Source of the DNA: a virus
Lineage: Duplodnaviria; Caudoviricetes
DNA length: 64,000 nt
IMG/VR virus record: IMGVR_UViG_3300037297_000386
Reading direction: 5' to 3' (one strand)
Shown here: positions 1 to 64,000 of the stretch, piece after piece
Position numbering within the stretch: position 1 is the first letter of the stretch
How the letters are laid out: each line of letters starts with the position of its first letter
Notes under the pieces: generated by a model
What the model was told of the DNA's origin: nothing
The model's database searches: none
The model's input: only the letters and a program-made list of their open reading frames with translations
Translations under genes and position numbers: made by a program

Positions 1-353
1 ATACGATTCATTCTAGTATAATCCTGGTTCCTTGACGAAAAATCGGCCTTCTTATTCAAAAGAAGATGACCCAAGATGTCTCTAAATTTAGATTCACCGC
101 TCAAACGAACAAAATGATTGTGAATTTCAGATATTTGAGATTGATTTATAATTTCACCTGGAGGAGCCTTCTCTGCCATTTTTTCAATAGTAGATGCAAC
201 CTGCCTAATAACAGGATCCTCTGGATAACGTTCATATGCAGCACGAGTAACATTATAAACGTCCTCAAGCATAAACTCTTGCCCATTTGTTGTAGCATCG
301 AGCGCTGCTTTAGCGATTCGGGCTAATTCGCCAATGTTTAAACTGCCAGTCAT
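1..353 (-). CDS. Hypothetical protein, truncated by window edge (MTGSLNIGELARIAKAALD...)
   Basis: Hand-translated; ATG at 353-351, strong RBS GGAGGAG ~9 nt upstream, open to position 1; not in ORF track. Confidence 0.8.
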   Translation of the reverse strand, partial: MTGSLNIGELARIAKAALDATTNGQEFMLEDVYNVTRAAYERYPEDPVIRQVASTIEKMAEKAPPGEIINQSQISEIHNHFVRLSGESKFRDILGHLLLNKKADFSSRNQDYTRMNR

Positions 354-374
354 GTTTGTGTTCTCCTCCAAAAA

Positions 375-1148
375 TTATGCTTCCAAAAACTCTGCATTAA
401 GTTTGTTTAATATATCTACTATTTGTTCTCTATCAAAATCTCCAACTTTTCGAATCGCATAAGCTGCCATTTGAACAGCTTCTGCAATGTCGTCTTCTCG
501 ATCAACGGATTCTTGCCCTAATGGTTCTTCTTCAAATCCTTTACTCAAATCTTCTTCATAATCTCGTCTTTCTTGCCAGTAAGGATCATTTTGTCGTTCC
601 CATTCTGTTGGTGGCTCAGCAGCCAACGATCGTAATTCAGGAAATCTCGAAACTAAAGAATTTAATTTATCTTTTGGCTGTGAATTTAAAAATTTAGATG
701 TAAAATTTTTATCTGATGCCAATTTATTAATTAGACTTTTTTGGAAAATATGTATATCTTTATTTGTGAACCCATATTCGGATGAAGAAAATCGTTGAAT
801 AGGATAATTTTTATACACAAGAGTGATATTTCGGCCACCGCGATCTGATAATGCTTTCCAATGGCTTTTAACTTCTAGCGCTTGAGACTCAACGTCATCA
901 TATTGAGCAACCAGATATTGGTCTCCATCATCACTCTCTTCCAAAATCCATAATGATTCTACGGGAGAAGAGTTCAATTGAAACACATCAAATGCAATTT
1001 TTGTGAATAGATGTTTGTTTGATTCATACGGTATTTTACTATTATTAGGTGTCACATCCTTGGCTAATTTAGTCCAATCTAAAGTTTCCATTACACAGCT
1101 CCTACGAAAATTTTCAAATATAGGGACTGGATAAACCACTCCCGACAC
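375..1148 (-). CDS. Hypothetical phage protein
   Basis: 257-aa ORF on coding strand, acidic C-terminus; GTG start or internal ATG (METLDW). Confidence 0.6.
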   Translation of the reverse strand: MSGVVYPVPIFENFRRSCVMETLDWTKLAKDVTPNNSKIPYESNKHLFTKIAFDVFQLNSSPVESLWILEESDDGDQYLVAQYDDVESQALEVKSHWKALSDRGGRNITLVYKNYPIQRFSSSEYGFTNKDIHIFQKSLINKLASDKNFTSKFLNSQPKDKLNSLVSRFPELRSLAAEPPTEWERQNDPYWQERRDYEEDLSKGFEEEPLGQESVDREDDIAEAVQMAAYAIRKVGDFDREQIVDILNKLNAEFLEA

Positions 1149-1286
1149 TATTAGAATAGAATATTGATAGAAAGCGTGGATTTATAGTAAGATGGGAGAT
1201 TTTTATATTAAAATAAAAAAATCGACGGGATTTTTTGCATCCGGAGCGAAAAAATTCGGATGGGATAAATGATTATTTTAAAACGC

Positions 1287-1318
1287 AAAAAAGCCGGATA
1301 ACCAAAAGATTATCCGGC
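1287..1318 (-). terminator. Intrinsic terminator after infC
   Basis: Minus strand GCCGGATAA-8 nt loop-TTATCCGGC followed by TTTTTT. Confidence 0.85.
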
Positions 1319-1342
1319 ACTTAATTAAATCTTTATATTTGT

Positions 1343-1819
1343 CTATTTTTTGGTAGGAATCAAGAATGCAGTTAAATTTCGTCCATCGAATTCAGACATT
1401 TTATCTACCACTGCTAGATCAGAATTAAGCAATGAATTAATTATAAAATTCATTTTTTCTAAACCAATATCTTTTAATACTATTTGCCTTGCTCTAAATT
1501 GCATAGTTATCTTGGTTTTTAAACCTTTTCCAAGAAATTCTTTAATATGTTTTAATTTTATATCCAAATCGTGTTTGTCTATCGAAGGACCAATTTTAAC
1601 TTCTTTAACTTTATGGGTTCTTCTATGTGATCTTTGTTTCTTTTGGCGTTTCCTCTGTTCATATTTTAATTTGCCGGCATCGACCATCCTATATACATTT
1701 TTGGCCACCATTATAATGCTTTTATTAAATTCTTTAGCCTTTTGTTCTGCAATCTCGATAGACATATTACCAACTTTTCTACCATCTTCTCCAATAAGTA
1801 TGACATTCATATTGTTCAA
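1343..1819 (-). CDS. infC: Translation initiation factor IF-3
   Basis: N-domain VILIGEDGRKVG, linker DAGKLKYEQRKRQK, C-domain KVKEVKIGPSIDKHDLDIKLKHIKEFLGKG..KITMQFRARQ. Confidence 0.92.
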   Translation of the reverse strand: MNNMNVILIGEDGRKVGNMSIEIAEQKAKEFNKSIIMVAKNVYRMVDAGKLKYEQRKRQKKQRSHRRTHKVKEVKIGPSIDKHDLDIKLKHIKEFLGKGLKTKITMQFRARQIVLKDIGLEKMNFIINSLLNSDLAVVDKMSEFDGRNLTAFLIPTKK

Positions 1820-1845
1820 CTTTCTTTTTTAAAGACCCAATAAAC

Positions 1846-2304
1846 TTAATATTCACAAGTCAAGCACTCTTCTCGCATTTTTTTTAATATTTCTATTATT
1901 TTCTTATTATTAGCGCACAACTTTCTTATCTTCTTTAAAGCCCCTCCGTATCGCTTTTTTTGATTATTATAGTCTATATTACCCTGAAGTATTTTATGTA
2001 TAGTAGTCTGATGTTTTCCAAGTTCACTCGATATCTCGTTTTGAGTCTTACCTTCTAAATACGTCATTTTCATTACTTCTTTTTGTTTATCAGTAAGACA
2101 GTTTTCTACCACATACATTACCTCACTAAGTAATTCATTTCTAAGTTTTTGAAATTCTTCAGAACATGATTGAGTAGATAAAAAAGCACTCATTCCTTCT
2201 TCATTAGAAAAATTATTAAGCAAATTAGGATCAATACTTATTTCTACATAGTTATTAGAAATATCTGGGTCCCCCGAACTACTACAGGTAAAATTTTTTG
2301 GCAT
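1846..2304 (-). CDS. Sigma-70 region 4-like HTH protein
   Basis: LTDKQKEVMKMTYLEGKTQNEISSELGKHQTTIHKIL matches region 4 HTH; no region 2. Confidence 0.75.
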   Translation of the reverse strand: MPKNFTCSSSGDPDISNNYVEISIDPNLLNNFSNEEGMSAFLSTQSCSEEFQKLRNELLSEVMYVVENCLTDKQKEVMKMTYLEGKTQNEISSELGKHQTTIHKILQGNIDYNNQKKRYGGALKKIRKLCANNKKIIEILKKMREECLTCEY

Positions 2305-2318
2305 TCATTCCTCCTAAT

Positions 2319-3086
2319 TTACCATAATGTTTTTATTTCCACATTATCAAAATTTGTCCTTTCTCCAGTAAATAATTTTATATCGCCGCCCTTACGCAAA
2401 TATTCATCCAAATCCTTATACCCACGCGGAGTAAACTCATACGTTAGATTGATATGCTCAGTGCGACCAAATCTATTCATAACTTTACTAGCACTAGTCT
2501 TACCAGCTTCGTCATTATCAAAAAGTAAACATATATTATTAGTATATCTAGACAAAATAATTAATTGTCTTTCTGAAAATATTGTTCCACAAGTTGCAAC
2601 AACATTATAAATGCCTTTTTGATGGGCCATTATTTTATCAAAATAACCTTCTACAACAAATACTTTATTTGTTTCACGAATTGATTCTATTGAATGATCT
2701 AATCCAAACAAATAAGATGTTTTTTTATAAGAACTATTTCTATATTTTGGTACTCCTAGACGCTTACGTTTTTTATTACTCAAAAGTGTTCTTGCACCAA
2801 TAGCAACTGGAACACCACTAGTATTGCATATTGGAATTACAATAGGATATATTTTAAATTGGCTATGATCAGCGTTCCATATTATATTTTGTTCCCTAAG
2901 TTTTTTTGGATCAAGATTATGATATTTATAGAGTTTACGTAAATCTTCCGGAAAAGCACCTAATTTATAAGTACTAATTATTCTGTCAGTTACACCCCTG
3001 CGTACCTTCAAGTAGTACATTAAATTTTCACTATTTAATAATAACTTATGGCAAACATTAGTTAATTCGACAAAAAACTGGTTCAT
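2319..3086 (-). CDS. dnaG: DnaG-type primase catalytic (Toprim) subunit lacking zinc-binding domain
   Basis: YL..RRG, KYRNS, YLFGL, VFVVEGYFD, VVATCGT, LLFDNDEAG, KDLDEYL motifs; no CHC2 finger. Confidence 0.9.
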   Translation of the reverse strand: MNQFFVELTNVCHKLLLNSENLMYYLKVRRGVTDRIISTYKLGAFPEDLRKLYKYHNLDPKKLREQNIIWNADHSQFKIYPIVIPICNTSGVPVAIGARTLLSNKKRKRLGVPKYRNSSYKKTSYLFGLDHSIESIRETNKVFVVEGYFDKIMAHQKGIYNVVATCGTIFSERQLIILSRYTNNICLLFDNDEAGKTSASKVMNRFGRTEHINLTYEFTPRGYKDLDEYLRKGGDIKLFTGERTNFDNVEIKTLW

Positions 3087-3466
3087 TTTTTATTCTTTTT
3101 TCTAGACTTTTTCTTTGTTGCGCCATTGTTTAACCCGGTATCTATCTTTTTTAATTCTCCGGCCTCTTCTATTGCCAACTTGAATGACGCATGTATTTTT
3201 ATCGGATTGTAGCAAATCTTACATATAGTCTGGTTATTTTGGTCCAAAACTATTTCACGATTAGTTCTACAATTTGGGCAGGCAAACGTAAAAGCCCGTC
3301 TCTCTGATCTAACAACTTGCCCAAAACTTTTCAAAGTACGTTTCATGGGTTCAGATATATTACTAATAGGTTTGCCACATTCTTGGCAAATTACTTCCAT
3401 AGTCTCGGTATCTAAAAGAGCATTAGATGTTTTAGAACACTTTTTATTATTACACATTATTAACAT
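3083..3466 (-). CDS. Zinc-ribbon protein
   Basis: CNNKKC, CQEC, CPNC, CKIC pairs. Confidence 0.6.
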   Translation of the reverse strand: MLIMCNNKKCSKTSNALLDTETMEVICQECGKPISNISEPMKRTLKSFGQVVRSERRAFTFACPNCRTNREIVLDQNNQTICKICYNPIKIHASFKLAIEEAGELKKIDTGLNNGATKKKSRKKNKK

Positions 3467-3511
3467 ATATTTCTCCTTGATTATCTTATCAAAATACTAA
3501 TTTTTACATTA

Positions 3512-4627
3512 TCACTCATCAATATCTTCATCATTTAGTAATAATGGCTTAACACAATTTCTTTTAGCTTCCTTAGCACGTTCTAATACATAATGTTGTA
3601 ATTCTTCATTATTAAGTAACATATTAGCCATGGCTTCTTTTCCATTGTATTTTATACCATCTAATTCCCATATCTTATTATTTGGACGTTGAATTATTCC
3701 ATAACGAGCTCCTATATCACGCACCTCTATGTGTTTATCCACTACACCTTCGGTATATTTAATTCCAAATTCTGCAGTTCTAAACGGTGGGGCCTTTTTA
3801 TTTTTCTGTATTTTGGCTCGTATATGATGACCAACTTGATCACCATCTTCTTCAATTCTAGACTCTTTACCAGTAATAATACCGAAATTAATCATTTGAG
3901 CACAGGCATGTTTTAATGCTTGGCCACCAGGAGAATTAGTAGGATCACCATACATAACCTCTGGTTGGAATCTAAGTTGATTGATTGCAATAAAAAGAAC
4001 ACCAGTAGATGTTAAGAGAGGAGTAAGTTTCCTTAATTCTGGCGGCAAAAATCTTGCCATCAATGCTATATTCGCTTTACCAGGTTTGCTTGCTTCTTCC
4101 ATTGGAGTACTCATGGCTGCCACACTATCTAACACTATAACACCTAGACCGGTACCACCTGTTTCTAGCTCTATGTCTAAAATTCCTGGTTTTACTTTTT
4201 TGACTTCGCCGGTTCGTTTGTTTGGTTTTCCAGGAACACCTACTAACCTAGAAAATATCTCAGCGCCCTTGTTTTCTCTATAAACCATGAGACGTGATGT
4301 ATCAACGCCCAAATATTCAGCCCAGTCTTGTTGGTATGTAAATTCCGCGTCAATAAACATAGCCCAATTTGTCGAATCTAATTTTTGCCACTCAGCTATT
4401 GTAGACAGAGACATTAATGTTTTACCAGATTGTTCAAATCCAGCAAATTGAACGATATGTCCTTTTGGTAACCCCCAAATACCTAATGCGTCATCAAGCG
4501 CGTAACTTCCAGTAGATATGACATCTGAATAAGTGGTCATATCACTATTTCCAGAATAAATACCTTCGTTACCATGCTGTTTTTCCATTTCTTTCCAAGT
4601 ATCTGCCATCGTTTTACGTCTACTCAT
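3512..4627 (-). CDS. recA: RecA recombinase
   Basis: ISTGSYALDDALG, Walker A GFEQSGKT, FIDAE, IVLDSVAA, FIAINQLR, PGGQALKH, KNKKAPPFR. Confidence 0.95.
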   Translation of the reverse strand: MSRRKTMADTWKEMEKQHGNEGIYSGNSDMTTYSDVISTGSYALDDALGIWGLPKGHIVQFAGFEQSGKTLMSLSTIAEWQKLDSTNWAMFIDAEFTYQQDWAEYLGVDTSRLMVYRENKGAEIFSRLVGVPGKPNKRTGEVKKVKPGILDIELETGGTGLGVIVLDSVAAMSTPMEEASKPGKANIALMARFLPPELRKLTPLLTSTGVLFIAINQLRFQPEVMYGDPTNSPGGQALKHACAQMINFGIITGKESRIEEDGDQVGHHIRAKIQKNKKAPPFRTAEFGIKYTEGVVDKHIEVRDIGARYGIIQRPNNKIWELDGIKYNGKEAMANMLLNNEELQHYVLERAKEAKRNCVKPLLLNDEDIDE

Positions 4628-4644
4628 AATTACTCCCAGACATA

Positions 4645-5661
4645 TTATTCATGCATTACATTCTTTAATTTATTTAATAATTCTTTTTCTTCATTTGATG
4701 TCTGCTTTGGTATACATATTTTTACGACAACCAAGTGATTTCCTTTATTGGACTTTTGTATTATACCTTTACCAGATATCTTTAATATGTCATTTGGTTG
4801 AGTACCTTGTGGTATAGTTAATTTGATTTTGCCATGAACCGTATCAACTTGAACCTTAGTACCCAATATAGCATCAATATAGTTAATATATTCTTCAGAT
4901 ATAATATTCAGGCCATTCCTTTTATACCTATCATGAGGTTTTATAGCAACTGATAAATACAAATTGCCAGGTTCCGTACCATGTGAACTAGGCATACCCT
5001 TTCCTAATATACGCATAGTAGTTCCATTATCTATACCAGCGGGTATATTAATTTTAATATTTTCATTATTTGTGACTGTACCTTTACCGAAGCAAATCGT
5101 ACATTTTTCTTTTATATTATTTCCAGTTCCATTACATTTGTGGCATGTTTGTAAAATATGCATAAAGCCTTGGTTATACCCTATTTTACCAACGCCAGCA
5201 CAATCATCACATTTATCTACACTATTGCCATCCTTTGACCCATTTCCATTACATGCTGAACATTTATGTGGATATTGTATAGATATCTTTTTAGTACATC
5301 CTTTTACTGATTCCATAAAATCTATATATATTGTATGACGTAAATCATCTCCACGTGTACTTTGTCGTTGATTGAGAAAGTCGTCAAATCCTATGCTAAA
5401 TACAGAATTTCTTATATGTTCGAATGGATCTATTCCATTAAATTTATCATAATCGCTACCATACCTATCGTATTGTTGTCGTTTCTGTGGATCGCTTAAG
5501 ATTTCATAAGCTGCAGATAGATCCTTAAATTTATTTTCGGCCTCAGGATCACTTGAATTTCTATCTGGGTGGTATTGCAAAGCAAGTTTTCTATATACTT
5601 TTTTGATTTCCTCTTGAGTGGCATCATTTTTAACGCCGAGCACTTCATAAGGGTTCTTCAT
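4645..5661 (-). CDS. dnaJ: DnaJ chaperone
   Basis: J domain with HPD, four CxxCxGxG zinc repeats, C-terminal IPAG/IPQGTQ domain. Confidence 0.96.
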
Positions 5662-6179
5662 TTTTTTCTACGCTTTCTCTTCTTGTGCTTAGGTTTTATT
5701 TCATTAATATTCAACTTTTCCATTTCGTAACCAGCCAAACCTAATACAATGGCATCAACTATATCATTGTGCTTCTTAAACTCATACTTTAGTTTAAATT
5801 TTTTATTGATAGTATCAAATGCTGCTTCTTTAGTATTTTTTATACCAACCAGTTTTCTAGCCTGAACAGCCATAATACTAATTGGCATATTGCTAGTTTT
5901 TTCATAAATTGACTTAATAGCTACACCACGGAATAATGACAGTGTTTTAAATGTTATTATACTTGGACCACGGTAGATATCTTCGATTACTATAGTATCT
6001 GGGTTAATATAATTGATAAGATCTTTAATAGAATTTTCAAATTCTACCAATCTTTCTCCCATATTCGTGTTTGAGTTTATTACAATTAATCCGGATTGCT
6101 TCTTGTTAATCTTTCCATTTTTGATAACAGCCCAACCAATATTTCGTGAAGCTATATCTATTCCTAATATGATAGACAT
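5658..6179 (-). CDS. ruvC: RuvC-like Holliday junction resolvase
   Basis: [28 protein letters not shown]. Confidence 0.85.
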
Positions 6180-6222
6180 GGGTGCCTCCTATGTCTATTT
6201 ATAATATTAATAGAAGGCACCC
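6180..6222 (-). promoter_or_regulatory. Hairpin occluding the ruvC Shine-Dalgarno, with TATAAATA in the loop
   Basis: Minus strand GGGTGCCTTCTA ... TAGGAGGCACCC forms a 12-bp stem (one G-U) ending at the ATG; TATAAATA at 6203-6196. Confidence 0.75.
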
Positions 6223-6237
6223 AATTATCCGATAATA

Positions 6238-6891
6238 TTAATCGTCAAAATCAAAATCATCTTCATCATCAGTTGAAGACTCTACAGATGTGTTTTCAAA
6301 ATCATTATCAACATCCTCAGTTGATAACCCACCTGACAAACCAAGTTTTTCTCGTATTTCATCTGGCGTTGAAGCTTCTGTCATCTTCGAGATATCAACA
6401 TTAGAAATAAACTCTTTAACCATTTCAATTTCATCGTTAGCGAGTTTTTCTTTTGGTTCAGGTGATACTATATAAAGTGGCTGTGAACCCTTCGGCTGTC
6501 GTTCAATATCGATATCAAAATTACGCGGATTCCCCCACTTAGGCTTCTTTTTCAGACCTAAAATTTGCTTAAAAATTTGTGGCCCAATTTCAAGAATTGC
6601 ACAATGCCCGCTTTTCCTATTTATTACGGGAACATACCAACGAGCACTGGCACGTTCTCCAGCCTGGCACAAAGGACACCCATCAAGTGCGCAATGTACT
6701 TTACGATTTGCACCAGTAGCATCTTTTGACCAATGAATATAAAATTGATATGGGGAACCGACTAAGCGAACCGGATTGGAACCTTCTTCCAAATTCATAA
6801 AGTTACTATTGCCTAAATCAGCATCTCCCCAGTCATCCAATTTTCCTACTACTCTTGTACTCATTTTGATCTCCTTATTGTCCTTGGGCAT
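6238..6891 (-). CDS. Single-stranded DNA-binding protein, T4 gp32-like
   Basis: FMNLEEGSNPVRLV, HW, HC..DGCPLC zinc site, ILEIGPQIF, acidic tail DDEDDFDFDD. Confidence 0.75.
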   Translation of the reverse strand: MPKDNKEIKMSTRVVGKLDDWGDADLGNSNFMNLEEGSNPVRLVGSPYQFYIHWSKDATGANRKVHCALDGCPLCQAGERASARWYVPVINRKSGHCAILEIGPQIFKQILGLKKKPKWGNPRNFDIDIERQPKGSQPLYIVSPEPKEKLANDEIEMVKEFISNVDISKMTEASTPDEIREKLGLSGGLSTEDVDNDFENTSVESSTDDEDDFDFDD

Positions 6892-6945
6892 ATTTTAGCT
6901 ATCGGTTACCATAACCTATCGCATTTGAACCAGCGGACATAATCT

Positions 6946-6976
6946 ATTATACATATTTGACAACAAATGTCAAATA
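6946..6976 (-). promoter_or_regulatory. Consensus sigma70 promoter with overlapping palindrome
   Basis: Minus strand TTGACA (6973-6968), 16 nt, TATAAT (6951-6946); perfect inverted repeat TATTTGACA-N5-TGTCAAATA at 6954-6976. Confidence 0.8.
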
Positions 6977-6981
6977 AAAAA

Positions 6982-7515
6982 TTACCACGTGGCATCATTA
7001 TCATACATATCTTCATCTACTGAACCATTCCATCCTGAAGCACGTTCATGTGGATAGGCACGATCTAAGATTTTTTTACAAAGATAATGCATCCTTATAA
7101 AACTATTATATTTACTGTCGATCCATTTAACGAATGCCAATACTTCATCATATTTATTACATGATTCTATATAATCATCATCTATTTCGGCCATCGCGGC
7201 CCGCAATTTATCTGTTTTAATTTTTTTATCATCTTTATATTTTACAAAAGCCATGTTATATGCTATATTTTTCTTAGTTTTCGCTTTTGCAATATGAGCT
7301 GCAGCAATAGCTAACATTTCTCCGCAAATATCAGCACCACGTAAATATTTAGTAGCCAATGTTTCGGCATTATTTATATCAATATTTCCATCTCTTGGTA
7401 GCGCATTTGATAATTCACGGATTTCTAATGTATCTATATCCAATAAATTAAACTCACTTCTTATTAAATCACGTACAGTTAATTTACCCATTTTAAACTC
7501 CGATAACCTTTTCAA
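6982..7515 (-). CDS. Hypothetical helical protein (possible UvsY-like recombination mediator)
   Basis: Helical ORF next to ssb; likely start MGKLTV at 7491; function is inference only. Confidence 0.45.
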   Translation of the reverse strand: MKRLSEFKMGKLTVRDLIRSEFNLLDIDTLEIRELSNALPRDGNIDINNAETLATKYLRGADICGEMLAIAAAHIAKAKTKKNIAYNMAFVKYKDDKKIKTDKLRAAMAEIDDDYIESCNKYDEVLAFVKWIDSKYNSFIRMHYLCKKILDRAYPHERASGWNGSVDEDMYDNDATW

Positions 7516-7771
7516 TTTTACTTAATCTATTATCATTTATTCTTATATGTTGATTAATCATAACATTCTGTATAAAAAATAATATCACCCAAGGTATGTT
7601 TTTAGTAGGATGAATAATTGTTATTATTCCATTTTCATCTGTATCAAACAAATCTTGGAAAAAGTCATTACCATTTTGTCCATCGTTAGAATACTCTTTA
7701 ACTAATTTTTGATAATATTCATATTCTAACTCAGTTATATCTACTTTTTGATAAGCAATTCCTTTTATCAT
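7493..7771 (-). CDS. Hypothetical protein
   Basis: 92-aa ORF packed in operon. Confidence 0.6.
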   Translation of the reverse strand: MIKGIAYQKVDITELEYEYYQKLVKEYSNDGQNGNDFFQDLFDTDENGIITIIHPTKNIPWVILFFIQNVMINQHIRINDNRLSKIEKVIGV

Positions 7772-8319
7772 TATTCCGACCTATGAAAAGAATTTTTTCC
7801 GCCAGACCTAGATAAAATTATATCTTGTCTGTGTTGTTGTAACTTTTTATTCATTAGTTCATGGGTATCTCCATCATCTAATAATACACTATCTTCGTCA
7901 CCAAATCCATATCTATCTTTAACGGCACCAGATAAAGCTTCATCGCGCATTTTTTTCAATATCTCTTTGGCCTCAGCTAATTGTTTGGTTTTAAATTCAT
8001 AATCAGTATCCTCACTTTCTTCTTCAACATTAACATCTTGTCCATAATTTTCTTCATCATTAGGCTGTTCAACAACTTGTGATTCACTATTATTATTAAA
8101 TAACTGCTTAATTTCAAAATTAGCCATAATTAATGAAGCAAGTTTATCTATATTCACATCTTTGACTGAGATATAATTATCTAATAATTCTCTTAAACCC
8201 AAAAAAGCAGCGAGTTTGGCCTTTTGCATAATACATTTGCCACAGGCTGGACATTTATTAACACTTATAGCATATATAAATTCTGGCATAATTGTGACAT
8301 TACAATTTTCACATTTCAT
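7771..8319 (-). CDS. Zinc-ribbon protein with acidic linker
   Basis: CENC...CPACG. Confidence 0.6.
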   Translation of the reverse strand: MKCENCNVTIMPEFIYAISVNKCPACGKCIMQKAKLAAFLGLRELLDNYISVKDVNIDKLASLIMANFEIKQLFNNNSESQVVEQPNDEENYGQDVNVEEESEDTDYEFKTKQLAEAKEILKKMRDEALSGAVKDRYGFGDEDSVLLDDGDTHELMNKKLQQHRQDIILSRSGGKNSFHRSE

Positions 8320-8325
8320 TATTTA

Positions 8326-11300
8326 TTACCCCACTTGTTCTAATGAATTTAATACTAACATATGTGTATCTTTATAAACATTTACTCTACATAATGCTCT
8401 TATCGGTCTCCCAGCAATAATTTTATCTTTTACATGTTTCCATGATTCAGACCATATTTTCATAATAGCACTATTTTTGTTTCTATCCATAACAGTACAA
8501 TTACCATAAATTTTGCCTTTATTTTTCCCACTTTTTATTTTCGGTTGAGTAATATTTTCAACTACAACCTCTACTCTAATCGGTGTTCCATCAGCCAATT
8601 TCTTAAGACGTTTTAAAGATACACATTTATTGGTAAAAAATCCACCATATAAATCATTGATATCTCCTGAAATATATTCTCCCAGTGTTTCGCCTTCCGC
8701 AGTCAATATCTCTTTTTTATTCCATTCCTCATTTACATGATCAATTGAAAATTCGAGATCTTTCATTAATTCCCAGGTGTTTTTTCCGGTTATAGCTGTC
8801 TTTTTGGCATGAGAATTTGCCTTAATTCTTATATTTGAATAATATGTAAAAGCAGATTTTCTTGTAATATTAAGGCTATCAAAACATCCAGCTTTGGCTA
8901 ACGCTTGGATAACTTTTTTATTAACTATATTAGAATTAGTTCTATATAAAAAGTCAGCAAAAGATATAAATGAATGTTCCATTCTGGTTTCTATAATATT
9001 TTTAACAGCTTTAATACCGACACCTTTGATAACAGCAAGCCCCATTATAATAGTTTTATCATCTACAACTGTAAAATAATCACCACTTTTGTTTATATCC
9101 GGGGCCATTATTTTGATGCCCATACGAATAGCTTCTTTCTTATATAATTTAATTTTTTCTTCGCTCGAAGATGATTTTTCTACTTCAGATTTAAGAGCAG
9201 CTGCCATAAAAGCAGATGGATAATGATATTTATAATAAGCTGTATGATATCCATTTAAACTATAAAAAATTCCATGCGGTTTGTTGAAGCCATATCCACC
9301 AAACGGCTCAATAATCTCTTCCCATATTTCCAGAGCTTGTTTGTTTGTTAGATTACTGTGTTTTACTGAACCAGTAATAAAATCATCTTTCAATTTTTTA
9401 ACCATCTCTGGATGTTTACCTTTATATTTAGTTAATTTTCTCAATCCATCGGCCTCATTTAAATCCCATCCAGCGACCACATTTGCGAATTTCATTAACT
9501 GATCTTCATAAACACACACACCAAGTGTATCTTCAAGTGCCTCTTTTACACACGGATGTTTATATTTAATCTTTATATTTTTATTTCTAAATTTTATATA
9601 ATCTTCACGTGATTTTATAGCAGAAGGCCTTCCAAGTGCATTTACTAAACTAAGATCTTCAATACTTTGTGGTTTAATTCGCTTACATAAATTTCTCATA
9701 TGTTGCGACCCCATTTGAAACACACATGTTGTATGTCCATTTGATATCATATCCCATACATTTTTATCATCAAATGGAGCCAATTTTGGTGTATCCAGAC
9801 ATTGCCCACCAAGCATTTTAACATTTAATATAGTATTATCAATAATTTTTAAATGTTCTAATCCCAATAAATCCATCTTAATTAGGCCCACTTCTTCACA
9901 TCTTTCCTTTTCATATTGAAGTGAAATGGTTCCTTTTTTATCGTATCTGAGTGGCACAAGTTCGGAGAGATTTCTATCGCTCACAACAATTCCAGCTGCA
10001 TGAGTGGAATATGTTTTTTCTAAACCAACTAATTTTTTGCCATATTTTTCTAATTCTGGATAAGACGCACAAAACTCTCTAAACTTTTCTGACGTCCTAA
10101 GTGCGTCCTCAAATGTTTCAGAATCCTTAGGTATTGAATCAGTTATTGCATTAGCTATTTTAAATGCATCACTTTTACTACCTCCTAGTTGTAAAGATCT
10201 GGCAACATCTTTAATAACAACCTTGGGAGTCATTGTAGATAGATTGGATACATGAGCAACACATTCTTTTCCATATCGATTAATTATATATTGTTCGACC
10301 CAATTTCTACCGTCCGGGGAAAAATCTGTGTCAATATCTGGAAAAGCTTTTTTATATATATTAATAAATCTTTCAAAAAGTAGGCCATATTGTAATGGAT
10401 CAACCTCATGAATATCTAATAAATAAGCAACCAAAGATCCGCCAACAGATCCTCTTCCAGGCCCAACCCTAATTCCTTGTTCTTTTGCTTTGATAATAAA
10501 GTCGGACACAATTAATAAATAAGAAGCAAAGTTTCGGGATTCCAGGACTTTAATCTCCTTAATCATTCTTTCTTTATATTCTTTCTTTTGTTCTTTAGAA
10601 AGATGTTTAAATTTATTTTTAAAACTATTAATGCAACGGTATCTTAAAAAAGCATGATCATCATATTTAGGTAATCTATTTTGTCGCTTTTTCCATTTTA
10701 AAAAATTCTGATAATCTTGTTCAATTGTTATATCAAATTTAGGAAATTTTATTGTATCATCTTCTAAATAATTAGAATCATCACACCTATTAGCAATTAA
10801 TACAGAATTTTTACACACCTCATCTGCTAATTTAGAATTAAATTTAGTAGAAAAATATTCATTAATGTCTTCATAGGATTTCAAATAAAATTCTTGTTCT
10901 TCATATCTATGCCTATTTAAATCACTGAATGGTTTTTTAGCATTAATTGCCATCAACATATCATGAATTTCGGCATCTTCTTTATTAATATAATGCACAT
11001 CACATGTTGCAACAACAGGAATATTTAATTCTTTAGAAATACCTATTAGTTTATTATTAGTATATTCCTGGTCAACAACAATAATAGCATCACCATTAGA
11101 ATCACATTCAACTTCATTAGTTTTGCGATTCTTCTTATATACTTTTAAATTATGTGGTTGTACTTCTAAATATAAATTAGATTCAAATAATTCTTTTAGT
11201 TTATTAGCTGTTTTAAGAGTTTGTATATAACAAGAATTTTGGTCCCACACATTATCTTCATTAAGTGCAAATAAAGATGCCGCGAGTGGCCCAGATCCAC

Positions 11301-11718
11301 AAGCAGTTAAACATATTATACCATCTTTATGCTCTTGTAAAATTTTCCAATCTACTCTTGGAAAAACTTTGTCCAATACAGGAATATACTGAAAATTAAC
11401 ATATCCTTTGTAATTAATTTGAAGAAGATTTTTATATCCTACCTCATTTTTGGCCAATAAAACAAGATGATATCTTTTACATTTAGAATTTTGAATATCA
11501 TTGACAAAATAAATTTCACACCCAGGAATATATTTAATACCATACTTTTTAGAACACTTATGGGCATCAAAAACAGCTGCCATAGTTCCGTGATCGGTTA
11601 TAGCAATGGATGTTTGCCCCATTTTTTTTGCCATTTTAAATATATCATCTATTGGGGTCATTGCGTCTTGCATACTACCTATAGAAGTGTGCGTATGTAA
11701 ATGTACAAAATTATTCAT
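8326..11718 (-). CDS. dnaE: DNA polymerase III alpha subunit (family C)
   Basis: PHP domain (HLHTH, TDHG, HLVLLAKN, DVHY), GPGRGSVGGSL, catalytic PDIDTD, KMDLLGL, FNKPH, C-terminal OB fold; no intein seen. Confidence 0.97.
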   Translation of the reverse strand: MNNFVHLHTHTSIGSMQDAMTPIDDIFKMAKKMGQTSIAITDHGTMAAVFDAHKCSKKYGIKYIPGCEIYFVNDIQNSKCKRYHLVLLAKNEVGYKNLLQINYKGYVNFQYIPVLDKVFPRVDWKILQEHKDGIICLTACGSGPLAASLFALNEDNVWDQNSCYIQTLKTANKLKELFESNLYLEVQPHNLKVYKKNRKTNEVECDSNGDAIIVVDQEYTNNKLIGISKELNIPVVATCDVHYINKEDAEIHDMLMAINAKKPFSDLNRHRYEEQEFYLKSYEDINEYFSTKFNSKLADEVCKNSVLIANRCDDSNYLEDDTIKFPKFDITIEQDYQNFLKWKKRQNRLPKYDDHAFLRYRCINSFKNKFKHLSKEQKKEYKERMIKEIKVLESRNFASYLLIVSDFIIKAKEQGIRVGPGRGSVGGSLVAYLLDIHEVDPLQYGLLFERFINIYKKAFPDIDTDFSPDGRNWVEQYIINRYGKECVAHVSNLSTMTPKVVIKDVARSLQLGGSKSDAFKIANAITDSIPKDSETFEDALRTSEKFREFCASYPELEKYGKKLVGLEKTYSTHAAGIVVSDRNLSELVPLRYDKKGTISLQYEKERCEEVGLIKMDLLGLEHLKIIDNTILNVKMLGGQCLDTPKLAPFDDKNVWDMISNGHTTCVFQMGSQHMRNLCKRIKPQSIEDLSLVNALGRPSAIKSREDYIKFRNKNIKIKYKHPCVKEALEDTLGVCVYEDQLMKFANVVAGWDLNEADGLRKLTKYKGKHPEMVKKLKDDFITGSVKHSNLTNKQALEIWEEIIEPFGGYGFNKPHGIFYSLNGYHTAYYKYHYPSAFMAAALKSEVEKSSSSEEKIKLYKKEAIRMGIKIMAPDINKSGDYFTVVDDKTIIMGLAVIKGVGIKAVKNIIETRMEHSFISFADFLYRTNSNIVNKKVIQALAKAGCFDSLNITRKSAFTYYSNIRIKANSHAKKTAITGKNTWELMKDLEFSIDHVNEEWNKKEILTAEGETLGEYISGDINDLYGGFFTNKCVSLKRLKKLADGTPIRVEVVVENITQPKIKSGKNKGKIYGNCTVMDRNKNSAIMKIWSESWKHVKDKIIAGRPIRALCRVNVYKDTHMLVLNSLEQVG

Positions 11719-12078
11719 TTAATCTTCCATTGATATCTGGATATTTAATTTATTTGATATCCATTTAACCAAGCAACTTTCGAATTCAATTTTCCTAACA
11801 GCTTTGTTCAAATCGGTATTATTAAATTTCTTTGGCATTACAAATTTGATCACTTTGGCATTGAGTCTTCCTTCTATATGATACCCGCCATTAGCATCTA
11901 TGCGTAACAAACTTACAGATTTAAGTGGATACACAGGTTTACCAAAATTCGTAAAATATTTTGTTATATTTCTATCGATTTGACATGGAAGTGAATAGAA
12001 AAGAGAAAGACACTTTGCGCAACCAGATTTTTTTATCTTAACTATATCAGAAAATTTTAACATGAAAAGACTTTCCAA
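11719..12078 (-). CDS. Hypothetical protein
   Basis: 119-aa ORF abutting dnaE. Confidence 0.55.
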   Translation of the reverse strand: MESLFMLKFSDIVKIKKSGCAKCLSLFYSLPCQIDRNITKYFTNFGKPVYPLKSVSLLRIDANGGYHIEGRLNAKVIKFVMPKKFNNTDLNKAVRKIEFESCLVKWISNKLNIQISMED

Positions 12079-12111
12079 ATTGAAAAATATCTAATGCGAA
12101 AAAATTATGAT

Positions 12112-12354
12112 TTATTTCATAAATACAGAAAGACCTACATCAGTATCACCAGTTTGATGCGACAATAATGCTTTTAATACGTCTCCCATATCATAATTTC
12201 CTGCTCCAATATCATCGACATCGGCCTCTAGGACAAGCTTTACTCTTTCCGAATCTTTTGCTTTTTTAACTTGAAAAGTAACTACTTTAAATCCTGTAAC
12301 TGACTGTTTATTCGTTTCTGTCAACATTGCTTTCCTCACTTTCTTTGTTAGCAT
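12112..12354 (-). CDS. Hypothetical protein
   Basis: Coding-strand ORF overlapping tig 3' end. Confidence 0.55.
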   Translation of the reverse strand: MLTKKVRKAMLTETNKQSVTGFKVVTFQVKKAKDSERVKLVLEADVDDIGAGNYDMGDVLKALLSHQTGDTDVGLSVFMK

Positions 12355-13606
12355 TGTTTATTATAAAATCTATTGTATTTGATGTTTTTAAAATACCCAT
12401 AAAATTATCCATTTGTCCTGAATTATACAAATTACTGACAAGATCATCTTTGGACATATTATTGTGTCTGGCATGATCTTCTAATAATTTATCTAATTCA
12501 TCTGGCGTAATCTCAATACTATTTTCTTTTTCATATATCGAATCAAGTAATATGGCACATTTGACACTACGTTCAGCAATTTTTTGCAATTCGTCTTTAT
12601 CCTTATGTGATAAATCTTGTAATTTATTCTTGCCTGATATACGTAACATTTCTTTTTTTATCATAGATTTTGGAGCGTCGAATTGATTTATATCTAAAAG
12701 CTTAGATACAATTTGTTCTCCTAAAACTGTTCTATTATTAATATTATTATCTTTATGCAATTCAGATTTAATATAATTAAATAATTCATCTACTGATTCG
12801 TATCCAACCATCATTGCTAAATCATTATCAACTTCAGCAAGTTTGATTTCTATTATACTATGAACAGTAATTGTAAATTTGGCTTCTTTCCCAGCCAGAT
12901 GTTTGGCACGATATTCATCTGGAAATGTTACATAAATATCTTTAGATTGGCCGACCATCATATCAACCATTTGATCCTCAAATCCTGGAACAAAATTGCC
13001 ATTGCCAAAATTTTCAATAGAGTAACCCTGGGCAGCTCCACCGTCAAAAGGCATATTGTCGACATATCCTATAAAATCTATAACCAATGAATCCCCAAAT
13101 TGGGCACCGCGATCATTGATTTGCCGTCTTTCAGCAAATTGTTTCTGATATTCGTGTAATTTAGTATTAAACATAGCATCTTCATCATATTGTGGAAAAT
13201 CTAATTTAATTCCATTATATCCGATTGGATCTATTTTCGGTAAAACTTCGACTAATAAATCTACTGAATATGAATTATCGAATCCAAATTTTCCGGGATA
13301 TTTATCAGACATATCAGAAAATGTTGGGTTTTCAACAGGATTTATTTCATAATTTGCAATCGCTTGATTATAATACTCACTTATGAGCATTTGAGCTACA
13401 TTTGATTTAGCTTTGTTACCGAACAACTGTTTAATTCGCTGTAAAGGGGCCCGCCCTTTTCTAAATCCAGGTATCTGTATTTGATTTTTTATGCTATTAA
13501 AAAATTGATCGAATTTTTTATCTACTAATTCTGAAGGAACATTGATTGAAATCTTATATTCGGTATTATTTAATTCTTCAATATTAATTATATCTTGCAT
13601 TTTCAC
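12308..13606 (-). CDS. tig: Trigger factor
   Basis: Ribosome-binding signature IPGFRKGRAP, FKBP domain VIDFIGYVDNMPFDGG..FVPGFEDQM..FPDEYRAKHLAGKEAKF, C-terminal domain. Confidence 0.95.
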   Translation of the reverse strand: MKMQDIINIEELNNTEYKISINVPSELVDKKFDQFFNSIKNQIQIPGFRKGRAPLQRIKQLFGNKAKSNVAQMLISEYYNQAIANYEINPVENPTFSDMSDKYPGKFGFDNSYSVDLLVEVLPKIDPIGYNGIKLDFPQYDEDAMFNTKLHEYQKQFAERRQINDRGAQFGDSLVIDFIGYVDNMPFDGGAAQGYSIENFGNGNFVPGFEDQMVDMMVGQSKDIYVTFPDEYRAKHLAGKEAKFTITVHSIIEIKLAEVDNDLAMMVGYESVDELFNYIKSELHKDNNINNRTVLGEQIVSKLLDINQFDAPKSMIKKEMLRISGKNKLQDLSHKDKDELQKIAERSVKCAILLDSIYEKENSIEITPDELDKLLEDHARHNNMSKDDLVSNLYNSGQMDNFMGILKTSNTIDFIINNANKESEESNVDRNE

Positions 13607-14355
13607 CTCTTGAGTTTTTTCATAAATTCTTCTCTATAACGATCCAGCTGTTTCTCAAATGCTGACCCTCTCATACCATCAGCCAAATCGGATTCAGCCT
13701 TATCGATTTCATCTTTTTCGAGAGCATATTTATCTGTATTATAAAGTAATCTATTTAATTTTTCTATCCATATTTGTGCTATTACGTCGAAATCTGGAGC
13801 CAATTTCGATATTAATCTATCGTCATATAAAGTGTCTACAACTACCATATTTTCCGGAATATTAAGTCCCTGATAGTATGATAATACAGAATCTTTAAGC
13901 GCCCAACGCGTTAAATCATTCTGTGATGGAAAATTTTTACTTTCTATTTTATTTTTTTCATCAAAAACTTCTTGTTCTAATATAGATATCAAATTTCCAA
14001 ATTTTGGCTTTAATTCATTTTCTAAATTAGTATCAACATTTACTATATCATTTTGTTCAGGTAATTGTGTAGATATACTTTTTAAAGCCTTTTTACATTC
14101 TAAACAGTCTTTATAAGATGAATATTTAGAAATACCTTTATGTCTAAAATTATGAATTATAGAAATAATTTCTCTTATTGTTTGTAGATTATTAAAATTA
14201 TATGTGAGGAATTCCTTTTCTTTTTTAATTCTTTTTAATATTTTATCACGATTAATAGACGATATACTATGTAATTGTGACTCATATCGGGCAATACATT
14301 TACGAGCGGCAATTTTTTGATTCGATATTAAAAGTTTTAAATGAAATTTATGCAT
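13603..14355 (-). CDS. Hypothetical protein
   Basis: 250-aa ORF in operon. Confidence 0.55.
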   Translation of the reverse strand: MHKFHLKLLISNQKIAARKCIARYESQLHSISSINRDKILKRIKKEKEFLTYNFNNLQTIREIISIIHNFRHKGISKYSSYKDCLECKKALKSISTQLPEQNDIVNVDTNLENELKPKFGNLISILEQEVFDEKNKIESKNFPSQNDLTRWALKDSVLSYYQGLNIPENMVVVDTLYDDRLISKLAPDFDVIAQIWIEKLNRLLYNTDKYALEKDEIDKAESDLADGMRGSAFEKQLDRYREEFMKKLKR

Positions 14356-14361
14356 TTTAAA

Positions 14362-15222
14362 TTACCTATCAAATAATTCTCTAACCTGCTTGTTTTTTGA
14401 TAGCTCCTTTAATTTTATATTAGCTCCTGCGCTTGATAGACCAACTTCTTCAGCAGCAGCCTTGATAGAATAATCATTAAAATATATCAATTCTATTATC
14501 CTAATTAAACGTGGGTCTTTATTTTTTAACCATTTGTTTATATCACATATAAAAATTATATTATCATCTATGTTTGTAATGTTATTATTCATTGTAAAAT
14601 CTTTAAATTCCAAAGTATTATCACGGGTCCCCGGCATTAATGAAGACTCATTTACTTCAGACATTACCATTGGTGTCTTTTTATTACCGTCACCGATAAT
14701 AGTATTACATTTTGGACATTTTGTTTCATATCCATTACCAAATTTATCAATAAACGAATATCCACATTTACATGATATATTGAATATTCCAATATTTAAA
14801 TAAGTAGCATTTTTTGATATTCTATTTTTATCTCGTATATCATTTATTAATCTTCGATTAACTCTCATTTCAATAAATGTTGATAATTTTGTATTTTTTT
14901 CTGGATTGTACTTTGGTATCCCTTCAAGTATATGAACTATAATATCATGTTTAGTATCTTCAAATAGATTTCCATTGATATGATATCGACATGCCAATTT
15001 TAATATTAACGGTTCTAACTTGTTGATAACTTCTTTATAACCCTCCCCACTTTCAGTATTGATATATATCTCTGAATCATATAACAATACTGTGCCAGCA
15101 AATCCAATGCGTCCTCCATTCTCTTCATTAAAAAAATATTCAAAATCTTGTTTAAGTTTAACATTTTCTTTGTTATTTGCATTTTTCATTTTGACTCCTA
15201 CCAGGTTTGTTGGGCCGGACAA
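14362..15222 (-). CDS. Sigma-70 family sigma factor with central zinc ribbon
   Basis: Region 2 (LEPLILKLACRY..EDTKHDI..YNPEKNTKLSTFI), CKCG/CPKC insert, region 4 (YSIKAAAEEVGLS). Confidence 0.8.
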   Translation of the reverse strand: MSGPTNLVGVKMKNANNKENVKLKQDFEYFFNEENGGRIGFAGTVLLYDSEIYINTESGEGYKEVINKLEPLILKLACRYHINGNLFEDTKHDIIVHILEGIPKYNPEKNTKLSTFIEMRVNRRLINDIRDKNRISKNATYLNIGIFNISCKCGYSFIDKFGNGYETKCPKCNTIIGDGNKKTPMVMSEVNESSLMPGTRDNTLEFKDFTMNNNITNIDDNIIFICDINKWLKNKDPRLIRIIELIYFNDYSIKAAAEEVGLSSAGANIKLKELSKNKQVRELFDR

Positions 15223-15992
15223 ATGTTTTTAAAATCACACCAATCACAGAGTCTAGTTGGAATTGGTGTCCATACATTTTCTACCATTATTTTATTCCCA
15301 TATTCTATGAGAGTTTTTTCTATTTTATTTATATCTTCTATTGTGAAATCATAACTCTTCGAATTTGAATTATGTCTTAATAAAATATAAGATCCTCTAA
15401 ATGATTGCATTTCGGGATATTTCTTTTTAAGCCATAATCCATAAACGAGCAATTGAAAATCATCTATATATTGTGTGTTTTTCGTTGTTTTATAATCTAT
15501 AATATGAAATCGCCCATCTCTCATTAAATCAAATCTATCTAATAGACCACGTACTAATATTTTATCATTAAGGTAAAAGCTAAATGATGTTTCTATTCCT
15601 TGAACATTTGGTATACCTTCTTTCTTAAGCATACCTAAATATCCTAATTTTAATTCTCCATTTTCATCTAAATATTGAACGCTCAATAAATCTTTAGCTT
15701 TTTGAACAATGTTCCCACTTAATTTTGGAAATGCCTTTCTAGCTTTAATGAAAGATTTACTCATGATTTCAGCATAATCGTTTTTATTTACATATTTTTT
15801 CATACAATATTCATGAAAGAACTCCAAAGTCTTATGACACAAATGCCCAAGGCCTAAGTGATCCCACTCTTTTCTAGGAACTCTCTCAATATAATTGAAA
15901 AAATATTTCTTTGGACATTGTTCATAAGTTTTTACAGAACTTGCGGAAAGTTTTATCAATTGTAATTTTTTAGTTTGTTTTTTAATTGTCAT
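15198..15992 (-). CDS. PD-(D/E)XK nuclease, RecB/Cas4-like with Fe-S cysteines
   Basis: LSASSVKTYEQCP, RGLLDRFD, IIDYKT, CDWCDFKNICP. Confidence 0.88.
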   Translation of the reverse strand: MTIKKQTKKLQLIKLSASSVKTYEQCPKKYFFNYIERVPRKEWDHLGLGHLCHKTLEFFHEYCMKKYVNKNDYAEIMSKSFIKARKAFPKLSGNIVQKAKDLLSVQYLDENGELKLGYLGMLKKEGIPNVQGIETSFSFYLNDKILVRGLLDRFDLMRDGRFHIIDYKTTKNTQYIDDFQLLVYGLWLKKKYPEMQSFRGSYILLRHNSNSKSYDFTIEDINKIEKTLIEYGNKIMVENVWTPIPTRLCDWCDFKNICPAQQTW

Positions 15993-16004
15993 ATATTATT
16001 CCTA

Positions 16005-16910
16005 TTAAATACTAGATTGTTTGCCACGATAGATCCATTCGAATACTAGCGGCTGTCCTACAGATCTTACCCCAACATTATTCGTGCTTGTGATATCACT
16101 CGGGAGCTCTTGTATATTTCTTATATGTCTACCTTCATTATGATCAAAATAGTAAGATACCATTACATTATTTTTAGAATTATAAAATCTTCTAACAAAT
16201 CCACCACTGACATAAGTAGAATCATCAGCAGGTTCTCGAATTCTTTTACCACCAAATTCTTTGTATGGGTCATGTAATCCGCCAAATCCTCTTAATATTA
16301 ATTGTAAATCATTAGATTTACGATTATCTATTAATATCATTCTTGCATCAGGATTAAACATTTCACCAATTTCAGGGGTCGAAAATGGAACAAATCCATT
16401 ATCAACTAATGACGATGTAGAATCTGGATCAGGAACCCCAACTTTAATCTCCGTACCTTCAGCAATACCTTCAAATCCGCGATCTTCTCGTATGATATCT
16501 AATGTTTCTAAATCTACATCAATAAATCTAGCTGGTGCACCCTCAGCATCATACCAATCTGGAACATCTTCACCAGTATCTGCTCTGTCTAAAATAAACC
16601 CTTCTCCTTTTATATTTCTGGCGACTGTTATTTCGCTCGTATCAGGAGCAAACACTTGGGTTAAGATGGGCCCAAATATTCCATTATTATCTACCCCAAA
16701 TGCACTTAATATAACAGAATTAACGCCAGATGGCATTTCAAAGCTTCCAACATATATTGGAGAACTTGTAGTTGGAACTGTACCATCAATTGTAAAAAAT
16801 ATGGTTGCTGGAATATTAGAAGTAATAGACATAGTTTCCGGTATACCAGAAATTATCTCGTCATCCGATCCAGTAAATGTAAGAGTTACGACAGCCATCA
16901 TTGTCCTCAA
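16005..16910 (-). CDS. Protein with N-terminal Fn3-associated/CHB_HEX_C-like Ig domain
   Basis: TIFFTIDGTVPTTSSPIY motif. Confidence 0.6.
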   Translation of the reverse strand: MRTMMAVVTLTFTGSDDEIISGIPETMSITSNIPATIFFTIDGTVPTTSSPIYVGSFEMPSGVNSVILSAFGVDNNGIFGPILTQVFAPDTSEITVARNIKGEGFILDRADTGEDVPDWYDAEGAPARFIDVDLETLDIIREDRGFEGIAEGTEIKVGVPDPDSTSSLVDNGFVPFSTPEIGEMFNPDARMILIDNRKSNDLQLILRGFGGLHDPYKEFGGKRIREPADDSTYVSGGFVRRFYNSKNNVMVSYYFDHNEGRHIRNIQELPSDITSTNNVGVRSVGQPLVFEWIYRGKQSSI

Positions 16911-16921
16911 AAAAAATAATA

Positions 16922-17263
16922 TTATTGCACTACTCTTAAAAATCTTTCACTATTTTTAACATGCCCCTTTCTTATATATTCGCGTTGTATCCGATGCGCT
17001 AAAATTCTTAAAATAGATGCTAATCTATAATAAACAGATTTGATTGATTTTTCATTATCATTGTTTTCACCAATATTACGAGCACGTTTAATAACAGCTT
17101 GATGCATATCCATTAACATTTCATCTGCATCATCTATTTCATTTATGGCAATTAAGGATCTAGTAAGCATTCTATTATATGTTTCATCATCTCCATATTT
17201 AATAATACTTTGTACAAACATATTTAGCTCTTCTTCTTTTAATATATAGTGTTTGAATTCCAT
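16922..17263 (-). CDS. Hypothetical protein
   Basis: 113-aa ORF in operon. Confidence 0.55.
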   Translation of the reverse strand: MEFKHYILKEEELNMFVQSIIKYGDDETYNRMLTRSLIAINEIDDADEMLMDMHQAVIKRARNIGENNDNEKSIKSVYYRLASILRILAHRIQREYIRKGHVKNSERFLRVVQ

Positions 17264-17865
17264 TGTATCTTTAACCTTTGTATTTGCTTTAATATATCTT
17301 CAAAATTAAACGCTCGATATATTTTAAATCTATCTATTTCATTATTATATTTTCTATTTACTATAATTGTATGAATTCCATTTTTAGATGCTTCGAGGGC
17401 AGTGGACATTTTATCCTCTATTATAATAGGAATTCCATAATTTTTGCAAAATAAAATTTTATTATGGGTAAAAAATACATTATCAACACAAATATTATGA
17501 TTATTTAACCATGTATATGTATCATACTTTATTTGTTTCTGTATTTCTAACGGAAATTTTTGATCCCATTCGCCTATCCGAGCAGTTACAATAAAAATAT
17601 TACACGTGTCATTAAGTTTTTTAACAAATTCAGAAGCCCCATTAAATATTGGTAATTTAACAAATCCACCCTGTTGAATCCATTTTTTACTGGCTTCATC
17701 GAGATCAACAAAATCTACTCCATGACCCCAGTCTTTAAATAAGTAACTGTGCGGTTCCGAATGTATATTCAAATTACAATTATAATTACTATTAAGATAA
17801 CCAGCGAATCCCTTATAAAAATCGGCTATAACACCATCCATATCGAGTAATACTCTTAATTTCAT
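17239..17865 (-). CDS. HAD-family 5'(3')-deoxyribonucleotidase
   Basis: LLDMDGVIADF, FIVTAR, IIEDK. Confidence 0.85.
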   Translation of the reverse strand: MKLRVLLDMDGVIADFYKGFAGYLNSNYNCNLNIHSEPHSYLFKDWGHGVDFVDLDEASKKWIQQGGFVKLPIFNGASEFVKKLNDTCNIFIVTARIGEWDQKFPLEIQKQIKYDTYTWLNNHNICVDNVFFTHNKILFCKNYGIPIIIEDKMSTALEASKNGIHTIIVNRKYNNEIDRFKIYRAFNFEDILKQIQRLKIQWNSNTIY

Positions 17866-17866
17866 A

Positions 17867-18547
17867 TTAAATACCCTTCTGTCTTACTTCAAAATTGTCA
17901 ATATATAAATGTATATTATTTTCGTATTCGGGATGGTTATACAAATCAATCAAATCCTCGGCAAAGAAGAATTTATCTAAATATTTATAAAAATTATATA
18001 AACCGTTTTTATTATTGTATATATAACGTAATTGAGATTTTTTATGCTTCATAAATTCAATAATCATATTTTTTGGCAACTTAGATCCTACTAAATATCC
18101 ATTGCGATCGAAGTCTTCCAAACATTCACACTTCACCCAATATATTCGCTTCAATATCGCATTAATATCCGAAAAAGCTTGAAATTCTTCTGGAGTACGA
18201 ATATCTGTAATAATTATAGAATTTTTTGAAACTTCTGCTCTATTTATTACTTTATCTATAAAATATCTGGAGTTATTCTTCTTTTTTTCTGCACTAAAAT
18301 TCCATAATTTATTTCTTAATTCTTCAATATTTCCGGCTATTTTGGCGGCTTCAAAATCTTCTTTACTTATCCCAAATTCATCCTTAATTTGATCAGCAAA
18401 AGCCATCTGAGTGAAATTCCGATTTTCTGTTAAAAAATTTGCTACAGCATCTTTACCAACTCGCAGTCTGCCAATTAGACCATACATTCGTTTAAACGGA
18501 AACATATCATTATAACTCCTCTTTATTAATAGATAATATTTGTTCAA
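17867..18547 (-). CDS. Deoxynucleoside monophosphate kinase
   Basis: GLIGRLRVGKDAVA, AFADQIK, IITDIR. Confidence 0.8.
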   Translation of the reverse strand: MNKYYLLIKRSYNDMFPFKRMYGLIGRLRVGKDAVANFLTENRNFTQMAFADQIKDEFGISKEDFEAAKIAGNIEELRNKLWNFSAEKKKNNSRYFIDKVINRAEVSKNSIIITDIRTPEEFQAFSDINAILKRIYWVKCECLEDFDRNGYLVGSKLPKNMIIEFMKHKKSQLRYIYNNKNGLYNFYKYLDKFFFAEDLIDLYNHPEYENNIHLYIDNFEVRQKGI

Positions 18548-21500
18548 AAATGCACGTAACTGCCATTTTGAGTCTTATTAACTGTAATGATATCCTCAAA
18601 AGATTCCTTTAAGCGCTCATTATGTGTAATAATTAATATTTTCATATCATTACTTAATAATTTTACTATATTAATAAACATTTGTAACCCATTATTATCG
18701 AGATTAGAACTTACTTCATCCAATAATAAGAATTTGATAGATCCTCCCATACGATTTGATAATATATTACTTAATGCCAGTCTTATAGCTAATGAAATTC
18801 TAAATTGTTCGCCACCGCTAAATGTTTCAAAATCATCAACTCTAGAACCAGATTTTACAATTATATCAAATGTCTCTGACCAGGATCCAGCGTCGGTTTG
18901 TTTCTGTGTCCGTATAGAAATAGATGTTGGTTCGTTACATATTTTTGTCAATGTTTCGTTCGAATAGTTCTCTAATTCTTCTATTATATTTTCAATAATT
19001 ACAGATTGGACACCATCTTTTCCAAAATAACCGCGGAGTTTTGTATAAATAGAATAGGAATTTTTTAATTTATCGATCTCAATTCTTAATGCTTTCTGTC
19101 TTTTGCATAATTTTATAAGTTCTTTATACTTTCTCTGCTGGCCACCGTATTCAATATTTAATTGATCAATTTGCTTTTTAAAATTAGATGCTCTTTCTTC
19201 AAGGTCTTTTATATTTATTTCCAAAGATTTCCTGGATATTTCATTGGAATGAATCTTTAATTTATTTATCTGCTCTTCTAATGCTACACAATTTATTGAT
19301 AGCCGTTCTTTTAAAAGACGTTTATTGGATCCAATACTATCGTTTATTTCAGTTTGCCAATTATAGATTTTTATCTCTGATTTTGCTTTGTCGAGTTCTG
19401 CTTTATTTCCTATATTTATTAATTTTTCTTTTTTCTTGAGAGAATGTTCTGCACGATTTAATTTGTTTTTTATTTCATAATATTTTTTTTCTGACTCATG
19501 TAATTGTTTTTCATTTCGTTCGATTATTTCAAAAATTTCTTTTTTAGTTAATGGTTTTTCACAAATACTACATTTATTATTTTCTAATTTTATATCTTTT
19601 TTGAGATCCTGTATATGCTGTGATATAATTTGTGCTTTTGTGTAACCACGCAATATTTTAGATTTTAAACTATCAATAGAAATATTTTTCTTGTCTTTTA
19701 TTCTACTATCTAATATTTTAATATATTGTTGGCATTCAGCTATACTATTGGTATTATATTTTATTATATTTTCATTATCAGAAATTTTTTTGTTTATTTC
19801 CTGTTTTCTCTTTCTTGCTAAACCAAGATCACGTCTTAATTTTTTTAAGATATCATTAATATTATTATCACCATATAATGATTTAAATTTATGTGTTTTG
19901 CAAACAATATCAGAGTTTAATTTTATATATTCGTCATTAAGGTCACTGATTTGTTTCTTAATTTGGGTTATAGATTTTTTACAAATTATTTTCTCTTCTT
20001 CTAATTTATTTATATGTACTAATTGTTTTTCTTTTTCACCAATTTTTATAGAAAATGTTTTAACATATTCTTTGGCTCTTTTTTGATATTCGTCCCATTT
20101 ATCCATCCTTAATAAAGATTTCAATATATCTTTCCGTTTGCTTGGGCTAGATGATGCAAACATAGAAATATCGTCTTGTTTAAAATATACCGAGTTAATG
20201 AATATTTCATAATTAAATCCAATAATAATAGCAATTTTTCTATCAGTCGCAGAATTAGTATCACATGATATACTATCAAATTGCTGTCCATTCCATTGTT
20301 CAAATATTACATCCGACTCTCTTATAACTTTATCTCTAGTGCGTTTGATTTTGTACAGATTAGTACCAACTTCAAATATGAATTCTACTCTGCAAGCTCT
20401 TTTATCCCATTTAACAACACCATCTGCTTTTTTATGTCTTGATTTTCCAAATAAAACCCAGGCTATTGACTCAAAAATAGCTGAATTGTGGGTTATAAAT
20501 CCATTAAGAGCGTATAATTTTGTATCATTGTCTATCTGAATATCATACGTATAATCTTCTCCAACTGGTTCTATACTTTTTATTTTACACCAAATTAAAT
20601 TGGATGTAGCCAATTTATATAATTTTTCGGACCTTAATATATTAGCATATTTTAATAATTTATTTCTACTAATATTTTTAGTTTTAATTTGTGTTTTTGT
20701 TAAATTAAGGCCAATTTTTTTTACCTTATGTGTGGTTTCAAACTTCTTATATTCATCATACAAAAAGTTAGACGGAATAATGTCAAAATTTGGATTACTA
20801 TATGTGTCTAAATAATTATTGTATATTCTTTGTAATTTTTGTTTCTTATTTCCAATTATATGCCGGGCGACCAATTTATAAAAATTAATAAAATTTTCCT
20901 TGTGAACACCTATTGTTAATATCCAGGAATCAAATCTTTTGATTCTTCTAAATCTTTTGTGTGTTATAATACCTCTTTGTTGAAATAACGCCTGTAAATC
21001 ATCTATTAATTTTTCGGATCTCAAACCTATAGAAACTTCTTTATTACCATTTTCTTTAATGTCTGCTACAAACCCGCCACAACTTATAAACATTCCCAAG
21101 AAAGCACCAACTAAATTGTTGTCTAATTGAAAAATGCACTCAGGCAAACATTTATATACTGATTTCTCAAAAATATCATGTTTGGTTAAAAAGTTTTTTA
21201 TAATTTTAATAGGATGACGTTTTTTATTAAGCTTATTGACTTCTTCATCTTTTACTGAAGCCGATGTATTTAATTGATTACAAGCTTGCAATTTTTTGGC
21301 CATAGACACAATATCTTTATCCGTATTAATAAATTTTATCGAATCTCTCGTTAATCCCACTTTTGCCAAATGTAATGCTAAAATTTGTACTTCTTCTTTA
21401 GATAATAAGTTTTTAAAATTAATAGGCATTAAACTTCTTGGCTGAGCTACAAAATCTCCAACTTTCAATTTATCCGCTCTAACAGTCTTAAGATTATTTG

Positions 21501-21867
21501 TAAATACCGGATGAGATATAGATACAATTTCGCTAATTCCATTTTGAGTTGTTATTTTTAATAAATTCTTTTTTCCGGATCGCTTAATACAAAGAATTTT
21601 GGTTGGAGATAATGTAAGATCTGCATTTAAACCATAAACATTAAAATCCTTTATGTTATTATTAAATAAATCTTCTATTGTTCTCCTACATCCAGTTAAA
21701 GCGTCGGTCAATATAGTATTTTTATGAAGACATTTTCCAGACCCATTACTTTGATCGGATTCATTATCATAATTACCTAAAATTAATGCTATATTAAATT
21801 TATCAAAATCTATACTAGATGTATTATGAGATAAAAAATTTTCCATTTTAAGATGTTTCGGAATCAT
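18544..21867 (-). CDS. sbcC: SbcC/Rad50 (gp46-like) ATPase containing an intein
   Basis: MENFLSH, Walker A NGSGK|S, coiled coil with CSIC hook, FSGGEQFR, LLLDEV, IITH; ATG at 21867 follows sbcD stop. Confidence 0.93.
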   Translation of the reverse strand: MIPKHLKMENFLSHNTSSIDFDKFNIALILGNYDNESDQSNGSGKCLHKNTILTDALTGCRRTIEDLFNNNIKDFNVYGLNADLTLSPTKILCIKRSGKKNLLKITTQNGISEIVSISHPVFTNNLKTVRADKLKVGDFVAQPRSLMPINFKNLLSKEEVQILALHLAKVGLTRDSIKFINTDKDIVSMAKKLQACNQLNTSASVKDEEVNKLNKKRHPIKIIKNFLTKHDIFEKSVYKCLPECIFQLDNNLVGAFLGMFISCGGFVADIKENGNKEVSIGLRSEKLIDDLQALFQQRGIITHKRFRRIKRFDSWILTIGVHKENFINFYKLVARHIIGNKKQKLQRIYNNYLDTYSNPNFDIIPSNFLYDEYKKFETTHKVKKIGLNLTKTQIKTKNISRNKLLKYANILRSEKLYKLATSNLIWCKIKSIEPVGEDYTYDIQIDNDTKLYALNGFITHNSAIFESIAWVLFGKSRHKKADGVVKWDKRACRVEFIFEVGTNLYKIKRTRDKVIRESDVIFEQWNGQQFDSISCDTNSATDRKIAIIIGFNYEIFINSVYFKQDDISMFASSSPSKRKDILKSLLRMDKWDEYQKRAKEYVKTFSIKIGEKEKQLVHINKLEEEKIICKKSITQIKKQISDLNDEYIKLNSDIVCKTHKFKSLYGDNNINDILKKLRRDLGLARKRKQEINKKISDNENIIKYNTNSIAECQQYIKILDSRIKDKKNISIDSLKSKILRGYTKAQIISQHIQDLKKDIKLENNKCSICEKPLTKKEIFEIIERNEKQLHESEKKYYEIKNKLNRAEHSLKKKEKLINIGNKAELDKAKSEIKIYNWQTEINDSIGSNKRLLKERLSINCVALEEQINKLKIHSNEISRKSLEINIKDLEERASNFKKQIDQLNIEYGGQQRKYKELIKLCKRQKALRIEIDKLKNSYSIYTKLRGYFGKDGVQSVIIENIIEELENYSNETLTKICNEPTSISIRTQKQTDAGSWSETFDIIVKSGSRVDDFETFSGGEQFRISLAIRLALSNILSNRMGGSIKFLLLDEVSSNLDNNGLQMFINIVKLLSNDMKILIITHNERLKESFEDIITVNKTQNGSYVHF
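20485..21732 (-). mobile_element. Intein (416 aa) with degenerate LAGLIDADG domain
   Basis: Starts CLHKNT after Walker A GK; ends YDIQID...ITHN then +1 Ser; removal restores GSGKSAIFE. Confidence 0.95.
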
Positions 21868-21868
21868 A

Positions 21869-23074
21869 TTATTTGCCTTCGACCTCCGATATAATATTGT
21901 GTGCAAATTTAATTAATTTACGTTTAATTTGTTCGGGTTCAATTAATGATCGTATAAAGGAAGTCATAGCTTTTTTACCACTAATAGTTTCGGTAATTTT
22001 ATTATTACGTAATTGTCTAGAATTCGTGGATAAGATTTCAATTGTAGACAAATGTTGCACTTTTTTAGAAATAATATGTCTTTTTATTTTATCTTGATTA
22101 ACATAACAATGATCATTACGTCTTATTTTAACAATTAATTTTACAATGGACCCTTTCAATTTTCGACGCATATCAAATTTATTTATATCAAGTATTATTC
22201 TATCTGTTATTTGATTTTTATAATCTCTTTTAGCGTTCGAATAATCAAAATTTATTTCATATAAATTTCGAATTTTATTTTTTATAATTTCTGGGTTTTT
22301 AATATTATTAGTATCAAATATAATACTAACTTTTGTGTGATGTTTTTCTCCAAATGAAATTTTTTCCATGGATCCAGAATACATTATTAATGGATTTTTT
22401 GATAATATAGCATGTCCATGAACATGCCCCATAATAACAGCATCAAAATTCTTGAACATTTTAATTGGCAAAATAAGTTCATTTATACTAAATGAATCTG
22501 GATTTTCACCGGTAACAGCTTTGTCTATCATAAAATGTCCTATAACTATAATATTATCATCATTATTTAGATTTTTACATATTTTGACCAAATTATCATC
22601 TATTTTTTTAATGGCTTCGGAATTAGTTTTTGTTCCAATCATCCTTCTATCTCTGTATGGCATCAATATGCAATGCGTCTTATGCTTATCTTCATCGATA
22701 GTATATATACCAAAATCAGAATACACATGAACATTAGGTATTTTTAACGATTCAAACATATCTACGGTCGTAGTAGAAATTGTTCTTTGTTGGTCATGAT
22801 TTCCAACAACAATAACAACACCCATATTATTGTTTGTAATCTTATTTAAATATTTTGATAAGACATTTAATTGAGCTGATGTGGGATGTCTAGTATCAAA
22901 AATATCACCAGTTAAAATTATTAATTCAACATTTCTGCTAATAAATTCATCTATTATATTATCAAATGTATTAGAAAAGTCTATTAATCGTGAATTAAGC
23001 TGCGTTTTTGGATCTAATTTGCCTAAACTATATCCAGATCCGATGTGTAAATCGCCTATAATACCTATTTTCAT
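21869..23074 (-). CDS. sbcD: SbcD/Mre11 (gp47-like) nuclease
   Basis: GDLHIG, GDIFD, VVGNHD, GHVH, YSGS. Confidence 0.93.
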   Translation of the reverse strand: MKIGIIGDLHIGSGYSLGKLDPKTQLNSRLIDFSNTFDNIIDEFISRNVELIILTGDIFDTRHPTSAQLNVLSKYLNKITNNNMGVVIVVGNHDQQRTISTTTVDMFESLKIPNVHVYSDFGIYTIDEDKHKTHCILMPYRDRRMIGTKTNSEAIKKIDDNLVKICKNLNNDDNIIVIGHFMIDKAVTGENPDSFSINELILPIKMFKNFDAVIMGHVHGHAILSKNPLIMYSGSMEKISFGEKHHTKVSIIFDTNNIKNPEIIKNKIRNLYEINFDYSNAKRDYKNQITDRIILDINKFDMRRKLKGSIVKLIVKIRRNDHCYVNQDKIKRHIISKKVQHLSTIEILSTNSRQLRNNKITETISGKKAMTSFIRSLIEPEQIKRKLIKFAHNIISEVEGK

Positions 23075-23077
23075 ATT

Positions 23078-23707
23078 TTAAGTTCTCTTCAAAAATTCTA
23101 CTACTTCATTATAGTAATCCTTAGCTATTTTCCAATCATCGTTATCCAATTCATCTAAATATTTATCTAGTTTTATAAATTGCGTGTCGGCCCATTGTTT
23201 CCATTCATCATATTCTATTTTACTTTTTATGGAATACAAAAATTCTCTTATTTTAACTCCAGTTCTAAATATATGTGTAGAGACTTTATGTTCTGGATTA
23301 TGCTCTTTTATACTTGGTATATTATTTAAATCACTTATTGTATTATCATTATTAATAAGTCCAATAGTTTTAGCCAACCATTTGGCGGATTCATAAAATG
23401 GCCTACCATCATGTAAGCTAACCATGTTTATAACATTTCCCCCATTATTACATCCAAAACAATAAAATCCACCAGTATCTTCCGACACAAAAAAGGAAGC
23501 CGTCCTTTCGTTACCGCCGGCGTGCGATGGGAATGGACATTTCATTCGATGTGTAAATTCTCCCGTCCGACATGCAGAATATTTAATTCCCCATTTATCT
23601 AATATGTCTAAAATATTGATTTTGTCAAGAATTATATCGATAAATCCATCTATTTCCAGAAATGGTTCATCAATTTTATCCCAATCACATTCTGACATTT
23701 TACGCAT
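23078..23707 (-). CDS. Stand-alone CHC2 primase zinc-finger protein
   Basis: CPFPSH...ERTASFFV...FYCFGCNNGGNVINMV...FYESAKWLA. Confidence 0.88.
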   Translation of the reverse strand: MRKMSECDWDKIDEPFLEIDGFIDIILDKINILDILDKWGIKYSACRTGEFTHRMKCPFPSHAGGNERTASFFVSEDTGGFYCFGCNNGGNVINMVSLHDGRPFYESAKWLAKTIGLINNDNTISDLNNIPSIKEHNPEHKVSTHIFRTGVKIREFLYSIKSKIEYDEWKQWADTQFIKLDKYLDELDNDDWKIAKDYYNEVVEFLKRT

Positions 23708-23709
23708 CC

Positions 23710-24786
23710 TTAATAAATAATTTCTTTCTCACACTTATGCTTAGTCTCAAATCCTTTACATATTTCTTGTACTTCCCTTGGTGTAATATAGGATCCTTGG
23801 AACCTTAACATACTGTGTCCCACAGAGTCCAATATAGCATCTCCTCGGCCTAATAATTTTTCCGCACCATTTCGGCCTAAAATAACTCTACTGTCGACAG
23901 CAGAAGAAACTCTCATGCTTATTCGTGCTGGAAAATTAGCTTTAATTAAACCAGTTACGACATCCGCTGACGGTCTTTGAGTAGCTATTATAATATGTAT
24001 TCCACAAGCACGAGCTTTTTGGGCTAATAAGGAAATATATTTTTGGAAATCTTTTTTAGATGTTTGTATAAGATCCGAGAACTCATCTATTATAACAACC
24101 AAGTAAGGCATAAATTCCTTCTTCCGAAAAAATCTCACGAATCTGTTTTGTTTAATTTCATTAAAAGATTTAATATTGTTGACCGAATACTTTTCCATTC
24201 GAGAAAATCTATTTTCCATTTCACTTACTAAATCTTTAAGAACTATTAATGCATCTTCGAAGTCAGTAATAATTGGATATTTAAGATGTTTTATTTTATT
24301 ATAATAAGTAAATTCAACTTTTTTGGGATCTATTAATGCAAGCCTTATTCCTTTGTCGAATTTCATTAAACCCGAAAGTATTGAATGTAATAAAATAGAC
24401 TTCCCTGATCCTGTAGCACCAGCTATTAATAAATGTGGCATTGAAGCTAAATCTACAATTAAATCATTTCCATTATAAGATTTACCCAATACTAATGGAA
24501 CCTCACAATCAACTGTTTCCAAGTTATCTATAACTTTATCAAACAATACAGTTTCAATCCGATTACTCAATACTTCTATTTCGACTAATCCTTTATCTAA
24601 TAAGGTTTTAATAATAGGTTTGCCGTACACTTTAAGCCCAAGTGCTATTTCAGTTGAACAATTTTCAATCTTGGATACTTTGGTGCCCGGTCTCAATCTC
24701 AGAAAGTATTTTGTCATAGTTCCGTTGGTTTGAGTTTCCACTACGTCTGCTTTGATTTTCAACTGATCCAATATGTTCTGTATCAT
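23710..24786 (-). CDS. FtsK/SpoIIIE-family DNA translocase (no TM domain)
   Basis: PHLLIAGATGSGKS, IDPKKVE, IIDEFSDL, ARACGIHIIIATQRPS, GAEKLLGRGD. Confidence 0.92.
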   Translation of the reverse strand: MIQNILDQLKIKADVVETQTNGTMTKYFLRLRPGTKVSKIENCSTEIALGLKVYGKPIIKTLLDKGLVEIEVLSNRIETVLFDKVIDNLETVDCEVPLVLGKSYNGNDLIVDLASMPHLLIAGATGSGKSILLHSILSGLMKFDKGIRLALIDPKKVEFTYYNKIKHLKYPIITDFEDALIVLKDLVSEMENRFSRMEKYSVNNIKSFNEIKQNRFVRFFRKKEFMPYLVVIIDEFSDLIQTSKKDFQKYISLLAQKARACGIHIIIATQRPSADVVTGLIKANFPARISMRVSSAVDSRVILGRNGAEKLLGRGDAILDSVGHSMLRFQGSYITPREVQEICKGFETKHKCEKEIIY

Positions 24787-24964
24787 ATATCACTTCCATG
24801 TTTAAATTTAAATTACCAGTTACCATTAAACAATATGCTATTATCAATAAAGGAACGACTACTGGAGCAGCCCAATAAATTATTTTCCACATACCCACAC
24901 CAATCCGAATTATAAAGGCCAAAACCAATAAACATGCTAATCCTATGATTATTGCATTTAACAT
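24665..24964 (-). CDS. Small membrane protein
   Basis: Two hydrophobic segments; 3' end overlaps ftsK so C-terminus uncertain. Confidence 0.45.
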   Translation of the reverse strand: MLNAIIIGLACLLVLAFIIRIGVGMWKIIYWAAPVVVPLLIIAYCLMVTGNLNLNMEVIYDTEHIGSVENQSRRSGNSNQRNYDKILSEIETGHQSIQD

Positions 24965-25188
24965 TGTATCCTCTGTATTTCTTCATAAATTAATTCCATA
25001 ATTTCAATCTTAGCATCATAAACTTGGGATAATATTTTTGACACATCCTCAAATGCTATAGTTTTCCCAATAGATTTTTTCATCATAGATAATAACTTAG
25101 CATGCTCATCCTGAGTTCTAATCATAAGATTAGATAAAAATAACTTAAGTTGTTCTAATTCTTTACTTTTATTTGACACTTTTATCAC
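24958..25188 (-). CDS. Hypothetical protein
   Basis: 76-aa helical ORF. Confidence 0.5.
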   Translation of the reverse strand: MIKVSNKSKELEQLKLFLSNLMIRTQDEHAKLLSMMKKSIGKTIAFEDVSKILSQVYDAKIEIMELIYEEIQRIQC

Positions 25189-25552
25189 CAGTCTTCAATT
25201 TTATATTATACATGAATTTATAAATATTATATTTAAGTTCATTTACTCCGTTTCAAACTAACAATCTTTCTCCTCCATTTCGATTGGTAAATATATGCTT
25301 TCTAATAATTTATATATTTCTTCTTCTTACGACGCATTCGACAAATTATATTTATTGCCAATTCTATATTCTACCACAACCAGGAGTATAATTATTATTA
25401 CTGTGCCAATCATATATCTGTGTCAAAACTTTCATAGCATCTTTTGAATTTTTTGTCTTACCTATAATTTATTTAATAATAATTATTAATTTTAAATGAT
25501 CGTCTTGTTTTTTGTTTACAAGACTAAAAAATAAATAATTTGATGTGTTCTA

Positions 25553-25894
25553 TTATTTATTTTTTAACTTATCCACTTCTCTCTTTAAAAGTAATAATTC
25601 ATATTCCAATTCATTAACACGATCACGTACTATTAATTGTTCTCTAATCGCTATTGATGCCAAAGATAATATCCCTTCACCAATATTAATATTTTCTAAC
25701 GCAACAGCCGATTTTACCAGTCTATCTACAACCTGTTTCTCTGTATTTTTAAGAGCCGGAGATTTATTTTTATCCAAAACTTTATTTGACACAAGTTCAT
25801 GATATGATTTAAAAGCTCCAGCTAACTCTTGTTTTTTACGTATAAGATTTTGCTGATCTTGTAATCCCATTTCCGGTATTTGATTTTGATTCAT
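25553..25894 (-). CDS. Hypothetical coiled-coil protein
   Basis: RBS GGAG, heptad C-terminus. Confidence 0.55.
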   Translation of the reverse strand: MNQNQIPEMGLQDQQNLIRKKQELAGAFKSYHELVSNKVLDKNKSPALKNTEKQVVDRLVKSAVALENINIGEGILSLASIAIREQLIVRDRVNELEYELLLLKREVDKLKNK

Positions 25895-25918
25895 TGTATT
25901 TTCTCCATCTTCAATATT

Positions 25919-26230
25919 TTACTTTAATTTTAACGATAACAATAATCCACATCTACTATGTATATTATAAAAATAATTAATACGTTCATACATATCATCA
26001 GTTATATATTCGAATTCGTATAATTTATAAATAGCATTTTTTATAATATTAATTTTATTACATGGGCCCTCGAATAATTTACATACAGCATCTAAATATT
26101 GTATCAAATCAAAATAATGTTCTGTCCCTTTAATCTTTTCCAAATCTAAAATAATATTTTTAACGCCATTACAAAAAGTGAAACCTGATTGACTGTGTGC
26201 TTCACAGGAAATTTCAATCATTGCTTTCAT
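25919..26230 (-). CDS. Hypothetical protein
   Basis: 103-aa ORF. Confidence 0.55.
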   Translation of the reverse strand: MKAMIEISCEAHSQSGFTFCNGVKNIILDLEKIKGTEHYFDLIQYLDAVCKLFEGPCNKINIIKNAIYKLYEFEYITDDMYERINYFYNIHSRCGLLLSLKLK

Positions 26231-26261
26231 ATATCGTCATCTCATTAAAATATTAAATTTT

Positions 26262-26948
26262 TCATACTTTTGAATAATTAGGCAACTCATCATTTAATAC
26301 GACCAACTCAACGCCAGCTTTTTTAAACCATTCACGCGTCAATCTCGCTCCATGATATCTATATTCAGATACAACACGTTTAATACCAGCATTAATAATA
26401 TCAACACAACAACGGAGACATGGTTCCATCTTACAATATAATGTCCCACCATTAATTGCAATGCCATGTTTCGCAGCATATACAATAGCATTACCTTCGG
26501 CATGTGCAGTACGCATACAGTGTTGCCTAATTGGATGATAATTTAAGTCTTGACTATCTAAAAGAGATAGTATTGGATTTCCATTAAAATTATTTTTATC
26601 TATAATTTCATCAATATAAACAACCTCTCTAATAAGATGTCCGGAGTCATCACAGTGGTCTAATTTGCTCGCTGCTCCAACATAACCGGTACTTACAACT
26701 TGGCCATCTACCACAATAGCGGCTCCAGATTTCCCACGATCGCATGTCGCCATTTTTGCAGCTTGACGGGCAAACCCCATAAAATATTCATCACGACTAG
26801 GGCGAACAGTTGGATTTTCATATTCAGCAAAGTCTATTAATGGCGTGAAATTTTCTATAATATTATTATAAATATCTTCTGGTACGTAAGTTATAAGAGA
26901 TGATAACACATGTTTCGCTTTTTTAATTTGTTTATGGGTTAAGTACAT
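26262..26948 (-). CDS. dCMP deaminase (ComEB-like)
   Basis: DEYFM..A, ATCDRG, HAEGNAI, PCLRC. Confidence 0.9.
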   Translation of the reverse strand: MYLTHKQIKKAKHVLSSLITYVPEDIYNNIIENFTPLIDFAEYENPTVRPSRDEYFMGFARQAAKMATCDRGKSGAAIVVDGQVVSTGYVGAASKLDHCDDSGHLIREVVYIDEIIDKNNFNGNPILSLLDSQDLNYHPIRQHCMRTAHAEGNAIVYAAKHGIAINGGTLYCKMEPCLRCCVDIINAGIKRVVSEYRYHGARLTREWFKKAGVELVVLNDELPNYSKV

Positions 26949-26965
26949 ATATCCGACTCCATATT

Positions 26966-27505
26966 CTAATAAAATATATCTTGATTATCTATCAAAAAAT
27001 TATCTATATATTTGTGCTCAATATTAATATTATCAAATGTTATATTACATTCGTCGAAAAAATAGTGTAACAATTCATGAGCAAAATTGGATCGCCAATA
27101 ATATTTTTTTAAATTTATTGGAATAATATATAAATTGTTAGTTATAGAAAAATATCTTCCGAAAACGATCTTAGATTCACCTGGTTTGTTGTCTGAATAA
27201 ACATCTTCATTTGGAAAAATATTTTTATTATTTAATATATGAGGATTCTCAACAACAATTATATTGACTATATTTAGTCTGCATCTTTTTTTATCTATAT
27301 TAAAATATGAAAAAAATCTTTTTTCTGTATCCTCAAACGTATTAACTACTATTGTTATTTGAAAATTAGTTAAATATTTGGTCGATTTAATATGTGCTGT
27401 ATCAGTGACAAACACAGTGTTCCAATTTGATTTTGGAATATAGGCATCTCTGGCATAACATATATTTGATATAGAGATAATTAAAAGTATTAAATATAAT
27501 TTCAT
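26966..27505 (-). CDS. Secreted protein with HExxH zincin motif
   Basis: Signal-peptide-like N-terminus; AHELLH...EH. Confidence 0.55.
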   Translation of the reverse strand: MKLYLILLIISISNICYARDAYIPKSNWNTVFVTDTAHIKSTKYLTNFQITIVVNTFEDTEKRFFSYFNIDKKRCRLNIVNIIVVENPHILNNKNIFPNEDVYSDNKPGESKIVFGRYFSITNNLYIIPINLKKYYWRSNFAHELLHYFFDECNITFDNINIEHKYIDNFLIDNQDIFY

Positions 27506-27511
27506 TATATC

Positions 27512-28108
27512 TTAAATTTCCTTCAATATATTTTTTAGTATTTTAATATCATTCTTAAACTCTTCTCTTTTATCCTTCGAAGCATATGCCGAGACGTAAG
27601 CCGGGTGATACAATGGGAACACATCAACATTGTATTCTTTTGAATATCTTAATCGTCCATGTTCTTTGGTAATCTTAAAATTTCCTAAAAACACTTGGGC
27701 CGCAAATCTTCCAAAAGTAATAACCAAATCTGGTTGTACTAATTCTAATTGTTTTATAAGATTTGGTTTACATTTAAGCACTTCCCATGGCTCTGGATCT
27801 CTATTTTTTGGTGGCCTACAAATTGTTGTATTGGACGTGTACACTTCTTCTCTAGTTAAATCAAGCGTTTTAAGTACCTTTTCATATAACTTTCCAGAAG
27901 TCCCAGGAGGTGTTAATGGCCTTTGATATATCGTCTCTTGTAGACCAGGTGATTCAGCAACGAACATAATTTTAGCCGGTACAGCACCTTGTCCGATAAC
28001 ATGTGGGTCATATCCGTCTAATAGTTTCTCACACCCTAAATCGCATTTAGTACATTTTTTTGTTTGACTTGCCCACTTTTCCCACTTTAATAAAATTTCA
28101 TTATTCAT
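27512..28108 (-). CDS. Uracil-DNA glycosylase family 4
   Basis: CTKC, VAESPG, CRPPKNRDP, C, LYHPA. Confidence 0.9.
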   Translation of the reverse strand: MNNEILLKWEKWASQTKKCTKCDLGCEKLLDGYDPHVIGQGAVPAKIMFVAESPGLQETIYQRPLTPPGTSGKLYEKVLKTLDLTREEVYTSNTTICRPPKNRDPEPWEVLKCKPNLIKQLELVQPDLVITFGRFAAQVFLGNFKITKEHGRLRYSKEYNVDVFPLYHPAYVSAYASKDKREEFKNDIKILKNILKEI

Positions 28109-28111
28109 ATA

Positions 28112-28960
28112 TTACTCCAATCCATACCTTTCAAATATTGCTATATTATCATTTATACGCTGTACATATAATTTCGTCTCTTCTGGTATATCATTTTCTG
28201 TAAGATCTCCCGCTAAGAGTTCTCTGACTTTATGTGGCCCCCAGTTATATGCCATAAGAGCTTCATTATATGTATTAAATTTTAATTTTTGTTCAGACAT
28301 ATAAAAACATCCAGCTCTGACATTATGATAAATATTATATGGATCGGCACGTTTATTCTCAAATTCTTTAAGTACAATATATTCCCATGTTTCTGGAATT
28401 AATTGCATCAGACCCATAGCATTAGCATGAGAATGTGCCTTTATTACAAAATTGCTCTCCTGCTTCATTTGTGCGAGAATTTTGGCGATAGATAAATTAT
28501 ATTGATAACTATAATCTATTATAGATATTGCAATATTATTAAGATCTCTGATTGTAAAAAAAGTATCTGTATTTTCTATAATAGCATCACGCACTTTAAC
28601 AATTAATTCTCTTCGCTTTTTCTCTGGTTTTATAGCACTATCAACGACATCAATACGAGAACTCAATTCCATTTCTAATTTATTAATATTTTTAGTTAAT
28701 TCCATATTTTTAACTTCAATAGTATTAGGAAACCGAATATTATCAGTATTTCTATTTATATTGTATGTATTTATATGACTATCTAAATCGTTTTTTATTG
28801 AAGTACTAAATCCGTAAACTGAACCAATCATAGTATATTGAGAAATATTAATAATTAACATTAATAGTAAAACAATTAATGTTGCTATATTAAATATATG
28901 ATGTTTTGTATATGTTCTAATCCACTTATATATTTTTGATACCATAATAAAATAATTCAA
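28112..28960 (-). CDS. Membrane-anchored lytic transglycosylase (SLT)
   Basis: N-terminal TM, QESNF, AMGLMQL, LMAYNWG, ETKLYV. Confidence 0.88.
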   Translation of the reverse strand: MNYFIMVSKIYKWIRTYTKHHIFNIATLIVLLLMLIINISQYTMIGSVYGFSTSIKNDLDSHINTYNINRNTDNIRFPNTIEVKNMELTKNINKLEMELSSRIDVVDSAIKPEKKRRELIVKVRDAIIENTDTFFTIRDLNNIAISIIDYSYQYNLSIAKILAQMKQESNFVIKAHSHANAMGLMQLIPETWEYIVLKEFENKRADPYNIYHNVRAGCFYMSEQKLKFNTYNEALMAYNWGPHKVRELLAGDLTENDIPEETKLYVQRINDNIAIFERYGLE

Positions 28961-28984
28961 CTTTCTTATATTTATAAATATTAT

Positions 28985-29572
28985 TTATTTTTTAAGCTTA
29001 GATTTTTTCTTAGATGGATTTTTTGTTGTTATCTTTCGAACTACTTTTCTAGTGGGCACCATTTTATCTGCAATACCGTACGCGACAGCTTCCTCGGCTG
29101 ACATATATGACTCTTTTTTCATGTCTTTTAAAATCTTATTTTTTGACGTTCCAGAATCATTTGATAATAATTCAACATATACTTCTTGCATTCTCATTGT
29201 TTCTAGGATCGCATTTTCCATTTCACTTACAGGGCCAAATGTTCCACCTGATACTTCGTGTATCATTACTCTGGTATTCTCTGTGATAAACCTATTATTT
29301 TTGTCGCCGGCTGCCAATAATAATACTCCAGCCGACATAACTTTGCCAATACCAACTGTAACAATTGGGCAACAACAAACTTTCATTGCATCATACATAC
29401 ACAATGCACTATCCAAACTTCCGCCATATGTATTAATATATACACTTACTGCCCTTCCAGTATCAATACATTCCAGAGCAGTAAGTTGTTCTAAGAATTG
29501 AGCTGCTGTTTCATCTTTAATTATACCGGAAACTATAATACGTCTTAATTGTTCGTTCATTTGACTAATCAT
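28985..29572 (-). CDS. clpP: ClpP protease subunit
   Basis: YINTYGG, catalytic Ser in MSAG, His in MIHE, SAEEAVAYGIAD. Confidence 0.92.
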   Translation of the reverse strand: MISQMNEQLRRIIVSGIIKDETAAQFLEQLTALECIDTGRAVSVYINTYGGSLDSALCMYDAMKVCCCPIVTVGIGKVMSAGVLLLAAGDKNNRFITENTRVMIHEVSGGTFGPVSEMENAILETMRMQEVYVELLSNDSGTSKNKILKDMKKESYMSAEEAVAYGIADKMVPTRKVVRKITTKNPSKKKSKLKK

Positions 29573-29605
29573 TTCTAATCAAACTCCTTATATTAAACAT
29601 GTTTT

Positions 29606-30205
29606 TTACTTATTATTTTCTGTGATTGTTTGTATTAATGATTGAACTGTATCTATTAAAGTATTAAAACCACATACCATATCACTTTGAACTTTTCGAA
29701 CATCTTGTATTGCAAGAATTATTTCATCAGTATTTTCTACATTATCTTCTGGATCAAGCCTTTCTCCATCCATTAAAAAGTCTGTGGGATTCCAAAAATT
29801 AGAATTAGAATCAAACCAAATATCATAATTAACATCATTTATGGTATTAATATTAATTTCAGTCATAGATATATTGAATTCTTTCTCTTCAAAAATCCAC
29901 CCTATTAAGGAGTCAGTCGTTTCAACTACACATATTAAATTTTTCCCTAAATATTTTACCCATTGAATCATTGTTTGAATATTAAAGTCATCTATATTAC
30001 TATATTGTGATGTATAATAAAATCCTATAACATCATGATATGTATCTTCACGATTACACACAGTTTCATAATTGAAATTAACCTCGGATGACAAATTTTG
30101 AGTACAATGATCGATACCAGTGACCAGTATATGGGGTATACCATTTTTATACTTAGCCTCTGTACTAATTAATAATTTATATTTTTTAAAAAAAGAGTCC
30201 ACCAA
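29606..30205 (-). CDS. Hypothetical protein, possibly degenerate JAB/MPN
   Basis: DVIGFYYTS resembles VGFYHTHP but lacks the histidines. Confidence 0.35.
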   Translation of the reverse strand: MVDSFFKKYKLLISTEAKYKNGIPHILVTGIDHCTQNLSSEVNFNYETVCNREDTYHDVIGFYYTSQYSNIDDFNIQTMIQWVKYLGKNLICVVETTDSLIGWIFEEKEFNISMTEININTINDVNYDIWFDSNSNFWNPTDFLMDGERLDPEDNVENTDEIILAIQDVRKVQSDMVCGFNTLIDTVQSLIQTITENNK

Positions 30206-30212
30206 AACACCT

Positions 30213-30752
30213 CTAATATGTAGTTCTCAATATTTGTATAACATCCCATGCATCGTCAACTGCATCATGGGTTACGACTCCATCAATTCCCAAATTTTTC
30301 TTTATTTTACTTAAGGATATTGGCCCTTTATTCCAATCAATAAACATACTACCAGGATCTATGTGCCGATAATGAAACATCGATTTAAGTTTATCTGGAA
30401 AAAATAGCAAATCAAAACTACCGACATTTTTACCTGTCGCAAATATATCATCATCAAAATCAAAATGCGTACGCAAAAATTGAATGGCCTTTGATACCCA
30501 TTCATCTGATTCGTAAATTGGATATTTACTATCATCTTTTCTTGTTAACATATCAAATATCCAATTATTCATTGATAATGCAAACGGGGTTCCGCTATAT
30601 ATGGAACGATTCACTAAACATGCGAAAGTTGGTATTTCTTGGCGAGGCATTTTGTTTTTAGTATCTTCCACAAGCATGGCCACCATTAAGATATTATCCG
30701 GACATTTTGGTTCTACACAAGTTGTTTCAATATCTATACTAACATACTTCAT
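30213..30752 (-). CDS. DEDDh 3'-5' exonuclease
   Basis: SIDIETT, NVGSFD, HDAVDDA. Confidence 0.85.
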   Translation of the reverse strand: MKYVSIDIETTCVEPKCPDNILMVAMLVEDTKNKMPRQEIPTFACLVNRSIYSGTPFALSMNNWIFDMLTRKDDSKYPIYESDEWVSKAIQFLRTHFDFDDDIFATGKNVGSFDLLFFPDKLKSMFHYRHIDPGSMFIDWNKGPISLSKIKKNLGIDGVVTHDAVDDAWDVIQILRTTY

Positions 30753-30763
30753 AATTTTCCTTT

Positions 30764-31076
30764 CTACTTAATTTTTTCAATTTGGGACAATTTGATTGTT
30801 AATGCATCTGATTTGCGAGCACGTAACTTTTTTAATATATTTGCTTTTTTTAATATTTCGTTTTTAACTATTTTTATTAATCGATTAGAAAGTTCTATAT
30901 CAGCATCTGCATGGGTTAAATATATATTTTGCAAATCAAACCTCTCACTTCTAACTAAACAGGATGATGAATCTTTTTTTGATTGTTATTTCATCAATAA
31001 ATCCACTTCGTATGTCATCATTAGAAGTAATCCAATAAACAGTTTGTCCTATTTTAATATCACTTAATTCTACCAT
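30764..31076 (-). pseudogene. Frameshifted SH3-like plus coiled-coil gene
   Basis: RBS AGGAG, MVELSDIKIGQTVYWI...; removing one base from the T7 run at 30974-30980 gives a continuous ORF ending ...QIEKIK*. Confidence 0.7.
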
Positions 31077-31091
31077 AATAACTCCTTATAT

Positions 31092-32210
31092 CTAACTTCG
31101 CATATTATTTACTATATTAATAATTCTATTAGATGCATAATTAATATCAGTCTCTGTTGTCCATCTTCCAAGACCAAATCTAATCGCACACTCTGGGTAT
31201 GGCGTACCAAGAGCTTTAATGACATGTGACGGCTCAATTTCACCAGATGTGCAGGCAGATCCACCAGAAATAATTACATCTTCTAATCCTTTTATTAAAA
31301 TTTCAGCTTTTATACCTTTTATAGTAATATTTAAATTATTTGGTAAGCGATTTTTCATAGTTCCATTAATTATTATATCTGGGATGTTCTTCTTAAGATT
31401 TTTTAATAATAAATCTCGTAATCTTCTGACTTTTTTATTTTCTTCTTCTGATTCATGTTGTAAAATTTCACAGGCTTTTCCAATGCCGACTATAGCCGGA
31501 ACATTTTGAGTTCCAGAGGTTATTATATTTTGATAGCCACCATGTATAATAGGCTCTATAAGTAAATTATTTTGTACATATAATACTGCAACTCCTTTGG
31601 GGCCATAAATTTTATGTCCGCTCATTGTTAAAGCAAATATGTTCATCTCTTTTACATCTATATTTACCTTGCCAATCGCCTGTGTAGCGTCTGTATGAAA
31701 TAATGCTTCGTATTTCTTACATAAAGAACCTATTTTTTTAATCGGATGTATAGTACCTATTTCATTATTAGCAAAAATTGTTGAAACCAAAATATTTTTA
31801 CTTTTTATATTCCTTAATATCTTTTCAAGTTCTTCAATATTTATATTACCATCTTTGTTTATTTTTAATACTGGCTCTAAAATAATATTGGAACTTCTTT
31901 TCTTAAGACAATTTATAATAGATGAATGCTCGACATTTGTAGTTATAACATGTTTGTATTCATTCGGCCACAATCCTTGAAGAATAATATTATTTGCTTC
32001 CGTGGCTGACGCAGTAAAATTAATATTATCCGACTTAGCGTTAATTATAAAAGCAACCTGTTCTTTTGCTTTTTCTATTGCGTCTTTGGCCTTTTCGGCA
32101 AAAAAATGGGCAGACGCTGGATTGGCAAAATAAGTACTAAAAAATGGTAGCATTTCTTCTATTACACGTGGATCGCAAGGAGTGGTAGAATGACAGTCTA
32201 AATAAATCAT
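31092..32210 (-). CDS. iscS: Cysteine desulfurase IscS/NifS
   Basis: IYLD..STTP, EHSS, HTDATQ, SGHKIYGPKG (PLP Lys), SGGSACTSG (catalytic Cys). Confidence 0.95.
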   Translation of the reverse strand: MIYLDCHSTTPCDPRVIEEMLPFFSTYFANPASAHFFAEKAKDAIEKAKEQVAFIINAKSDNINFTASATEANNIILQGLWPNEYKHVITTNVEHSSIINCLKKRSSNIILEPVLKINKDGNINIEELEKILRNIKSKNILVSTIFANNEIGTIHPIKKIGSLCKKYEALFHTDATQAIGKVNIDVKEMNIFALTMSGHKIYGPKGVAVLYVQNNLLIEPIIHGGYQNIITSGTQNVPAIVGIGKACEILQHESEEENKKVRRLRDLLLKNLKKNIPDIIINGTMKNRLPNNLNITIKGIKAEILIKGLEDVIISGGSACTSGEIEPSHVIKALGTPYPECAIRFGLGRWTTETDINYASNRIINIVNNMRS

Positions 32211-32237
32211 ATTGTCCCAATTTTTTCTAACATTCTA

Positions 32238-32759
32238 TTATTCATTGAACGTTCTATAAACAAATATATTTTCATAAATATTTTTTATCTTATATATAAA
32301 GTCCTCTTTGGACATAGTACCCTTCATCATATTACAAGTATTACAACATGGGACTATATTATCTTTAACATAAGCTCTATCCGAATTAATTCTATCAATT
32401 CCGCAATAATCTCCTATTCCAGAATATAATCCACAATAGATACAAACTTTACTAGTTATTTCTTTAAATTCTTCTTGTGTAAGGTTAAACTCTATATTTC
32501 TATTTTTAGCACCTCGCTTATATTGTCCAAATCTTTTATAACATTTGGTACTTCTGTTCTTATTTCTTATTTTTTCACATAATAAACAACTAGAATGATG
32601 CCCATCTTTCCTACTCCTATTTTTACCAAATTTTTGGATCGACTTTCTTTTTTTACACACAGAACAAACTTTTGTCATATTAAACCTTATAAATAAAGTT
32701 ATTTTCCACATTTTTTTAATATTAGGACATTCTATTTTTGTGCGACACCTTTTGGTCAA
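32238..32759 (-). CDS. HNH-type endonuclease with N-terminal zinc finger
   Basis: CSVC..CLLC; CIYCG..GIDRINSDRAYVKDNIVPCCNTCNMMK; likely start MTKVC. Confidence 0.8.
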   Translation of the reverse strand: MTKRCRTKIECPNIKKMWKITLFIRFNMTKVCSVCKKRKSIQKFGKNRSRKDGHHSSCLLCEKIRNKNRSTKCYKRFGQYKRGAKNRNIEFNLTQEEFKEITSKVCIYCGLYSGIGDYCGIDRINSDRAYVKDNIVPCCNTCNMMKGTMSKEDFIYKIKNIYENIFVYRTFNE

Positions 32760-32930
32760 CTATATCCGTAATGTTACTTTATTTCTATTTCATAAATATA
32801 CCAATTATATTAAAAAAAACAATATTATGTAATTTTATAGATAATATCGATACAATTATGATATAAAACTACAAATCCATGGGCAAACCAGGCGAAATAT
32901 AAAGCACCAACCCATTTGTTCAATTGGATT

Positions 32931-33416
32931 TTAACTTTCAATCGCCTTTCTCATTTCTTCATAATCAGAAAATCGAGTGCGAATCTCATCTTCTACATCT
33001 TCTCGACATACTCCTTTATCGAATAGGAGAAATTTTAACAGTTGTTTGTCAGTGATATTTACTAACAAACAACATGGACATTGTGAGGCAGGCATATTAT
33101 ATCGATTATCGCCTTCTATATCATTTTCATATAAATCATCTAAGTCATCTTCATCATCTATTTTATTTATTATATTTTTAATACTTTCATAGTCAACAAT
33201 TTCTAAACAATAAGCTTTTTTTTCGTTAAAAGACATATCATTATATTTAACACCCATTTCTTTAATATGCTCATCACAAACCGTATGCCCATTAACACAT
33301 TCATGCATTCCTGCTTCTGTCAGGCCCATATCCCATCCAGAACATTCTTCACCACATATATCACATACAAACGAACTGGAACTCGAATTACTTACAAATC
33401 CTTTTCTTATTTTCAT
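32931..33416 (-). CDS. MKIRxGFVSNSSSSSF-family protein, Cys-rich
   Basis: N-terminal motif; CDIC, CVNGH..C, CPCC. Confidence 0.75.
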   Translation of the reverse strand: MKIRKGFVSNSSSSSFVCDICGEECSGWDMGLTEAGMHECVNGHTVCDEHIKEMGVKYNDMSFNEKKAYCLEIVDYESIKNIINKIDDEDDLDDLYENDIEGDNRYNMPASQCPCCLLVNITDKQLLKFLLFDKGVCREDVEDEIRTRFSDYEEMRKAIES

Positions 33417-33808
33417 TAATATCCTCCTTCCGAATAAATAATCTCTACATTATTTCCAACTATGCCTTTAAGACCGTTATTACATAACATTGCTCCTATT
33501 GCATCGCCTGTACCATCGGAATAACCTATAAGAACTTTTTTGCCATTTTCTAAGGCTTTTTTAGATTTTTTGTATTGTTCATGTACCCATGAATCATCTT
33601 CGTCTTTAAGCCATTCTTCAATTGTATTGTAGCCACAGATCCATTCTTTAAAATAATAATTATCAAGATCATCTATTGAGTTAATTATATGTGCATAATT
33701 TGCTAAATCAATTTCCATGGATAATGTAATCTTTGTAGTAATATTATCTACTGCAACTATAAAACTACTGCTAGAACTATTACTTACAAAATTATTTCTT
33801 ATTTTCAT
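33416..33808 (-). CDS. MKIRxxFVSNSSSSSF-family protein
   Basis: N-terminal motif MKIRNNFVSNSSSSSF. Confidence 0.75.
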   Translation of the reverse strand: MKIRNNFVSNSSSSSFIVAVDNITTKITLSMEIDLANYAHIINSIDDLDNYYFKEWICGYNTIEEWLKDEDDSWVHEQYKKSKKALENGKKVLIGYSDGTGDAIGAMLCNNGLKGIVGNNVEIIYSEGGY

Positions 33809-34187
33809 ATTTTTTCTCTTTTAATAATTTTAATTCTTTCTTTAATTCTCGTAATTTTTCAGTATTTTTCTTTAAAGCATTTTCGGCCATTTTGAAAGCA
33901 CGGGATGCCTTAGTCTTTCTATCATTACGAGCTTTTATGAAAGTTGCATTTTTATTAGAATAAACATCTTTTTGTCCTATTTCTATCATACGATTATCAC
34001 CTAATTGTATCGTGTAGTTAACAGCTGTAGTTGTTCGTTGGGTGCCTTTTTGTAATTTTGTATTATATACAATTTGTGAACTTATAATAGTACCACAAGT
34101 GAATTTATTATTCGACCAGTAATCAGCACAATACTTAACATGAACTTTTTGTCCTATTTTAAATTTTGGAGTTATCTTTTTACTCAT
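33792..34187 (-). CDS. SH3/KOW-like plus coiled-coil protein
   Basis: KFKIGQKV start, basic heptad C-terminus. Confidence 0.5.
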   Translation of the reverse strand: MSKKITPKFKIGQKVHVKYCADYWSNNKFTCGTIISSQIVYNTKLQKGTQRTTTAVNYTIQLGDNRMIEIGQKDVYSNKNATFIKARNDRKTKASRAFKMAENALKKNTEKLRELKKELKLLKEKKYENKK

Positions 34188-34188
34188 T

Positions 34189-34590
34189 TTACACTCCTGA
34201 CAACCTTTCTATTAATTCTTCTTTTCTAATTTCATCTAATTTATTTTTAGCTTCCTTCATAGATTTTCTATTATTTTGAATAGCTTTATTAATTCTTTTT
34301 ATATCATTTTTTAATTTGATTATTTTATGCTCAGTAAATATTCGATCTTCATCTTTTTCAGATCCCAAAATTTTATCTTCAGTAAAATCAGTCACCATAC
34401 GATAGATATAACTAGTTCCATGGGTCGCAGTTGCCCAATAATGTATTTCAGTCGTTGGTTTTTTATTTTTTGCCAAAGTAGTTCTTATAGTTATTTTATT
34501 AATATGTGTATTTTTTATTTTATTATTATGTTTATAATATATTTTTTCTCCAATAGAATATTTTAAATCAACATTGTTATTAATTTTCAT
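34189..34590 (-). CDS. SH3/KOW-like plus coiled-coil protein
   Basis: KYSIGEKI start, basic heptad C-terminus. Confidence 0.5.
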   Translation of the reverse strand: MKINNNVDLKYSIGEKIYYKHNNKIKNTHINKITIRTTLAKNKKPTTEIHYWATATHGTSYIYRMVTDFTEDKILGSEKDEDRIFTEHKIIKLKNDIKRINKAIQNNRKSMKEAKNKLDEIRKEELIERLSGV

Positions 34591-35180
34591 TTATCTTCTC
34601 CTACAATAAATCTTGAAAATCTTCTAATAACTATATTTTCACCAACTTTGTTTATTAAATTACTAAATAAATCAGTAATGTTTAAATTATCGTCTTTAAT
34701 ATATTTTTGTTCCATCAAACAAACTTCTTTAAAAAATTTATTTAATTTTCCAACCATTATCTTATCAACAATATGTTGAGGTTTATTTAATATTGTAAAT
34801 TTTATAATTTCTTTCTCTTGTTCAATTATATCCTGTGGAATTTGTTCTCTAGATATCCATCTTGGGTTGGTTGCTGCAATATGCATAGCAACTTCTTTGG
34901 CAAATTTTTGAAATTCATCGCTTTTGGCCACAAAATCAGTTTCACAGTTAATTTCTACAATAACTCCAATCTTATTACCAGCATGTATATAATACCCTAT
35001 TGTTCCCTCAGAAGTCGTTCGGCTAGATCTATTAATAATATCAGATAATCCTTTTTTTCGTAAATATATAATAGCTTTTTCAATATTATTATTACTATTT
35101 ATAAGTGCTTCTTTACAATCCATTACCCCAGCCCCTGTTTTTTCTCTAAGATTACGAATTTCGTGTATACTTACAGACAT
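34587..35180 (-). CDS. tsf: Elongation factor Ts (short form)
   Basis: LREKTGAGVMDCKEAL, EINCETDFVAK, MHIAA, CLMEQ, IRRFSRF. Confidence 0.96.
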   Translation of the reverse strand: MSVSIHEIRNLREKTGAGVMDCKEALINSNNNIEKAIIYLRKKGLSDIINRSSRTTSEGTIGYYIHAGNKIGVIVEINCETDFVAKSDEFQKFAKEVAMHIAATNPRWISREQIPQDIIEQEKEIIKFTILNKPQHIVDKIMVGKLNKFFKEVCLMEQKYIKDDNLNITDLFSNLINKVGENIVIRRFSRFIVGEDK

Positions 35181-35219
35181 AAATACCCCTTTCTATTAAT
35201 TTTTAAAATATCTATTATT

Positions 35220-35250
35220 AAAAAAGCCAGTAAAAAACCGGCTTTTTTTT
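35220..35250 (-). terminator. Probable intrinsic terminator (possibly bidirectional)
   Basis: GCCGG/CTGGC stem flanked by A and T tracts. Confidence 0.6.
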
Positions 35251-35280
35251 GCTTAACACAGGTTTATTATATTAAATTAT

Positions 35281-35559
35281 CTAACCTGGACCATCTTCAA
35301 GATTTTTAGATTGTGCGTTTTTTTTAAAAATATCACCAACTTTACTTACTGCTTTCTTAGACAAATTATATGTCGTTAAAGCAATCAATATACTGAGGTG
35401 ACCAGATGCAATATCTTCTGTACCCATACTATCAATCCACACATACAATGCAGGAATAAATGCCATCCAAAAACTAGTTCTACCTATTGATATGACCCAC
35501 TCTCTATTATCGTTCTTTTCCATAAAAAGTGCACCAATATATTTTATACATTTATTCAT
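35281..35559 (-). CDS. Small two-TM membrane protein (holin-like)
   Basis: Two hydrophobic segments, charged C-terminus. Confidence 0.5.
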   Translation of the reverse strand: MNKCIKYIGALFMEKNDNREWVISIGRTSFWMAFIPALYVWIDSMGTEDIASGHLSILIALTTYNLSKKAVSKVGDIFKKNAQSKNLEDGPG

Positions 35560-35664
35560 TTTAATTTCTCCATTATAAAAATTTTTTTAATATTAATAAC
35601 ATATTCTATATATATTTTGTCATTTGGAAAAATAATAGCATATGTGCATCCAATTTTATTCATA

Positions 35665-35937
35665 TTACTTTAATGCCAATAGTGAATCTATATATCCTTG
35701 ACTTTTTCCTTGTAAATGAACTAATTGCTGTACCAATGGTTCTCCTTTATCCTGTCGTTCTTTAATTTCTTTATTTAAACCTTCAAGTTGTTTTGAAAGA
35801 TTACTAATTTTGATATGCACTTCTTGAATTTTGCGCAATAAAACTTTTTCAATATCACCAAGAGATGGATCATCTGGATTAGCATTAAATTTTTCTAAAA
35901 TATTTTCTAAATACATTTGTTGTGCTTCTTTATTCAT
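35665..35937 (-). CDS. Coiled-coil protein, possible fibre-associated
   Basis: Immediately downstream of tail fibre. Confidence 0.5.
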   Translation of the reverse strand: MNKEAQQMYLENILEKFNANPDDPSLGDIEKVLLRKIQEVHIKISNLSKQLEGLNKEIKERQDKGEPLVQQLVHLQGKSQGYIDSLLALK

Positions 35938-35962
35938 TATTTTTCTCCATTAAATATTTTTT

Positions 35963-38900
35963 TTATGTAATATTGAGAATTTCTTCAATATTATTTAATC
36001 TACTTTTAGTATTTTCAATTTCTCGTTTTATCTCTTTAAGTGCCTCAACAATATAGGCTTCAAAACCAATCATGTTAAGCCACTTTGTCCCGTATTGGTC
36101 TGTTTTAACCCATTCTGGAAAACATGCCTCTACTTCTTGTGCTATAAAGCCCTGTAAATAACCATCATATTCGGGGGATAATCCATGGTTTTCTGGAGTT
36201 ATCCATTTATATAATACACCACGTAATTGTGTTACCCTATCTAAAGGAGAATATCCGTCTGTGTCACTATTATTTACAATAATAGGTAATATTTCCTTTT
36301 TAAATCTTTTATCTGAAATACTTTGCCAACTTGTACCACCAGAAGTCTTTCCAGCATCACCATTAACTTCCAATGGATATGTACTCGGACTACGTTTGAC
36401 CCCAAGTCCTGTAGAGTCTATGCGCACCACTTCAGAATTTCCAATTCTCCAAATATGTTCAGTTGCCCCAGAGGAGTTTCTATTTAATAAATAGTCATTT
36501 GCTATAAATGCGTGTGTTGATTTATTATAAAATTGTATCCTAAAATGATCGGCGTCTGAAGATAAAATAGTATTACCTATCGAAGATGTATAATCTTCAA
36601 TAATAACACGTGATTCGGCGCCACCATTTCCAATAATATGCAATTTTGATTGAGCATTAGATGTCCCAATACCAAGTCTATTATTCTCTCTATCCCAGAA
36701 TAGATCATTATCACCTGCGATGGAATTAGAACCAGTAAAAAATGCTAAATATCCATCTGCTCCTTGCTCTGCAGATATACTACTTCCAATACTATATCCA
36801 TCAAGTGATGACAATATTGTTTGAATTGCATCGGAATGCTGCTTATAATGCTCAGATACAGTAATATCAGAAGCTCCAGCTACATTTCCATATCCATCAA
36901 GTGATGACAATATTGTTTGAATTGCATCGGAATGTTGCTTATAATGCTCAGACACAGTAATATCAGAAGCATCTCCACTGCCAGAGTCGTAACCATCTAA
37001 AGCAGACAAAATATAATATATAGATTCATTCCAAAATAATTTATTTTGTTCAAATGTTTCTTCTGAAACACCTGAACCAGCACCACTATATCCGTCTAAT
37101 TCTTTTAATATAGTTTGAATAGCATTAGAATGTTGTTGATAATGTTCAAATAAAACAGAGTCCAACCCAGATATAGTTGTAGAATATCCGTCTAAAGCAT
37201 TTCTAATATTTTGTCTTTGCTGTGAACCATCTATCCAATGCTGATTCTCTATCGTTGTTATTACATATCCATCTAAATCTTTTAATATAGTTTGAATAGC
37301 ATCCGAATGTTGTTGATAGTGTTCAGATATTGTTATATCTGAGGCACCTGTAGTCAAATCATAATCAATACCACTGTCATTCGTATAATAAACCTTGCCA
37401 TCGGAATTAGCCCATATTGAACCATATCCATCGTGAGTTCTGTCATAATTATCCTGTTCTTCCAATGAAATTATTCCATTTACAGTTAATTTTTCATGAG
37501 CAGAAATATTACCAATACCTATATTCCCAGTGTCAGTTATAAATATACGTACTTGATGAGATGTTCCATCATCTGTTAATAATGCTAGATGCCCGGATCC
37601 GCTATCACCTTTATTAGTCCAATACCCCGTAATAGTTGCAAACGCATTACTAGTTGTCTCATAAAAACCGATAGATGAGGTTTGTGGAGATTTTAAATGA
37701 ATTCTTGCTTCGGAACCACCAGTACTAAAAATTGTAAGTTCGGAGTCTGGGGAATCGGTCCCAATCCCAAACGCAGTTCCATCCCAAACTAAATTACTAT
37801 CACCCTCTATTGTCCCATCTCCAGTCCAAATGCCCAATTGATTATTTACTGGAGTACCAACTTTAATTACATCACCACCACCAGATCCATAACCATCTAA
37901 ACTGGTTAAAATATGATATATAGATTCATTCCAAAATGATTTATTTTGTTCAAATGTTTCTTCTGAAACACCTAAACCAGCACCACTATATCCATCTAAC
38001 TCTTTTAATATTGTTTGCAATGCTCCAGAGTGTTGTTGATAATGTTCAGAAATAGTAGAATCATATCCATCCAACTCTTTCAATATTATTTGTATAGCAT
38101 CAGAATGTTGATTATAATGTTCTTGTATAGTCTGATTTAAAGATTGCCCACCATATGAATAGCCATCTAAAGATTTGATTATATCTTGAATTGTGCTTGA
38201 ATATTGAATATAATGTTCTTCAACTGTCTGATTAGATGCATATCCATCTAAATCTTTTTGCATATGATATATAGCATTATTCCAAAAATTTTTATTTTCT
38301 TGAAATGTTTGTTCATTCAATCCACCATTAGATACACCGTAACCATCCAATGATTGTAATATTACTTGTATAGTTTCAGATAAATCTGAATTTATTATAG
38401 ATCCACCAATAAGTATATTTCCAGCAATAGTTAATATTTCAGATGGATTATTTGTTCCTATGCCAATCTTGTTTGTAGAATCATCATAATAAATATTGGT
38501 TGTACCACCAAAAGATCCACCATTATTATATTGAACTTGTCCATCTGATCCGCTAGGACTGGTACTACTAGCTGTTAATGATATCCAAGAACCAGACTTG
38601 CGTCCTTCAAAGTCGGATCCAGTCCACCTAATTGTTCCATCTCCAGTGCCCGCTGCATCACCAATTTTTATTGCACCAGAGGTATCAATAGATTCATTAG
38701 GACTGGAATTTCCTATACCTAATCGATTACTACTTTCATCCCAATATAAATTCGATTCACCACTTAATACTGAGCTACCAGTCCAAAATGCAATATATCC
38801 AGAAACACCGGATCCAGTTACACCACCCCCGGATATTTTGGCCCACGATGTACCAGAATAACCATATATATAATCTTCATCTTTAACCCATGATGAAGAT

Positions 38901-39784
38901 CCTTCTAATGGACTATAAAAATTCCAGTTGATTCCATCGTACTCTGCTATTTCGTTATCATGTCCAGCCCAATCCCCACTACCAGGAGATGCAACAATAT
39001 AACGATCTCCACTATTTGGAAAGACTGGTGGAAAACTTTGATCCTTATCAATTACTGGGTCCCGCCAAACTTGCCCAGGTATCTGAGAATCTACATAATA
39101 TTTAGTAATTAATTGATTTTCATTAGTAAAAGTAAAATTTTCACTATAACTTACTATCCCAGTATAATTACGAGTACCATTTACTAAACTGTATTGAGTA
39201 TGATCATCTCCAGATGATGTACCGGATAACATGCCGTGACTTATTTCATCATTACCACCTATTTGATGCTGTCGAGCATGAATAAATGGATCAATTCCAT
39301 CTGGACGATGTGTCAAGGCATGCGATTTATTATGATGCTGATTTTCTGTTACTTCAAGTAAATCTGGATGTTTTATTCGTTTTTTGATTTCTAATGGATA
39401 TAACTGAACCTGCCCGTTTGGATATTCCTCTATTTTTATTACTGTTCCTAGTTGTTGTGTAAACCAATCTTCATTTAAAGTTGATGGTTCGTCATTATAA
39501 ATAACATCTCCATTTTGCCCAACATATACATTTTCATTTATATTTGTTGTAGAAGTATCAAACGAATTAATAGGCCCAGTAATTTTTATAACACTAACAT
39601 CGCCGTGTGATATATCTTCACGAACAATACCGACAGCTGGCATTTTTGATTCATCATCACAACTAGCGAGCGCAATAAGAGGTACTTGATCATTATTATC
39701 AAACCCCGAGATATATACTACTTTCCCAGCTGATAATGTTGAACCAGTAAGATTCTTGGCTCTTAGTATGTTGCTTTGTGCCAT
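35963..39784 (-). CDS. Tail fibre/spike with peptidase S74 chaperone
   Basis: Gly/Ser-rich fibre segments, repeated RLGIG/KIGIG motifs, 12 LDGY repeats, C-terminal SDKRFKKEI...GFIAQEVE. Confidence 0.88.
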   Translation of the reverse strand: MAQSNILRAKNLTGSTLSAGKVVYISGFDNNDQVPLIALASCDDESKMPAVGIVREDISHGDVSVIKITGPINSFDTSTTNINENVYVGQNGDVIYNDEPSTLNEDWFTQQLGTVIKIEEYPNGQVQLYPLEIKKRIKHPDLLEVTENQHHNKSHALTHRPDGIDPFIHARQHQIGGNDEISHGMLSGTSSGDDHTQYSLVNGTRNYTGIVSYSENFTFTNENQLITKYYVDSQIPGQVWRDPVIDKDQSFPPVFPNSGDRYIVASPGSGDWAGHDNEIAEYDGINWNFYSPLEGSSSWVKDEDYIYGYSGTSWAKISGGGVTGSGVSGYIAFWTGSSVLSGESNLYWDESSNRLGIGNSSPNESIDTSGAIKIGDAAGTGDGTIRWTGSDFEGRKSGSWISLTASSTSPSGSDGQVQYNNGGSFGGTTNIYYDDSTNKIGIGTNNPSEILTIAGNILIGGSIINSDLSETIQVILQSLDGYGVSNGGLNEQTFQENKNFWNNAIYHMQKDLDGYASNQTVEEHYIQYSSTIQDIIKSLDGYSYGGQSLNQTIQEHYNQHSDAIQIILKELDGYDSTISEHYQQHSGALQTILKELDGYSGAGLGVSEETFEQNKSFWNESIYHILTSLDGYGSGGGDVIKVGTPVNNQLGIWTGDGTIEGDSNLVWDGTAFGIGTDSPDSELTIFSTGGSEARIHLKSPQTSSIGFYETTSNAFATITGYWTNKGDSGSGHLALLTDDGTSHQVRIFITDTGNIGIGNISAHEKLTVNGIISLEEQDNYDRTHDGYGSIWANSDGKVYYTNDSGIDYDLTTGASDITISEHYQQHSDAIQTILKDLDGYVITTIENQHWIDGSQQRQNIRNALDGYSTTISGLDSVLFEHYQQHSNAIQTILKELDGYSGAGSGVSEETFEQNKLFWNESIYYILSALDGYDSGSGDASDITVSEHYKQHSDAIQTILSSLDGYGNVAGASDITVSEHYKQHSDAIQTILSSLDGYSIGSSISAEQGADGYLAFFTGSNSIAGDNDLFWDRENNRLGIGTSNAQSKLHIIGNGGAESRVIIEDYTSSIGNTILSSDADHFRIQFYNKSTHAFIANDYLLNRNSSGATEHIWRIGNSEVVRIDSTGLGVKRSPSTYPLEVNGDAGKTSGGTSWQSISDKRFKKEILPIIVNNSDTDGYSPLDRVTQLRGVLYKWITPENHGLSPEYDGYLQGFIAQEVEACFPEWVKTDQYGTKWLNMIGFEAYIVEALKEIKREIENTKSRLNNIEEILNIT
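36790..38380 (-). repeat. Intragenic LDGY repeats (two blocks of six)
   Basis: (E)HYxQHSxAIQxILKxLDGY; near-identical DNA copies at ~36794 and ~36890, and ~37020 and ~37920. Confidence 0.9.
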
Positions 39785-39815
39785 TTAATATTATAAATTA
39801 TATCTTACATTTACC

Positions 39816-40049
39816 TCACATAAATTTGGATCTAGGTTTAATGACTAAATCATTTGTTGTTTTATTAACATATATCTCATATGAATCAAATGTATTATCA
39901 TCTAAATCTAAATAATCTTCAACACTATCAATAAGATCTTCACAGGTCATATTATTTTTAATATTAACCATATCTTTTATATTAATATCATACACGCATC
40001 CTTTATATCTGGTATGTATAATTGATATATTTGATGTATCAATGTTCAT
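39816..40049 (-). CDS. Hypothetical protein
   Basis: 77-aa ORF. Confidence 0.5.
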   Translation of the reverse strand: MNIDTSNISIIHTRYKGCVYDINIKDMVNIKNNMTCEDLIDSVEDYLDLDDNTFDSYEIYVNKTTNDLVIKPRSKFM

Positions 40050-40299
40050 TTCTTTTGCCTTTAATCTTTTTGCGACGCACTTTTCTTTTTTTAACAGTTT
40101 CTTCTTTCCAAGTTTGTTTATTATTCTCCCATTTTTTATCTATACGCAATTTACACTCTTTACATTCAGGCATATCACGATTAGAGGGATCTAATGGGCA
40201 ATCTTTATATTCAAGACCACGCCACCACATTATTCCATAACCCAATGAACAATTAAAAAATTTCTTAATAGACTTATTATGGTGATTCTTTTTAGACAT
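40039..40299 (-). CDS. Hypothetical basic Cys-containing protein
   Basis: 86-aa ORF abutting M16 gene. Confidence 0.5.
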   Translation of the reverse strand: MSKKNHHNKSIKKFFNCSLGYGIMWWRGLEYKDCPLDPSNRDMPECKECKLRIDKKWENNKQTWKEETVKKRKVRRKKIKGKRNEH

Positions 40300-41493
40300 T
40301 TACATTCCTGTTCCTACTACTGTATATTTATTACTAGTAAATATTTTCTGTGCAACTTGGTATACATCTTCTACAGTTACTGCATCTATTTCTGATAAAA
40401 ATTTAGATCCGATTGTATAATCAAAAAATTCTTTATATATTGACTGCATAGTTGCCGAATTTGAAGAATCTAATGATTTATAATAAGAACTACGTATTAT
40501 ATTTTTTGCTCTCTTTAGTTCATCATTAGTTGGGCAAGAGGATTTCATTTTTTCTATTTCTTCATCAATAGTATCTGTAACTTTATCTCTATTTTTAGGT
40601 TCAGTAGAAGTATAAATTTGATATACGCTACCGTCCATGTGATGGTCATTATATGATCCTATGCCACATACTAAACCAAGATCTTCACGAACTCTAGTAA
40701 ACAATCTAGACGTATCGCTGGACCCGAAAATAGTCGAAAATACTTTTATTTTAGCACGATCTTTAAGTGAGGATATCCTTAATGATTCTCCAGCAAAACC
40801 AATAGATATTGAATCTTGAATTTGTCCATCTTTATGTATTATATCGTATGATGGTTGCTTGTATGTAATATTATTTGTTTGTGCGGGATATAATAATATA
40901 TCATCCGGAATATTAAAATATTTTTCTACAAGATCCATGCGATCTGACGGAGATCCTAATGTTATTAACATATGCTCATTGGTATAAAATTCTTTATTAA
41001 ATTTTGTTATATGATCACGTGTTATAGAATTAACACTTTTTTCTGTGCCGACAATTGGAGATACCAAAGAGTTATCTTTAAAAATATTATCAACCATCTT
41101 ATAGTAAACCAACCAATCTAAATCATCTTCATACATTTTAATTTCTTGACAAACAACATCTTGTTCTTTTATTAACTCATCCTCTGGAAAAATTGGGTTT
41201 AGTATAATATCAGAAAGACACTTAAAAGCAGTTTCAATATTCTCTTCAGGAATACTCATATGATATAATACAAGATCAGCACTTGTCCATGCATTCCATG
41301 AACCACCATAGTCTGCTGTTTGTTTTAACAGATCCTTCGCTGTATATTTTTTAGTACCCTTGAATCTCACATGTTCCATATAATGTGCTATACCTTTTGG
41401 ATATGTACTATTATATTCAACTCTAGATCCGGCACCAAAAGCTATCATTAAAGTTGATAATTTACTCGGATGCTTTACAAATTTATATTTCAT
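40300..41493 (-). CDS. M16 (pitrilysin) zinc peptidase
   Basis: Inverzincin HYMEH..FKGT, NAWT, EQDVVCQEIKMYED, SRLF..VREDLGL. Confidence 0.92.
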   Translation of the reverse strand: MKYKFVKHPSKLSTLMIAFGAGSRVEYNSTYPKGIAHYMEHVRFKGTKKYTAKDLLKQTADYGGSWNAWTSADLVLYHMSIPEENIETAFKCLSDIILNPIFPEDELIKEQDVVCQEIKMYEDDLDWLVYYKMVDNIFKDNSLVSPIVGTEKSVNSITRDHITKFNKEFYTNEHMLITLGSPSDRMDLVEKYFNIPDDILLYPAQTNNITYKQPSYDIIHKDGQIQDSISIGFAGESLRISSLKDRAKIKVFSTIFGSSDTSRLFTRVREDLGLVCGIGSYNDHHMDGSVYQIYTSTEPKNRDKVTDTIDEEIEKMKSSCPTNDELKRAKNIIRSSYYKSLDSSNSATMQSIYKEFFDYTIGSKFLSEIDAVTVEDVYQVAQKIFTSNKYTVVGTGM

Positions 41494-41540
41494 TCTTACT
41501 CCATAAATTTAATCTGCATATATAGTTCCCTAAAATACGG

Positions 41541-41879
41541 TCATTTGTGACCAATAAGTTCTTGGGTAGAGGAGACTATAGGCTTCCCCCTTGAAACATT
41601 CCAATAGAAACCTTTTCTATTTTTATGCTTCAATCGTGTTGCCTTCATAATCGAAGGCAAAGGCGTAGCAATATTACAGGCAGCGTTATAATCCGAATCG
41701 CATTCATACTTGCATGCTTCGCATTGAAAGTGCTTGCCTTTTCTATTACTACTACGAACCCAGCCACAGTTACTACACCTTTGTGAAGTGTAAGTAGGAC
41801 TTGTGTATTCTACGGAACATCCTTGGGATTTACATAAATCTTCTAACTTACGGTAGATTTCGGTGTAGGTAGAGTGGCA
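41541..41879 (-). pseudogene. tnpB: TnpB (IS200/IS605/IS607 family) C-terminal remnant
   Basis: Hand translation: TYTEIYRKLEDLC...PTYTSQRCSNCGWVRSSNRKGKHFQCEACKYECDSDYNAACNI...NRKGFYW; no in-frame start. Confidence 0.88.
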
Positions 41880-42020
41880 TTATCCATTTGTTTAAAATAA
41901 TCCATAAAAAACTCCAAAGCTATCAAATATACTAATAAATATTATAAGAAAAGCCGTATTTAAAATATAATATATTAATAAAAAAAATTAATATTTATTA
42001 GATATATTCAATAACCAAAT

Positions 42021-43972
<1,952 letters not shown>

Positions 43973-44166
43973 TAAAAGCGCATTATTAATAATAACTATA
44001 ATGCGCTTTGATTATATTTTTCATACTTTATCGATTTCTTTTTTTATATCTAGGCGATCTTACTTTTCTTTTCTTTCTGCCCCTTTTTCTTCTTCCAGTA
44101 TGTTTGGCTTTTTTTCCGACTTTCATGATAACCACCTCCTAAATATGGATTTGGTCTTAAAAGTCT

Positions 44167-44424
44167 TTATTCTTTAAATAATGATATAGTTTTTCTCCTA
44201 GTCTCTTCGACAACATGATCCCACTTAATATTATGTGCTTCTAAAATGGCCATCAAAGTAAACAAAACATCGGCCCCTTCTTTGAGTGGATCGCCTTTAC
44301 CTCTAACTGCTTCAATTAATTCAGCTACTTCGAGAAATAAATAAGCACTACGATGGTCCCAATCAAGACTCCATCCTTTGTGTTTACAAGCTTTTACTAT
44401 TATTTCGGGAAGATCATTATTCAT
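44167..44424 (-). CDS. MazG-like nucleotide pyrophosphohydrolase
   Basis: LEVAELIEA...EGADVLF. Confidence 0.75.
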   Translation of the reverse strand: MNNDLPEIIVKACKHKGWSLDWDHRSAYLFLEVAELIEAVRGKGDPLKEGADVLFTLMAILEAHNIKWDHVVEETRRKTISLFKE

Positions 44425-44788
44425 TATATTCTTTTCTCCAACGTTTCATGCGTTTTTCTTTAAGCTTTTCTATCACTTCGAATGCACGCTGTTTATTTGC
44501 TTTATTTATATCGTGCCGGATTCCTTTTTCATTATTACATCTTGAACAAGCTAATGCTAAATTTTCTAGGTCATTCGTACCGCCTTTTGACTTTGGAATA
44601 ATATGTTCTATTGTGACATTATCATCTGGAATGCCTTGTAAATTTATGCATAATTTTTTATTACAAAAAATACACTTCCCTATCCATATCTCTTTATTAT
44701 AAGATATTAATTTTTTCTTAAATGTATGATCTGTAGCTATTATAGCCAAGATGTCATTTCTGGTCTTCGTGCTTTTTTGCATGTTCAA
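44417..44788 (-). CDS. HNH endonuclease
   Basis: CIFC, TIEHIIPKSKGGTNDLENLALACSRCNNEKG. Confidence 0.9.
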   Translation of the reverse strand: MNMQKSTKTRNDILAIIATDHTFKKKLISYNKEIWIGKCIFCNKKLCINLQGIPDDNVTIEHIIPKSKGGTNDLENLALACSRCNNEKGIRHDINKANKQRAFEVIEKLKEKRMKRWRKEYNE

Positions 44789-44945
44789 TATATTCTTTCA
44801 CCTTTCCTATGAGTTTACTTATATATTGATAATATTTGTAAGAAGATATCGCACCAATTGGCTTTCCGTTATCGTCAAATATAATTGAAAATCCAGACGG
44901 TAGCGTATGAAAATCTAAGTCGGACAAATTCTTTTTATTAAGCAT
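44754..44945 (-). CDS. Hypothetical protein
   Basis: 63-aa ORF downstream of promoter. Confidence 0.5.
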   Translation of the reverse strand: MLNKKNLSDLDFHTLPSGFSIIFDDNGKPIGAISSYKYYQYISKLIGKVKEYIEHAKKHEDQK

Positions 44946-45041
44946 TTTAATTATTCTTATTTATATATAATATGTAGAATTTTTTATTATTTTATAAAAA
45001 AATCAAATACTGATGAATATCTTGAGATACTACATCTTACT

Positions 45042-45071
45042 ATTATATACATTTCCGTCAATTTTTGTCAA
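45042..45071 (-). promoter_or_regulatory. Sigma70-type promoter
   Basis: TTGACA (45071-45066), 18 nt, TATAAT (45047-45042). Confidence 0.65.
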
Positions 45072-45148
45072 GTCTTCCAATCACCTTATCTTTAAGGATT
45101 CGTGTACATGAAAGATTTATATTATTGTGTGGCCATGAATATTTTCTT

Positions 45149-45307
45149 TTATAATTTAATATTAGTTTTCAGAGCAAACAATAAATGAAATAATTTAGTA
45201 TCAATTGCTAATCTAATATCTCTTTTGCCAAATTCATTGCTTCGCGAGAGAACTGAAAACAAATGAATATGAAAAAATTTGTTGTTGATTTCAAAATGTG
45301 GTTTCAT
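45149..45307 (-). CDS. 52-aa protein MKPHFEINNKFF..., copy 1
   Basis: Near-identical copy at 50372-50518 with mostly synonymous changes. Confidence 0.75.
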   Translation of the reverse strand: MKPHFEINNKFFHIHLFSVLSRSNEFGKRDIRLAIDTKLFHLLFALKTNIKL

Positions 45308-45473
45308 GTTTGTCTTTCTCTTTTGTGACCCAATATCCATTTCGGGCAACCCATTTACAATTTCGGCCACTATTCATTACGGCTATTTCATTGTCTTCTA
45401 TGGTAATTCGGAAACCAAAGATTAATATTGTTTCATAGATCTCATGGACTAATTTTGAAGTTAGTGGAAGCAT
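45291..45473 (-). CDS. Hypothetical protein
   Basis: 60-aa ORF. Confidence 0.45.
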   Translation of the reverse strand: MLPLTSKLVHEIYETILIFGFRITIEDNEIAVMNSGRNCKWVARNGYWVTKEKDKHETTF

Positions 45474-45678
45474 TGTTATTGTTGCCTTTTTTAATGTAAT
45501 GCTTTAAAATACTCGAAAAGATTTATTATTTTATGGGAGCGGGCAAATTACTACTAATCTGAATCATCGTTTTATTTTGAACATACAATTCCGTATGACT
45601 CCCATTTTTGTATGCTTTTCTGATCTCTTTTAAATCATCTAATAATCTATTTAGTATATCTTCCATTAGTTGTCCTAT

Positions 45679-45876
45679 TTACCTATAATGATAGGTAGGA
45701 AGACAATGCTTGCATCCATCCCAATGTGTGTTGTTTTTCCAGACAGTTAGTAAAATGTCAAATAAATTGTCTGGATGAAATATTACTGCATGACCATTAT
45801 CTAATATGGTCTGTATCTGGCATTCGTCTTTTTCATTTCGTAAGTCGTGAATCTCACCAGTATTAATGTTGCCCAA
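45679..45876 (-). CDS. Hypothetical protein
   Basis: 65-aa ORF. Confidence 0.4.
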   Translation of the reverse strand: MGNINTGEIHDLRNEKDECQIQTILDNGHAVIFHPDNLFDILLTVWKNNTHWDGCKHCLPTYHYR

Positions 45877-46002
45877 GAATCGTTTGGATCAAGAAGTAGG
45901 CCATATTTTTTGTATTTGATTGCGTCGGGCATTTAGTTTTCCTTTTTATTGCTCTCTCTACTTGATAGTTAAAATATTAGTGGATTTTTTTAAAAATTAT
46001 AT

Positions 46003-46149
46003 TTATTTCTTTTTAGTGGACTTAGATGTCTTGGCAGGCTTTATCGTCTCTTTAACGGTAGTACTTTTATGTTTATCTGAATATTTTTTTGTAACAAATT
46101 TACCAGTCTTGGCACTTCTATATATTATTCCTGTTTTTGTTTTTGGCAT
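46003..46149 (-). CDS. 48-aa very basic protein (RSAKTGKFVTKKY motif)
   Basis: RBS GGAG before MPKTKTG. Confidence 0.65.
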   Translation of the reverse strand: MPKTKTGIIYRSAKTGKFVTKKYSDKHKSTTVKETIKPAKTSKSTKKK

Positions 46150-46318
46150 ATTAATTTCTCCTAAATAATAATTTGTTGTCGCCACTATAGGGCTGTTTTT
46201 AAGTAATGATCGACTAAGTTTTTTAAATTGAGAAAATTTCTCGACACCCTCGAAAAGTTTAATTGCTTCTGGTTCTTGTGCGAATGAATGTTTGATCATA
46301 TGAGACTTCCTGTCAATA

Positions 46319-46876
46319 TTACACTTTGGGTTTAAAATACTCTTTTAGTTCTTCCAACAATTCTTTGGTAATAGATATACTACCGTTTCCAATCCTTTTA
46401 TCAGGATCTTCTATTTTACCGTTAGGATAATGAAAATTTATTATAGAACAAAGCTTTGGAACTGAAGTAAAGAGATCTTTAATTTCATTATAAGATAATC
46501 TGATACTATCTTCCCTAACGAATCGTTTCAGAATTTCTTTGCCTGATTCATCCAATTTATCTTTTATACTGCGAAAATTATAACAATCCATGGTTTCCTC
46601 CATTTTATCTGATGGTATTTTATTAATTATAAATTCGACTATTTTTTGAGCCATTTCATTTGTTTTTTGGGACGTTTTATGATTTTTTATATTTTTTGAT
46701 ATAATATTAAATAGTAACTCTTCATTAATCTTGTTTTTTTCATTTTCTTTATATATTATAAATTTTTCTTCTTGAAACACTCCTATAATATTTTCCCAAA
46801 ATTCCATTTCAAGATGTTCGTTATAATGTTCAAAATAAAAATCATCTAAATCCTTTGCCGTAATATATTGATTCAT
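46319..46876 (-). CDS. Hypothetical protein
   Basis: 185-aa ORF. Confidence 0.55.
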   Translation of the reverse strand: MNQYITAKDLDDFYFEHYNEHLEMEFWENIIGVFQEEKFIIYKENEKNKINEELLFNIISKNIKNHKTSQKTNEMAQKIVEFIINKIPSDKMEETMDCYNFRSIKDKLDESGKEILKRFVREDSIRLSYNEIKDLFTSVPKLCSIINFHYPNGKIEDPDKRIGNGSISITKELLEELKEYFKPKV

Positions 46877-47016
46877 TTACATCTTTTTCCTTTTAATAAA
46901 TTATCAGCAACAGATATTGCTACTGCACTATAAATCTTTTGTGATTTCAAATAAACCTATCAAACCCCCTATTTAAATACAAAAAAATAGATTCATTATC
47001 ACGACTCGACCGTTTG

Positions 47017-47030
47017 CCTACTTTCCCCGA
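47017..47030 (+). repeat. Left copy of 14-bp inverted pair CCTACTTTCCCCGA
   Basis: Exact reverse complement at 54146-54159. Confidence 0.6.
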
Positions 47031-47186
47031 GTGTGGGCCTCTTTGCTATTTCAAACAAAAAGATCAGAAGACCATGGCGCATTTAAGCTTGACATTTCTT
47101 ATAAGATACTTTTGCTTGGATGCCATTCCAAGACTATCCTTGGCAAACAGTGCTATGCCTCAATTTTATTCTTGGCCTCGGCTGCT

Positions 47187-47372
47187 TCAAGGCTGTGAGG
47201 CACTATGATTTTCGATGTATTCCAGCAGGGCTTTACGTATCTGTGCGGAATAACTATTCATTTTGTTCTTCTTTGCCTCTAACCAGTCCAGTATTTTTTT
47301 GTCCGTTTCGTCGGTTGGATCAAAATGGACACTGATTGGCCGATATTTTTGCTTACTCATAATGTGCCTCAC
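47187..47372 (-). CDS. Ribbon-helix-helix-like DNA-binding protein
   Basis: ISVHF strand, DKKILDWLE helix, SAQIRKALLEY helix. Confidence 0.6.
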   Translation of the reverse strand: MRHIMSKQKYRPISVHFDPTDETDKKILDWLEAKKNKMNSYSAQIRKALLEYIENHSASQP

Positions 47373-47431
47373 TTTTACTCAAAAGTATTGATAGATTTTT
47401 AGTGATTTAACAAATTTGTCTTTGTCCTGAT

Positions 47432-47752
47432 TTATTCCTTCAAAGTTATTACCAATCCGTTTATATTCCAAACGCATAATAATCGCGGATCATCTCTAGC
47501 CAATTTTTTAGCATATTCAAGAAATTGGCTATCGTGTGGAATGAGAAATTCATTACTAAATTTATCAATATACCATATTATATTTTTATTATTAACTTTT
47601 TCTATTTTCCCAAGTTTACCAGCTCTGCTTTTCTTCAATAAATTCTTAATACATGTTTTATATTGTTCTCCGAATTCCAATAATTCTTTTGTCAATTTTT
47701 CTTGCAGTGCTAAAAGCATCTCTTTTTCAATGGTTTCTACCGTCAATGGCAT
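47432..47752 (-). CDS. Hypothetical protein
   Basis: 106-aa ORF with RBS GGAGG. Confidence 0.55.
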   Translation of the reverse strand: MPLTVETIEKEMLLALQEKLTKELLEFGEQYKTCIKNLLKKSRAGKLGKIEKVNNKNIIWYIDKFSNEFLIPHDSQFLEYAKKLARDDPRLLCVWNINGLVITLKE

Positions 47753-47765
47753 GATTCCTCCATAT

Positions 47766-48053
47766 TCACTTCCTCATAGCTATAATCCTATTCCCATCAA
47801 CTTTGTCTACAATAACAGTCGTTCCTTTTTTATGGAACTCACCAACCGATATAACATCAAATCGGTTTCCTCGATATAAAGCGGTTCCAGCTGGCCTTAA
47901 ATCGGAATAAACAATCATTTCTTTCCCTATCAATTCTTTTTCATCTTTTGACTGACTAACACAGCCTTTTAATGAGTTTATTTTAATCATTCGAAAAATC
48001 AAATAAACAGAAGTACAAAGACCAATAAATATTCCAATTATAATACTAATCAT
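47766..48053 (-). CDS. NfeD-family protein (TM plus OB fold)
   Basis: LIGKE..VYSDLRPAG....G.RFDVISVGEF..KGTTV.V.KVDGNRIIA. Confidence 0.85.
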   Translation of the reverse strand: MISIIIGIFIGLCTSVYLIFRMIKINSLKGCVSQSKDEKELIGKEMIVYSDLRPAGTALYRGNRFDVISVGEFHKKGTTVIVDKVDGNRIIAMRK

Positions 48054-48059
48054 AGATTA

Positions 48060-48162
48060 TCTTTTAAATTTAATATTTCTTTTGTCAAATTCATTACTTT
48101 GCACTGGAACTGGAGATAATGGATATGAAAAAATTATTATTAATTTCGAAATGTGATTTCAT
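48060..48162 (-). pseudogene. Decayed third copy of MKPHFEIN gene
   Basis: ATGAAATCACATTTCGAAATTAATAAT..., then frameshift. Confidence 0.65.
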
Positions 48163-48164
48163 AT

Positions 48165-48611
48165 TTATCTTTTTCTTTTGGGATCAATACTGGCCTTAAT
48201 CCACTCCTCTTTAGTTAATTTCTGTCCATTCAAGTACCAATACTTAGCACCATTAGGATATTCAATAGCAGGACCATCTTCACGATGAAGCTTTCCATCC
48301 AAGTACCAATACTTAGTACCATCGGAATATTCAACAGCGGGACCGTCTTCGCGGTGACGTCTTCCATTAAGGTACCAATACTTAGTACCATCGGAATATT
48401 CAATAGCAGGACCGTTTTTACGATGGTATTGGCCATTCAAATACCAATACTTAGTACCATCTGTATATTTAATGATATAGGTTCCAATTTCAACATCAAG
48501 TGGTTCTATTGTAATAGGATTTCCATATTCATCTTGCCAGTGGATCTCATTTCTTGTTTTAGTGGTAAGACCTGCTAACAGGGCAGTATAAGCATTGTGT
48601 AAAATAGTCAT
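48165..48611 (-). CDS. Leader plus HREDGPA beta-repeat protein
   Basis: Leader LHNAYTALLAGLTTKTRNEIHW; three 23-aa HRxDGPAIEYxxGxKYWYLNG repeats. Confidence 0.85.
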   Translation of the reverse strand: MTILHNAYTALLAGLTTKTRNEIHWQDEYGNPITIEPLDVEIGTYIIKYTDGTKYWYLNGQYHRKNGPAIEYSDGTKYWYLNGRRHREDGPAVEYSDGTKYWYLDGKLHREDGPAIEYPNGAKYWYLNGQKLTKEEWIKASIDPKRKR

Positions 48612-48686
48612 TTTATCCTTATATTATTTATCTTTAAAAATTTATTAGCGATAAAAATATTAATAATTTACAAAATTTAAAAATAA

Positions 48687-49124
48687 TTATGTTTTACTAG
48701 TGCGTGTCTTAATCCACTCTTCTTTAGTTAATTTCTGTCCATTTAAATACCAATACTCAGAACCATTAGGATATTTAATAGCAGGACCATCTTTGCGATG
48801 AAGCTTTCCATTCAAGTACCAATACTTAGCACCATCATAATATTCAACAGCAGGGCCATTTTCACGGTGAAGGTCCCCGTTCAAATACCAATGTTTAGTA
48901 CCATTGGAATATTCAACAGCAGGGCCATTTTCACGGTGAAGGTCCCCGTTCAAATACCAATGTTTAGTACCATTGAAATATTTGAAGATATAAGTCCCAA
49001 GTTTAATATCAAGTGGTTCTACTGTAATAGGATTTCCATATTCATCTTGCCAATGAATCTCATTTCCTGTTTTGGTAGTAAGTCCTGCTAACAGAGCAGT
49101 ATAAGCATCATGCAATAAACTCAT
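48687..49124 (-). CDS. Leader plus HREDGPA beta-repeat protein
   Basis: Start MSLLHDAY; two repeat units identical over 66 bp (48841-48906, 48910-48975). Confidence 0.85.
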   Translation of the reverse strand: MSLLHDAYTALLAGLTTKTGNEIHWQDEYGNPITVEPLDIKLGTYIFKYFNGTKHWYLNGDLHRENGPAVEYSNGTKHWYLNGDLHRENGPAVEYYDGAKYWYLNGKLHRKDGPAIKYPNGSEYWYLNGQKLTKEEWIKTRTSKT

Positions 49125-49474
49125 TCTATTCGTTTTCCATGTTCCCATTCTTCTTCCGAATATTTCCGTCCATTTTTATACCAACAAGTAGTTTTACCAT
49201 GTTGTTGCCCATCTTGCCATTCTTTTTCCCAATGTTTTTGTCCGTTCCTATACCATCTGATATATTTACCATGAAGTTGGCCATTTTGATATTCTGATTC
49301 CCAATATTTTTGCCCATTCCTATGATAATAACGAATAATATATCTCTCTTGTTTAATATCAATTAATTTTATCGTAATGGGAATACCATATTTATCTTGC
49401 CAATAAATCTCACTTCCTGTCTTACATGTTAATCCTGCTAGAAGAGCAGTATAAGCATCGTGTAATAGTGCCAT
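49121..49474 (-). CDS. Leader plus MORN-variant (YwqK-like) repeat protein
   Basis: HGKYIRWYRNGQKHWEKEWQDG. Confidence 0.85.
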   Translation of the reverse strand: MALLHDAYTALLAGLTCKTGSEIYWQDKYGIPITIKLIDIKQERYIIRYYHRNGQKYWESEYQNGQLHGKYIRWYRNGQKHWEKEWQDGQQHGKTTCWYKNGRKYSEEEWEHGKRIE

Positions 49475-49908
49475 TACTTCTTCCCTATTAAATTATTAAA
49501 CTCTTCTTCGGTCAAGTGTTTGCCATTTAGGAACCATGCTTTGGTACCATCTGCCCACACAACAGCAGGACCATCTTCACGATGTAGTTTGCCATTTAGG
49601 AACCAGTATTTGTCGCCACCTGCATATTCAATAGCATGGCCATCTTCACGATGTGGTTCACCATTTATACACCATGCTTTAGTACCATCTACCCGTATAG
49701 CAGCAGGACCGTCTTCGCGGTGAAGCTTATCATTCAAGTACCAAAACTTATCACCACCAACATACCTAACAATATAGGTACTAATTTTAATATCAAGTGG
49801 TTCGACAGTGATAAGTTTTCCACTTTTATCTTCCCAATTAATCTCATTTCCTGTTTTGGTAGTAAGTCCTGCTAATAGGGCAGCGTAAGCATCATGTAAT
49901 AGTGTCAT
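49474..49908 (-). CDS. Leader plus HREDGPA beta-repeat protein
   Basis: Leader and three repeats. Confidence 0.85.
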   Translation of the reverse strand: MTLLHDAYAALLAGLTTKTGNEINWEDKSGKLITVEPLDIKISTYIVRYVGGDKFWYLNDKLHREDGPAAIRVDGTKAWCINGEPHREDGHAIEYAGGDKYWFLNGKLHREDGPAVVWADGTKAWFLNGKHLTEEEFNNLIGKK

Positions 49909-50076
49909 GGTAATTTACCTATGTATTTTAAACCCATTTTAAATGACAAAAGAACTTTTAATTAATATTTATTTTGTACTATAAAATATAATAATTTTAA
50001 ATAAAATCTTAATACCATATTTTTATTATTGTTTTTCGTAATTCATCCGTTTTTAGCAATGAGTTTGACATTCTGT

Positions 50077-50346
50077 TTACCAAGCCACCTCTTGTCCATT
50101 TGGGCTATACCAACGAAGTACGCAACCTCTAACTCCAGGAGCAGGAACGCAGTGAACTACCTTATCTTTATCTACGATGCGATGAGTGGTTCCTCTCTCG
50201 CGAAAAAATAATCGCTGTGGATTATTAATACGATATGTATGCCGTTGTCCAGCATCTTCCCATTCATATTCTCGCCATTGTTCGTCTGAAACATCGTAAG
50301 GTCCTAATAACTCTCCACTTCTGTCTTCATGTGATTGTGTAGTCAT
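50077..50346 (-). CDS. Hypothetical protein
   Basis: RBS AAGGAG; visibly GC-richer than flanks. Confidence 0.65.
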   Translation of the reverse strand: MTTQSHEDRSGELLGPYDVSDEQWREYEWEDAGQRHTYRINNPQRLFFRERGTTHRIVDKDKVVHCVPAPGVRGCVLRWYSPNGQEVAW

Positions 50347-50371
50347 AACAATCTCCTTTCAAAATTTAATA

Positions 50372-50518
50372 CTAGTTTTTTAAAGTAAATAATAAATGAA
50401 ACAATTTTGTATCAATTGCTAATCTAATATCTCTTTTGCCAAACTCATTGCTTCGTGCGAGAACTGAAAACAAATGAATATGAAAAAATTTATTATTTAT
50501 TTCGAAATGTGGTTTCAT
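50372..50518 (-). CDS. 48-aa protein MKPHFEINNKFF..., copy 2
   Basis: Paralogue of 45149-45307; not in ORF track. Confidence 0.75.
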   Translation of the reverse strand: MKPHFEINNKFFHIHLFSVLARSNEFGKRDIRLAIDTKLFHLLFTLKN

Positions 50519-50586
50519 ATTAATATTAATTTCCTATTTTTTATATTTCTTAATAGCAATTAATGTTTTTATATCAGTTGGTTATT

Positions 50587-50991
50587 TTAATATTCATATT
50601 CGTTCTCTTTTTTACCATTTTTAGACCACCAAATATATTTACCATATAGTCTTCCATTTTGATATTCGTATTCATATTCTTTGTTACCGTTCTCATACCA
50701 ACCAATGTATTTACCATGGGGTTTTCCACTTTGATATTCGTATTCGAAACTTTTCTCGCCGTTTTTATATCGACCAACGCCTTTACCATGACGTTTATCA
50801 TTTTGATATTCTATTTTATGTTCAACTTGTCTGTTTGGATAATAATATCTGACAATGTATCTACACTTTTTTATATCAATCGGTTCTACTGTAATTAGAT
50901 TTCCGTTTTCGTCATTCCAATGTATTTCGTTTCCAGTTTTATAAGTTAGGCCAGATAGCAAGGCTGTATAAGCGTCATGTAGCAAGTTCAT
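50587..50991 (-). CDS. Leader plus MORN-variant repeat protein
   Basis: Ends at TAA where paralogues have CAA (YQN). Confidence 0.85.
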   Translation of the reverse strand: MNLLHDAYTALLSGLTYKTGNEIHWNDENGNLITVEPIDIKKCRYIVRYYYPNRQVEHKIEYQNDKRHGKGVGRYKNGEKSFEYEYQSGKPHGKYIGWYENGNKEYEYEYQNGRLYGKYIWWSKNGKKENEYEY

Positions 50992-51483
50992 AATAATTTT
51001 CCATCTTGATATTCACCTTCATATTCTTTATTGCCGTTCTTATGCCAATTAATACTTTTGCCATGGTGTTTTCCATATTGATATTCACCTTCAAACATTT
51101 TTGGTGCCATTTTTATACCAGCTAATATATTTACCATGTAGTTTTCCGTTTTGGTATTCTCTTTCGAATTTTTTATTACCATTTCCGTACCATCTAATGC
51201 TTTTACCATGGCGTTTTCCGTTTTGATATTCATTTTCGAACTCTTTATTACCATTCGCATACCAAGCAATACTTTTGCCATGGTATTTTTCGTTTTGATA
51301 TTCCATTTCATGTTCAACTTGTCTATTTGAATAATAATATTTGACAATATATCTACACTTTTCTATATCAACTGGTTCTACTGTAATAGGATTTCCATAT
51401 TCATCCTTCCAATGTATTTCGTTTCCAGTTTTGTAAGTTAGACCAGACAATAAAGCGGTATAAGCGTCATGTAGCAAACTCAT
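50988..51483 (-). pseudogene. Leader plus MORN-variant gene with +1 frameshift
   Basis: Extra base in T5 run 51098-51102 splits it into track ORFs 51091-51483 and 50988-51347. Confidence 0.75.
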
Positions 51484-51830
51484 AATAATTTTCCATTTTG
51501 ATATTTGTGTTCATATGCTTTATTACCGTTTTCATACCAATAAATATTTTTACCATGTAGTTTTCCGTTTTGGTATTTTGCTTCGAACCATTTATTGCCG
51601 CTTTCATACCAATTAATGCTTTTACCATGACGTTTTCCGTTTTGGTATTCTGTTTCCCAATGTTTTTGCCCATTTTTAAAATACCTACGAATAATGTATT
51701 TATTTTGATTAATATCAATTGGTTCTATTGTAATGGGATTTCCGTTTTTGTCATTCCAATGTATTTCGTTTCCAGTTTTGTAAGTTAGACCAGATAGTAA
51801 GGCGGTATAAACGTCATGTAGCAAACTCAT
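51480..51830 (-). CDS. Leader plus MORN-variant repeat protein, intact
   Basis: Ends YQNGKLL with ATGA overlap. Confidence 0.85.
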   Translation of the reverse strand: MSLLHDVYTALLSGLTYKTGNEIHWNDKNGNPITIEPIDINQNKYIIRRYFKNGQKHWETEYQNGKRHGKSINWYESGNKWFEAKYQNGKLHGKNIYWYENGNKAYEHKYQNGKLL

Positions 51831-52536
51831 AATAATTTTCCATCTTGATATTTGTATTCATGTGCTTTATCGCCGTTCTCATACCAATCAATGATTTTGC
51901 CATGGTACTCCGTTTTGGTATTCACTTTTCGAATCTTTTCTTGCCGCTTTCATACCAATCAATGTTCTTGCCATGGGGATTTCCATCTTGATATTTGCGC
52001 TCATATTTTTTTTTGCCATTCTCATACCAACCGATGTTTTTACCATGTGGCATTCCGTTTTGATATTCGCCTTCGAACTCTTTATTACCATTCCAATACC
52101 AACCAATATATTTACCATGTAGACTTCCGTTTTGATATTCGCATTCATATTCTTTGTTACCGTTTTTATACCAACCAATGAACTTACCATGTAGTCTTCC
52201 GTTTTGATATTTATTTTCACATTTTTTCTTGCCATCTTTATACCAACTAATGGTTTTGCCATGACGTTTTCCGTTTTGGTATTTTCTTTCAAATCTTTTC
52301 TTGCCGCTTTCATACCAATCAATGTTCTTGCCATGGTATTTTTCGTTTTGATATTCTGTTTCATGTTTAATTTGGCTGTTTGAATAATAATATCTAACGA
52401 TATATCTATATTTTACTGTATCAATCGGTTCTACTGTAATGGAGTTTCCGCTTTCATCCTTCCAATGTATTTCATTTCCAGTTTTGTAAGTCAGACCAGA
52501 TAGTAAGGCGGTATAAGCGTCATGTAACAGATTCAT
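51827..52536 (-). pseudogene. Longest leader plus MORN-variant gene, 3' frameshifts
   Basis: Intact to 51922; extra base at T4 51926-51929 and a nearby 2-nt deletion precede a normal ...YQDGKLL end. Confidence 0.75.
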
Positions 52537-52991
52537 AATAATTTTCCACCTTGATATTCGTGTTCATATCCTTTATTGACACTCTCGTACCAACTAATGG
52601 TTTTACCATTTAGTCTCCCATTTTGGTATTCATTTTCGAACCATTTAGTCTCCCATTTTGGTATTCATTTTCGAACCATTTATTGCCGTTTTTGTACCAA
52701 CCAATGTATTTACCATGTAATTTTCCGTTTTGGTATTTTGCTTCGAACCATTTATTGCCGTTCTCGTACCACCTAATGACTTTTGCCATGGTATTTTTCA
52801 TCTTGGCATTCTATTCTATATTCAACTTGTCTATTTGGATAATAAGATTTGACAATATATTTGCATTTTTCTATATCGACTAATTCTATTGTAATAGGAT
52901 TTCCGATTTTATCCTTCCAGTGTATTTCATTTCCAGTTTTATAAGTTAGGCCGGATAATAAAGCGGTATAAGCGTCATGTAACAAATTCAT
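52533..52991 (-). pseudogene. Leader plus MORN-variant gene with frameshift and 35-bp tandem duplication
   Basis: Extra base at T4 52781-52784; exact 35-bp duplication 52605-52639/52640-52674. Confidence 0.8.
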
Positions 52992-53005
52992 AATAATTTT
53001 CCATT

Positions 53006-53482
53006 TTAATATTTTTCTTCAAACCTTTTATTGCCGTTTTTGTACCAACCAATGTATTTGCCATGGAGCTGTCCGTTCTGATATTCTGCTTCGAACTCTT
53101 TATTGCCATTCTCGTACCAACTAATACTTTTACCGTGGCGTTTTCCATTTTTGTATTCACCTTCGAATATTTTATTGCCATTCTCATACCAACCGGTATT
53201 TTTACCATGTGGTATTCCATTCTGATATTCGCCTTCGAATTCTTTATTGCCATTCCAGTACCAACCAATGTATTTGCCATGTAGTTTTCCGTTTTGATAT
53301 TCTATTTCATGTTCAACTTGTCTATTTGGATAATAAGATTTAACGATATATCTACACTTTTCTATATCAACTGGTTCTACTGTAATGGGATTTCCATTTT
53401 CGTCATTCCAATGTATTTCGTTTCCAGTTTTATAAGTTAGGCCAGATAGCAAGGCTGTATAAGCATCGTGTAACAAATTCAT
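53006..53482 (-). CDS. Leader plus MORN-variant repeat protein
   Basis: Start MNLLHD at 53482; TAT-TAA-AAT stop replaces YQN. Confidence 0.85.
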   Translation of the reverse strand: MNLLHDAYTALLSGLTYKTGNEIHWNDENGNPITVEPVDIEKCRYIVKSYYPNRQVEHEIEYQNGKLHGKYIGWYWNGNKEFEGEYQNGIPHGKNTGWYENGNKIFEGEYKNGKRHGKSISWYENGNKEFEAEYQNGQLHGKYIGWYKNGNKRFEEKY

Positions 53483-53964
53483 AATAATTTTCCATCTCGA
53501 TATTTGCATTCATATCTTTTATTACCGTTTTCATACCAACCAATGTATTTACCATGGCGTTTCCCGTCTTGGTATTCACTTTCGCGGTATTTATTACCAT
53601 TTTCGTACCAGTTAATGTTTTTACCATGTGGCATTCCGTTTTGATATTCTTTTTTGAAATATTTCTGTCCACTCTCATACCAACCAATATATTTGCCATG
53701 TAGTCTTCCATTTTGATATTCTTCTTCAAATCTTTTATTGCCGTTTTCGTACCAACCAATACATTTACCATGGCATTTCTCGTCTTGATATTCACTTTCC
53801 CAACATTTTGCCCCATTTTTAAAATATTTACGAATAATGTATTTATTATTAATTGGTTCTATTGTAATTGGATTTCCATATTCGTCCTTCCAATATATTT
53901 CATTTCTGATTTTATAAGTTAGACCAGATAATAAAGCGGTATAGGCGTCATGTAATAAATTCAT
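53479..53964 (-). CDS. Leader plus MORN-variant repeat protein, intact
   Basis: First gene of the 50.6-54.0 kb tandem block. Confidence 0.85.
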   Translation of the reverse strand: MNLLHDAYTALLSGLTYKIRNEIYWKDEYGNPITIEPINNKYIIRKYFKNGAKCWESEYQDEKCHGKCIGWYENGNKRFEEEYQNGRLHGKYIGWYESGQKYFKKEYQNGMPHGKNINWYENGNKYRESEYQDGKRHGKYIGWYENGNKRYECKYRDGKLL

Positions 53965-54145
53965 TTTATTTTCAATTTTTCTATTTTTTTAATTTTTATT
54001 TTTTAATAATTTATACACTTTATAGGATGACACATTATAATTTTTTTTGGTTAATATTTTTCCACAAAGTGACATTTTTTGTATTTCTTTCTACTCTGAC
54101 ATTCAACACCGATCGTTTTATCCTTTTGGTTCTCATAGAAATTTA

Positions 54146-54159
54146 TCGGGGAAAGTAGG
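54146..54159 (-). repeat. Right copy of 14-bp inverted pair (TCGGGGAAAGTAGG on + strand)
   Basis: Reverse complement of 47017-47030; intergenic. Confidence 0.6.
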
Positions 54160-54182
54160 ACAAATCTTTTTTATTAAATTTA

Positions 54183-54638
54183 TTAATTATTTTTATTTAT
54201 TTCATATATACAATATGCAGAAGTTTCTTTTATTATCTTATATGGTAAATAAACTAAATACTGATGCACACCATATTTTGTAGTATAATCTTTTTTAATA
54301 TCCCGCCTGACTGTTATATATATTTTGCCAGATTTATTTATCAAACCTTTTAATTTATTTATTACTGCTCGTCGTTTATTAATATTGACAACATTTAAAA
54401 CATAAGAACATAATACAATATCATATTTTTTATCTAATAAATTTTTAGTAGGATTCCAATATGGATCATAGCCATTAGCATTATAATTATTTAATTGTAG
54501 CCAGGTGTAATCTGTTCCTCTTCCACAACCAAAATCTAAAATTTTATCGTCTTTATTTATTTTGTTATCATTGATTAATATGCGAAGCGGTAAGGATGGC
54601 CGTTTTCTTACAATTGCGGTTTTGTATGAATTATTCAT
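54183..54638 (-). CDS. Class I SAM-dependent methyltransferase
   Basis: ILDFGCGRGTD, GYDPY, YDIVLCSYVLNVV, VRRD. Confidence 0.85.
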   Translation of the reverse strand: MNNSYKTAIVRKRPSLPLRILINDNKINKDDKILDFGCGRGTDYTWLQLNNYNANGYDPYWNPTKNLLDKKYDIVLCSYVLNVVNINKRRAVINKLKGLINKSGKIYITVRRDIKKDYTTKYGVHQYLVYLPYKIIKETSAYCIYEINKNN

Positions 54639-54804
54639 GGTCGGATTTAATCTCTTTAATATTTAATATTTTAAATGCTTTCTTTCGTAGCATATTACAG
54701 ATTTTTTGCCAATGTTTTTCACAAAGTCCGCGCCCAAGATACACTATATCAGAATCCCTTCCGCATTTTTTATATTGACATTTATTTTCTATATCAGTTA
54801 ACAT
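54631..54804 (-). CDS. 57-aa Cys/His protein
   Basis: Hand-translated MLTDIENKCQYKKCGRDSDIVYLGRGLCEKHWQKIC... Confidence 0.55.
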   Translation of the reverse strand: MLTDIENKCQYKKCGRDSDIVYLGRGLCEKHWQKICNMLRKKAFKILNIKEIKSDHE

Positions 54805-55194
54805 TATTATATTTCCTATTGACTTGGCATCAAATAATAATTAGTCCAATAATGTGGTATATATGTATTATCATTAAAAATGACTCTAATTAAGTAACCT
54901 TGTTTACCACAATTTGTTATTTTTTCTATGCTAATTCTTTCATTTAATATATCATTATACAGATAAAATACAAAAATATTCATATTTTTGTTTTTACAAA
55001 AACTCTTCATTATCATAAAAAGTACCAATACAAATTATTCTTCCATCATACACTTTAATAAGATATTTGGTTGTATAAAATGAATCGTAATTACGATGTT
55101 TAATAGTAATTATATTATTCTTATATTTTACATTTCTGTTACAATTTAATATATTTTGATATAAATGTTTAAGAGTTCCGTTCATTTTGATATT

Positions 55195-55437
55195 TTAATT
55201 ATTTTCAAATGGTGCATCTTCTTCATATTCATAATCTTCATATTGATTAACCCTGGCAAGATATTCTATTACAGTTTCCATTTTATCTGTGAGTGCCATA
55301 TTAACTAAAACATTTGCAACATCGGCTGGTATATTCTCATCTACCAACCTGGTATTTCCATTCTCTTTAATTCGATATAAACAAAATCTGCCACTTTTAA
55401 ATGATAACATAAAATCATCATATAAATCTAAATCCAT
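55195..55437 (-). CDS. Hypothetical acidic protein
   Basis: RBS AGGAG; unrelated to array families. Confidence 0.6.
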   Translation of the reverse strand: MDLDLYDDFMLSFKSGRFCLYRIKENGNTRLVDENIPADVANVLVNMALTDKMETVIEYLARVNQYEDYEYEEDAPFENN

Positions 55438-55917
55438 AATTGATACTCCTTTATTAAAAAAATTAAATTATTAAAATCTTATGAATTTAACCGTCCCAAT
55501 TGATTTTATACATTCTTCAATTATATAACGATTTTCTACCACATGTTGTGGCCACAGGACATAACTTTTAATAATAATTACATTCTCTTTTTGTTTAATC
55601 TGCCATTTTGGATTAAAGAAACATCCATATATAAAAATTATATTCTTATTTATCAATTTATTTACTCTTTCGTATGTTGATAGGATTACCATAAGAAATT
55701 GGTCTTATATCTTTACCCATTATATATCGATCTTCTGCTATATAACCGTATATATAATATGGACTTTTAATAGTAATAATACCATTCTTTTGTTTAACTA
55801 TCCCATCTTTATATAATAAAGAACTATATATATGTCTTATACTTGGATTCATTTTAAACATACTATATAATTTCCACTATTCGCAAAGGAATAATTGTAA
55901 TTAATTTATTATCTATA

Positions 55918-56103
55918 TCAATAAAATATTTCACGATATTTATATCCATCTTTATAATATCTTACAATATATCTTTTCTTTTTAATATCTATTGGTTCTA
56001 ATGTAATAGGATTTCCAATTTTATCATGCCAATGAATTTCATTACCTGTTTTATAAGTGATACCAGACAGTAAGGCCACATAAGCATCATATAATAAATT
56101 CAT
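55918..56103 (-). CDS. Leader-only member of the LLHDAY family
   Basis: MNLLYDAYVALLSGITYKTGNEIHW...; no repeats. Confidence 0.75.
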   Translation of the reverse strand: MNLLYDAYVALLSGITYKTGNEIHWHDKIGNPITLEPIDIKKKRYIVRYYKDGYKYREIFY

Positions 56104-57045
56104 CTTAAATCCAAAAAACTTCTTTAGAATAATATCTTTCTAAAAAATTATTTTAGTTTTTGAATGTCATCTCTCATAAAGATTATTTTACCAACATCTT
56201 TGTCAATTAAATAATGATCTATATATTTATAATCACCATTGTAACGACGGTAATAAGTTTTGATGACAATTATTGTATCTTTTTGACTTACCGTGATTCT
56301 TGTGGTATAGACAGGCATTGAGATATATAAATCTACAATTTCAAGATCCATTAATATATTCCTATATTTTATCAATTTTATTGGTTATATAAATTATTTT
56401 TCCTAATTTTTTATTAATTGAATAATAATTTGTAAAAAAGTATTTATGATTATTAGCAAATGTAGTTTTTATTATAATAGAATTATTTTTTTGATTAACA
56501 TCACTTTTAGAATATAATAATATATTATATAAATTTACTATATTACTATTCATTTTTCTTTTTCCAATACTATATTTTCATTTTTTAAACAATTTGGACA
56601 ACACCAATTTACGATAATTATATCGCCTTCTTAATTTATATATATTACCCTATTACTTTTATCAATTATAAAATATGTTATATATTCCGAAATTAATTTT
56701 ATTATTAAATACTATTACCATATTTTTTATAGTAACAGTATTGTTTGTTTAAACAATACTACTATTAAGATATAAATATTCTTTATATAAATATAGAATT
56801 TCTTTACTAATTTCTATTATACATTTTTCATACCCGAAGATGCCATATAAATTTTATTTTTTATTCTATCAATTATATAATTACAATAAAATTTATATTG
56901 AAAACAATACCATTTTATGGTTATTATATTATTGCATTGATATATATTCATTGTATCTCTTTGGATACTTAATATAGTTTGATATAATCTATAAATATTT
57001 GTTGTCGTATCCATTCTAAAAATCCATTATTCTAATATGAGATAT

Positions 57046-57303
57046 TTATTTTCTTGGAAAATATTTATATCTTGCTGTAATCATCCATAATATAAATTGC
57101 AAAATGTAACTGGATAATAAAGCCGAATCCCATCCAATTTCTGATATTACATAAATTGTCATTAGGACAAATCCAACCAATAATGTCCAAATTAATATAT
57201 GTGATATACCCTGTGAATGCCCATCTCTTATCGACTTGACTACTTGTCCTACTGTTGCTAATATAAATAATATAGAAGCTATTATTCCAAAATATTTAAT
57301 CAT
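57046..57303 (-). CDS. PQ-loop/SemiSWEET-like three-TM protein
   Basis: GIIASILF...GQVVKSIRDGHSQGIS, three TM segments. Confidence 0.7.
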   Translation of the reverse strand: MIKYFGIIASILFILATVGQVVKSIRDGHSQGISHILIWTLLVGFVLMTIYVISEIGWDSALLSSYILQFILWMITARYKYFPRK

Positions 57304-58492
57304 TATTTAATATTGAAGCAGTTTTAACTGTTAAACCTCATTATTCCTTGGCCATTTCACTATTGTTATAAGATATATAACCGTAAAGTTCATTAATTAA
57401 ATAATAATCTGTGAATTTAAAAATATTATTGTTGTAAAAATATCTTACAATAATTAAATTATTATCTTGTCTTAAATCTCTATTAAAATATAATTTTGCC
57501 ATATATAGATATATAATTGTATTATCAATTTTACTATATAACATTTTTAATTACCATGATATTCTGCTCTCGGTCTTTATAAAAATAATATTACCTTTTA
57601 TTCCGTTGATAAAATAATAATATATAAACTTATGGTGATTAAAAGGGCGACTCTCAATACTAATTATATTATTTCTTTGGAGAGCATTTCGTTCAAAATG
57701 CAAAAGATTCCGATACAAATGCCATATATTATTATCTATTAAAGTTCGGATTATCATAATTTACATCTCTATCAATATAAAATATTTGGCCCATTTTTGT
57801 AACCGAATAATAATTAATAAGTTTGTACTTATAGTCATAATTATAACTTGATGTTATAATCATATTATCTTTTTGATTTATATCGCTTTTAAAATATAAA
57901 ATATCTTTATATAAACTATACATAGTATAAGTCATTATTTTAATCACCACAATTTTTTTCTTACACTTCCCTTGTATATTATTTTTCCTGTTTCCTGAAC
58001 AATAGAATAATAGATTCTAAATTCATAATTAAAACCGTTAGTTTTTATAGTAATCAAATTGTTTGTTTGATTTATTTTTCGTTTAAAACACAATATATAT
58101 TTATATAAGGTAACAATATTATTGTTCATGATATTTTTAATACTATATTTGAGAATTCCTATATATGATCTTATAATGTCATAAGAAGGATTAATTGTAT
58201 TTGTTCTCCACTAATAATTTTAAAAAGAGATAAAGATTTGATTTGAATATATTGGAGCCCACAGGCATAGCATATAATGTATTATATTATGACTAAACCA
58301 ATATGAATATTCAATAATTTTTCTATCATTCTTTAATATTTCTATATATAATTTAAATAAATTAGGCTTCTTCATATTTTTATCATTCGTGTAAACAAAT
58401 ATGTATTATCGTATTATATTCTTTTCTAATATTTATACCCAAATATAGCTAAATCTATTAATATTTTATAAAATTATTTTAAGGAAACCCTA

Positions 58493-58654
58493 ATGATCAA
58501 GTCCACTAAGTTATCTACAAAATTTACCAACAAAATCAAACTGGATAATTTAAACTTGTTCATCGACGAATATCGTCGGGTAGTTTCCCAATTCGTAGAT
58601 ATCCTTTGGCCTCAAGATAAAATCCCAAAACTATTACCTAAAGCCACAATCTAA
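58493..58654 (+). pseudogene. tnpB: TnpB N-terminal remnant (53 aa)
   Basis: RBS AAGGA then MIKSTKLSTKFTNKIKLDNLNLFIDEYRRVVSQFVDILW...IPKLLPK, a pattern recalled from TnpB N-termini; lies antisense to the array. Confidence 0.65.
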
Positions 58655-59294
58655 TGTCTCCATAATTTTATCAAATCGCTCAAATATGGCATTTAAGTCT
58701 ATATTATTATGCATTTTTGATTTCCTTTCATTGCTGACGCTCCAACAAATAGATATGCATTATATGATGGTGGTGGTAAATAGATTAGATATGAATCATC
58801 GTAAAGTGATGGATTATATATTATGTCAACTTTCATATTATATTTAAGTATACCTATGTATAATTTTAAAATATTTTGTGGTATATCAGAAATCAAATCT
58901 TGTTCCATTGTATTTACCATAAATAAATATATGTATGCGGATGCAATAAGCAAATTAAATATAGACCATTAAATCCAAACGGATTATATATTCCATTAAC
59001 TTTCATATTATGCACAAGAACTCCGATATATAATTTTAATATATTTTGTTTTAAACTATTTTGTAATATATTAGAAATCATATTTTTCAACTTATTTGCC
59101 TTATAAATAAACATATATATCATATTTTGGATGCGGTAAAATAATTATATATGGGCTACCAACCAAAAATGGATTTTTATATGCCTTCGGAATTTTTATA
59201 TTATATGTAAGCACATTGATATATAGTTTTGTAATATCGTATGAAATATTAATAACCTTTCTTTTTTATTCTTTTATAAAATTGAATTAAAATA

Positions 59295-59738
59295 TTATTT
59301 ATTTATAATTTTCCCGTCTTTATATTTTCCTTCTGAATATTTAATGCCATTTCTATCCCAATTAATAAACTTACCATTAAGGTTGTTATCTTGATATTCT
59401 AATTCACATTGTTTATTGCCATTTTCATACCAGACAATGGATTTGCCATTAAGTTTCCCTTTTTTATGTTCCTGTTCCCATTTTTTATTACCACTTGTAT
59501 ACCAATCAGCAGATTTACCATGAAGTCTTTCTTTCTGATATTTATATTTAAATTTCTTATTACCATTTGAATAATAATATCTGACGATATATTTGCACTT
59601 TTTTATATTAATCGGTTCTACTGTAATAGGATTTCCGTTTTCGTCCTTCCAATGTATTTTATTTCCAGTTTTATAAGTTAGACCAGACAATAAGGCTGCA
59701 TAAGCGTCATGTAATATAGTCACTATTAATTTCTCCAT
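59295..59738 (-). CDS. Leader plus MORN-variant repeat protein
   Basis: ILHDAYAALLSGLTYKTGNKIHW; four repeats. Confidence 0.85.
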   Translation of the reverse strand: MEKLIVTILHDAYAALLSGLTYKTGNKIHWKDENGNPITVEPINIKKCKYIVRYYYSNGNKKFKYKYQKERLHGKSADWYTSGNKKWEQEHKKGKLNGKSIVWYENGNKQCELEYQDNNLNGKFINWDRNGIKYSEGKYKDGKIINK

Positions 59739-62474
59739 AAATATTTTAGCAAATAAATAAACTTTGAGATGCTGACTACCAAGATTTTCAAGATAAAAAA
59801 CATAATATTTTTCATTCGGAAAGAATAAATAGGATGTCTTAATGATTATTCCGTTATTTTTTAATATTTCTATGTAGAATAAATATAATAATCCAAGTAA
59901 TGCTTCTACTGTATAATTTTTCGATTTAAAATTTTATACACACATTATTCTTGTATTTGAATATACTGCCACCCATAACATTCAAGAAAAATAGCATAAA
60001 ATACAGCATTATCCGTTTTTTATATACTTATAATATAAATATCTTCTACTAATTTTTATATTAAATTTTAATATAAAACAATATAAATTACATATATCAT
60101 ATGGAATAATTTTTTTCATTATCTGTTTAAATTTTTTTCTGTTATAAAAAAATATTTATTTCATTTGAATATGGTCCACAACTTAAATATACAATATAGA
60201 CATCTACATGAAGTTCTAAATCACGGATTTTCCAATTATCCCTTAATACTTTAAGATATAATGAATATATATTATGTGAAATTTTATTCATAAATTTGTA
60301 TCTTATCATTTTAATTGTTTTAATTTAATATATAAATGGCCAAAGTCCTTAAAATAAATACCATAATATCTTGTATCAAAAGTACAAAAACACTTTGTTC
60401 CAACAATTTCCCAATTTTTTCCCAACATTCCAATATACAATATTCTTACAGTATGTAAATTATTCATAAAATTAAAAAACTCCAAATTAATTTTTTATTA
60501 TTAAGAATATATATTTAAACATAATTTACCTATAATTTTAGATATATAAATCTTGGGTCCCCAGATGGGCCGAATTCTAAATATATAACCCGAAAGTTAT
60601 TTTTATCAAAACGTATATTTTTTTTATTAGTAGAAACAATCTTTCTTTTTTCATTAAGAATATAATGATATAATTTGCTTATATTAAATTGGACACCATT
60701 CACATTTCAGCCACTTTCTTTTAGTGTAATATTTTCCAAATCTGTATCCATAAAAACTACTTATTCATCACTTGACCACAGACAAACATATGGTGTATGA
60801 TCTGATTTTATTGGATATGGATAATTTGACACATAAATGTTATAATAAATTCGATCATTAAATTTCGACTGTCTAATTTCGACAGTTTTTCTACTATATT
60901 TAAGTATCGTGATATACAACTTGTAAATTCTCCATGAAATATTATGAAACACAAATTTCTCCATTATATTTGTTGATCATATAAATATATATATACAATA
61001 CTTTTATTCGTTTGATGTTTTAAATGAATTATGTATGGATTATTGGACAAAAAATTTGTTCTATATGTAGCACTAACTATTCTATTTTCTTTAAGTATTA
61101 CGATATATAATCTAATTAAATTACTTGCAAAATTTCTATTCATAATTTCTTTACCGCCCGTCGTCTCGCAAATAAATAACATAATTATATCGTAAAGATG
61201 GTTTATGAGAAAGATAAATGGCATAGATCTTAATTCCAATAGAGAGATAAATTCTAGATATATCTATAACTCTATTTTTACCATTCAATAGAAGACCATA
61301 TAACTCAATTATCTTATTAGACATATTCTTATTCAAAACCTAATATAAATAAAGTTTAAGACATTCAGAAACAGTGCCATCCATAGGAAGGCAAAAAACA
61401 TAAATATATATACCATTAGGAGAACGGTAACGATATGTATCAACAATTTCCTTATTTCTCTTTAAAAAACTAAAATATAATAATTTTAAATCTAAATAAA
61501 TCATATTACCCACAAAAAATATTTCCCGTTAATATAAATTTAAATAAAGCGTAAAATGTTTAAGACATTTTACATGAATGCAATATCTTTTGTCATTTTC
61601 ATGCCAAGATGTCCCAATAATTTTTCCATTACTCTTTAATATTTTAATATAGAATATTTTTAAGTCCCAAGAAATATTATACATTTTATTTAATGATTAT
61701 CTATTTTTATATCTATTGAACAAATAATATGGGCCAGAATATGAATACGACGTTAAGTAAACAAGATAAAATTCAATATTGTAATCAGAATAAATTGGGC
61801 ATGTTCTTACTATTTTACAATTTTCTTTTAATATTTGAATATATAATTTAGACAAATCATATGGACTGGTTTTTTTCATTTGACATTCACTTTTGAAGGC
61901 ACTCAATTTTCATTCTCCCATAAATAAATTTTTTCGTAAAGACTATATCCCATTCCTGATTCCAAATAACCAATACTAAATTTTGTATTATATGAATAAT
62001 GAAATTCGTGAATATCAGTAACCTTTCCATTATTTTTTAATAATGCAATATATAATTTAATTAGGTTATGTGAAGATTCATTCATATATTTCTTGCAAAT
62101 AAATAAATATATTCAGGATAATATCCTGGCCTTTCAATAGTAATGATACGATAAAGTAATGAAGCGGATGTAAATTGTGGCACTAATGTGATTTTTTTAT
62201 TACTTGTTAATATTCTTATATATAATCTGTATAAATCACTAGTCATGATTCATCACCATAGCGGTAACCATCTGGACAATTTTACTTTGATTTCTTTGTT
62301 ATCCACACGTATATAAATTCGCTGAAAGCATGCGCATCTTAGGTTCTTTTATAAAAAAGTATAATATTTTAAATTTTTACATGGTGAATAAATAGGATAT
62401 GCATCAACAATTTTCTTATTTCTTTTCAATATTTTAATATAAAGTTCAAACAAATTATTAACCATATTTATTTC

Positions 62475-62867
62475 TTAATAATTGTCGTTACTCACAAATT
62501 GAATAAAAGTTTGTAATTTAGCTTTGCCAATTGAACCTATTTTGTTTTCAATTTTTTGGCGCATTTCCAAATCAGAAACGTCTGGAATAATCCCAACGAC
62601 TCCATCATTAAGATCAACCATAGTAACACCCACAATAACATCGGCACTATTAGCATCTTCATCAGAAAAATAATATCGAGTTGATTCTAATACAACTTTT
62701 TCTTTGCCATATGCATACCCGAACTTATTATAAACTTTATTAAACAAATCGCCTTTATTGGGGTCAATATCCAACTGTTTAGCTAAATCCTTTATTTTCA
62801 TTCTTAATCCTCGAACAACGAATGATGAACTTGAACTGTTACTAACAAAACCTTGTCTAATCTTCAT
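62475..62867 (-). CDS. MKIRQGFVSNSSSSSF-family protein
   Basis: N-terminal motif. Confidence 0.75.
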   Translation of the reverse strand: MKIRQGFVSNSSSSSFVVRGLRMKIKDLAKQLDIDPNKGDLFNKVYNKFGYAYGKEKVVLESTRYYFSDEDANSADVIVGVTMVDLNDGVVGIIPDVSDLEMRQKIENKIGSIGKAKLQTFIQFVSNDNY

Positions 62868-64000
62868 TATTTACCCTTTAATTTTTAAAATGGCCTAATA
62901 ATATCCTCTACGCTACCCACCTGGACCATCGAGGATCGTTATAATTATATTCAATACAATATTATCATTCATATTTTAACCTTACTATGGATTTTATTAT
63001 CATTAATTCGTAAGAAAACACTTTCAATATGATCGTGCCATGAACATTTCAGATAAAATGCATGATAATTATAACCACCATAAGGTGAGGACCATATATC
63101 TGCTTTAATAATTTTTCTACCGTTAAACAGTAAAGTATATAGAAGAATTATATTATTATCGATAGCCATATCCATTTTTATATTGAATTTTTTATTTTTA
63201 TCAAATATGTGATCTTTTTGAACGCAAATATGTTGAACTTGGAGAATCCAAAATAATATAATATAAAAAAATTAGGGAAAAATTTCATACTTATCACTTT
63301 TCCATTAAAAATAAGCAATTCAATATATAATCTATAAATATTTAATTCAAGTGATATTATATCTTTATTCATTAAAATATGTCTTGCCCTATATAAATGA
63401 TAATTTCTGGTGATAAACGGATACAATATATAAAATCGTCGTCGCTCCATGGTGGCGGATTTTCGACAATTTTATTGTTATGTTTAAGTAATGATATATA
63501 TAGATCGGATATTTTAATTGACATATTATAAAATATATCCTTTATTTTATTGGCATGCAACAATAGTGAACAACACCATTTCCTGGTTTTTTAGTAATAA
63601 TGTTGCAATATTATACATTTGTTCCTATTTATGTCCATAAATGGATTATAAGAACATCTACCGGGTGTGAGATTTTTAACCATACGCTATAGAATACCAT
63701 ATTACTAATGTAACAGTAATTATAAGATGATTTTATAACTTTTCCGTTTTTATATAATATTTCTATATATAATCTATAAACATCACATGAAACCATTATT
63801 TATAATTTTTCCTATTATCTTTTATTGTATAGATGAATAAATGCGATATTATTAGGATTTGGATATAATAAATGAATAACGTACATATGCGTATTATCAA
63901 TAACAGAATAATTTTCACTCATTCTAATAATTTTTAATTTATTTTTTAATATTACATTATATAATTGTAATAATTCAGGTACTATATTGACTTCATACAT

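Follow-up and report, generated by a model that had tools for sequence, protein, structure and literature searches.

The window, by which we mean the whole stretch of 64,000 nucleotides analysed, carries a set of related small genes that begin with one common leader of about 50 amino acids. A leader-only HMM was built from the leader alignment and used in a profile search of the stop-to-stop frames of the window. It recovered exactly 13 matches, all on the minus strand between positions 48165 and 59738, with E-values from 1e-29 to 1e-37 (Table 1), which confirms the number of leader-bearing genes given in an earlier note on this DNA. That note divided them into three genes with HRxDGPA repeats, nine with MORN-type repeats and one without repeats. 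The first and last of these counts stand, and the MORN set is made up of eight genes with MORN_2 units and one broken, frameshifted pseudogene; the repeat-free copy is a leader-only ORF. The copies do not form a single run: they are found in two blocks (48165-49908 and 50587-53964) and as two outliers (at 55918 and 59295), with unrelated genes between.

Table 1. Leader-bearing copies and their displaced remnants, in window positions
Copy	Position	Strand	Description	Basis
H1	48165..48611	-	Leader, three full 23-aa HRxDGPA repeats, terminal partial repeat, C-terminal helix; 148 aa	Leader HMM E 4.6e-31; TRF period 69 nt, 3.6 copies; AF2 pLDDT 93.6
H2	48687..49124	-	Leader and HRxDGPA repeats; 145 aa from MSLL start; ORF open to 49148	Leader HMM E 1.1e-32; TRF period 69 nt; ATGA overlap with stop of 49121-49474 gene
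M3	49121..49474	-	Leader and two 24-aa MORN_2-type units; 117 aa	Leader HMM, unit alignment
H4	49474..49908	-	Leader and HRxDGPA repeats; 144 aa	Leader HMM, TRF
M5	50587..50991	-	Leader and three MORN_2 units; 134 aa	Leader HMM; PF07661 below cut-off
M6, 3' relic	50988..51090	-	Out of frame (...FEGEYQYGKHHGKSINWHKNGNKEYEGEYQDGKLL, then stop), ending in ATGA junction with M5	Three-frame translation
M6	51091..51483	-	Leader and MORN_2 units; 130 aa; truncated by frameshift in A5 run	
M7	51480..51830	-	Leader, two MORN_2 units, canonical ...YQNGKLL end; 116 aa; ATGA overlap with M6	
M8, 3' relic	51827..51921	-	Shifted by two frameshifts; ...YQDGKLL end, then stop, and ATGA junction with M7	
M8	51922..52536	-	Leader and six MORN_2 units; 204 aa	PF07661 42.7 bits
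T9, repeat units	52533..52775	-	Out of frame, with 35-bp tandem duplication	TRF, three-frame translation
T9	52776..52991	-	Broken member; leader intact, stop after 71 codons	Leader HMM E 3.4e-36
M10	53006..53482	-	Leader and four MORN_2 units; 158 aa	Leader HMM, unit alignment
M11	53479..53964	-	Leader, four full MORN_2 units, canonical end; 161 aa	PF07661 36.1 bits; AF2 pLDDT 93.8
L12	55918..56103	-	Leader-only ORF, 61 aa, within unrelated array of small ORFs	Leader HMM E 1.7e-34
M13	59295..59738	-	Outlying copy; leader and three MORN_2 units; 147 aa	Leader HMM, unit alignment

An identical stop/start junction, ...GGAAAATTATTATGA, lies upstream of seven genes in total. Coupling of the genes by ATGA overlaps, as earlier described, was found at three intact junctions (53479-53482, 51480-51483 and 49121-49124); before four further genes it survives as a relic of the same junction, the frame of the upstream neighbour being lost or stopping early. 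The stop of H4 shares one base with the next start (TAATG). Four of the 13 copies are damaged, by frameshifts at the 3' end, a nonsense change or the duplication of 35 bp. For instance, T9 has a +1 insertion and, at 52605-52682, a 35-bp tandem duplication without mismatches (TRF period 35 nt, 2.2 copies, 100% matches), and M10 stops six codons early at a TAA that replaces the CAA of the other copies. The frameshifts could be assembly errors of the metagenomic contig and not real decay. The other nine copies have complete frames, with translational coupling kept. Apart from the 35-bp duplication, TRF found no near-identical long repeat pair of the template/variable kind seen in DGRs between 48 and 60 kb.

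The HRxDGPA repeat (WYLNGxxHRxDGPA) has a period of 69 nt, or 23 aa, by TRF in its three copies. The MORN_2 period, previously given as 22 aa, is 72 nt, and each of the 26 complete units has exactly 24 aa. M8 and M11 score above the PF07661 gathering score of 29.6 bits, the other tested MORN_2 copies reach 17-23 bits, under the cut-off, and PF07661 gave no match to the H-type copies. None of the curated NCBIfam models of YwqK type was matched, the best NCBIfam score (17.8 bits against a cut-off of 250) belonging to an unrelated adhesin model. The two types also differ in their C-terminal caps, which read ...YQNGKLL or ...LIRKIL in the MORN_2 type and form an LTxEEW helix in the HRxDGPA type. 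Per-column entropies show that the variable positions of the K-x-I-x-W motif are genuine. Diversifying selection at these sites is nevertheless not demonstrable, because of saturation and because pN does not exceed pS (0.49 and 0.74, respectively, both near saturation).

Among the leaders of the window, nucleotide identity is 64-92%, with a mean dN of 0.12, a mean dS of 1.07 and a dN/dS of about 0.11. The leader had been called conserved at the DNA level, but the nucleotide conservation is only moderate, and the low dN relative to dS indicates that conservation acts on the protein. Between genomes, leader dN is 0.08-0.23, dS is saturated and G+C content ranges from 30 to 43.5%; G14, E22, I23, W25, T34 and E36 are among the leader positions conserved in 86-94% of the 80 family sequences compared. 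The leader of M3 is nearer to the H-type leaders than to those of other M-type copies, and L12 has a dN/dS of 0.04-0.23 against the other leaders. Across the array, pairwise dS runs from 0.3 to 1 or more, and leaders and structural repeat positions have a dN/dS of 0.03-0.2; therefore most copies have long been under purifying selection. These values weigh on the reading of the array as neutral "accordion" DNA, a recombination by-product in which only a single copy or a few are important, the others being duplicates in decay with no function of their own. The four damaged copies, the near-saturated pN and pS of the variable positions, as expected for unconstrained surface sites, and a very uneven copy number among related contigs all fit it. 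Such old copies, however, would hardly have kept so low a dN/dS, nor nine complete, coupled frames, and we regard this explanation as decidedly improbable.

Structures were modelled with AF2 for M11, representing the MORN_2 type, and for H1, representing the HRxDGPA type. The M11 model has a helix at residues 3-12 followed by unbroken hairpins over residues 17-156, and the leader elements of the H1 model are the same. In both, the leader is one helix and two beta-hairpins that run on into the repeat sheet. MORN_2 clusters of the Atlas (96-100% PF07661 members) superpose on the M11 model from residue 5, 9 or 11 to residue 161, with a TM of 0.81-0.84 and an rmsd of 2.5 A over 150 residues. Entries of AlphaFold DB that bear the name YwqK or MORN align from residue ~17-24 onward (TM 0.7-0.82), and the H-type model likewise matches MORN and YwqK entries; in these comparisons with the Atlas and AlphaFold DB, both sides are predictions. 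Matches in the PDB were MORN1, junctophilin, SET7/9 and single-layer-sheet OspA variants. Because both models and the MORN_2 superposition include the leader region, the leader is, as modelled, a family-specific N-terminal cap. The earlier note had allowed for a leader that simply caps a known YwqK fold, and the superposition points to precisely this. A discrete F-box-like adaptor domain was rejected, since in both models the leader passes into the repeat sheet without a break; the proposed constant adaptor joined to a variable binder thus loses its separate domain. The idea that the two repeat types are unrelated was also rejected, both being MORN-superfamily hairpins by their structure matches. 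Profile comparison found no sequence similarity between leader and repeat units, and the leader hairpins may, by their modelled fold, be degenerate repeats.

The leader is rare. A search of 1.84 billion (1.84e9) representative proteins gave 69 matches at E <= 1e-3. In 66 of them the leader stands at the N-terminus or close to it, six of those sampled have HRxDGPA repeats, and none of 50,697 deposited phage genomes contains the leader. Elsewhere it precedes MORN_2 repeats or HRxDGPA repeats and, in single cases, a peptidyl-tRNA hydrolase domain or a MerC-like membrane domain. The HRxDGPA module without the leader is present in cultured phages. The related metagenomic contigs, of which five pieces of context were examined for phage identity, apparently come from large phages. 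Six of them hold 11, 6, 5, 5, 4 and 3 leader copies, mostly in tandem runs, against 13 here; repeat number goes from 0 to about 9, and minimal forms made of cap and C-cap recur in several genomes. The earlier picture of a single leader on interchangeable repeats is borne out by the two repeat types and the varying repeat number, a pattern that also exists outside the window. In the leader tree, which is of low resolution, copies tend to group by genome. No neighbour gene that could be a candidate hub was found to be common to the window and the related contigs.

These distributions bear on the possibility that the family is an adaptor library, in which the leader docks all members on one phage or host hub and the repeats bring substrates, with counter-defence as the outcome. 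Both within and between genomes the leader is much better conserved than the repeats, it is attached to two repeat types and singly to the other domains named above, leader-only or near-minimal ORFs occur in several genomes, and it lacks detectable similarity to the repeat units; all this would suit such a library. However, the leader lies within the common sheet in both models, no shared neighbour suggests a hub, and searches of Pfam, NCBIfam, PHROGs and PADLOC matched no known adaptor family. Ordinary pairing across the strands of a single-layer sheet could also account for several conserved polar positions, the exposure of conserved leader residues having been judged from strand alternation. 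We consider an adaptor library unlikely. Still, the cap is conserved far beyond the apparent need of a purely structural cap, which hints at a further function, and it may bind a common partner.

A constant N-terminus could instead send the proteins into the capsid or into co-injection, so that their bodies act at the start of infection. In T4-type phages, polymorphic internal proteins share a capsid-targeting sequence, and the constant N-terminus, the polymorphic small proteins and the plastic region recall those loci; the conserved leader motif ITVE/ITIE, moreover, ends in Glu like prohead-protease sites. In the M11 model, however, ITVE is a central beta-strand (residues 32-38, pLDDT ~90) and not an exposed cleavable linker. 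Known targeting peptides are short, whereas the leader, of some 50 aa, is predicted to be folded as part of the protein. A packaging or delivery signal therefore seems very improbable.

The tested neighbours encode an NfeD-like protein, a methyltransferase, an HNH protein, an M16 peptidase and proteins of no known family. Pfam, PHROGs and PADLOC identified no toxin, defence or anti-defence family among them, and no cognate toxin gene of LXG or deaminase type adjoins the array as ywqJ adjoins ywqK. Together with the lack of an NCBIfam YwqK-type match, this leaves the proposed anti-defence or anti-toxin repertoire unsupported. A signal-peptide-like N-terminus is absent from the array proteins.

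The explanation that we favour, and that we hold to be likely though well short of certain, is a lineage-specific, tandemly amplified multigene family that evolves by birth and death and encodes small cytoplasmic binding proteins built of capped repeats, in a phage of ~312 kb from wetland metagenomes. Each protein would be one continuous single-layer ribbon of beta-hairpins of the MORN_2/YwqK type, in three parts: the N-terminal cap, with its helix and two sequence-diverged hairpins, then 0 to ~9 hairpins of 24-aa MORN_2 or 23-aa HRxDGPA units, and a short C-terminal cap. Expansion and contraction of the array are probably due to unequal recombination involving the conserved junctions and the repeats, and the decay in the damaged copies would be the death side of family turnover. 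Inside the infected cell, to judge from the fold and from YwqK, the proteins may act as a set of protein-binding modules. The variable face of the sheet (unit positions 7, 11, 13, 22 and 24) would give them different targets, on the model of YwqK binding and neutralising the YwqJ deaminase toxin. The cap would mainly shield the open sheet edge and nucleate folding, and it may also contact something common to all copies. A stronger version, in which the cap is a dedicated docking surface that ties diversified single-sheet binders, and occasionally enzymes such as a peptidyl-tRNA hydrolase, to one phage or host structure, is in our view distinctly unlikely. If it were true, these phages would have a germline "binder library" with which to take over the host or counter its defences; no such architecture is known to have been described in bacteriophages.

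Libraries of adaptors with repeats exist in large eukaryotic viruses as F-box/ankyrin and BTB/kelch repertoires. In capped repeat binders such as ankyrin-repeat proteins and LRR proteins, e.g. lamprey VLRs, conserved caps flank variable internal units, and the array proteins are alike in their caps, variable unit number and varying exposed positions. Unlike those, they are predicted to be a single beta-sheet and not a solenoid, they are germline paralogs and not products of somatic assembly, and their binding is putative. The closest likeness in fold is to the MORN_2/YwqK family (PF07661), which includes B. subtilis YwqK, the immunity protein of the T7SS toxin YwqJ: both are predicted to be ribbons of hairpins of ~22-24 aa (TM 0.7-0.84), and the array proteins are likewise small, cytoplasmic and probably protein-binding. 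YwqK co-purifies with the YwqJ deaminase toxin and protects against it (bioRxiv 10.64898/2026.09.29.755374). The array, in contrast, is phage-encoded, tandem and without an adjoining toxin gene, and the 50-aa N-terminal cap is confined to it and its relatives (66 clusters among the 1.84e9 proteins).

In Fusobacterium, MORN2 genes have been expanded by local duplication, and their diversification was ascribed to recombination between repeats (Manson McGuire et al. 2014, PMC4222103). The massive local duplication of PF07661 genes and the variable repeat number are shared with the array. The Fusobacterium proteins are mostly exported, with signal peptides in 87% and a proposed role at the surface or in adhesion (PMC4222103), whereas the conserved N-terminus of the phage proteins is modelled as a folded cap.

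Expansions of repeat genes are already known from large viruses, and in giant viruses MORN is among the multigene repeat families (PMC5753266). Our structural matches include many giant-virus MORN-repeat proteins, several per genome (e.g. Orpheovirus), as well as phage MORN proteins. Lineage-specific tandem expansion and variable repeat number unite the array with the viral MORN, ankyrin, FNIP and kelch families (PMC5753266); tandem paralogs, variable repeat number and a copy number that differs between related genomes were all found here. Multi-copy "MORN repeat protein" genes without the leader, found in Celeribacter phage P12053L and Agrobacterium phage Atu_ph07, share 43-67% identity with the HRxDGPA module. 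What sets the present family apart from those of giant viruses and large phages is the leader, a single cap common to two repeat subtypes.

The leader profile, which covers the ~53 N-terminal residues common to the small repeat genes (61 columns of the family alignment), picks out 13 window frames and no others; each lies on the minus strand, and the E values run from 1e-29 to 1e-37. Together with the repeat analysis, this bears out the 13 copies and the repeat classes reported in the earlier note. The MORN_2 unit, previously counted as 22 residues, is 24 aa (72 nt) long in 26 of 26 complete units, and Pfam PF07661 (MORN_2) scores two copies above its threshold and the others below it. Along the window the genes fall into two blocks and two outliers. 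Between these lie unrelated genes, among them a methyltransferase, an 89-aa PHROG of unknown function and further small ORFs in arrays. Coupling by ATGA overlaps, which had been proposed for the genes in general, holds at three intact junctions; the ...GGAAAATTATTATGA stop/start junction itself is kept ahead of seven genes. The leader is indeed conserved, though not primarily as DNA: copies share 64-92% nucleotide identity, with a mean dN of 0.12 against a mean dS of 1.07, so that the conservation between window copies reflects selection on the protein and not recent duplication. Long alternative-frame ORFs lying over the MORN genes (pattern NIKTEN.MVK...), with several more on the plus strand, are a by-product of the stop-poor 72-nt repeat and do not count as genes of their own.

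Coordinates of the leader family and of other features (window positions unless a contig is named)
Feature	Position	Strand	Remark
HRxDGPA-repeat copy	48165-48611	minus	69 nt (23 aa) unit
HRxDGPA-repeat copy	48687-49124	minus	69 nt (23 aa) unit
HRxDGPA-repeat copy	49474-49908	minus	69 nt (23 aa) unit
MORN_2-repeat copy	49121-49474	minus
MORN_2-repeat copy	50587-50991	minus
MORN_2-repeat copy	51091-51483	minus	frame shift within A5 run; 1.5 more repeats out of frame
MORN_2-repeat copy	51480-51830	minus
MORN_2-repeat copy	51922-52536	minus	relic downstream, displaced by two shifts
Broken MORN_2 gene	52776-52991	minus	+1 insertion after codon 70
MORN_2-repeat copy	53006-53482	minus	TAA for CAA of relatives, six codons ahead of end
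MORN_2-repeat copy	53479-53964	minus
MORN_2-repeat copy	59295-59738	minus
Leader-only ORF	55918-56103	minus
Perfect 35-bp tandem duplication	52605-52682		2.2 copies, 100% identity; in downstream repeats of the broken gene
Alternative-frame ORFs	50988-51347, 51467-51718, 51888-52364, 52975-53280, 53430-53816	minus
A2 small-ORF family	54994-58129	minus	~10 ORFs, 61-75 aa
A3 small-ORF family	58220-64000	minus	~20 ORFs, 51-91 aa; runs beyond window end
A3-type frame	59739-59900	minus	no ATG/GTG/TTG; stop-free into MORN gene 59295-59738
Membrane protein	57046-57303	minus	85 aa, within small-ORF array
GroEL-type chaperonin, M16 (insulinase-type) peptidase, NfeD-like C-terminal-domain protein	40300-43706 and 47766-48053
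Proteins with GFVSNSSSSSF motif	62475-62867, 32931-33416, 33416-33808; contig L005, 5425-5730
Leader-MORN gene directly upstream of separate peptidyl-tRNA hydrolase gene	contig L011, 611-1673

Family alignments served as input for two AlphaFold2 models. In the 161-aa MORN_2-type protein (53479-53964; pLDDT 93.8), residues 3-12 form a helix and 17-19, 22-26, 32-38 and 41-47 form strands, after which regular hairpins continue to residue 156. For the 148-aa HRxDGPA-type protein (48165-48611) the best model reaches pLDDT 93.6 and the other four 60-84; it shares the leader helix and strands; short-stranded repeats follow, and residues 134-147 form a C-terminal helix. ESM Atlas clusters in which 96-100% of members carry PF07661 superpose on the first model from residue 5, 9 or 11 to 161 (TM 0.81-0.84, rmsd 2.5 A), and for entries of AlphaFold DB with YwqK or MORN in their names the alignment starts at about residue 17-24 (TM 0.7-0.82). 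Structural matches in the PDB are MORN1, junctophilin-2, the SET7/9 N-domain and single-layer-sheet OspA variants; viral ones are MORN-repeat proteins of Orpheovirus, Hyperionvirus and pithoviruses and a 'MORN variant' of an uncultured caudovirus. The HRxDGPA-type model aligns with MORN-repeat proteins at ~50% identity from residue 46 on, leader excluded. Because the leader hairpins superpose on ordinary MORN_2 proteins, the leader is, in these models, one helix plus two sequence-diverged hairpins capping the N-terminal edge of the sheet. The earlier note had taken it for a separate adaptor, and had itself named a capping part of the YwqK fold as the finding that would speak against this; the models and structure searches place it as just such a cap, and not as a domain of its own. 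Profile comparison gave no significant sequence similarity between the leader and repeat units, double units included, a PDB sequence search with the HRxDGPA-type protein gave no match, and language-model look-up of the leader-only ORF gave uninformative scores of at most 0.86.

The 24-aa unit has 13 almost invariant positions (E1, Y2, Q3, H8, G9, K10, I12, W14, Y15, N17, G18, K20 and E23) and eight highly variable ones (6, 7, 11, 13, 16, 21, 22 and 24). By strand alternation in the model, positions 7, 11 and 13 would face away from H8, K10, I12 and W14. Over all unit pairs, pN is 0.49 and pS 0.74 at the variable positions, and 0.06 and 0.55 at the fixed ones; positionally matched units of paralog pairs follow a like pattern, in which a few noisy ratios exceed 1. 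The repeat scaffold shows long-term purifying selection. As for the diversifying selection raised earlier, the strong variability of sites stands; pN is at or below pS overall, but with synonymous sites saturated these values speak neither for nor against such selection.

The canonical ...YQxGKLL end is lost in four family members through the lesions listed in the table. These lesions may be assembly errors and not decay, and the 35-bp duplication is either very recent or an assembly artefact.

Searched alone, as had been suggested, the leader profile recovered its own family: among 1.84 billion representative proteins there were 69 matches at E <= 1e-3. In 66 of them the leader begins a protein of 40-347 aa or sits close to its N-terminus; the other three are large repeat proteins with weak, multiple matches. 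The leader is followed by MORN_2 units in most database members and by HRxDGPA units in at least six, and minimal members of cap plus C-cap recur. Contigs with family members look like large phages, and carry RadC, SprT, radical SAM, NeuB, Pif1, deformylase, HSP20, NAD-salvage and HNH genes. Arrays are frequent on them, with leader copies numbering 11 on L005 (in 9.4 kb), six on L010, five each on L006 (in 2.5 kb) and L011, four on L001 and three on L009; the array contigs have a GC content of 30-43.5%. Between these genomes the leader shares 68-85% amino-acid identity, with synonymous sites saturated. A poorly resolved leader tree tends to cluster copies by genome. It suggests four to five changes of repeat type, but well-supported branches force only one, so that repeated cassette swapping is not demonstrated. 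The leader has no occurrence among 50,697 deposited phage genomes, although a leaderless HRxDGPA module is multi-copy in Celeribacter phage P12053L, Agrobacterium phage Atu_ph07 and a 642-kb uncultured phage. Scans with the family alignment gave pattern matches and no confirmed relatives in IMG/VR, and two weak loci only in JGI metagenomes, where the neighbouring methyltransferase had no match; these scans thus yielded no syntenic array of a close relative for a selection test on orthologs.

The window is AT-rich (GC 21-37%), with all sizeable ORFs on the minus strand. Its large genes match phage families (DnaE-like DNA polymerase, SbcCD, UvsX, FtsK-like, GroEL, tail fibre), and an M16 peptidase and an HNH gene are also encoded. 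The DNA is present in a wetland metagenome run and partly in a marsh one; no RNA run is among those that the sequencing-run search listed. A contig of 311,797 bp carries two of the window's proteins on record, the DNA polymerase is ~33% identical to its best match, and megablast of window 40-60 kb found no deposited phage similar at the DNA level; the window is therefore a piece of an uncultured jumbo phage genome. Family protein P0007, absent from the window, is listed on a contig of this same length, which makes 14 or more copies probable for the genome. The window's GroEL, M16 and NfeD-like genes, with deformylase, methionine aminopeptidase and HSP20 on related contigs, make up a notable protein-maturation set. 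Separately, several window proteins have a short N-terminal motif, GFVSNSSSSSF, in common with an ORF on the related contig L005.

The leader family and two neighbouring small-ORF families, A2 and A3, amount to ~45 small paralogous genes in the region. The A2 pattern is ...LY..hL....(Q)KNN.I.IK...Y..YY.I...G.I.Y, and the one member searched had no match in Pfam; the A3 pattern is ..LYI.ILK.N.KI... Y.IYL ... IYL. The two resemble each other only weakly, at the N-terminus (hhalign E 7e-4, 20 columns). Comparison of the leader with them by hhalign was not significant (probabilities 0.3 and 0.1), and a common origin as a diverged member of either was therefore rejected. The A3-type frame next to the last MORN gene is either a dead copy or has an unusual start or fusion. 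The membrane protein within the array matches PQ-loop at 20.6 bits, short of the cut-off of 22.

The observation thus stands, and its original interpretation is partly supported. Most likely the genes encode small cytoplasmic proteins, each a cap, n hairpins and a cap, of a birth-and-death multigene family; no signal-peptide-like N-terminus was found in them. The family was probably amplified by unequal recombination at the conserved junctions. The idea that the leader docks onto one common partner has a modest probability: cap conservation is very strong and incompletely explained, and a single weak lead comes from P0050 (347 aa), in which leader and repeats precede a complete peptidyl-tRNA hydrolase domain (PF01195, E 2.9e-51), together with the family member adjoining such a gene on L011. 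Another member carries a MerC-like membrane domain, and no non-MORN gene that could serve as partner was common to the window and related contigs. Under the birth-and-death reading, the infecting phage probably uses the copies as a set of modules for binding proteins, by analogy with YwqK of the same repeat family, which binds and neutralises the YwqJ deaminase toxin (bioRxiv 10.64898/2026.09.29.755374) and is the sole functional anchor. Neither neighbours nor family models in the window tie the genes to toxins or defence, a link that had been tentatively proposed.

Large phages hold many expanded small-gene families, few of which have been described structurally or evolutionarily. Here the anatomy is clear, with conserved N- and C-caps around 0-9 hairpin units and one variable sheet face, and the leader profile (~66 clusters, recurring as arrays) defines the family well enough for direct testing. 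Should the copies each bind a different host or competitor protein, the family would amount to a compact natural binder scaffold, and its members to host-manipulation genes of a class new for phages; otherwise they offer a clean case of repeat-gene birth-and-death evolution in a phage. A literature search on jumbo-phage MORN families found nothing relevant. MORN-type expansions are already known from giant viruses (PMC5753266), Fusobacterium (PMC4222103) and some phages, and no long-standing question is opened. The leader-defined array is a variant of these viral and bacterial MORN-repeat gene expansions, and it is this leader-defined form that is new.

What the first reader, a model, noticed from the sequence alone, without database searches (positions are those of the whole stretch)
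54816..58129. Array A: a dozen hypervariable ~60-aa mini-proteins on a shared scaffold
Pattern: helix (IxxLYxxIL), QxNNIIxIK strand, variable loop, aromatic strand (YxI), then GKIIY. DNA identity between copies is no longer evident, yet length and pattern are kept and genes are packed head to tail. This fits an old, selected expansion of a small alpha/beta domain with variable loops.
Basis: partly seen in the sequence, partly recalled or inferred. Interest (0 to 1): 0.7.

Follow-up and report, generated by a model that had tools for sequence, protein, structure and literature searches.

The report
Tandem mini-protein family in huge phage
An uncultured 312-kb wetland phage carries a real row of ten (not twelve) diverged genes for one 63-residue helix-plus-four-strand protein with no known relatives; a sister phage keeps 31 copies. 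The set is most likely a kit of small host-binding proteins, but no function has been tested.

Summary
Ten intact minus-strand genes between 54994 and 58129 form one paralogous family. Leave-one-out profiles find each left-out copy at E 3e-8 to 1e-17 (29-59 bits; shuffled copies reach at most 12.5). The region also holds one dead copy (about 56640-56815, five in-frame stops). A dispersed divergent copy lies at 45291-45473. ORF 54816-55016 is not a detectable member.

AlphaFold2 gives a confident model (pLDDT 86.6): an N-terminal helix on a four-strand antiparallel meander. No significant match appeared in Pfam, PHROGs, PDB, BFVD or the ESM Atlas.

Among 1.84 billion representative proteins the family occurs in three phages only: this one (10 copies), a sister phage (31 copies, collinear orthologs) and a third phage (one copy).

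Orthologs are 45-70% identical, against 82-95% for flanking genes. Omega is 0.20-0.53, and still about 0.5 at the paralog-variable sites. The array is therefore old, kept by selection and shaped by gene birth and death.

Array A is probably a distant relative of the neighbouring Array B through a shared N-terminal helix. A link to the MORN-cap family is not shown.

The function is inferred only: most likely a repertoire of small cytoplasmic binders aimed at host proteins. The phenomenon is known in jumbo phages (phage G, 121Q), and this scan has noted similar arrays in other phages. This family is new.

The parts
57944..58129 (-). Array A member, 61 aa (first in the direction of transcription)
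   Evidence: Leave-one-out HMM E 1.5e-15, 55.4 bits against a shuffle maximum of 10.6. Best sister-phage match is L007 2172-2363, 46%.
57732..57935 (-). Array A member, 67 aa
   Evidence: Leave-one-out E 2.8e-10. Lies 8 nt after the upstream gene.
57551..57757 (-). Array A member, 68 aa; overlaps the upstream gene by 26 nt
   Evidence: Leave-one-out E 6.8e-14. Best sister-phage match by BLASTP is L007 2769-2975, 55%.
57341..57544 (-). Array A member, 67 aa
   Evidence: Leave-one-out E 5.1e-12. Ortholog L007 4052-4261, 48%.
57046..57303 (-). Interloper: 85-aa three-helix membrane protein, PQ-loop / SemiSWEET-like; not a family member
   Evidence: Pfam PQ-loop E 3.7e-4, 20.6 bits, just under the 22-bit cut-off. 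No counterpart in the sister array.
56817..57014 (-). Array A member, 65 aa
   Evidence: Leave-one-out E 1.3e-8. Ortholog L007 4435-4632, 50%; the pair has tree support 99/99.
56640..56815 (-). Dead Array A copy: one frame reads EILYLYKEYLYLNSSIV*TNNTVTIKN...IFYN**K**GNIYKL with five stops (TAA, TGA, TAA, TAA, TAG) and no start codon. The first stop sits at the near-invariant Gln codon.
   Evidence: HMM hit on 56752-56853 at E 0.002; codon listing; DNA-level matches to intact copies.
56362..56553 (-). Array A member, 63 aa; the sequence that was modelled
   Evidence: Leave-one-out E 1e-17. AlphaFold2 pLDDT 86.6. Ortholog L007 6364-6576, 71%.
56148..56351 (-). Array A member, 67 aa
   Evidence: Leave-one-out E 8.4e-11. 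Ortholog L007 6566-6805, 52%.
55918..56103 (-). 61-aa protein made only of the N-terminal cap of the neighbouring MORN-repeat family, inside the array; not an Array A member by sequence
   Evidence: MORN-cap HMM 120.5 bits, A HMM -0.2 bits. The ortholog L007 7471-7857 has 128 aa with MORN repeats (57% identity). Model pLDDT 87.9, a helix plus five strands.
55658..55861 (-). Array A member, 67 aa
   Evidence: Leave-one-out E 9.2e-10. Ortholog L007 8051-8254, 59%; tree support 100/98.
55471..55692 (-). Array A member, 73 aa; overlaps the upstream gene by 35 nt
   Evidence: Leave-one-out E 3e-8. Orthologs L007 8432-8617 (54%) and 8239-8439 (50%).
55195..55437 (-). Interloper: conserved, strongly acidic 80-aa protein; not a family member
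   Evidence: 72.5% identical to L007 8830-9072 at the same place in the sister array. No Pfam hit. A HMM -0.2 bits.
54994..55185 (-). Array A member, 63 aa (last intact copy)
   Evidence: Leave-one-out E 1.3e-11. Ortholog L007 9081-9272, 68%; tree support 100/100.
54816..55016 (-). 66-aa ORF with a similar N-terminal helix motif (NIFVFYLYNDIL) but no detectable Array A membership
   Evidence: A HMM 2.0 bits, 9% of shuffles score as high. The counterpart in the sister phage is split between two frames.
45291..45473 (-). Dispersed, divergent Array A-like gene (60 aa), 10 kb from the array; lacks the conserved Gln
   Evidence: 41-member HMM 16.7 bits, reached by 0 of 1000 shuffles. Aligns to profile positions 7-52.

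Best explanation
Array A is a phage-specific multigene family.

Shown:
- Ten tandem genes on one strand, tightly packed or overlapping, each encode a soluble protein of about 63 residues with one predicted fold.
- In that fold an N-terminal amphipathic helix (I5, L8, Y9, L13) lies across a four-strand antiparallel meander, whose core is I26, I28, Y43/44, I46, I52 and Y54. The two hairpin turns are conserved (QxNN and K..G).
- The family predates the split from a sister phage that keeps 31 copies.
- Individual copies are retained as collinear orthologs under purifying selection, yet change three to five times faster than neighbouring genes.
- Copies are lost by decay and deletion.

Inferred:
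- The proteins have no catalytic-looking motif, no conserved surface patch, no conserved charge, and no signal peptide or membrane segment.
- Almost every exposed position differs between paralogs but is constrained within each ortholog line.
- So each copy most likely acts in the infected cell as a stoichiometric binder (inhibitor, decoy or adaptor) of a different host protein or protein variant. The array would then be a host-takeover or anti-defence repertoire whose breadth tracks the hosts and defences the phage meets.
- The array is probably co-transcribed with Array B upstream and with the methyltransferase and MORN genes downstream, as one long leftward accessory operon.
For: - Family real.
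- Fold: (pLDDT 86.6, pTM 0.71).
- Narrow distribution: a profile search of 1.84e9 representatives gave 33 hits, all in the window, in one sister-phage contig or in one singleton.
- Sister array of 31 called members, with the same interlopers in the same order (MORN gene, acidic 80-aa gene, then a 57-aa gene and the methyltransferase).
- Faster change than neighbours: A orthologs are 45-70% identical with dN 0.18-0.43, against 80-95% and dN 0.03-0.09 for the methyltransferase, the 57-aa gene, GroEL and M16. dS is similar for both, mostly 0.5-0.9.
- Purifying selection: omega 0.20-0.53 per pair. Pooled omega is 0.15 at conserved columns and 0.47-0.52 at paralog-variable columns.
- Ortholog identity exceeds paralog identity at almost every variable column.
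- Old copies: tree.
- Pseudogene.
- No terminator-like site in 53900-58500, and gene spacings of -35 to +10 nt for most junctions.
- Net charge ranges from -3 to +9 and no cysteine is conserved.
- No known family or fold.
- The setting is an accessory region with two other expanded small-protein families: MORN_2-type proteins and Array B.
Against: - No expression, localisation or binding data exist, and no RNA data were available.
- The host is unknown.
- Nothing ties the family to any defence system. Its neighbours (methyltransferase, MORN proteins, an acidic protein) are only suggestive.
- Omega below 1 even at variable sites argues against an ongoing rapid arms race at the ortholog level.
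- The fold rests on one AlphaFold2 run with a shallow alignment of ten paralogs. The ESM Atlas single-sequence model of the same protein is poor (pLDDT 0.44).
- NG86 estimates on 60-codon, AT-rich genes with dS near 1 are rough.
Confidence: 0.5

Rival explanations
1. Immunity-type antidotes. The mini-proteins, like the neighbouring MORN_2 (YwqK-like) proteins, would neutralise toxic effectors, such as abortive-infection toxins, polymorphic toxins of competing bacteria, or toxins of rival phages. One paralog would serve one toxin class. This is a special case of the binder model with a defined target class.
For: - The array is interleaved with, and adjacent to, MORN_2-repeat genes (Pfam PF07661; sister-phage gene 7471-7857 inside the array).
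- Copy numbers run in opposite directions in the two phages: 10 A with 13 MORN in the window, 31 A with 1 MORN in the sister region seen. This fits interchangeable roles.
- Arrays of orphan immunity genes are a known pattern in bacteria (my own knowledge).
Against: - No sequence or fold match to any immunity family.
- No toxin gene lies nearby.
- The A to MORN-cap relationship is not supported.
- The copy-number contrast rests on two genomes, and the sister contig ends at the array.
Confidence: 0.15
2. Regulators or nucleic-acid-binding proteins of the phage's own programme, for example a graded set of transcription or translation modulators or structural DNA binders. Iyer et al. proposed such roles for the roughly 35-copy zinc-ribbon expansion of Bacillus phage G.
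For: - The mean net charge is positive: +3.0 per protein against +0.4 per 63 residues for other window proteins.
- The precedent is a tandem small-protein expansion in phage G, read as possible specific transcription factors or DNA binders (PMC7824862).
Against: - Charge is not conserved (-3 to +9), and several members are acidic.
- No helix-turn-helix, zinc ribbon or other nucleic-acid-binding motif, and no Pfam hit.
- No conserved basic patch: the conserved residues are core or turn residues.
Confidence: 0.12
3. Virion-associated or assembly proteins (internal, ejected or decoration proteins) present in many isoforms.
For: - The same genome has many head-associated accessory proteins and ejection-type polyproteins, according to earlier notes.
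- The array lies on the same strand as the tail-fibre, GroEL and M16 peptidase genes 11-18 kb downstream.
Against: - None of the recurring tags reported for this phage's packaged proteins is visible in the A sequences (sequences; tags as described).
- The copy number differs threefold between sister phages whose structural genes are conserved, which is unusual for structural parts.
- Fast divergence.
Confidence: 0.08
4. Largely dispensable duplicated filler. Tandem duplication would serve as a way of filling a headful-packaged jumbo genome, with copies drifting and no specific function per copy.
For: - Hua et al. interpret the arrays of more than 30 genes in phages G and 121Q as genome expansion by tandem duplication (PMC5646251).
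- A pseudogene and truncated copies exist.
- Two thirds of the copies are missing in one of the two phages.
Against: - Omega is 0.20-0.53 in all nine pairs and about 0.5 even at variable sites.
- Individual orthologs are retained in order across dS of about 0.8.
- The one dead copy has decayed quickly, which shows what relaxed selection looks like here.
- There are no recent near-identical duplicates.
Confidence: 0.1

Closest known systems
Tandem arrays of more than 30 small genes in jumbo phages G and 121Q (Hua et al. 2017, PMC5646251), and the roughly 35-copy zinc-ribbon expansion of Bacillus phage G (Iyer et al. 2021, PMC7824862)
   Same: Dozens of same-strand, head-to-tail genes for small proteins in a jumbo-phage accessory region. 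They arose by tandem duplication and their function is unknown. This scan has also noted comparable arrays in other jumbo phages.
   Different: - Different protein family and fold: alpha plus four-strand beta, with no conserved cysteines, rather than a zinc ribbon or helical bundle.
- No sequence match to anything in those phages: the profile search of 1.84e9 representatives found only three phages.
- The copies here are highly diverged (30% mean identity), not 'very similar'.
Array B of the same phage (58220-64000 and beyond; earlier finding e1-5369613)
   Same: - Adjacent, on the same strand, and of the same size class.
- The same N-terminal helix motif, (N)I..LY..(I)L..N.KI, followed by beta strands.
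- Cross-family HMM scores exceed shuffles: 6.2 against 0.5 bits mean, and 35% of B members score above the 99th percentile of shuffles.
- hhalign local P 2.3e-4 over 22 columns.
   Different: - Only the helix aligns.
- Array B lacks the QxNN hairpin and the GKIIY strand, and is reported to have three strands, not four.
- hhalign probability is only 44%, so common descent is likely but not shown.
MORN_2 / YwqK-type repeat proteins with the conserved N-cap (48165-53964, 55918-56103, 59295-59738; Pfam PF07661)
   Same: - Same accessory region; one such gene sits inside the array in both phages.
- Both start with an amphipathic helix of pattern h-x-x-(L/A)-Y-x-x-h-L at residues 3-13, followed by beta hairpins.
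   Different: - No profile similarity: hhalign P 0.08 or worse, and HMM cross-scores are within the shuffle range.
- The cap model has five strands, and its PDB neighbours differ from those of Array A.
- Array A has no MORN repeat.
Cystatin / monellin-like alpha+beta roll, the basis of engineered Affimer-type binders (my own knowledge)
   Same: One helix packed across a short antiparallel sheet. A designed cystatin-fold protein (4r80) is among the best Foldseek matches (TM 0.59). As in cystatins, a conserved Gln lies in the first hairpin after the helix.
   Different: - The match is not significant (E 0.13; VIA Z 5.0, within noise).
- The motif is QxNN, not QxVxG, and there is no PW loop.
- Four strands and 63 residues only.
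- No evidence of protease inhibition.
Multigene families of large eukaryotic DNA viruses (ASFV MGF families, poxvirus terminal families; my own knowledge, also named in e1-5369613)
   Same: Tandem, fast-evolving paralog sets with copy-number differences between related viruses; these are host-range and immune-evasion repertoires.
   Different: Unrelated proteins and hosts. For Array A the host-interaction role is only inferred.

Membership tests
Jumbo-phage tandem mini-protein arrays (a phenomenon, not a homologous family) | At least 10 same-strand, head-to-tail genes for paralogous proteins of 50-90 aa in a phage of more than 200 kb | tested here: met
   Ten intact copies plus one dead copy in 3.1 kb, all on the minus strand. 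The contig length is 311,797 bp. Phage hallmark genes are present.
Jumbo-phage tandem mini-protein arrays (a phenomenon, not a homologous family) | Copy number and content differ between related phages | tested here: met
   10 copies against 31 called copies, with collinear orthologs.
Array B family of this phage | Significant profile-profile similarity over the whole domain | tested here: inconclusive
   hhalign local P 2.3e-4 and probability 44%, over the helix only; global P 3e-3. Cross-HMM scores lie above shuffles.
MORN_2 / YwqK (PF07661) | At least one MORN_2 repeat detectable by the Pfam model | tested here: not met
   None of the 10 members hits PF07661 at E up to 1.
MORN-cap domain of this phage | Match to the HMM of the conserved 45-60-residue N-cap | tested here: not met
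   Cap HMM against A members: mean 0.8 bits, and 5% of members above the 99th percentile of shuffles. hhalign P 0.08-0.98.
Cystatin superfamily | QxVxG first-hairpin motif and a PW second hairpin | tested here: not met
   The consensus has Q-k-N-N and d-K-x-x-G at the two turns. No Pfam cystatin hit.
Cystatin superfamily | Helix across a 4-5-strand antiparallel sheet, with a significant structural match | tested here: inconclusive
   Foldseek to 4r80_A: E 0.13, TM 0.59. VIA Z 5.0, rmsd 3.5 over 58 residues, within the noise band.
Phage G zinc-ribbon expansion | Four conserved Zn-binding cysteines or histidines | tested here: not met
   Mean 1.2 Cys per protein, none conserved.
YmzC (PF14157) | Pfam model match or a significant fold match | tested here: inconclusive
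   No Pfam hit. VIA Z 5.4, rmsd 1.7 over 42 residues to 3kvp_A, covering the beta sheet only. Atlas TM 0.64. All are within the range of chance for a small meander.
PHROGs families | hmmscan hit shared by several members | tested here: not met
   The best result is a single-member hit at E 0.005. No PHROG is hit by more than 2 of 10 members (E 0.63).

The most novel reading that the evidence does not exclude
Array A, Array B and perhaps the MORN-cap proteins descend from one ancestral module: a Tyr-bearing capping helix plus beta hairpins. Together they would form a single, exchangeable repertoire of more than 50 (this phage) to about 90 (sister phage) small binder genes. The family composition would trade off between lineages (10 A with 13 MORN here; 31 A with 1 MORN in the sister region). 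That would be a phage-encoded, germline-diversified binder library comparable in logic to the multigene immune-evasion families of large eukaryotic viruses.
Probability: 0.2. Interest if true: 0.75.

Novelty: new member of a known kind. Interest (0 to 1): 0.45.

Why it matters
Huge phages spend a sizeable part of their coding capacity on tandem families of tiny proteins, and none of these has a known function. This family has several practical advantages. The predicted fold is confident. Two genomes are close enough for ortholog-by-ortholog comparison. The conserved core is clearly separated from the paralog-specific surface, and each copy shows evidence of being kept by selection. That makes it a good case for asking what such arrays do, for example by synthesising the 10 + 31 genes and screening them for partners, toxicity or defence rescue. 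The 63-residue scaffold, which tolerates change at almost every exposed position, could also interest people who design binders. If Arrays A and B and the MORN-cap genes prove to be one system, they would make up the largest accessory gene set of this phage clade.

Tried and rejected
- Megablast of window 35000-44000 against 50,697 phage records found no match. The DnaE protein finds only relatives at about 33% identity.
With a MORN protein it found no relative in IMG/VR.
- Pfam and PHROGs scans of all ten members gave only scattered single-member hits at E of 0.005 or worse.
- The PDB sequence profile search gave 0 hits at E up to 10.
- Foldseek PDB (best E 0.12), VIA-align wide (best Z 5.9), BFVD (best E 0.033), the ESM Atlas by shape and the Atlas by features gave nothing above the noise level.
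- The word-indexed search with the 41-member profile found only proteins of the window or of the same sister-phage contigs, so no new source.
- The whole genome of the window is not held, and the sister contig is not in a searchable record.
- Population polymorphism: the sister-phage contigs from six other samples are 99.98-100% identical, so no within-population dN/dS could be computed.
- Homodimer prediction with complex prediction scored 0.01, 'no answer'. This is not evidence either way.
- RNA evidence: no RNA holder was listed for the stretch.
- The promoter scan is uninformative in this AT-rich DNA: 67 sites against 54 +/- 7 expected.
- Recoding idea: the stops in the dead copy are a mixture of TAA, TGA and TAG, so stop-codon reassignment does not rescue it.
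- My impression that the plus-strand ORF 58493-58654 is a TnpB-type remnant got no Pfam support.
- Two general literature searches for phage paralog arrays returned irrelevant papers.
Full report
**Context.** The window is AT-rich (21-37% GC, lowest over the arrays). Nearly all its long ORFs lie on the minus strand. It encodes DnaE-type Pol III alpha, an intein-bearing SbcC, trigger factor, GroEL, an M16 peptidase and a tail fibre with an S74 chaperone domain. The contig is 311,797 bp long, and earlier notes of this scan call it an uncultured wetland huge phage. No close relative exists among deposited phages.

**The observation.** I listed all minus-strand ORFs and aligned the candidates. The 41-sequence consensus is Mn..Ii.LY..iLyfkrnI.QknNiIiIk.y.....YkFi.YYlIdK..GkIiY.
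- The family is not circular reasoning. With each member left out of the HMM, that member is still found at E 3e-8 to 1e-17 among 885 six-frame ORFs of the window, while the best ORF outside the array scores about 1e-3.
- It is not composition. Real scores are 29-59 bits, and the best of 200 shuffles of each sequence reaches 12.5 bits.
- Mean pairwise identity is 30% for protein and 53% for codon-aligned DNA. Only the closest pairs still align by sensitive blastn, at 67-74%.

The count needs correcting.
- ORF 54816-55016 is not a detectable member.
- The 263-nt gap at 56554-56816 holds a dead copy. Its single reading frame still spells the family pattern but has five stops of mixed type and no start codon, and the first stop replaces the near-invariant Gln codon.
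- A dispersed divergent copy lies at 45291-45473.
- Three unrelated genes sit inside the interval: an acidic 80-aa protein, a 61-aa MORN-cap protein and an 85-aa PQ-loop membrane protein.

**Fold.** AlphaFold2 with the ten-paralog alignment gives pLDDT 86.6 and pTM 0.71, with a helix at 3-14 and strands at 17-22, 25-31, 38-47 and 52-62.
- Conserved positions alternate along the strands and line one face of the helix, as expected for a hydrophobic core.
- The only conserved polar features are Tyr9 (invariant), Gln21 (90%) and the two tight turns, QxNN and K..G. I read these as structural; that is an inference.
- Everything exposed varies: the outer helix face, residues 14-18, the outer sheet face, the beta2-beta3 loop (which also varies in length) and the C-terminal tail.
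- No known fold is matched above noise. The nearest shapes are generic helix-on-meander proteins (a designed cystatin fold, YmzC, propeller blades).
- The model is shallowly supported: the alignment contains paralogs only, and the Atlas single-sequence model of the same protein is poor.

**Distribution.** A profile search of 1.84 billion representative proteins returned 33 hits. Eight are the window's own proteins. Twenty-four lie on one contig of a related phage, assembled identically from many runs of one study. One is a single-copy gene in a third phage of 39% GC, among glycosyltransferase genes. The family has no Pfam, PHROG or PDB relative. A second search with the 41-member profile found no further source.

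**Comparison with the sister phage (locus L007).** Its array has 31 called members plus truncated ones. The order of landmarks is the same as in the window: many A copies, a MORN gene, a few A copies, the acidic 80-aa gene, one A copy, the 57-aa Cys-rich gene, the methyltransferase, then GroEL, M16 and the tail fibre.
- Nine or ten window copies have individual, collinear orthologs at 45-70% identity. The methyltransferase, the 57-aa gene, M16 and GroEL are 80-95% identical.
- dS is similar for both classes (mostly 0.5-0.9), so the A genes change faster at the protein level: dN 0.18-0.43 against 0.03-0.09.
- They remain under purifying selection, with omega 0.20-0.53.
- Pooled by column class, omega is 0.15 at conserved columns and 0.47-0.52 at the columns most variable among paralogs.
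- Orthologs are more alike than paralogs at nearly every variable column. Each paralog therefore keeps its own surface.
- In the maximum-likelihood tree, seven window/sister pairs are strongly supported, the window copies never group together, and sister-only copies sit on long branches.
- So the common ancestor already had a large array, and the window lineage has probably lost copies, in line with its pseudogene. These estimates are rough because the genes are short, AT bias is strong and dS is near saturation for the most distant pairs.

**Relation to the neighbours.** Array B (58220 onward) shares the N-terminal helix motif.
- A-HMM scores on B members, and the reverse, exceed composition-matched shuffles: mean 6.2 against 0.5 bits, with 35% of B members above the 99th percentile.
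- hhalign gives a local P of 2.3e-4 over the 22 helix columns, at 44% probability.
- I regard common descent as likely but unproven.
- For the MORN N-cap the helix pattern looks similar by eye, but the profiles do not match. The cap model has five strands, and its PDB neighbours are different.
- The 61-aa gene 55918-56103 is a cap-only version of a gene that has 128 aa with MORN repeats in the sister phage.

**Expression signals.** Junctions between genes range from -35 to +10 nt at most positions. No terminator-like site lies in 53900-58500. Start codons are preceded by A-rich sequence with weak GGA/GGT elements. This fits one long leftward operon with translational coupling. No RNA data could be found (see Tried and rejected).

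**Mechanism.** What is shown is a soluble 63-residue scaffold, with no catalytic-looking motif, no conserved surface, variable charge (-3 to +9), paralog-specific surfaces under constraint, and birth-and-death dynamics in an accessory region. The best-supported reading is a repertoire of small stoichiometric binders, each aimed at a different host (or competitor) protein, that is, a host-takeover or anti-defence kit. I put this at about 0.5. The immunity-type variant, suggested by the MORN_2 neighbours, is a sub-case at about 0.15. Regulator, virion and filler readings are less likely, for the reasons given under the rivals. A homodimer prediction gave no verdict.

**Comparison with what is known.** Tandem arrays of more than 30 small genes are on record for phages G and 121Q (PMC5646251), as is a roughly 35-copy zinc-ribbon expansion in phage G (PMC7824862). 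This scan has also noted several such arrays in other jumbo phages and Array B in this genome. Array A belongs to that phenomenon but is a different, undescribed protein family with an alpha+beta fold. I therefore classify it as a new member of a known kind. Interest is moderate: the function of such arrays is an open question, and this family, with a sister genome at a useful distance, is a tractable case.

Noticed in passing
window 56640-56815 (-): A decayed Array A copy with five in-frame stops of mixed type and no frameshift. The first stop replaces the conserved Gln codon. It serves as an internal control for what relaxed selection looks like in this AT-rich DNA.
   Followed up: yes
window 57046-57303 (-): An 85-aa three-helix membrane protein with a PQ-loop / SemiSWEET-like match (E 3.7e-4, just under the Pfam cut-off) is inserted in the array. 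It has no counterpart in the sister phage's array.
   Followed up: partly
window 55195-55437 (-); L007 8830-9072: A strongly acidic 80-aa protein with a Glu/Asp/Tyr-rich tail is conserved (72.5%) at the same position inside both arrays and has no Pfam hit. It could be a DNA-mimic type anti-restriction protein; this is a guess only.
   Followed up: no
window 55918-56103 (-) vs L007 7471-7857: The MORN gene inside the array is cap-only (61 aa) in the window but has 128 aa with MORN repeats in the sister phage. Conversely, the window has 13 MORN-cap genes and 10 A genes, whereas the sister region has 1 MORN gene and 31 A genes.
   Followed up: partly
window 45291-45473 (-): A dispersed, divergent Array A-like gene lies next to a homolog of sister-phage gene L007 1267-1596. 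In the sister phage that block lies at the far end of the A array beside a truncated A copy (L007 1606-1749), so the block has moved between the two genomes.
   Followed up: partly
window 54816-55016 (-); L007 about 9238-9486: A 66-aa ORF overlaps the last A gene by 23 nt. It carries a similar helix motif and a faint MORN-cap HMM score (6.8 bits, P 0.007 against shuffles). Its sister-phage counterpart is split between two frames.
   Followed up: partly
window 59739-60008 and 62247-62474 (-): Two long 'intergenic' gaps in Array B read as unannotated or decayed Array B copies, for example MVNNLFELYIKILKRNKKIV... in 62247-62474.
   Followed up: no
window 58376-58698: The 323-nt spacer between Arrays A and B contains a stretch that looked to me richer in G+C (not measured) and a plus-strand 53-aa ORF (58493-58654) with no Pfam hit. 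It is the only sizeable non-array sequence between the two families, and its origin is unexplained.
   Followed up: partly
L010 8179-8373 (JGI 3300010413) and L011 (GCA_016839505.1): The only family member outside the two array-bearing phages is a single-copy gene in a 39%-GC phage contig. It lies between a GT2 glycosyltransferase gene and a phosphoglucomutase gene, near genes with Tad6 (PF25188) and ADP-ribosylglycohydrolase domains.
   Followed up: partly

Follow-up and report, generated by a model that had tools for sequence, protein, structure and literature searches.

Multigene families of large DNA viruses include MGF100, MGF110, MGF360 and MGF505 of ASFV, the terminal families of poxviruses and the repeat-protein expansions of giant viruses. 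Families that are dozens strong and kept over long times have so far been described mainly in large eukaryotic viruses. In the known anti-defence loci of phages, the genes are few and unrelated, and an HTH regulator often accompanies them. Paralogous families of head proteins occur in jumbo phages such as phiKZ, and some of these proteins are injected; several of the phiKZ head and inner-body paralogues (gp92-97, 153, 162 and 163; PF12699) are dispensable, and the small genes of phiKZ are mostly non-essential under laboratory conditions (10.1101/2025.11.23.690004).

Here, we analysed a window of 64,000 nucleotides from an uncultured wetland phage of about 312 kb, and found a tandem gene array (array B) with at least 31 copies, 23 in the window and 8 beyond it. 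These were compared with the copies of a related phage (contig L031), which has about 70% nucleotide identity to this phage. We read array B as a genuine, old tandem coding family whose products may form a repertoire of small binders, a combined reading that we hold tentatively and at somewhat less than an even chance. Function aside, the array shows that huge phages can build multigene families of dozens and retain them over long times.

Extent and coding nature of array B

An earlier note on this DNA had described about 23 tandem micro-genes with a common motif, several of them decayed and the series continuing past the window edge. Our count agrees with this description. Between positions 58220 and 64000, on the minus strand, we identified 23 full copies, followed by one N-terminal fragment, with the motif as described (Table 1). 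Decay has affected four of the window copies: one has a premature stop, one is truncated with its remainder in another frame, and two lack a start. The 10,452-bp contig L001, which is 100% identical to window 58620-64000, runs 5,071 bp past the window edge and adds the 8 further copies. Ten copies lie below the earlier ORF track, as had been claimed, so such arrays may escape gene callers and family databases in which short ORFs are discarded.

The proteins are about 50-65 aa long (individual copies are listed at 49-69 aa) and share 14-37% identity pairwise. Their genes lie on the same strand as all other window genes and are packed head to tail, with a median intergenic gap of 11 nt (≤20 nt in 69%, overlaps in 18%), in a region of 24% GC. 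Matches to the family HMM are confined to the gene strand of the array B region. The rest of the window (54 kb) gives none at E<0.01, and a search of 28 unrelated phage loci gives a single marginal match (E 0.003).

Table 1. Features of array B and its boundaries in the window (orthologue positions refer to contig L031).
Feature	Position	Strand	Description
Copy 1	63815..64000	-	61 aa, intact, ATG at 64000; related phage retains only a fragment
Copy 2	63629..63796	-	55 aa, intact; modelled; orthologue 7454-7621, 56% identity
Copy 3	63372..63524	-	50 aa, ATG 63524; orthologue 8093-8242, 70% identity
Copy 4	63178..63372	-	64 aa, ATG 63372; start overlaps copy 3 stop by 1 nt
Copy 5	62969..63169	-	66 aa, divergent, long C-terminal tail; no reciprocal-best orthologue
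Unrelated 130-aa gene (MKIRQGFVSNSSSSSF...)	62475..62867	-	breaks up array B
Copy 6	62349..62465	-	decayed: early TAA after 38 codons; remaining frame in 62253-62348
Copy 7	62082..62246	-	54 aa; orthologue 8493-8648
Copy 8	61903..62085	-	60 aa; ATGA overlap with copy 7; orthologue 8648-8818
Copy 9	61697..61879	-	60 aa; first modelled; orthologue 8828-9016
Copy 10	61529..61684	-	51 aa; orthologue 9031-9186
Copy 11	61340..61504	-	54 aa, ATG 61504; no reciprocal-best orthologue
Copy 12	61151..61324	-	57 aa, ATG 61324; orthologue 9192-9374
Copy 13	60964..61143	-	59 aa, ATG 61143; orthologue 9382-9549
Copy 14	60761..60964	-	67 aa; orthologue 9561-9746, 63% identity
Copy 15	60530..60703	-	57 aa, GTG start; orthologue 9936-10112
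Copy 16	60306..60467	-	53 aa, ATG 60467; orthologue 10490-10645, 70% identity
Copy 17	60142..60291	-	49 aa, ATG 60291 (or 55 aa, ATG 60309); orthologue 10881-11039
Copy 18	60009..60119	-	decayed: 36 codons, remainder frameshifted (59926-60027); orthologue intact, 57 aa
Copy 19	59739..59933	-	decayed: no ATG/GTG/TTG before helix; open in frame into downstream MORN gene; orthologue 11898-12080 has ATG
MORN-variant repeat gene	59295..59738	-	147 aa; inside array B
Copy 20	59101..59265	-	decayed: 54 codons, no ATG/GTG/TTG before helix; orthologue 15207-15371 has ATG
Copy 21	58914..59081	-	55 aa, ATG 59081
Copy 22	58699..58908	-	69 aa, ATG 58908; orthologue 12663-12818
Gap, 323 nt	58376..58698	.	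truncated gene remnant and short plus-strand ORF
Copy 23	58220..58375	-	51 aa, last full copy; orthologue 13550-13699, 69% identity
N-terminal B-type fragment	58130..58210	-	helix only, HMM E 1e-3; in frame upstream of first Array-A gene (57944-58129)

The interrupting 130-aa gene has no match in Pfam or NCBIfam and no counterpart among the ORFs listed for the related phage's array region; its relatives are present in 26 IMG/VR loci. The MORN-variant gene matches Pfam MORN_2 at E 1e-4, under the cut-off, and its leader is common to about 12 paralogues at 48165-56139. We found that the remnant at the 323-nt gap (58634-58759, minus strand) derives from a Cys-rich gene of 74 codons, of which the related phage has an intact version, and that the plus-strand ORF of 53 codons (58493-58654) has no match in Pfam, NCBIfam or phage tblastn. 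Array B is surrounded by other paralogue families (Array A, the MORN-leader genes and a third subtype) and tRNAs, and the array of the related phage adjoins Cas3 and a Cas7fv-like gene. Targets of diversity-generating retroelements would have a near-identical template/variable repeat pair close to the variable gene, and this candidate was rejected on the repeat content: 54000-64000 contains no long near-identical repeats, and the best repeat families are 65-80% identical.

On the gene strand, 44 stop-to-stop ORFs of at least 45 aa cover 86% of array B, compared with 8.6 ORFs on average and 16% coverage in 200 shuffles, and with 20 ORFs and 34% coverage on the opposite strand. An ATG lies 3-25 codons upstream of the LY motif in 27 of the 33 copies of this phage and 56 of the 61 of the related phage, with distances peaking at 7-8 and 12 codons. 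SD-like motifs precede the genes at 3 times the background; those of at least 4 nt are found before 30% of array B genes against 62% of core genes, a weaker signal that counts against our main reading. DNA repeat identity within the array is only 65-70%. Six codons (TTA, CTT, TTG, CTG, CTC and CTA) are in use for the conserved Leu14, indicating that the amino acid is conserved and not the DNA.

These data bear on the assumption that the motif is a DNA or RNA element (promoters, iterons or repeats) in which the ORFs are incidental. The region is AT-rich, holds many promoter-like hexamers, and has a TATA-like sequence in the helix-coding stretch. However, promoter-like sites are not in excess (124 vs 111 plus or minus 12 in shuffles), the ORF excess is strand-specific, synonymous codons differ at conserved residues, the helix region differs between orthologues by pS 0.48 vs pN 0.18, and the alignment yields a confident fold. 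We regard this assumption as barely credible, and the codon-level data already contradict it. Judged from these sequence patterns, the array B units are protein-coding genes, not DNA repeats. Terminator-like sites also show no excess over shuffles, and the tight packing together with promoter-like and terminator-like sites at shuffle level suggests that the genes are co-transcribed and their products made as separate small proteins.

Orthologues, selection and turnover

The related phage has 61 family HMM matches, 55 of them copies with a start (about 55-60 copies in 14 kb), compared with 33 matches in this phage. We identified 28 reciprocal-best collinear orthologue pairs, with 47-72% identity. 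The tree joins copies in pairs of one from each phage, often at 99-100% support, and one clade holds 13 copies of the related phage and 3 of this phage.

Over the 28 pairs, dN/dS was about 0.42, with 0.27 in the helix, 0.37 in the strands and 0.61 in the loops and termini; values in the core were 0.14-0.27. No class exceeded 1 and no positive selection was seen, in a test that is weak with synonymous sites near saturation. The closest array B paralogues are already saturated at synonymous sites, which indicates that their variability is old divergence under relaxed constraint. The earlier note had called the loops hypervariable and had proposed a comparison of loop and core selection. The comparison does not support hypervariability in the sense of ongoing diversification: the orthologues are collinear, and omega in the loops and termini is only about 0.6. 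Most copies predate the split of the two phages, and purifying selection has maintained each of them from then on. An arms-race repertoire of binders might show positive selection in its variable parts, and that no such signal was detected speaks against a binder reading, in a test weakened by synonymous saturation. The orthologues have long been conserved one-to-one, a pattern that suits stable, housekeeping-like roles as much as it suits counter-defence.

The birth-and-death evolution that had been claimed is well matched by the decayed copies, the gene-sized gaps and the different numbers of HMM matches in the two phages. As judged from this comparison, copies are still being gained, lost and broken. 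The broken copies, the gaps and the two-fold difference in copy number also fit a largely neutral or selfish expansion, in which dispensable duplicates of small genes persist with no distinct functions, as does the finding that phiKZ small genes are mostly non-essential in the laboratory (10.1101/2025.11.23.690004). But the low dN/dS, overall and above all in the core, the conserved start positions, and the retention of one-to-one orthologues across about 30% nucleotide divergence make such an expansion very unlikely.

Predicted fold and candidate functions

The AlphaFold2 model of copy 2, based on 83 sequences, has pLDDT 89.8 and pTM 0.68, with the elements H4-15, E19-28, E33-42 and E47-54; the model of copy 9, based on 29 sequences (pLDDT 74.5), has the same topology. 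The modelled fold is one amphipathic helix on a three-strand antiparallel meander, in line with the fixed helix and three strands proposed before. Across the 83 copies, the Tyr of LY is invariant, the two flanking Leu are 93-98% conserved, and about 15 fixed positions form the hydrophobic core, while the other positions vary at 3-4 bits of entropy. The sheet face opposite the helix is semi-conserved and aromatic (Ile/Tyr/Tyr/Trp). Of the two free variable loops in the original description, the variability around a conserved core was borne out, but it resides mostly in solvent-facing strand positions and in two hairpin tips of differing length, not in free loops.

We found no family for array B in Pfam, PHROGs (best E 0.029, none recurrent), PADLOC (three single matches, at chance level), NCBIfam, PDB sequences or fold searches, where the best matches are generic (Z <6). 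When 1.84 billion proteins were searched with the family profile, there were 47 matches, all from this phage, the related phage and three short contigs, and no similarity to known anti-defence, immunity or inhibitor families was found in these libraries. The HMM and Foldseek searches suggested in the earlier note thus matched no characterised family, and within these libraries its claim that no such family has been described stands. Two candidates were rejected. For the HicA toxin (PF07927), none of the 83 copies matched at E ≤1, the family profile matched no HicA chain in PDB sequences, and with respect to the HicA alpha-beta-beta-beta-alpha fold, the model ends after strand 3 and has no conserved His column. 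For glyoxalase/bleomycin-resistance/VOC proteins (PF00903), there is a single module lacking the first strand, and no Pfam match.

The proteins could instead be small nucleic-acid-binding proteins (RNA or DNA regulators, or RNA-directed effectors) that act through the aromatic and basic sheet face, as in dsRBD-like and HicA-like folds. The alpha-beta-beta-beta arrangement equals HicA minus its last helix (4p78_D, Z 5.1, rmsd 1.9 over 46 residues; 6g26_E, Z 4.9; 1whz, Z 4.8), the median pI is 9.2 with 80% of copies above pI 8, Tyr makes up 10.4% of residues, and Tyr and Trp are frequent at alternating strand positions. However, these scores lie under the tool's own threshold for caution (Z<8), equal values are reached by glyoxalase half-modules, HicA is matched by no copy in Pfam, and an invariant His and a second helix are lacking. 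The basic pI and the richness in Ile, Tyr, Asn and Lys are partly due to the 24% GC, AT-rich DNA predicting a basic composition, and a need for 30-60 distinct copies is hard to see. We therefore consider nucleic-acid binding rather unlikely.

Another explanation is that the proteins are carried in the virion or ejected, with the N-terminal helix as a sorting or assembly tag and the rest as variable cargo. The helix and first strand are the sole part shared, weakly, with the neighbouring families: in the same register and over the first 32 columns only, array B aligns with subtype C (beyond the window; hhalign E 1.2e-4, probability 55%) and with Array A (54816-58129; E 2.2e-4, probability 45%), whereas Array A and subtype C align at a probability of 17%. 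Injection of some paralogous head proteins is known from phiKZ-like jumbo phages (10.1101/2025.11.23.690004). But the modelled helix belongs to the fold core and is not a detachable tag, a cleavage motif is not evident, the 45-aa leader of the MORN-variant (YwqK-like) genes has no profile similarity to subfamilies A, B and C (hhalign probability <1%), and the array lies far from the head genes, among accessory genes. This makes a virion role quite unlikely.

Our best guess is a repertoire of binders against host factors, for which the "binder library" of the earlier note is an analogy. The copies would share a scaffold, and the surface of each would meet a different target, most likely a host protein (a defence or toxin effector, or a host-takeover target); the aromatic sheet face would probably pair with another copy or a common partner. 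It is conceivable, though doubtful, that huge phages carry 30-60 germline-encoded mini-binders which share a 55-residue alpha-beta3 scaffold, every copy being adapted to a target of its own in host defence, toxin action or takeover. If array B does encode target-specific mini-binders, it would be the largest single-scaffold repertoire of a phage known to us, and a ready set of natural inhibitors, each marking a host function that the phage has to overcome. Protein engineering would also gain a very small, evolvable scaffold. Such an array would be the phage equivalent of the multigene families by which large viruses of eukaryotes evade immunity, and a natural parallel to the two-loop binder scaffolds made by engineering.

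Comparison with known systems

In fold, array B resembles the HicA toxin/dsRBD-like fold and the glyoxalase/VOC half-module, which have a helix on a three-strand antiparallel sheet and equal size (Z 4.8-5.7, with 43-47 residues superposed at an rmsd of about 2 A; VOC half-modules alone reach Z 5.7 and an atlas TM of 0.73). These scores are in the range that the tool calls a common arrangement, with no HicA or VOC signal in the sequences. Unlike HicA, array B proteins lack the C-terminal helix and the catalytic His; unlike VOC proteins, they have no first strand, no paired module and no metal ligands. In Affimer/Adhiron scaffolds (cystatin-like), too, a helix lies on an antiparallel sheet and the hairpin loops carry the binding specificity, the likeness from which the idea of a natural binder library comes, but these scaffolds are engineered, four-stranded and about 90 aa long. 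The sole row for such a scaffold, 5ohl_F (E 0.81), is not a match, and the likeness is one of design analogy, not descent.

The EsaG/DUF600 arrays beside EsaD in Staphylococcus aureus likewise consist of many small adjoining paralogues, binder proteins that would each counter one variant of an effector. For both models, EsaG headed the PDB rows of Foldseek (8guo_B, E 0.07 and 0.38, TM 0.43, not significant), and there is no Pfam match to this family. Those arrays are bacterial and adjoin a cognate toxin gene, whereas none is seen at array B. The phiKZ head family is also a paralogous family within a jumbo phage, but it comprises few, large virion proteins in no uniform tandem array, and array B has no Pfam match. 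With phage anti-defence loci (anti-CRISPR and similar), array B has in common small, clustered accessory proteins of no assigned family, but it consists of 30-60 paralogues, with no PHROG match.

Array B fits the viral tandem multigene family, as a kind and not as a homologous family: it has many head-to-tail paralogues on one strand, with copy-number change and pseudogenes between related viruses. Like the families of large DNA viruses, it is made of diverged tandem paralogues in an accessory genome region, with copy number varying between relatives, broken copies, and members conserved as orthologues. Those families belong to viruses of eukaryotes and encode larger proteins of unrelated folds, whereas array B packs units of 50-65 aa, up to about 55-60 of them in 14 kb, in a phage.

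Layout of Array B and its surroundings

We examined the minus-strand mini-protein genes of Array B and found that their stop-to-stop reading gives a chain of short frames. Array B contains 23 copies and a helix-only fragment (alignment A1), which bears out the earlier note's claim of more than 20 tandem micro-genes with a common motif. The consensus of the copies is (N/D)(I/L)xxLYIxILKxNxK(I/V), then YxIxL, then (I/V)YL. The array had also been said to run past the window edge, and this was confirmed on Logan contig L001 (10,452 bp, same phage), which matches window 58620-64000 at 100% identity and adds another 5,071 bp. Outward from the edge, L001 carries eight further B-type copies and a 123-aa gene, and this extension also holds tRNA-Pro and tRNA-Ser, a Zn-ribbon gene, a MORN gene and five subtype C copies. 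The tRNA pair lies about 2.4-2.6 kb past the window end, with the Zn-ribbon gene on one side and the first B-type copy on the other; no tRNA occurs in the window.

Coordinates of Array B and associated features (window positions unless a contig is named; L030 and L031 belong to the related phage)
Feature	Location	Strand	Remark
Gene shared with relative	46003-46299; L030:8668-8949		begins MIKHSFAQEPEA
Methyltransf_23-type methyltransferase	54183-54638		adjoins arrays
Array A	54816-58129		about 11 copies; separated from the L001 extension by Array B
Membrane-like protein	57046-57303		85 aa; within Array A
Helix-only fragment	58130-58210
Array B	58220-64000	minus
Gap in Array B	58376-58698		323 nt
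Possible insertion scar	58376-58760		cut Cys-rich gene and plus-strand ORF
Short ORF	58493-58654	plus	53 codons; beside cut Cys-rich gene
Cys-rich gene	58634-58759; L031:12822-13043		41 codons here; 74 in relative
MORN-variant gene	59295-59738	minus	interrupts Array B
Start-less B-type copy with MORN-variant gene	59295-59933		open in frame
130-aa gene	62475-62867	minus	inside Array B, unrelated; begins MKIRQGFVSNSSSSSF
Subtype C copies	L001:235-1529; L031:1934-2959		five in each phage
tRNA-Ser(GCT), tRNA-Pro(TGG)	L001:2399-2580
Cas3, Cas7fv-like genes	L030:8976-12532		relative
Similar methyltransferase	L040:1496-1954		unrelated metagenome contig
Two-domain fusion	L037:408-722		marine sediment contig; 104 aa

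Several other genes lie inside the array. The 130-aa gene matches no family in Pfam or NCBIfam and was not seen in the ORF list of the array region in the related phage; 26 IMG/VR phage loci contain its relatives, with similarity mostly in the N-terminal 20-40 residues. The start-less copy that runs into the MORN-variant gene is dead or, alternatively, part of a fusion with a non-standard start codon. The Cys-rich gene is intact in the relative and cut here; together with the neighbouring plus-strand ORF it may represent an insertion scar. This ORF looked like a TnpB N-terminus, but Pfam, NCBIfam and tblastn against GenBank phages were all blank, and we do not claim the likeness.

Subtype C copies (about 55 aa, motif IxxIYxxxL...NxIIL...GxxW) may have the N-terminal helix register, but nothing more, in common with B (hhalign probability 55%), and Arrays A and C resemble B weakly, over the first 32 profile columns only (probability 45-55%). 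Beyond Array A, seen from Array B, lie about 12 MORN-leader genes and the methyltransferase. A relationship of the MORN leaders to the mini-proteins found no profile support, and the leaders have no profile columns in common with the family. The membrane-like protein within Array A narrowly missed the Pfam cut-off with a weak match to PQ-loop (E 3.7e-4). On L040, the similar methyltransferase and an HNH gene adjoin a single family member; the presence of a methyltransferase beside family members on two contigs hints at a conserved neighbourhood.

The long ORFs of the window are all on the minus strand and include genes for a DnaE-type polymerase, SbcCD, GroEL and a tail fibre. The window's proteins are part of a 311,797-bp contig, and the sole sequencing run with this stretch is a wetland metagenome (DNA), which may be its source; no RNA run was listed for it. 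The polymerase shares at most 33% identity with deposited phages, and GenBank phages held no similar DNA for Array B or for the tail-fibre gene. GC content falls from about 30% to 21-26% across 54-64 kb.

Coding potential, the related phage and selection

A count of short ORFs in Array B, along the lines proposed in the earlier note, upheld the coding assignment: ORFs of at least 45 codons take up 86% of the gene strand, whereas the opposite strand reaches 34% and shuffles 16%. In most copies an ATG immediately follows the preceding in-frame stop and stands 7-8 or 12 codons upstream of the conserved Leu-Tyr (LY motif) of the helix. The median intergenic gap is 11 nt, and overlaps involve 18% of the genes. 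Shine-Dalgarno-like motifs precede about 30% of copies (10% of random positions, 62% of core genes), and promoter-like and terminator-like sites in Array B showed no excess over shuffles. Copies are no more than 65-70% identical as DNA, and this over the helix-coding stretch only; the 98%-conserved Leu uses six codons across copies and the invariant Tyr both of its codons. Elsewhere in the window, and across 28 unrelated phage loci, the family HMM gave just one marginal hit (E 0.003).

When 1.84 billion representative proteins were searched with the family profile, 47 matched at E <=0.001. Of these, 19 are proteins of this phage and most others belong to a single related phage, whose sequence was assembled from several runs (L030-L036, with one contig present in 16 samples of the SRR26074xxx series). 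Homologue searches with family profiles recovered only proteins of these two phages, and scans of IMG/VR and JGI metagenomes by exact 48-mer, by the array-embedded 123-aa gene and by motif alignment found no relatives. The locus of the relative aligns collinearly with ours (nucleotide identity 68-77%) and has 61 HMM matches over about 14 kb (55 with a clear start); the Zn-ribbon gene and C-type copies are present too. Immediately downstream of the array, the relative encodes an 819-aa Cas3 (HD, DEAD/ResIII and Cas3 C-terminal domains) and then a Cas7fv-like protein; huge phages are known to carry type I variants (PMC7162821). At the corresponding place the window has Array A, the methyltransferase and the MORN-leader genes. 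The gene beginning MIKHSFAQEPEA, just before Cas3 in the relative and some 8.5 kb beyond Array A's end here, marks the point where the two accessory regions rejoin. Between one and five copies each were also found on three more short contigs, of which one comes from marine sediment and the other two from JGI metagenomes. On the marine sediment contig, a single protein joins two family domains, with two additional weak copies at its flanks, all within 911 bp; the family thus exists outside wetlands too and can form tandem-domain proteins.

Between the two phages, we identified 28 reciprocal-best orthologue pairs in the same order, with 47-72% amino-acid identity. Pooled Nei-Gojobori dN/dS was 0.42. 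The comparison of loops with core proposed earlier gave 0.61 for loops and termini, 0.37 for strands and 0.27 for the helix; the two pairs near 1 involve fragments. No site class exceeded 1 among orthologues or close paralogues, by a method that is crude (NG86, pooled sites) with synonymous sites near saturation. The loops had been called hypervariable, and these values give no sign of current hypervariation. In the maximum-likelihood tree, copies of the two phages pair one-to-one, with 23 strongly supported inner branches. One clade holds 13 copies from the relative and three from this phage, and therefore copy gains or losses are lineage-specific. The closest within-genome paralogues have pS of 0.36-0.7, with omega of 0.14 at core positions and 0.4-0.7 elsewhere. 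Taken with the selection data, this divergence indicates that the repertoire is old. Each family member is maintained individually, and near-neutral expansion is a possible but unlikely account of the array. Array B can safely be described as a new, lineage-restricted mini-protein family whose tandem expansion is ancient and which selection maintains.

Predicted fold, possible function and known families

AlphaFold2 gave a pLDDT of 74.5 with 29 sequences, and of 89.8 (pTM 0.68) with 83 sequences and a different copy, predicting a helix at 4-15 and strands at 19-28, 33-42 and 47-54. In this model, the conserved columns (L6, L9, Y10, I11, I13, L14, N17, K19, I/V20, Y36, I38, L40, I51, Y52, L53) are expected to form the helix-sheet core. 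The remaining columns have 3-4 bits of entropy, and both hairpin tips vary in length. Ile, Tyr or Trp is frequent at alternate strand positions expected to face away from the helix; from this residue pattern we infer that the outward face is probably buried as well, against another copy or against a partner that the copies have in common. A homodimer prediction scored 0.01, but that model folded even the single chain poorly, so that the score weighs on neither side.

Judged by form and setting only, a repertoire of binders with specific host targets is the best-fitting function, and we propose it tentatively because the scaffold is small and rigid with free surfaces, dozens of variants are individually conserved, and the accessory region is full of other paralogue families. 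The same mini-proteins could possibly be nucleic-acid binders or virion cargo.

The earlier note knew of no described family of this kind, and the searches agree: Pfam, PHROGs, PADLOC, NCBIfam and PDB sequences gave no family match, Foldseek found nothing at E <=0.001 in PDB, BFVD or AFDB clusters, and an ESM Atlas search by features gave no usable match. In the literature on tandem small-gene families in jumbo phages, we found only the phiKZ head paralogues. For the B fold, the exhaustive aligner reported likeness to glyoxalase half-modules (Z 5.7) and to HicA (Z 5.1), both below the value of 8 under which, by the tool's own caution, a match may mean a common arrangement only. Glyoxalase half-domains in the ESM Atlas resembled the fold at TM 0.73.
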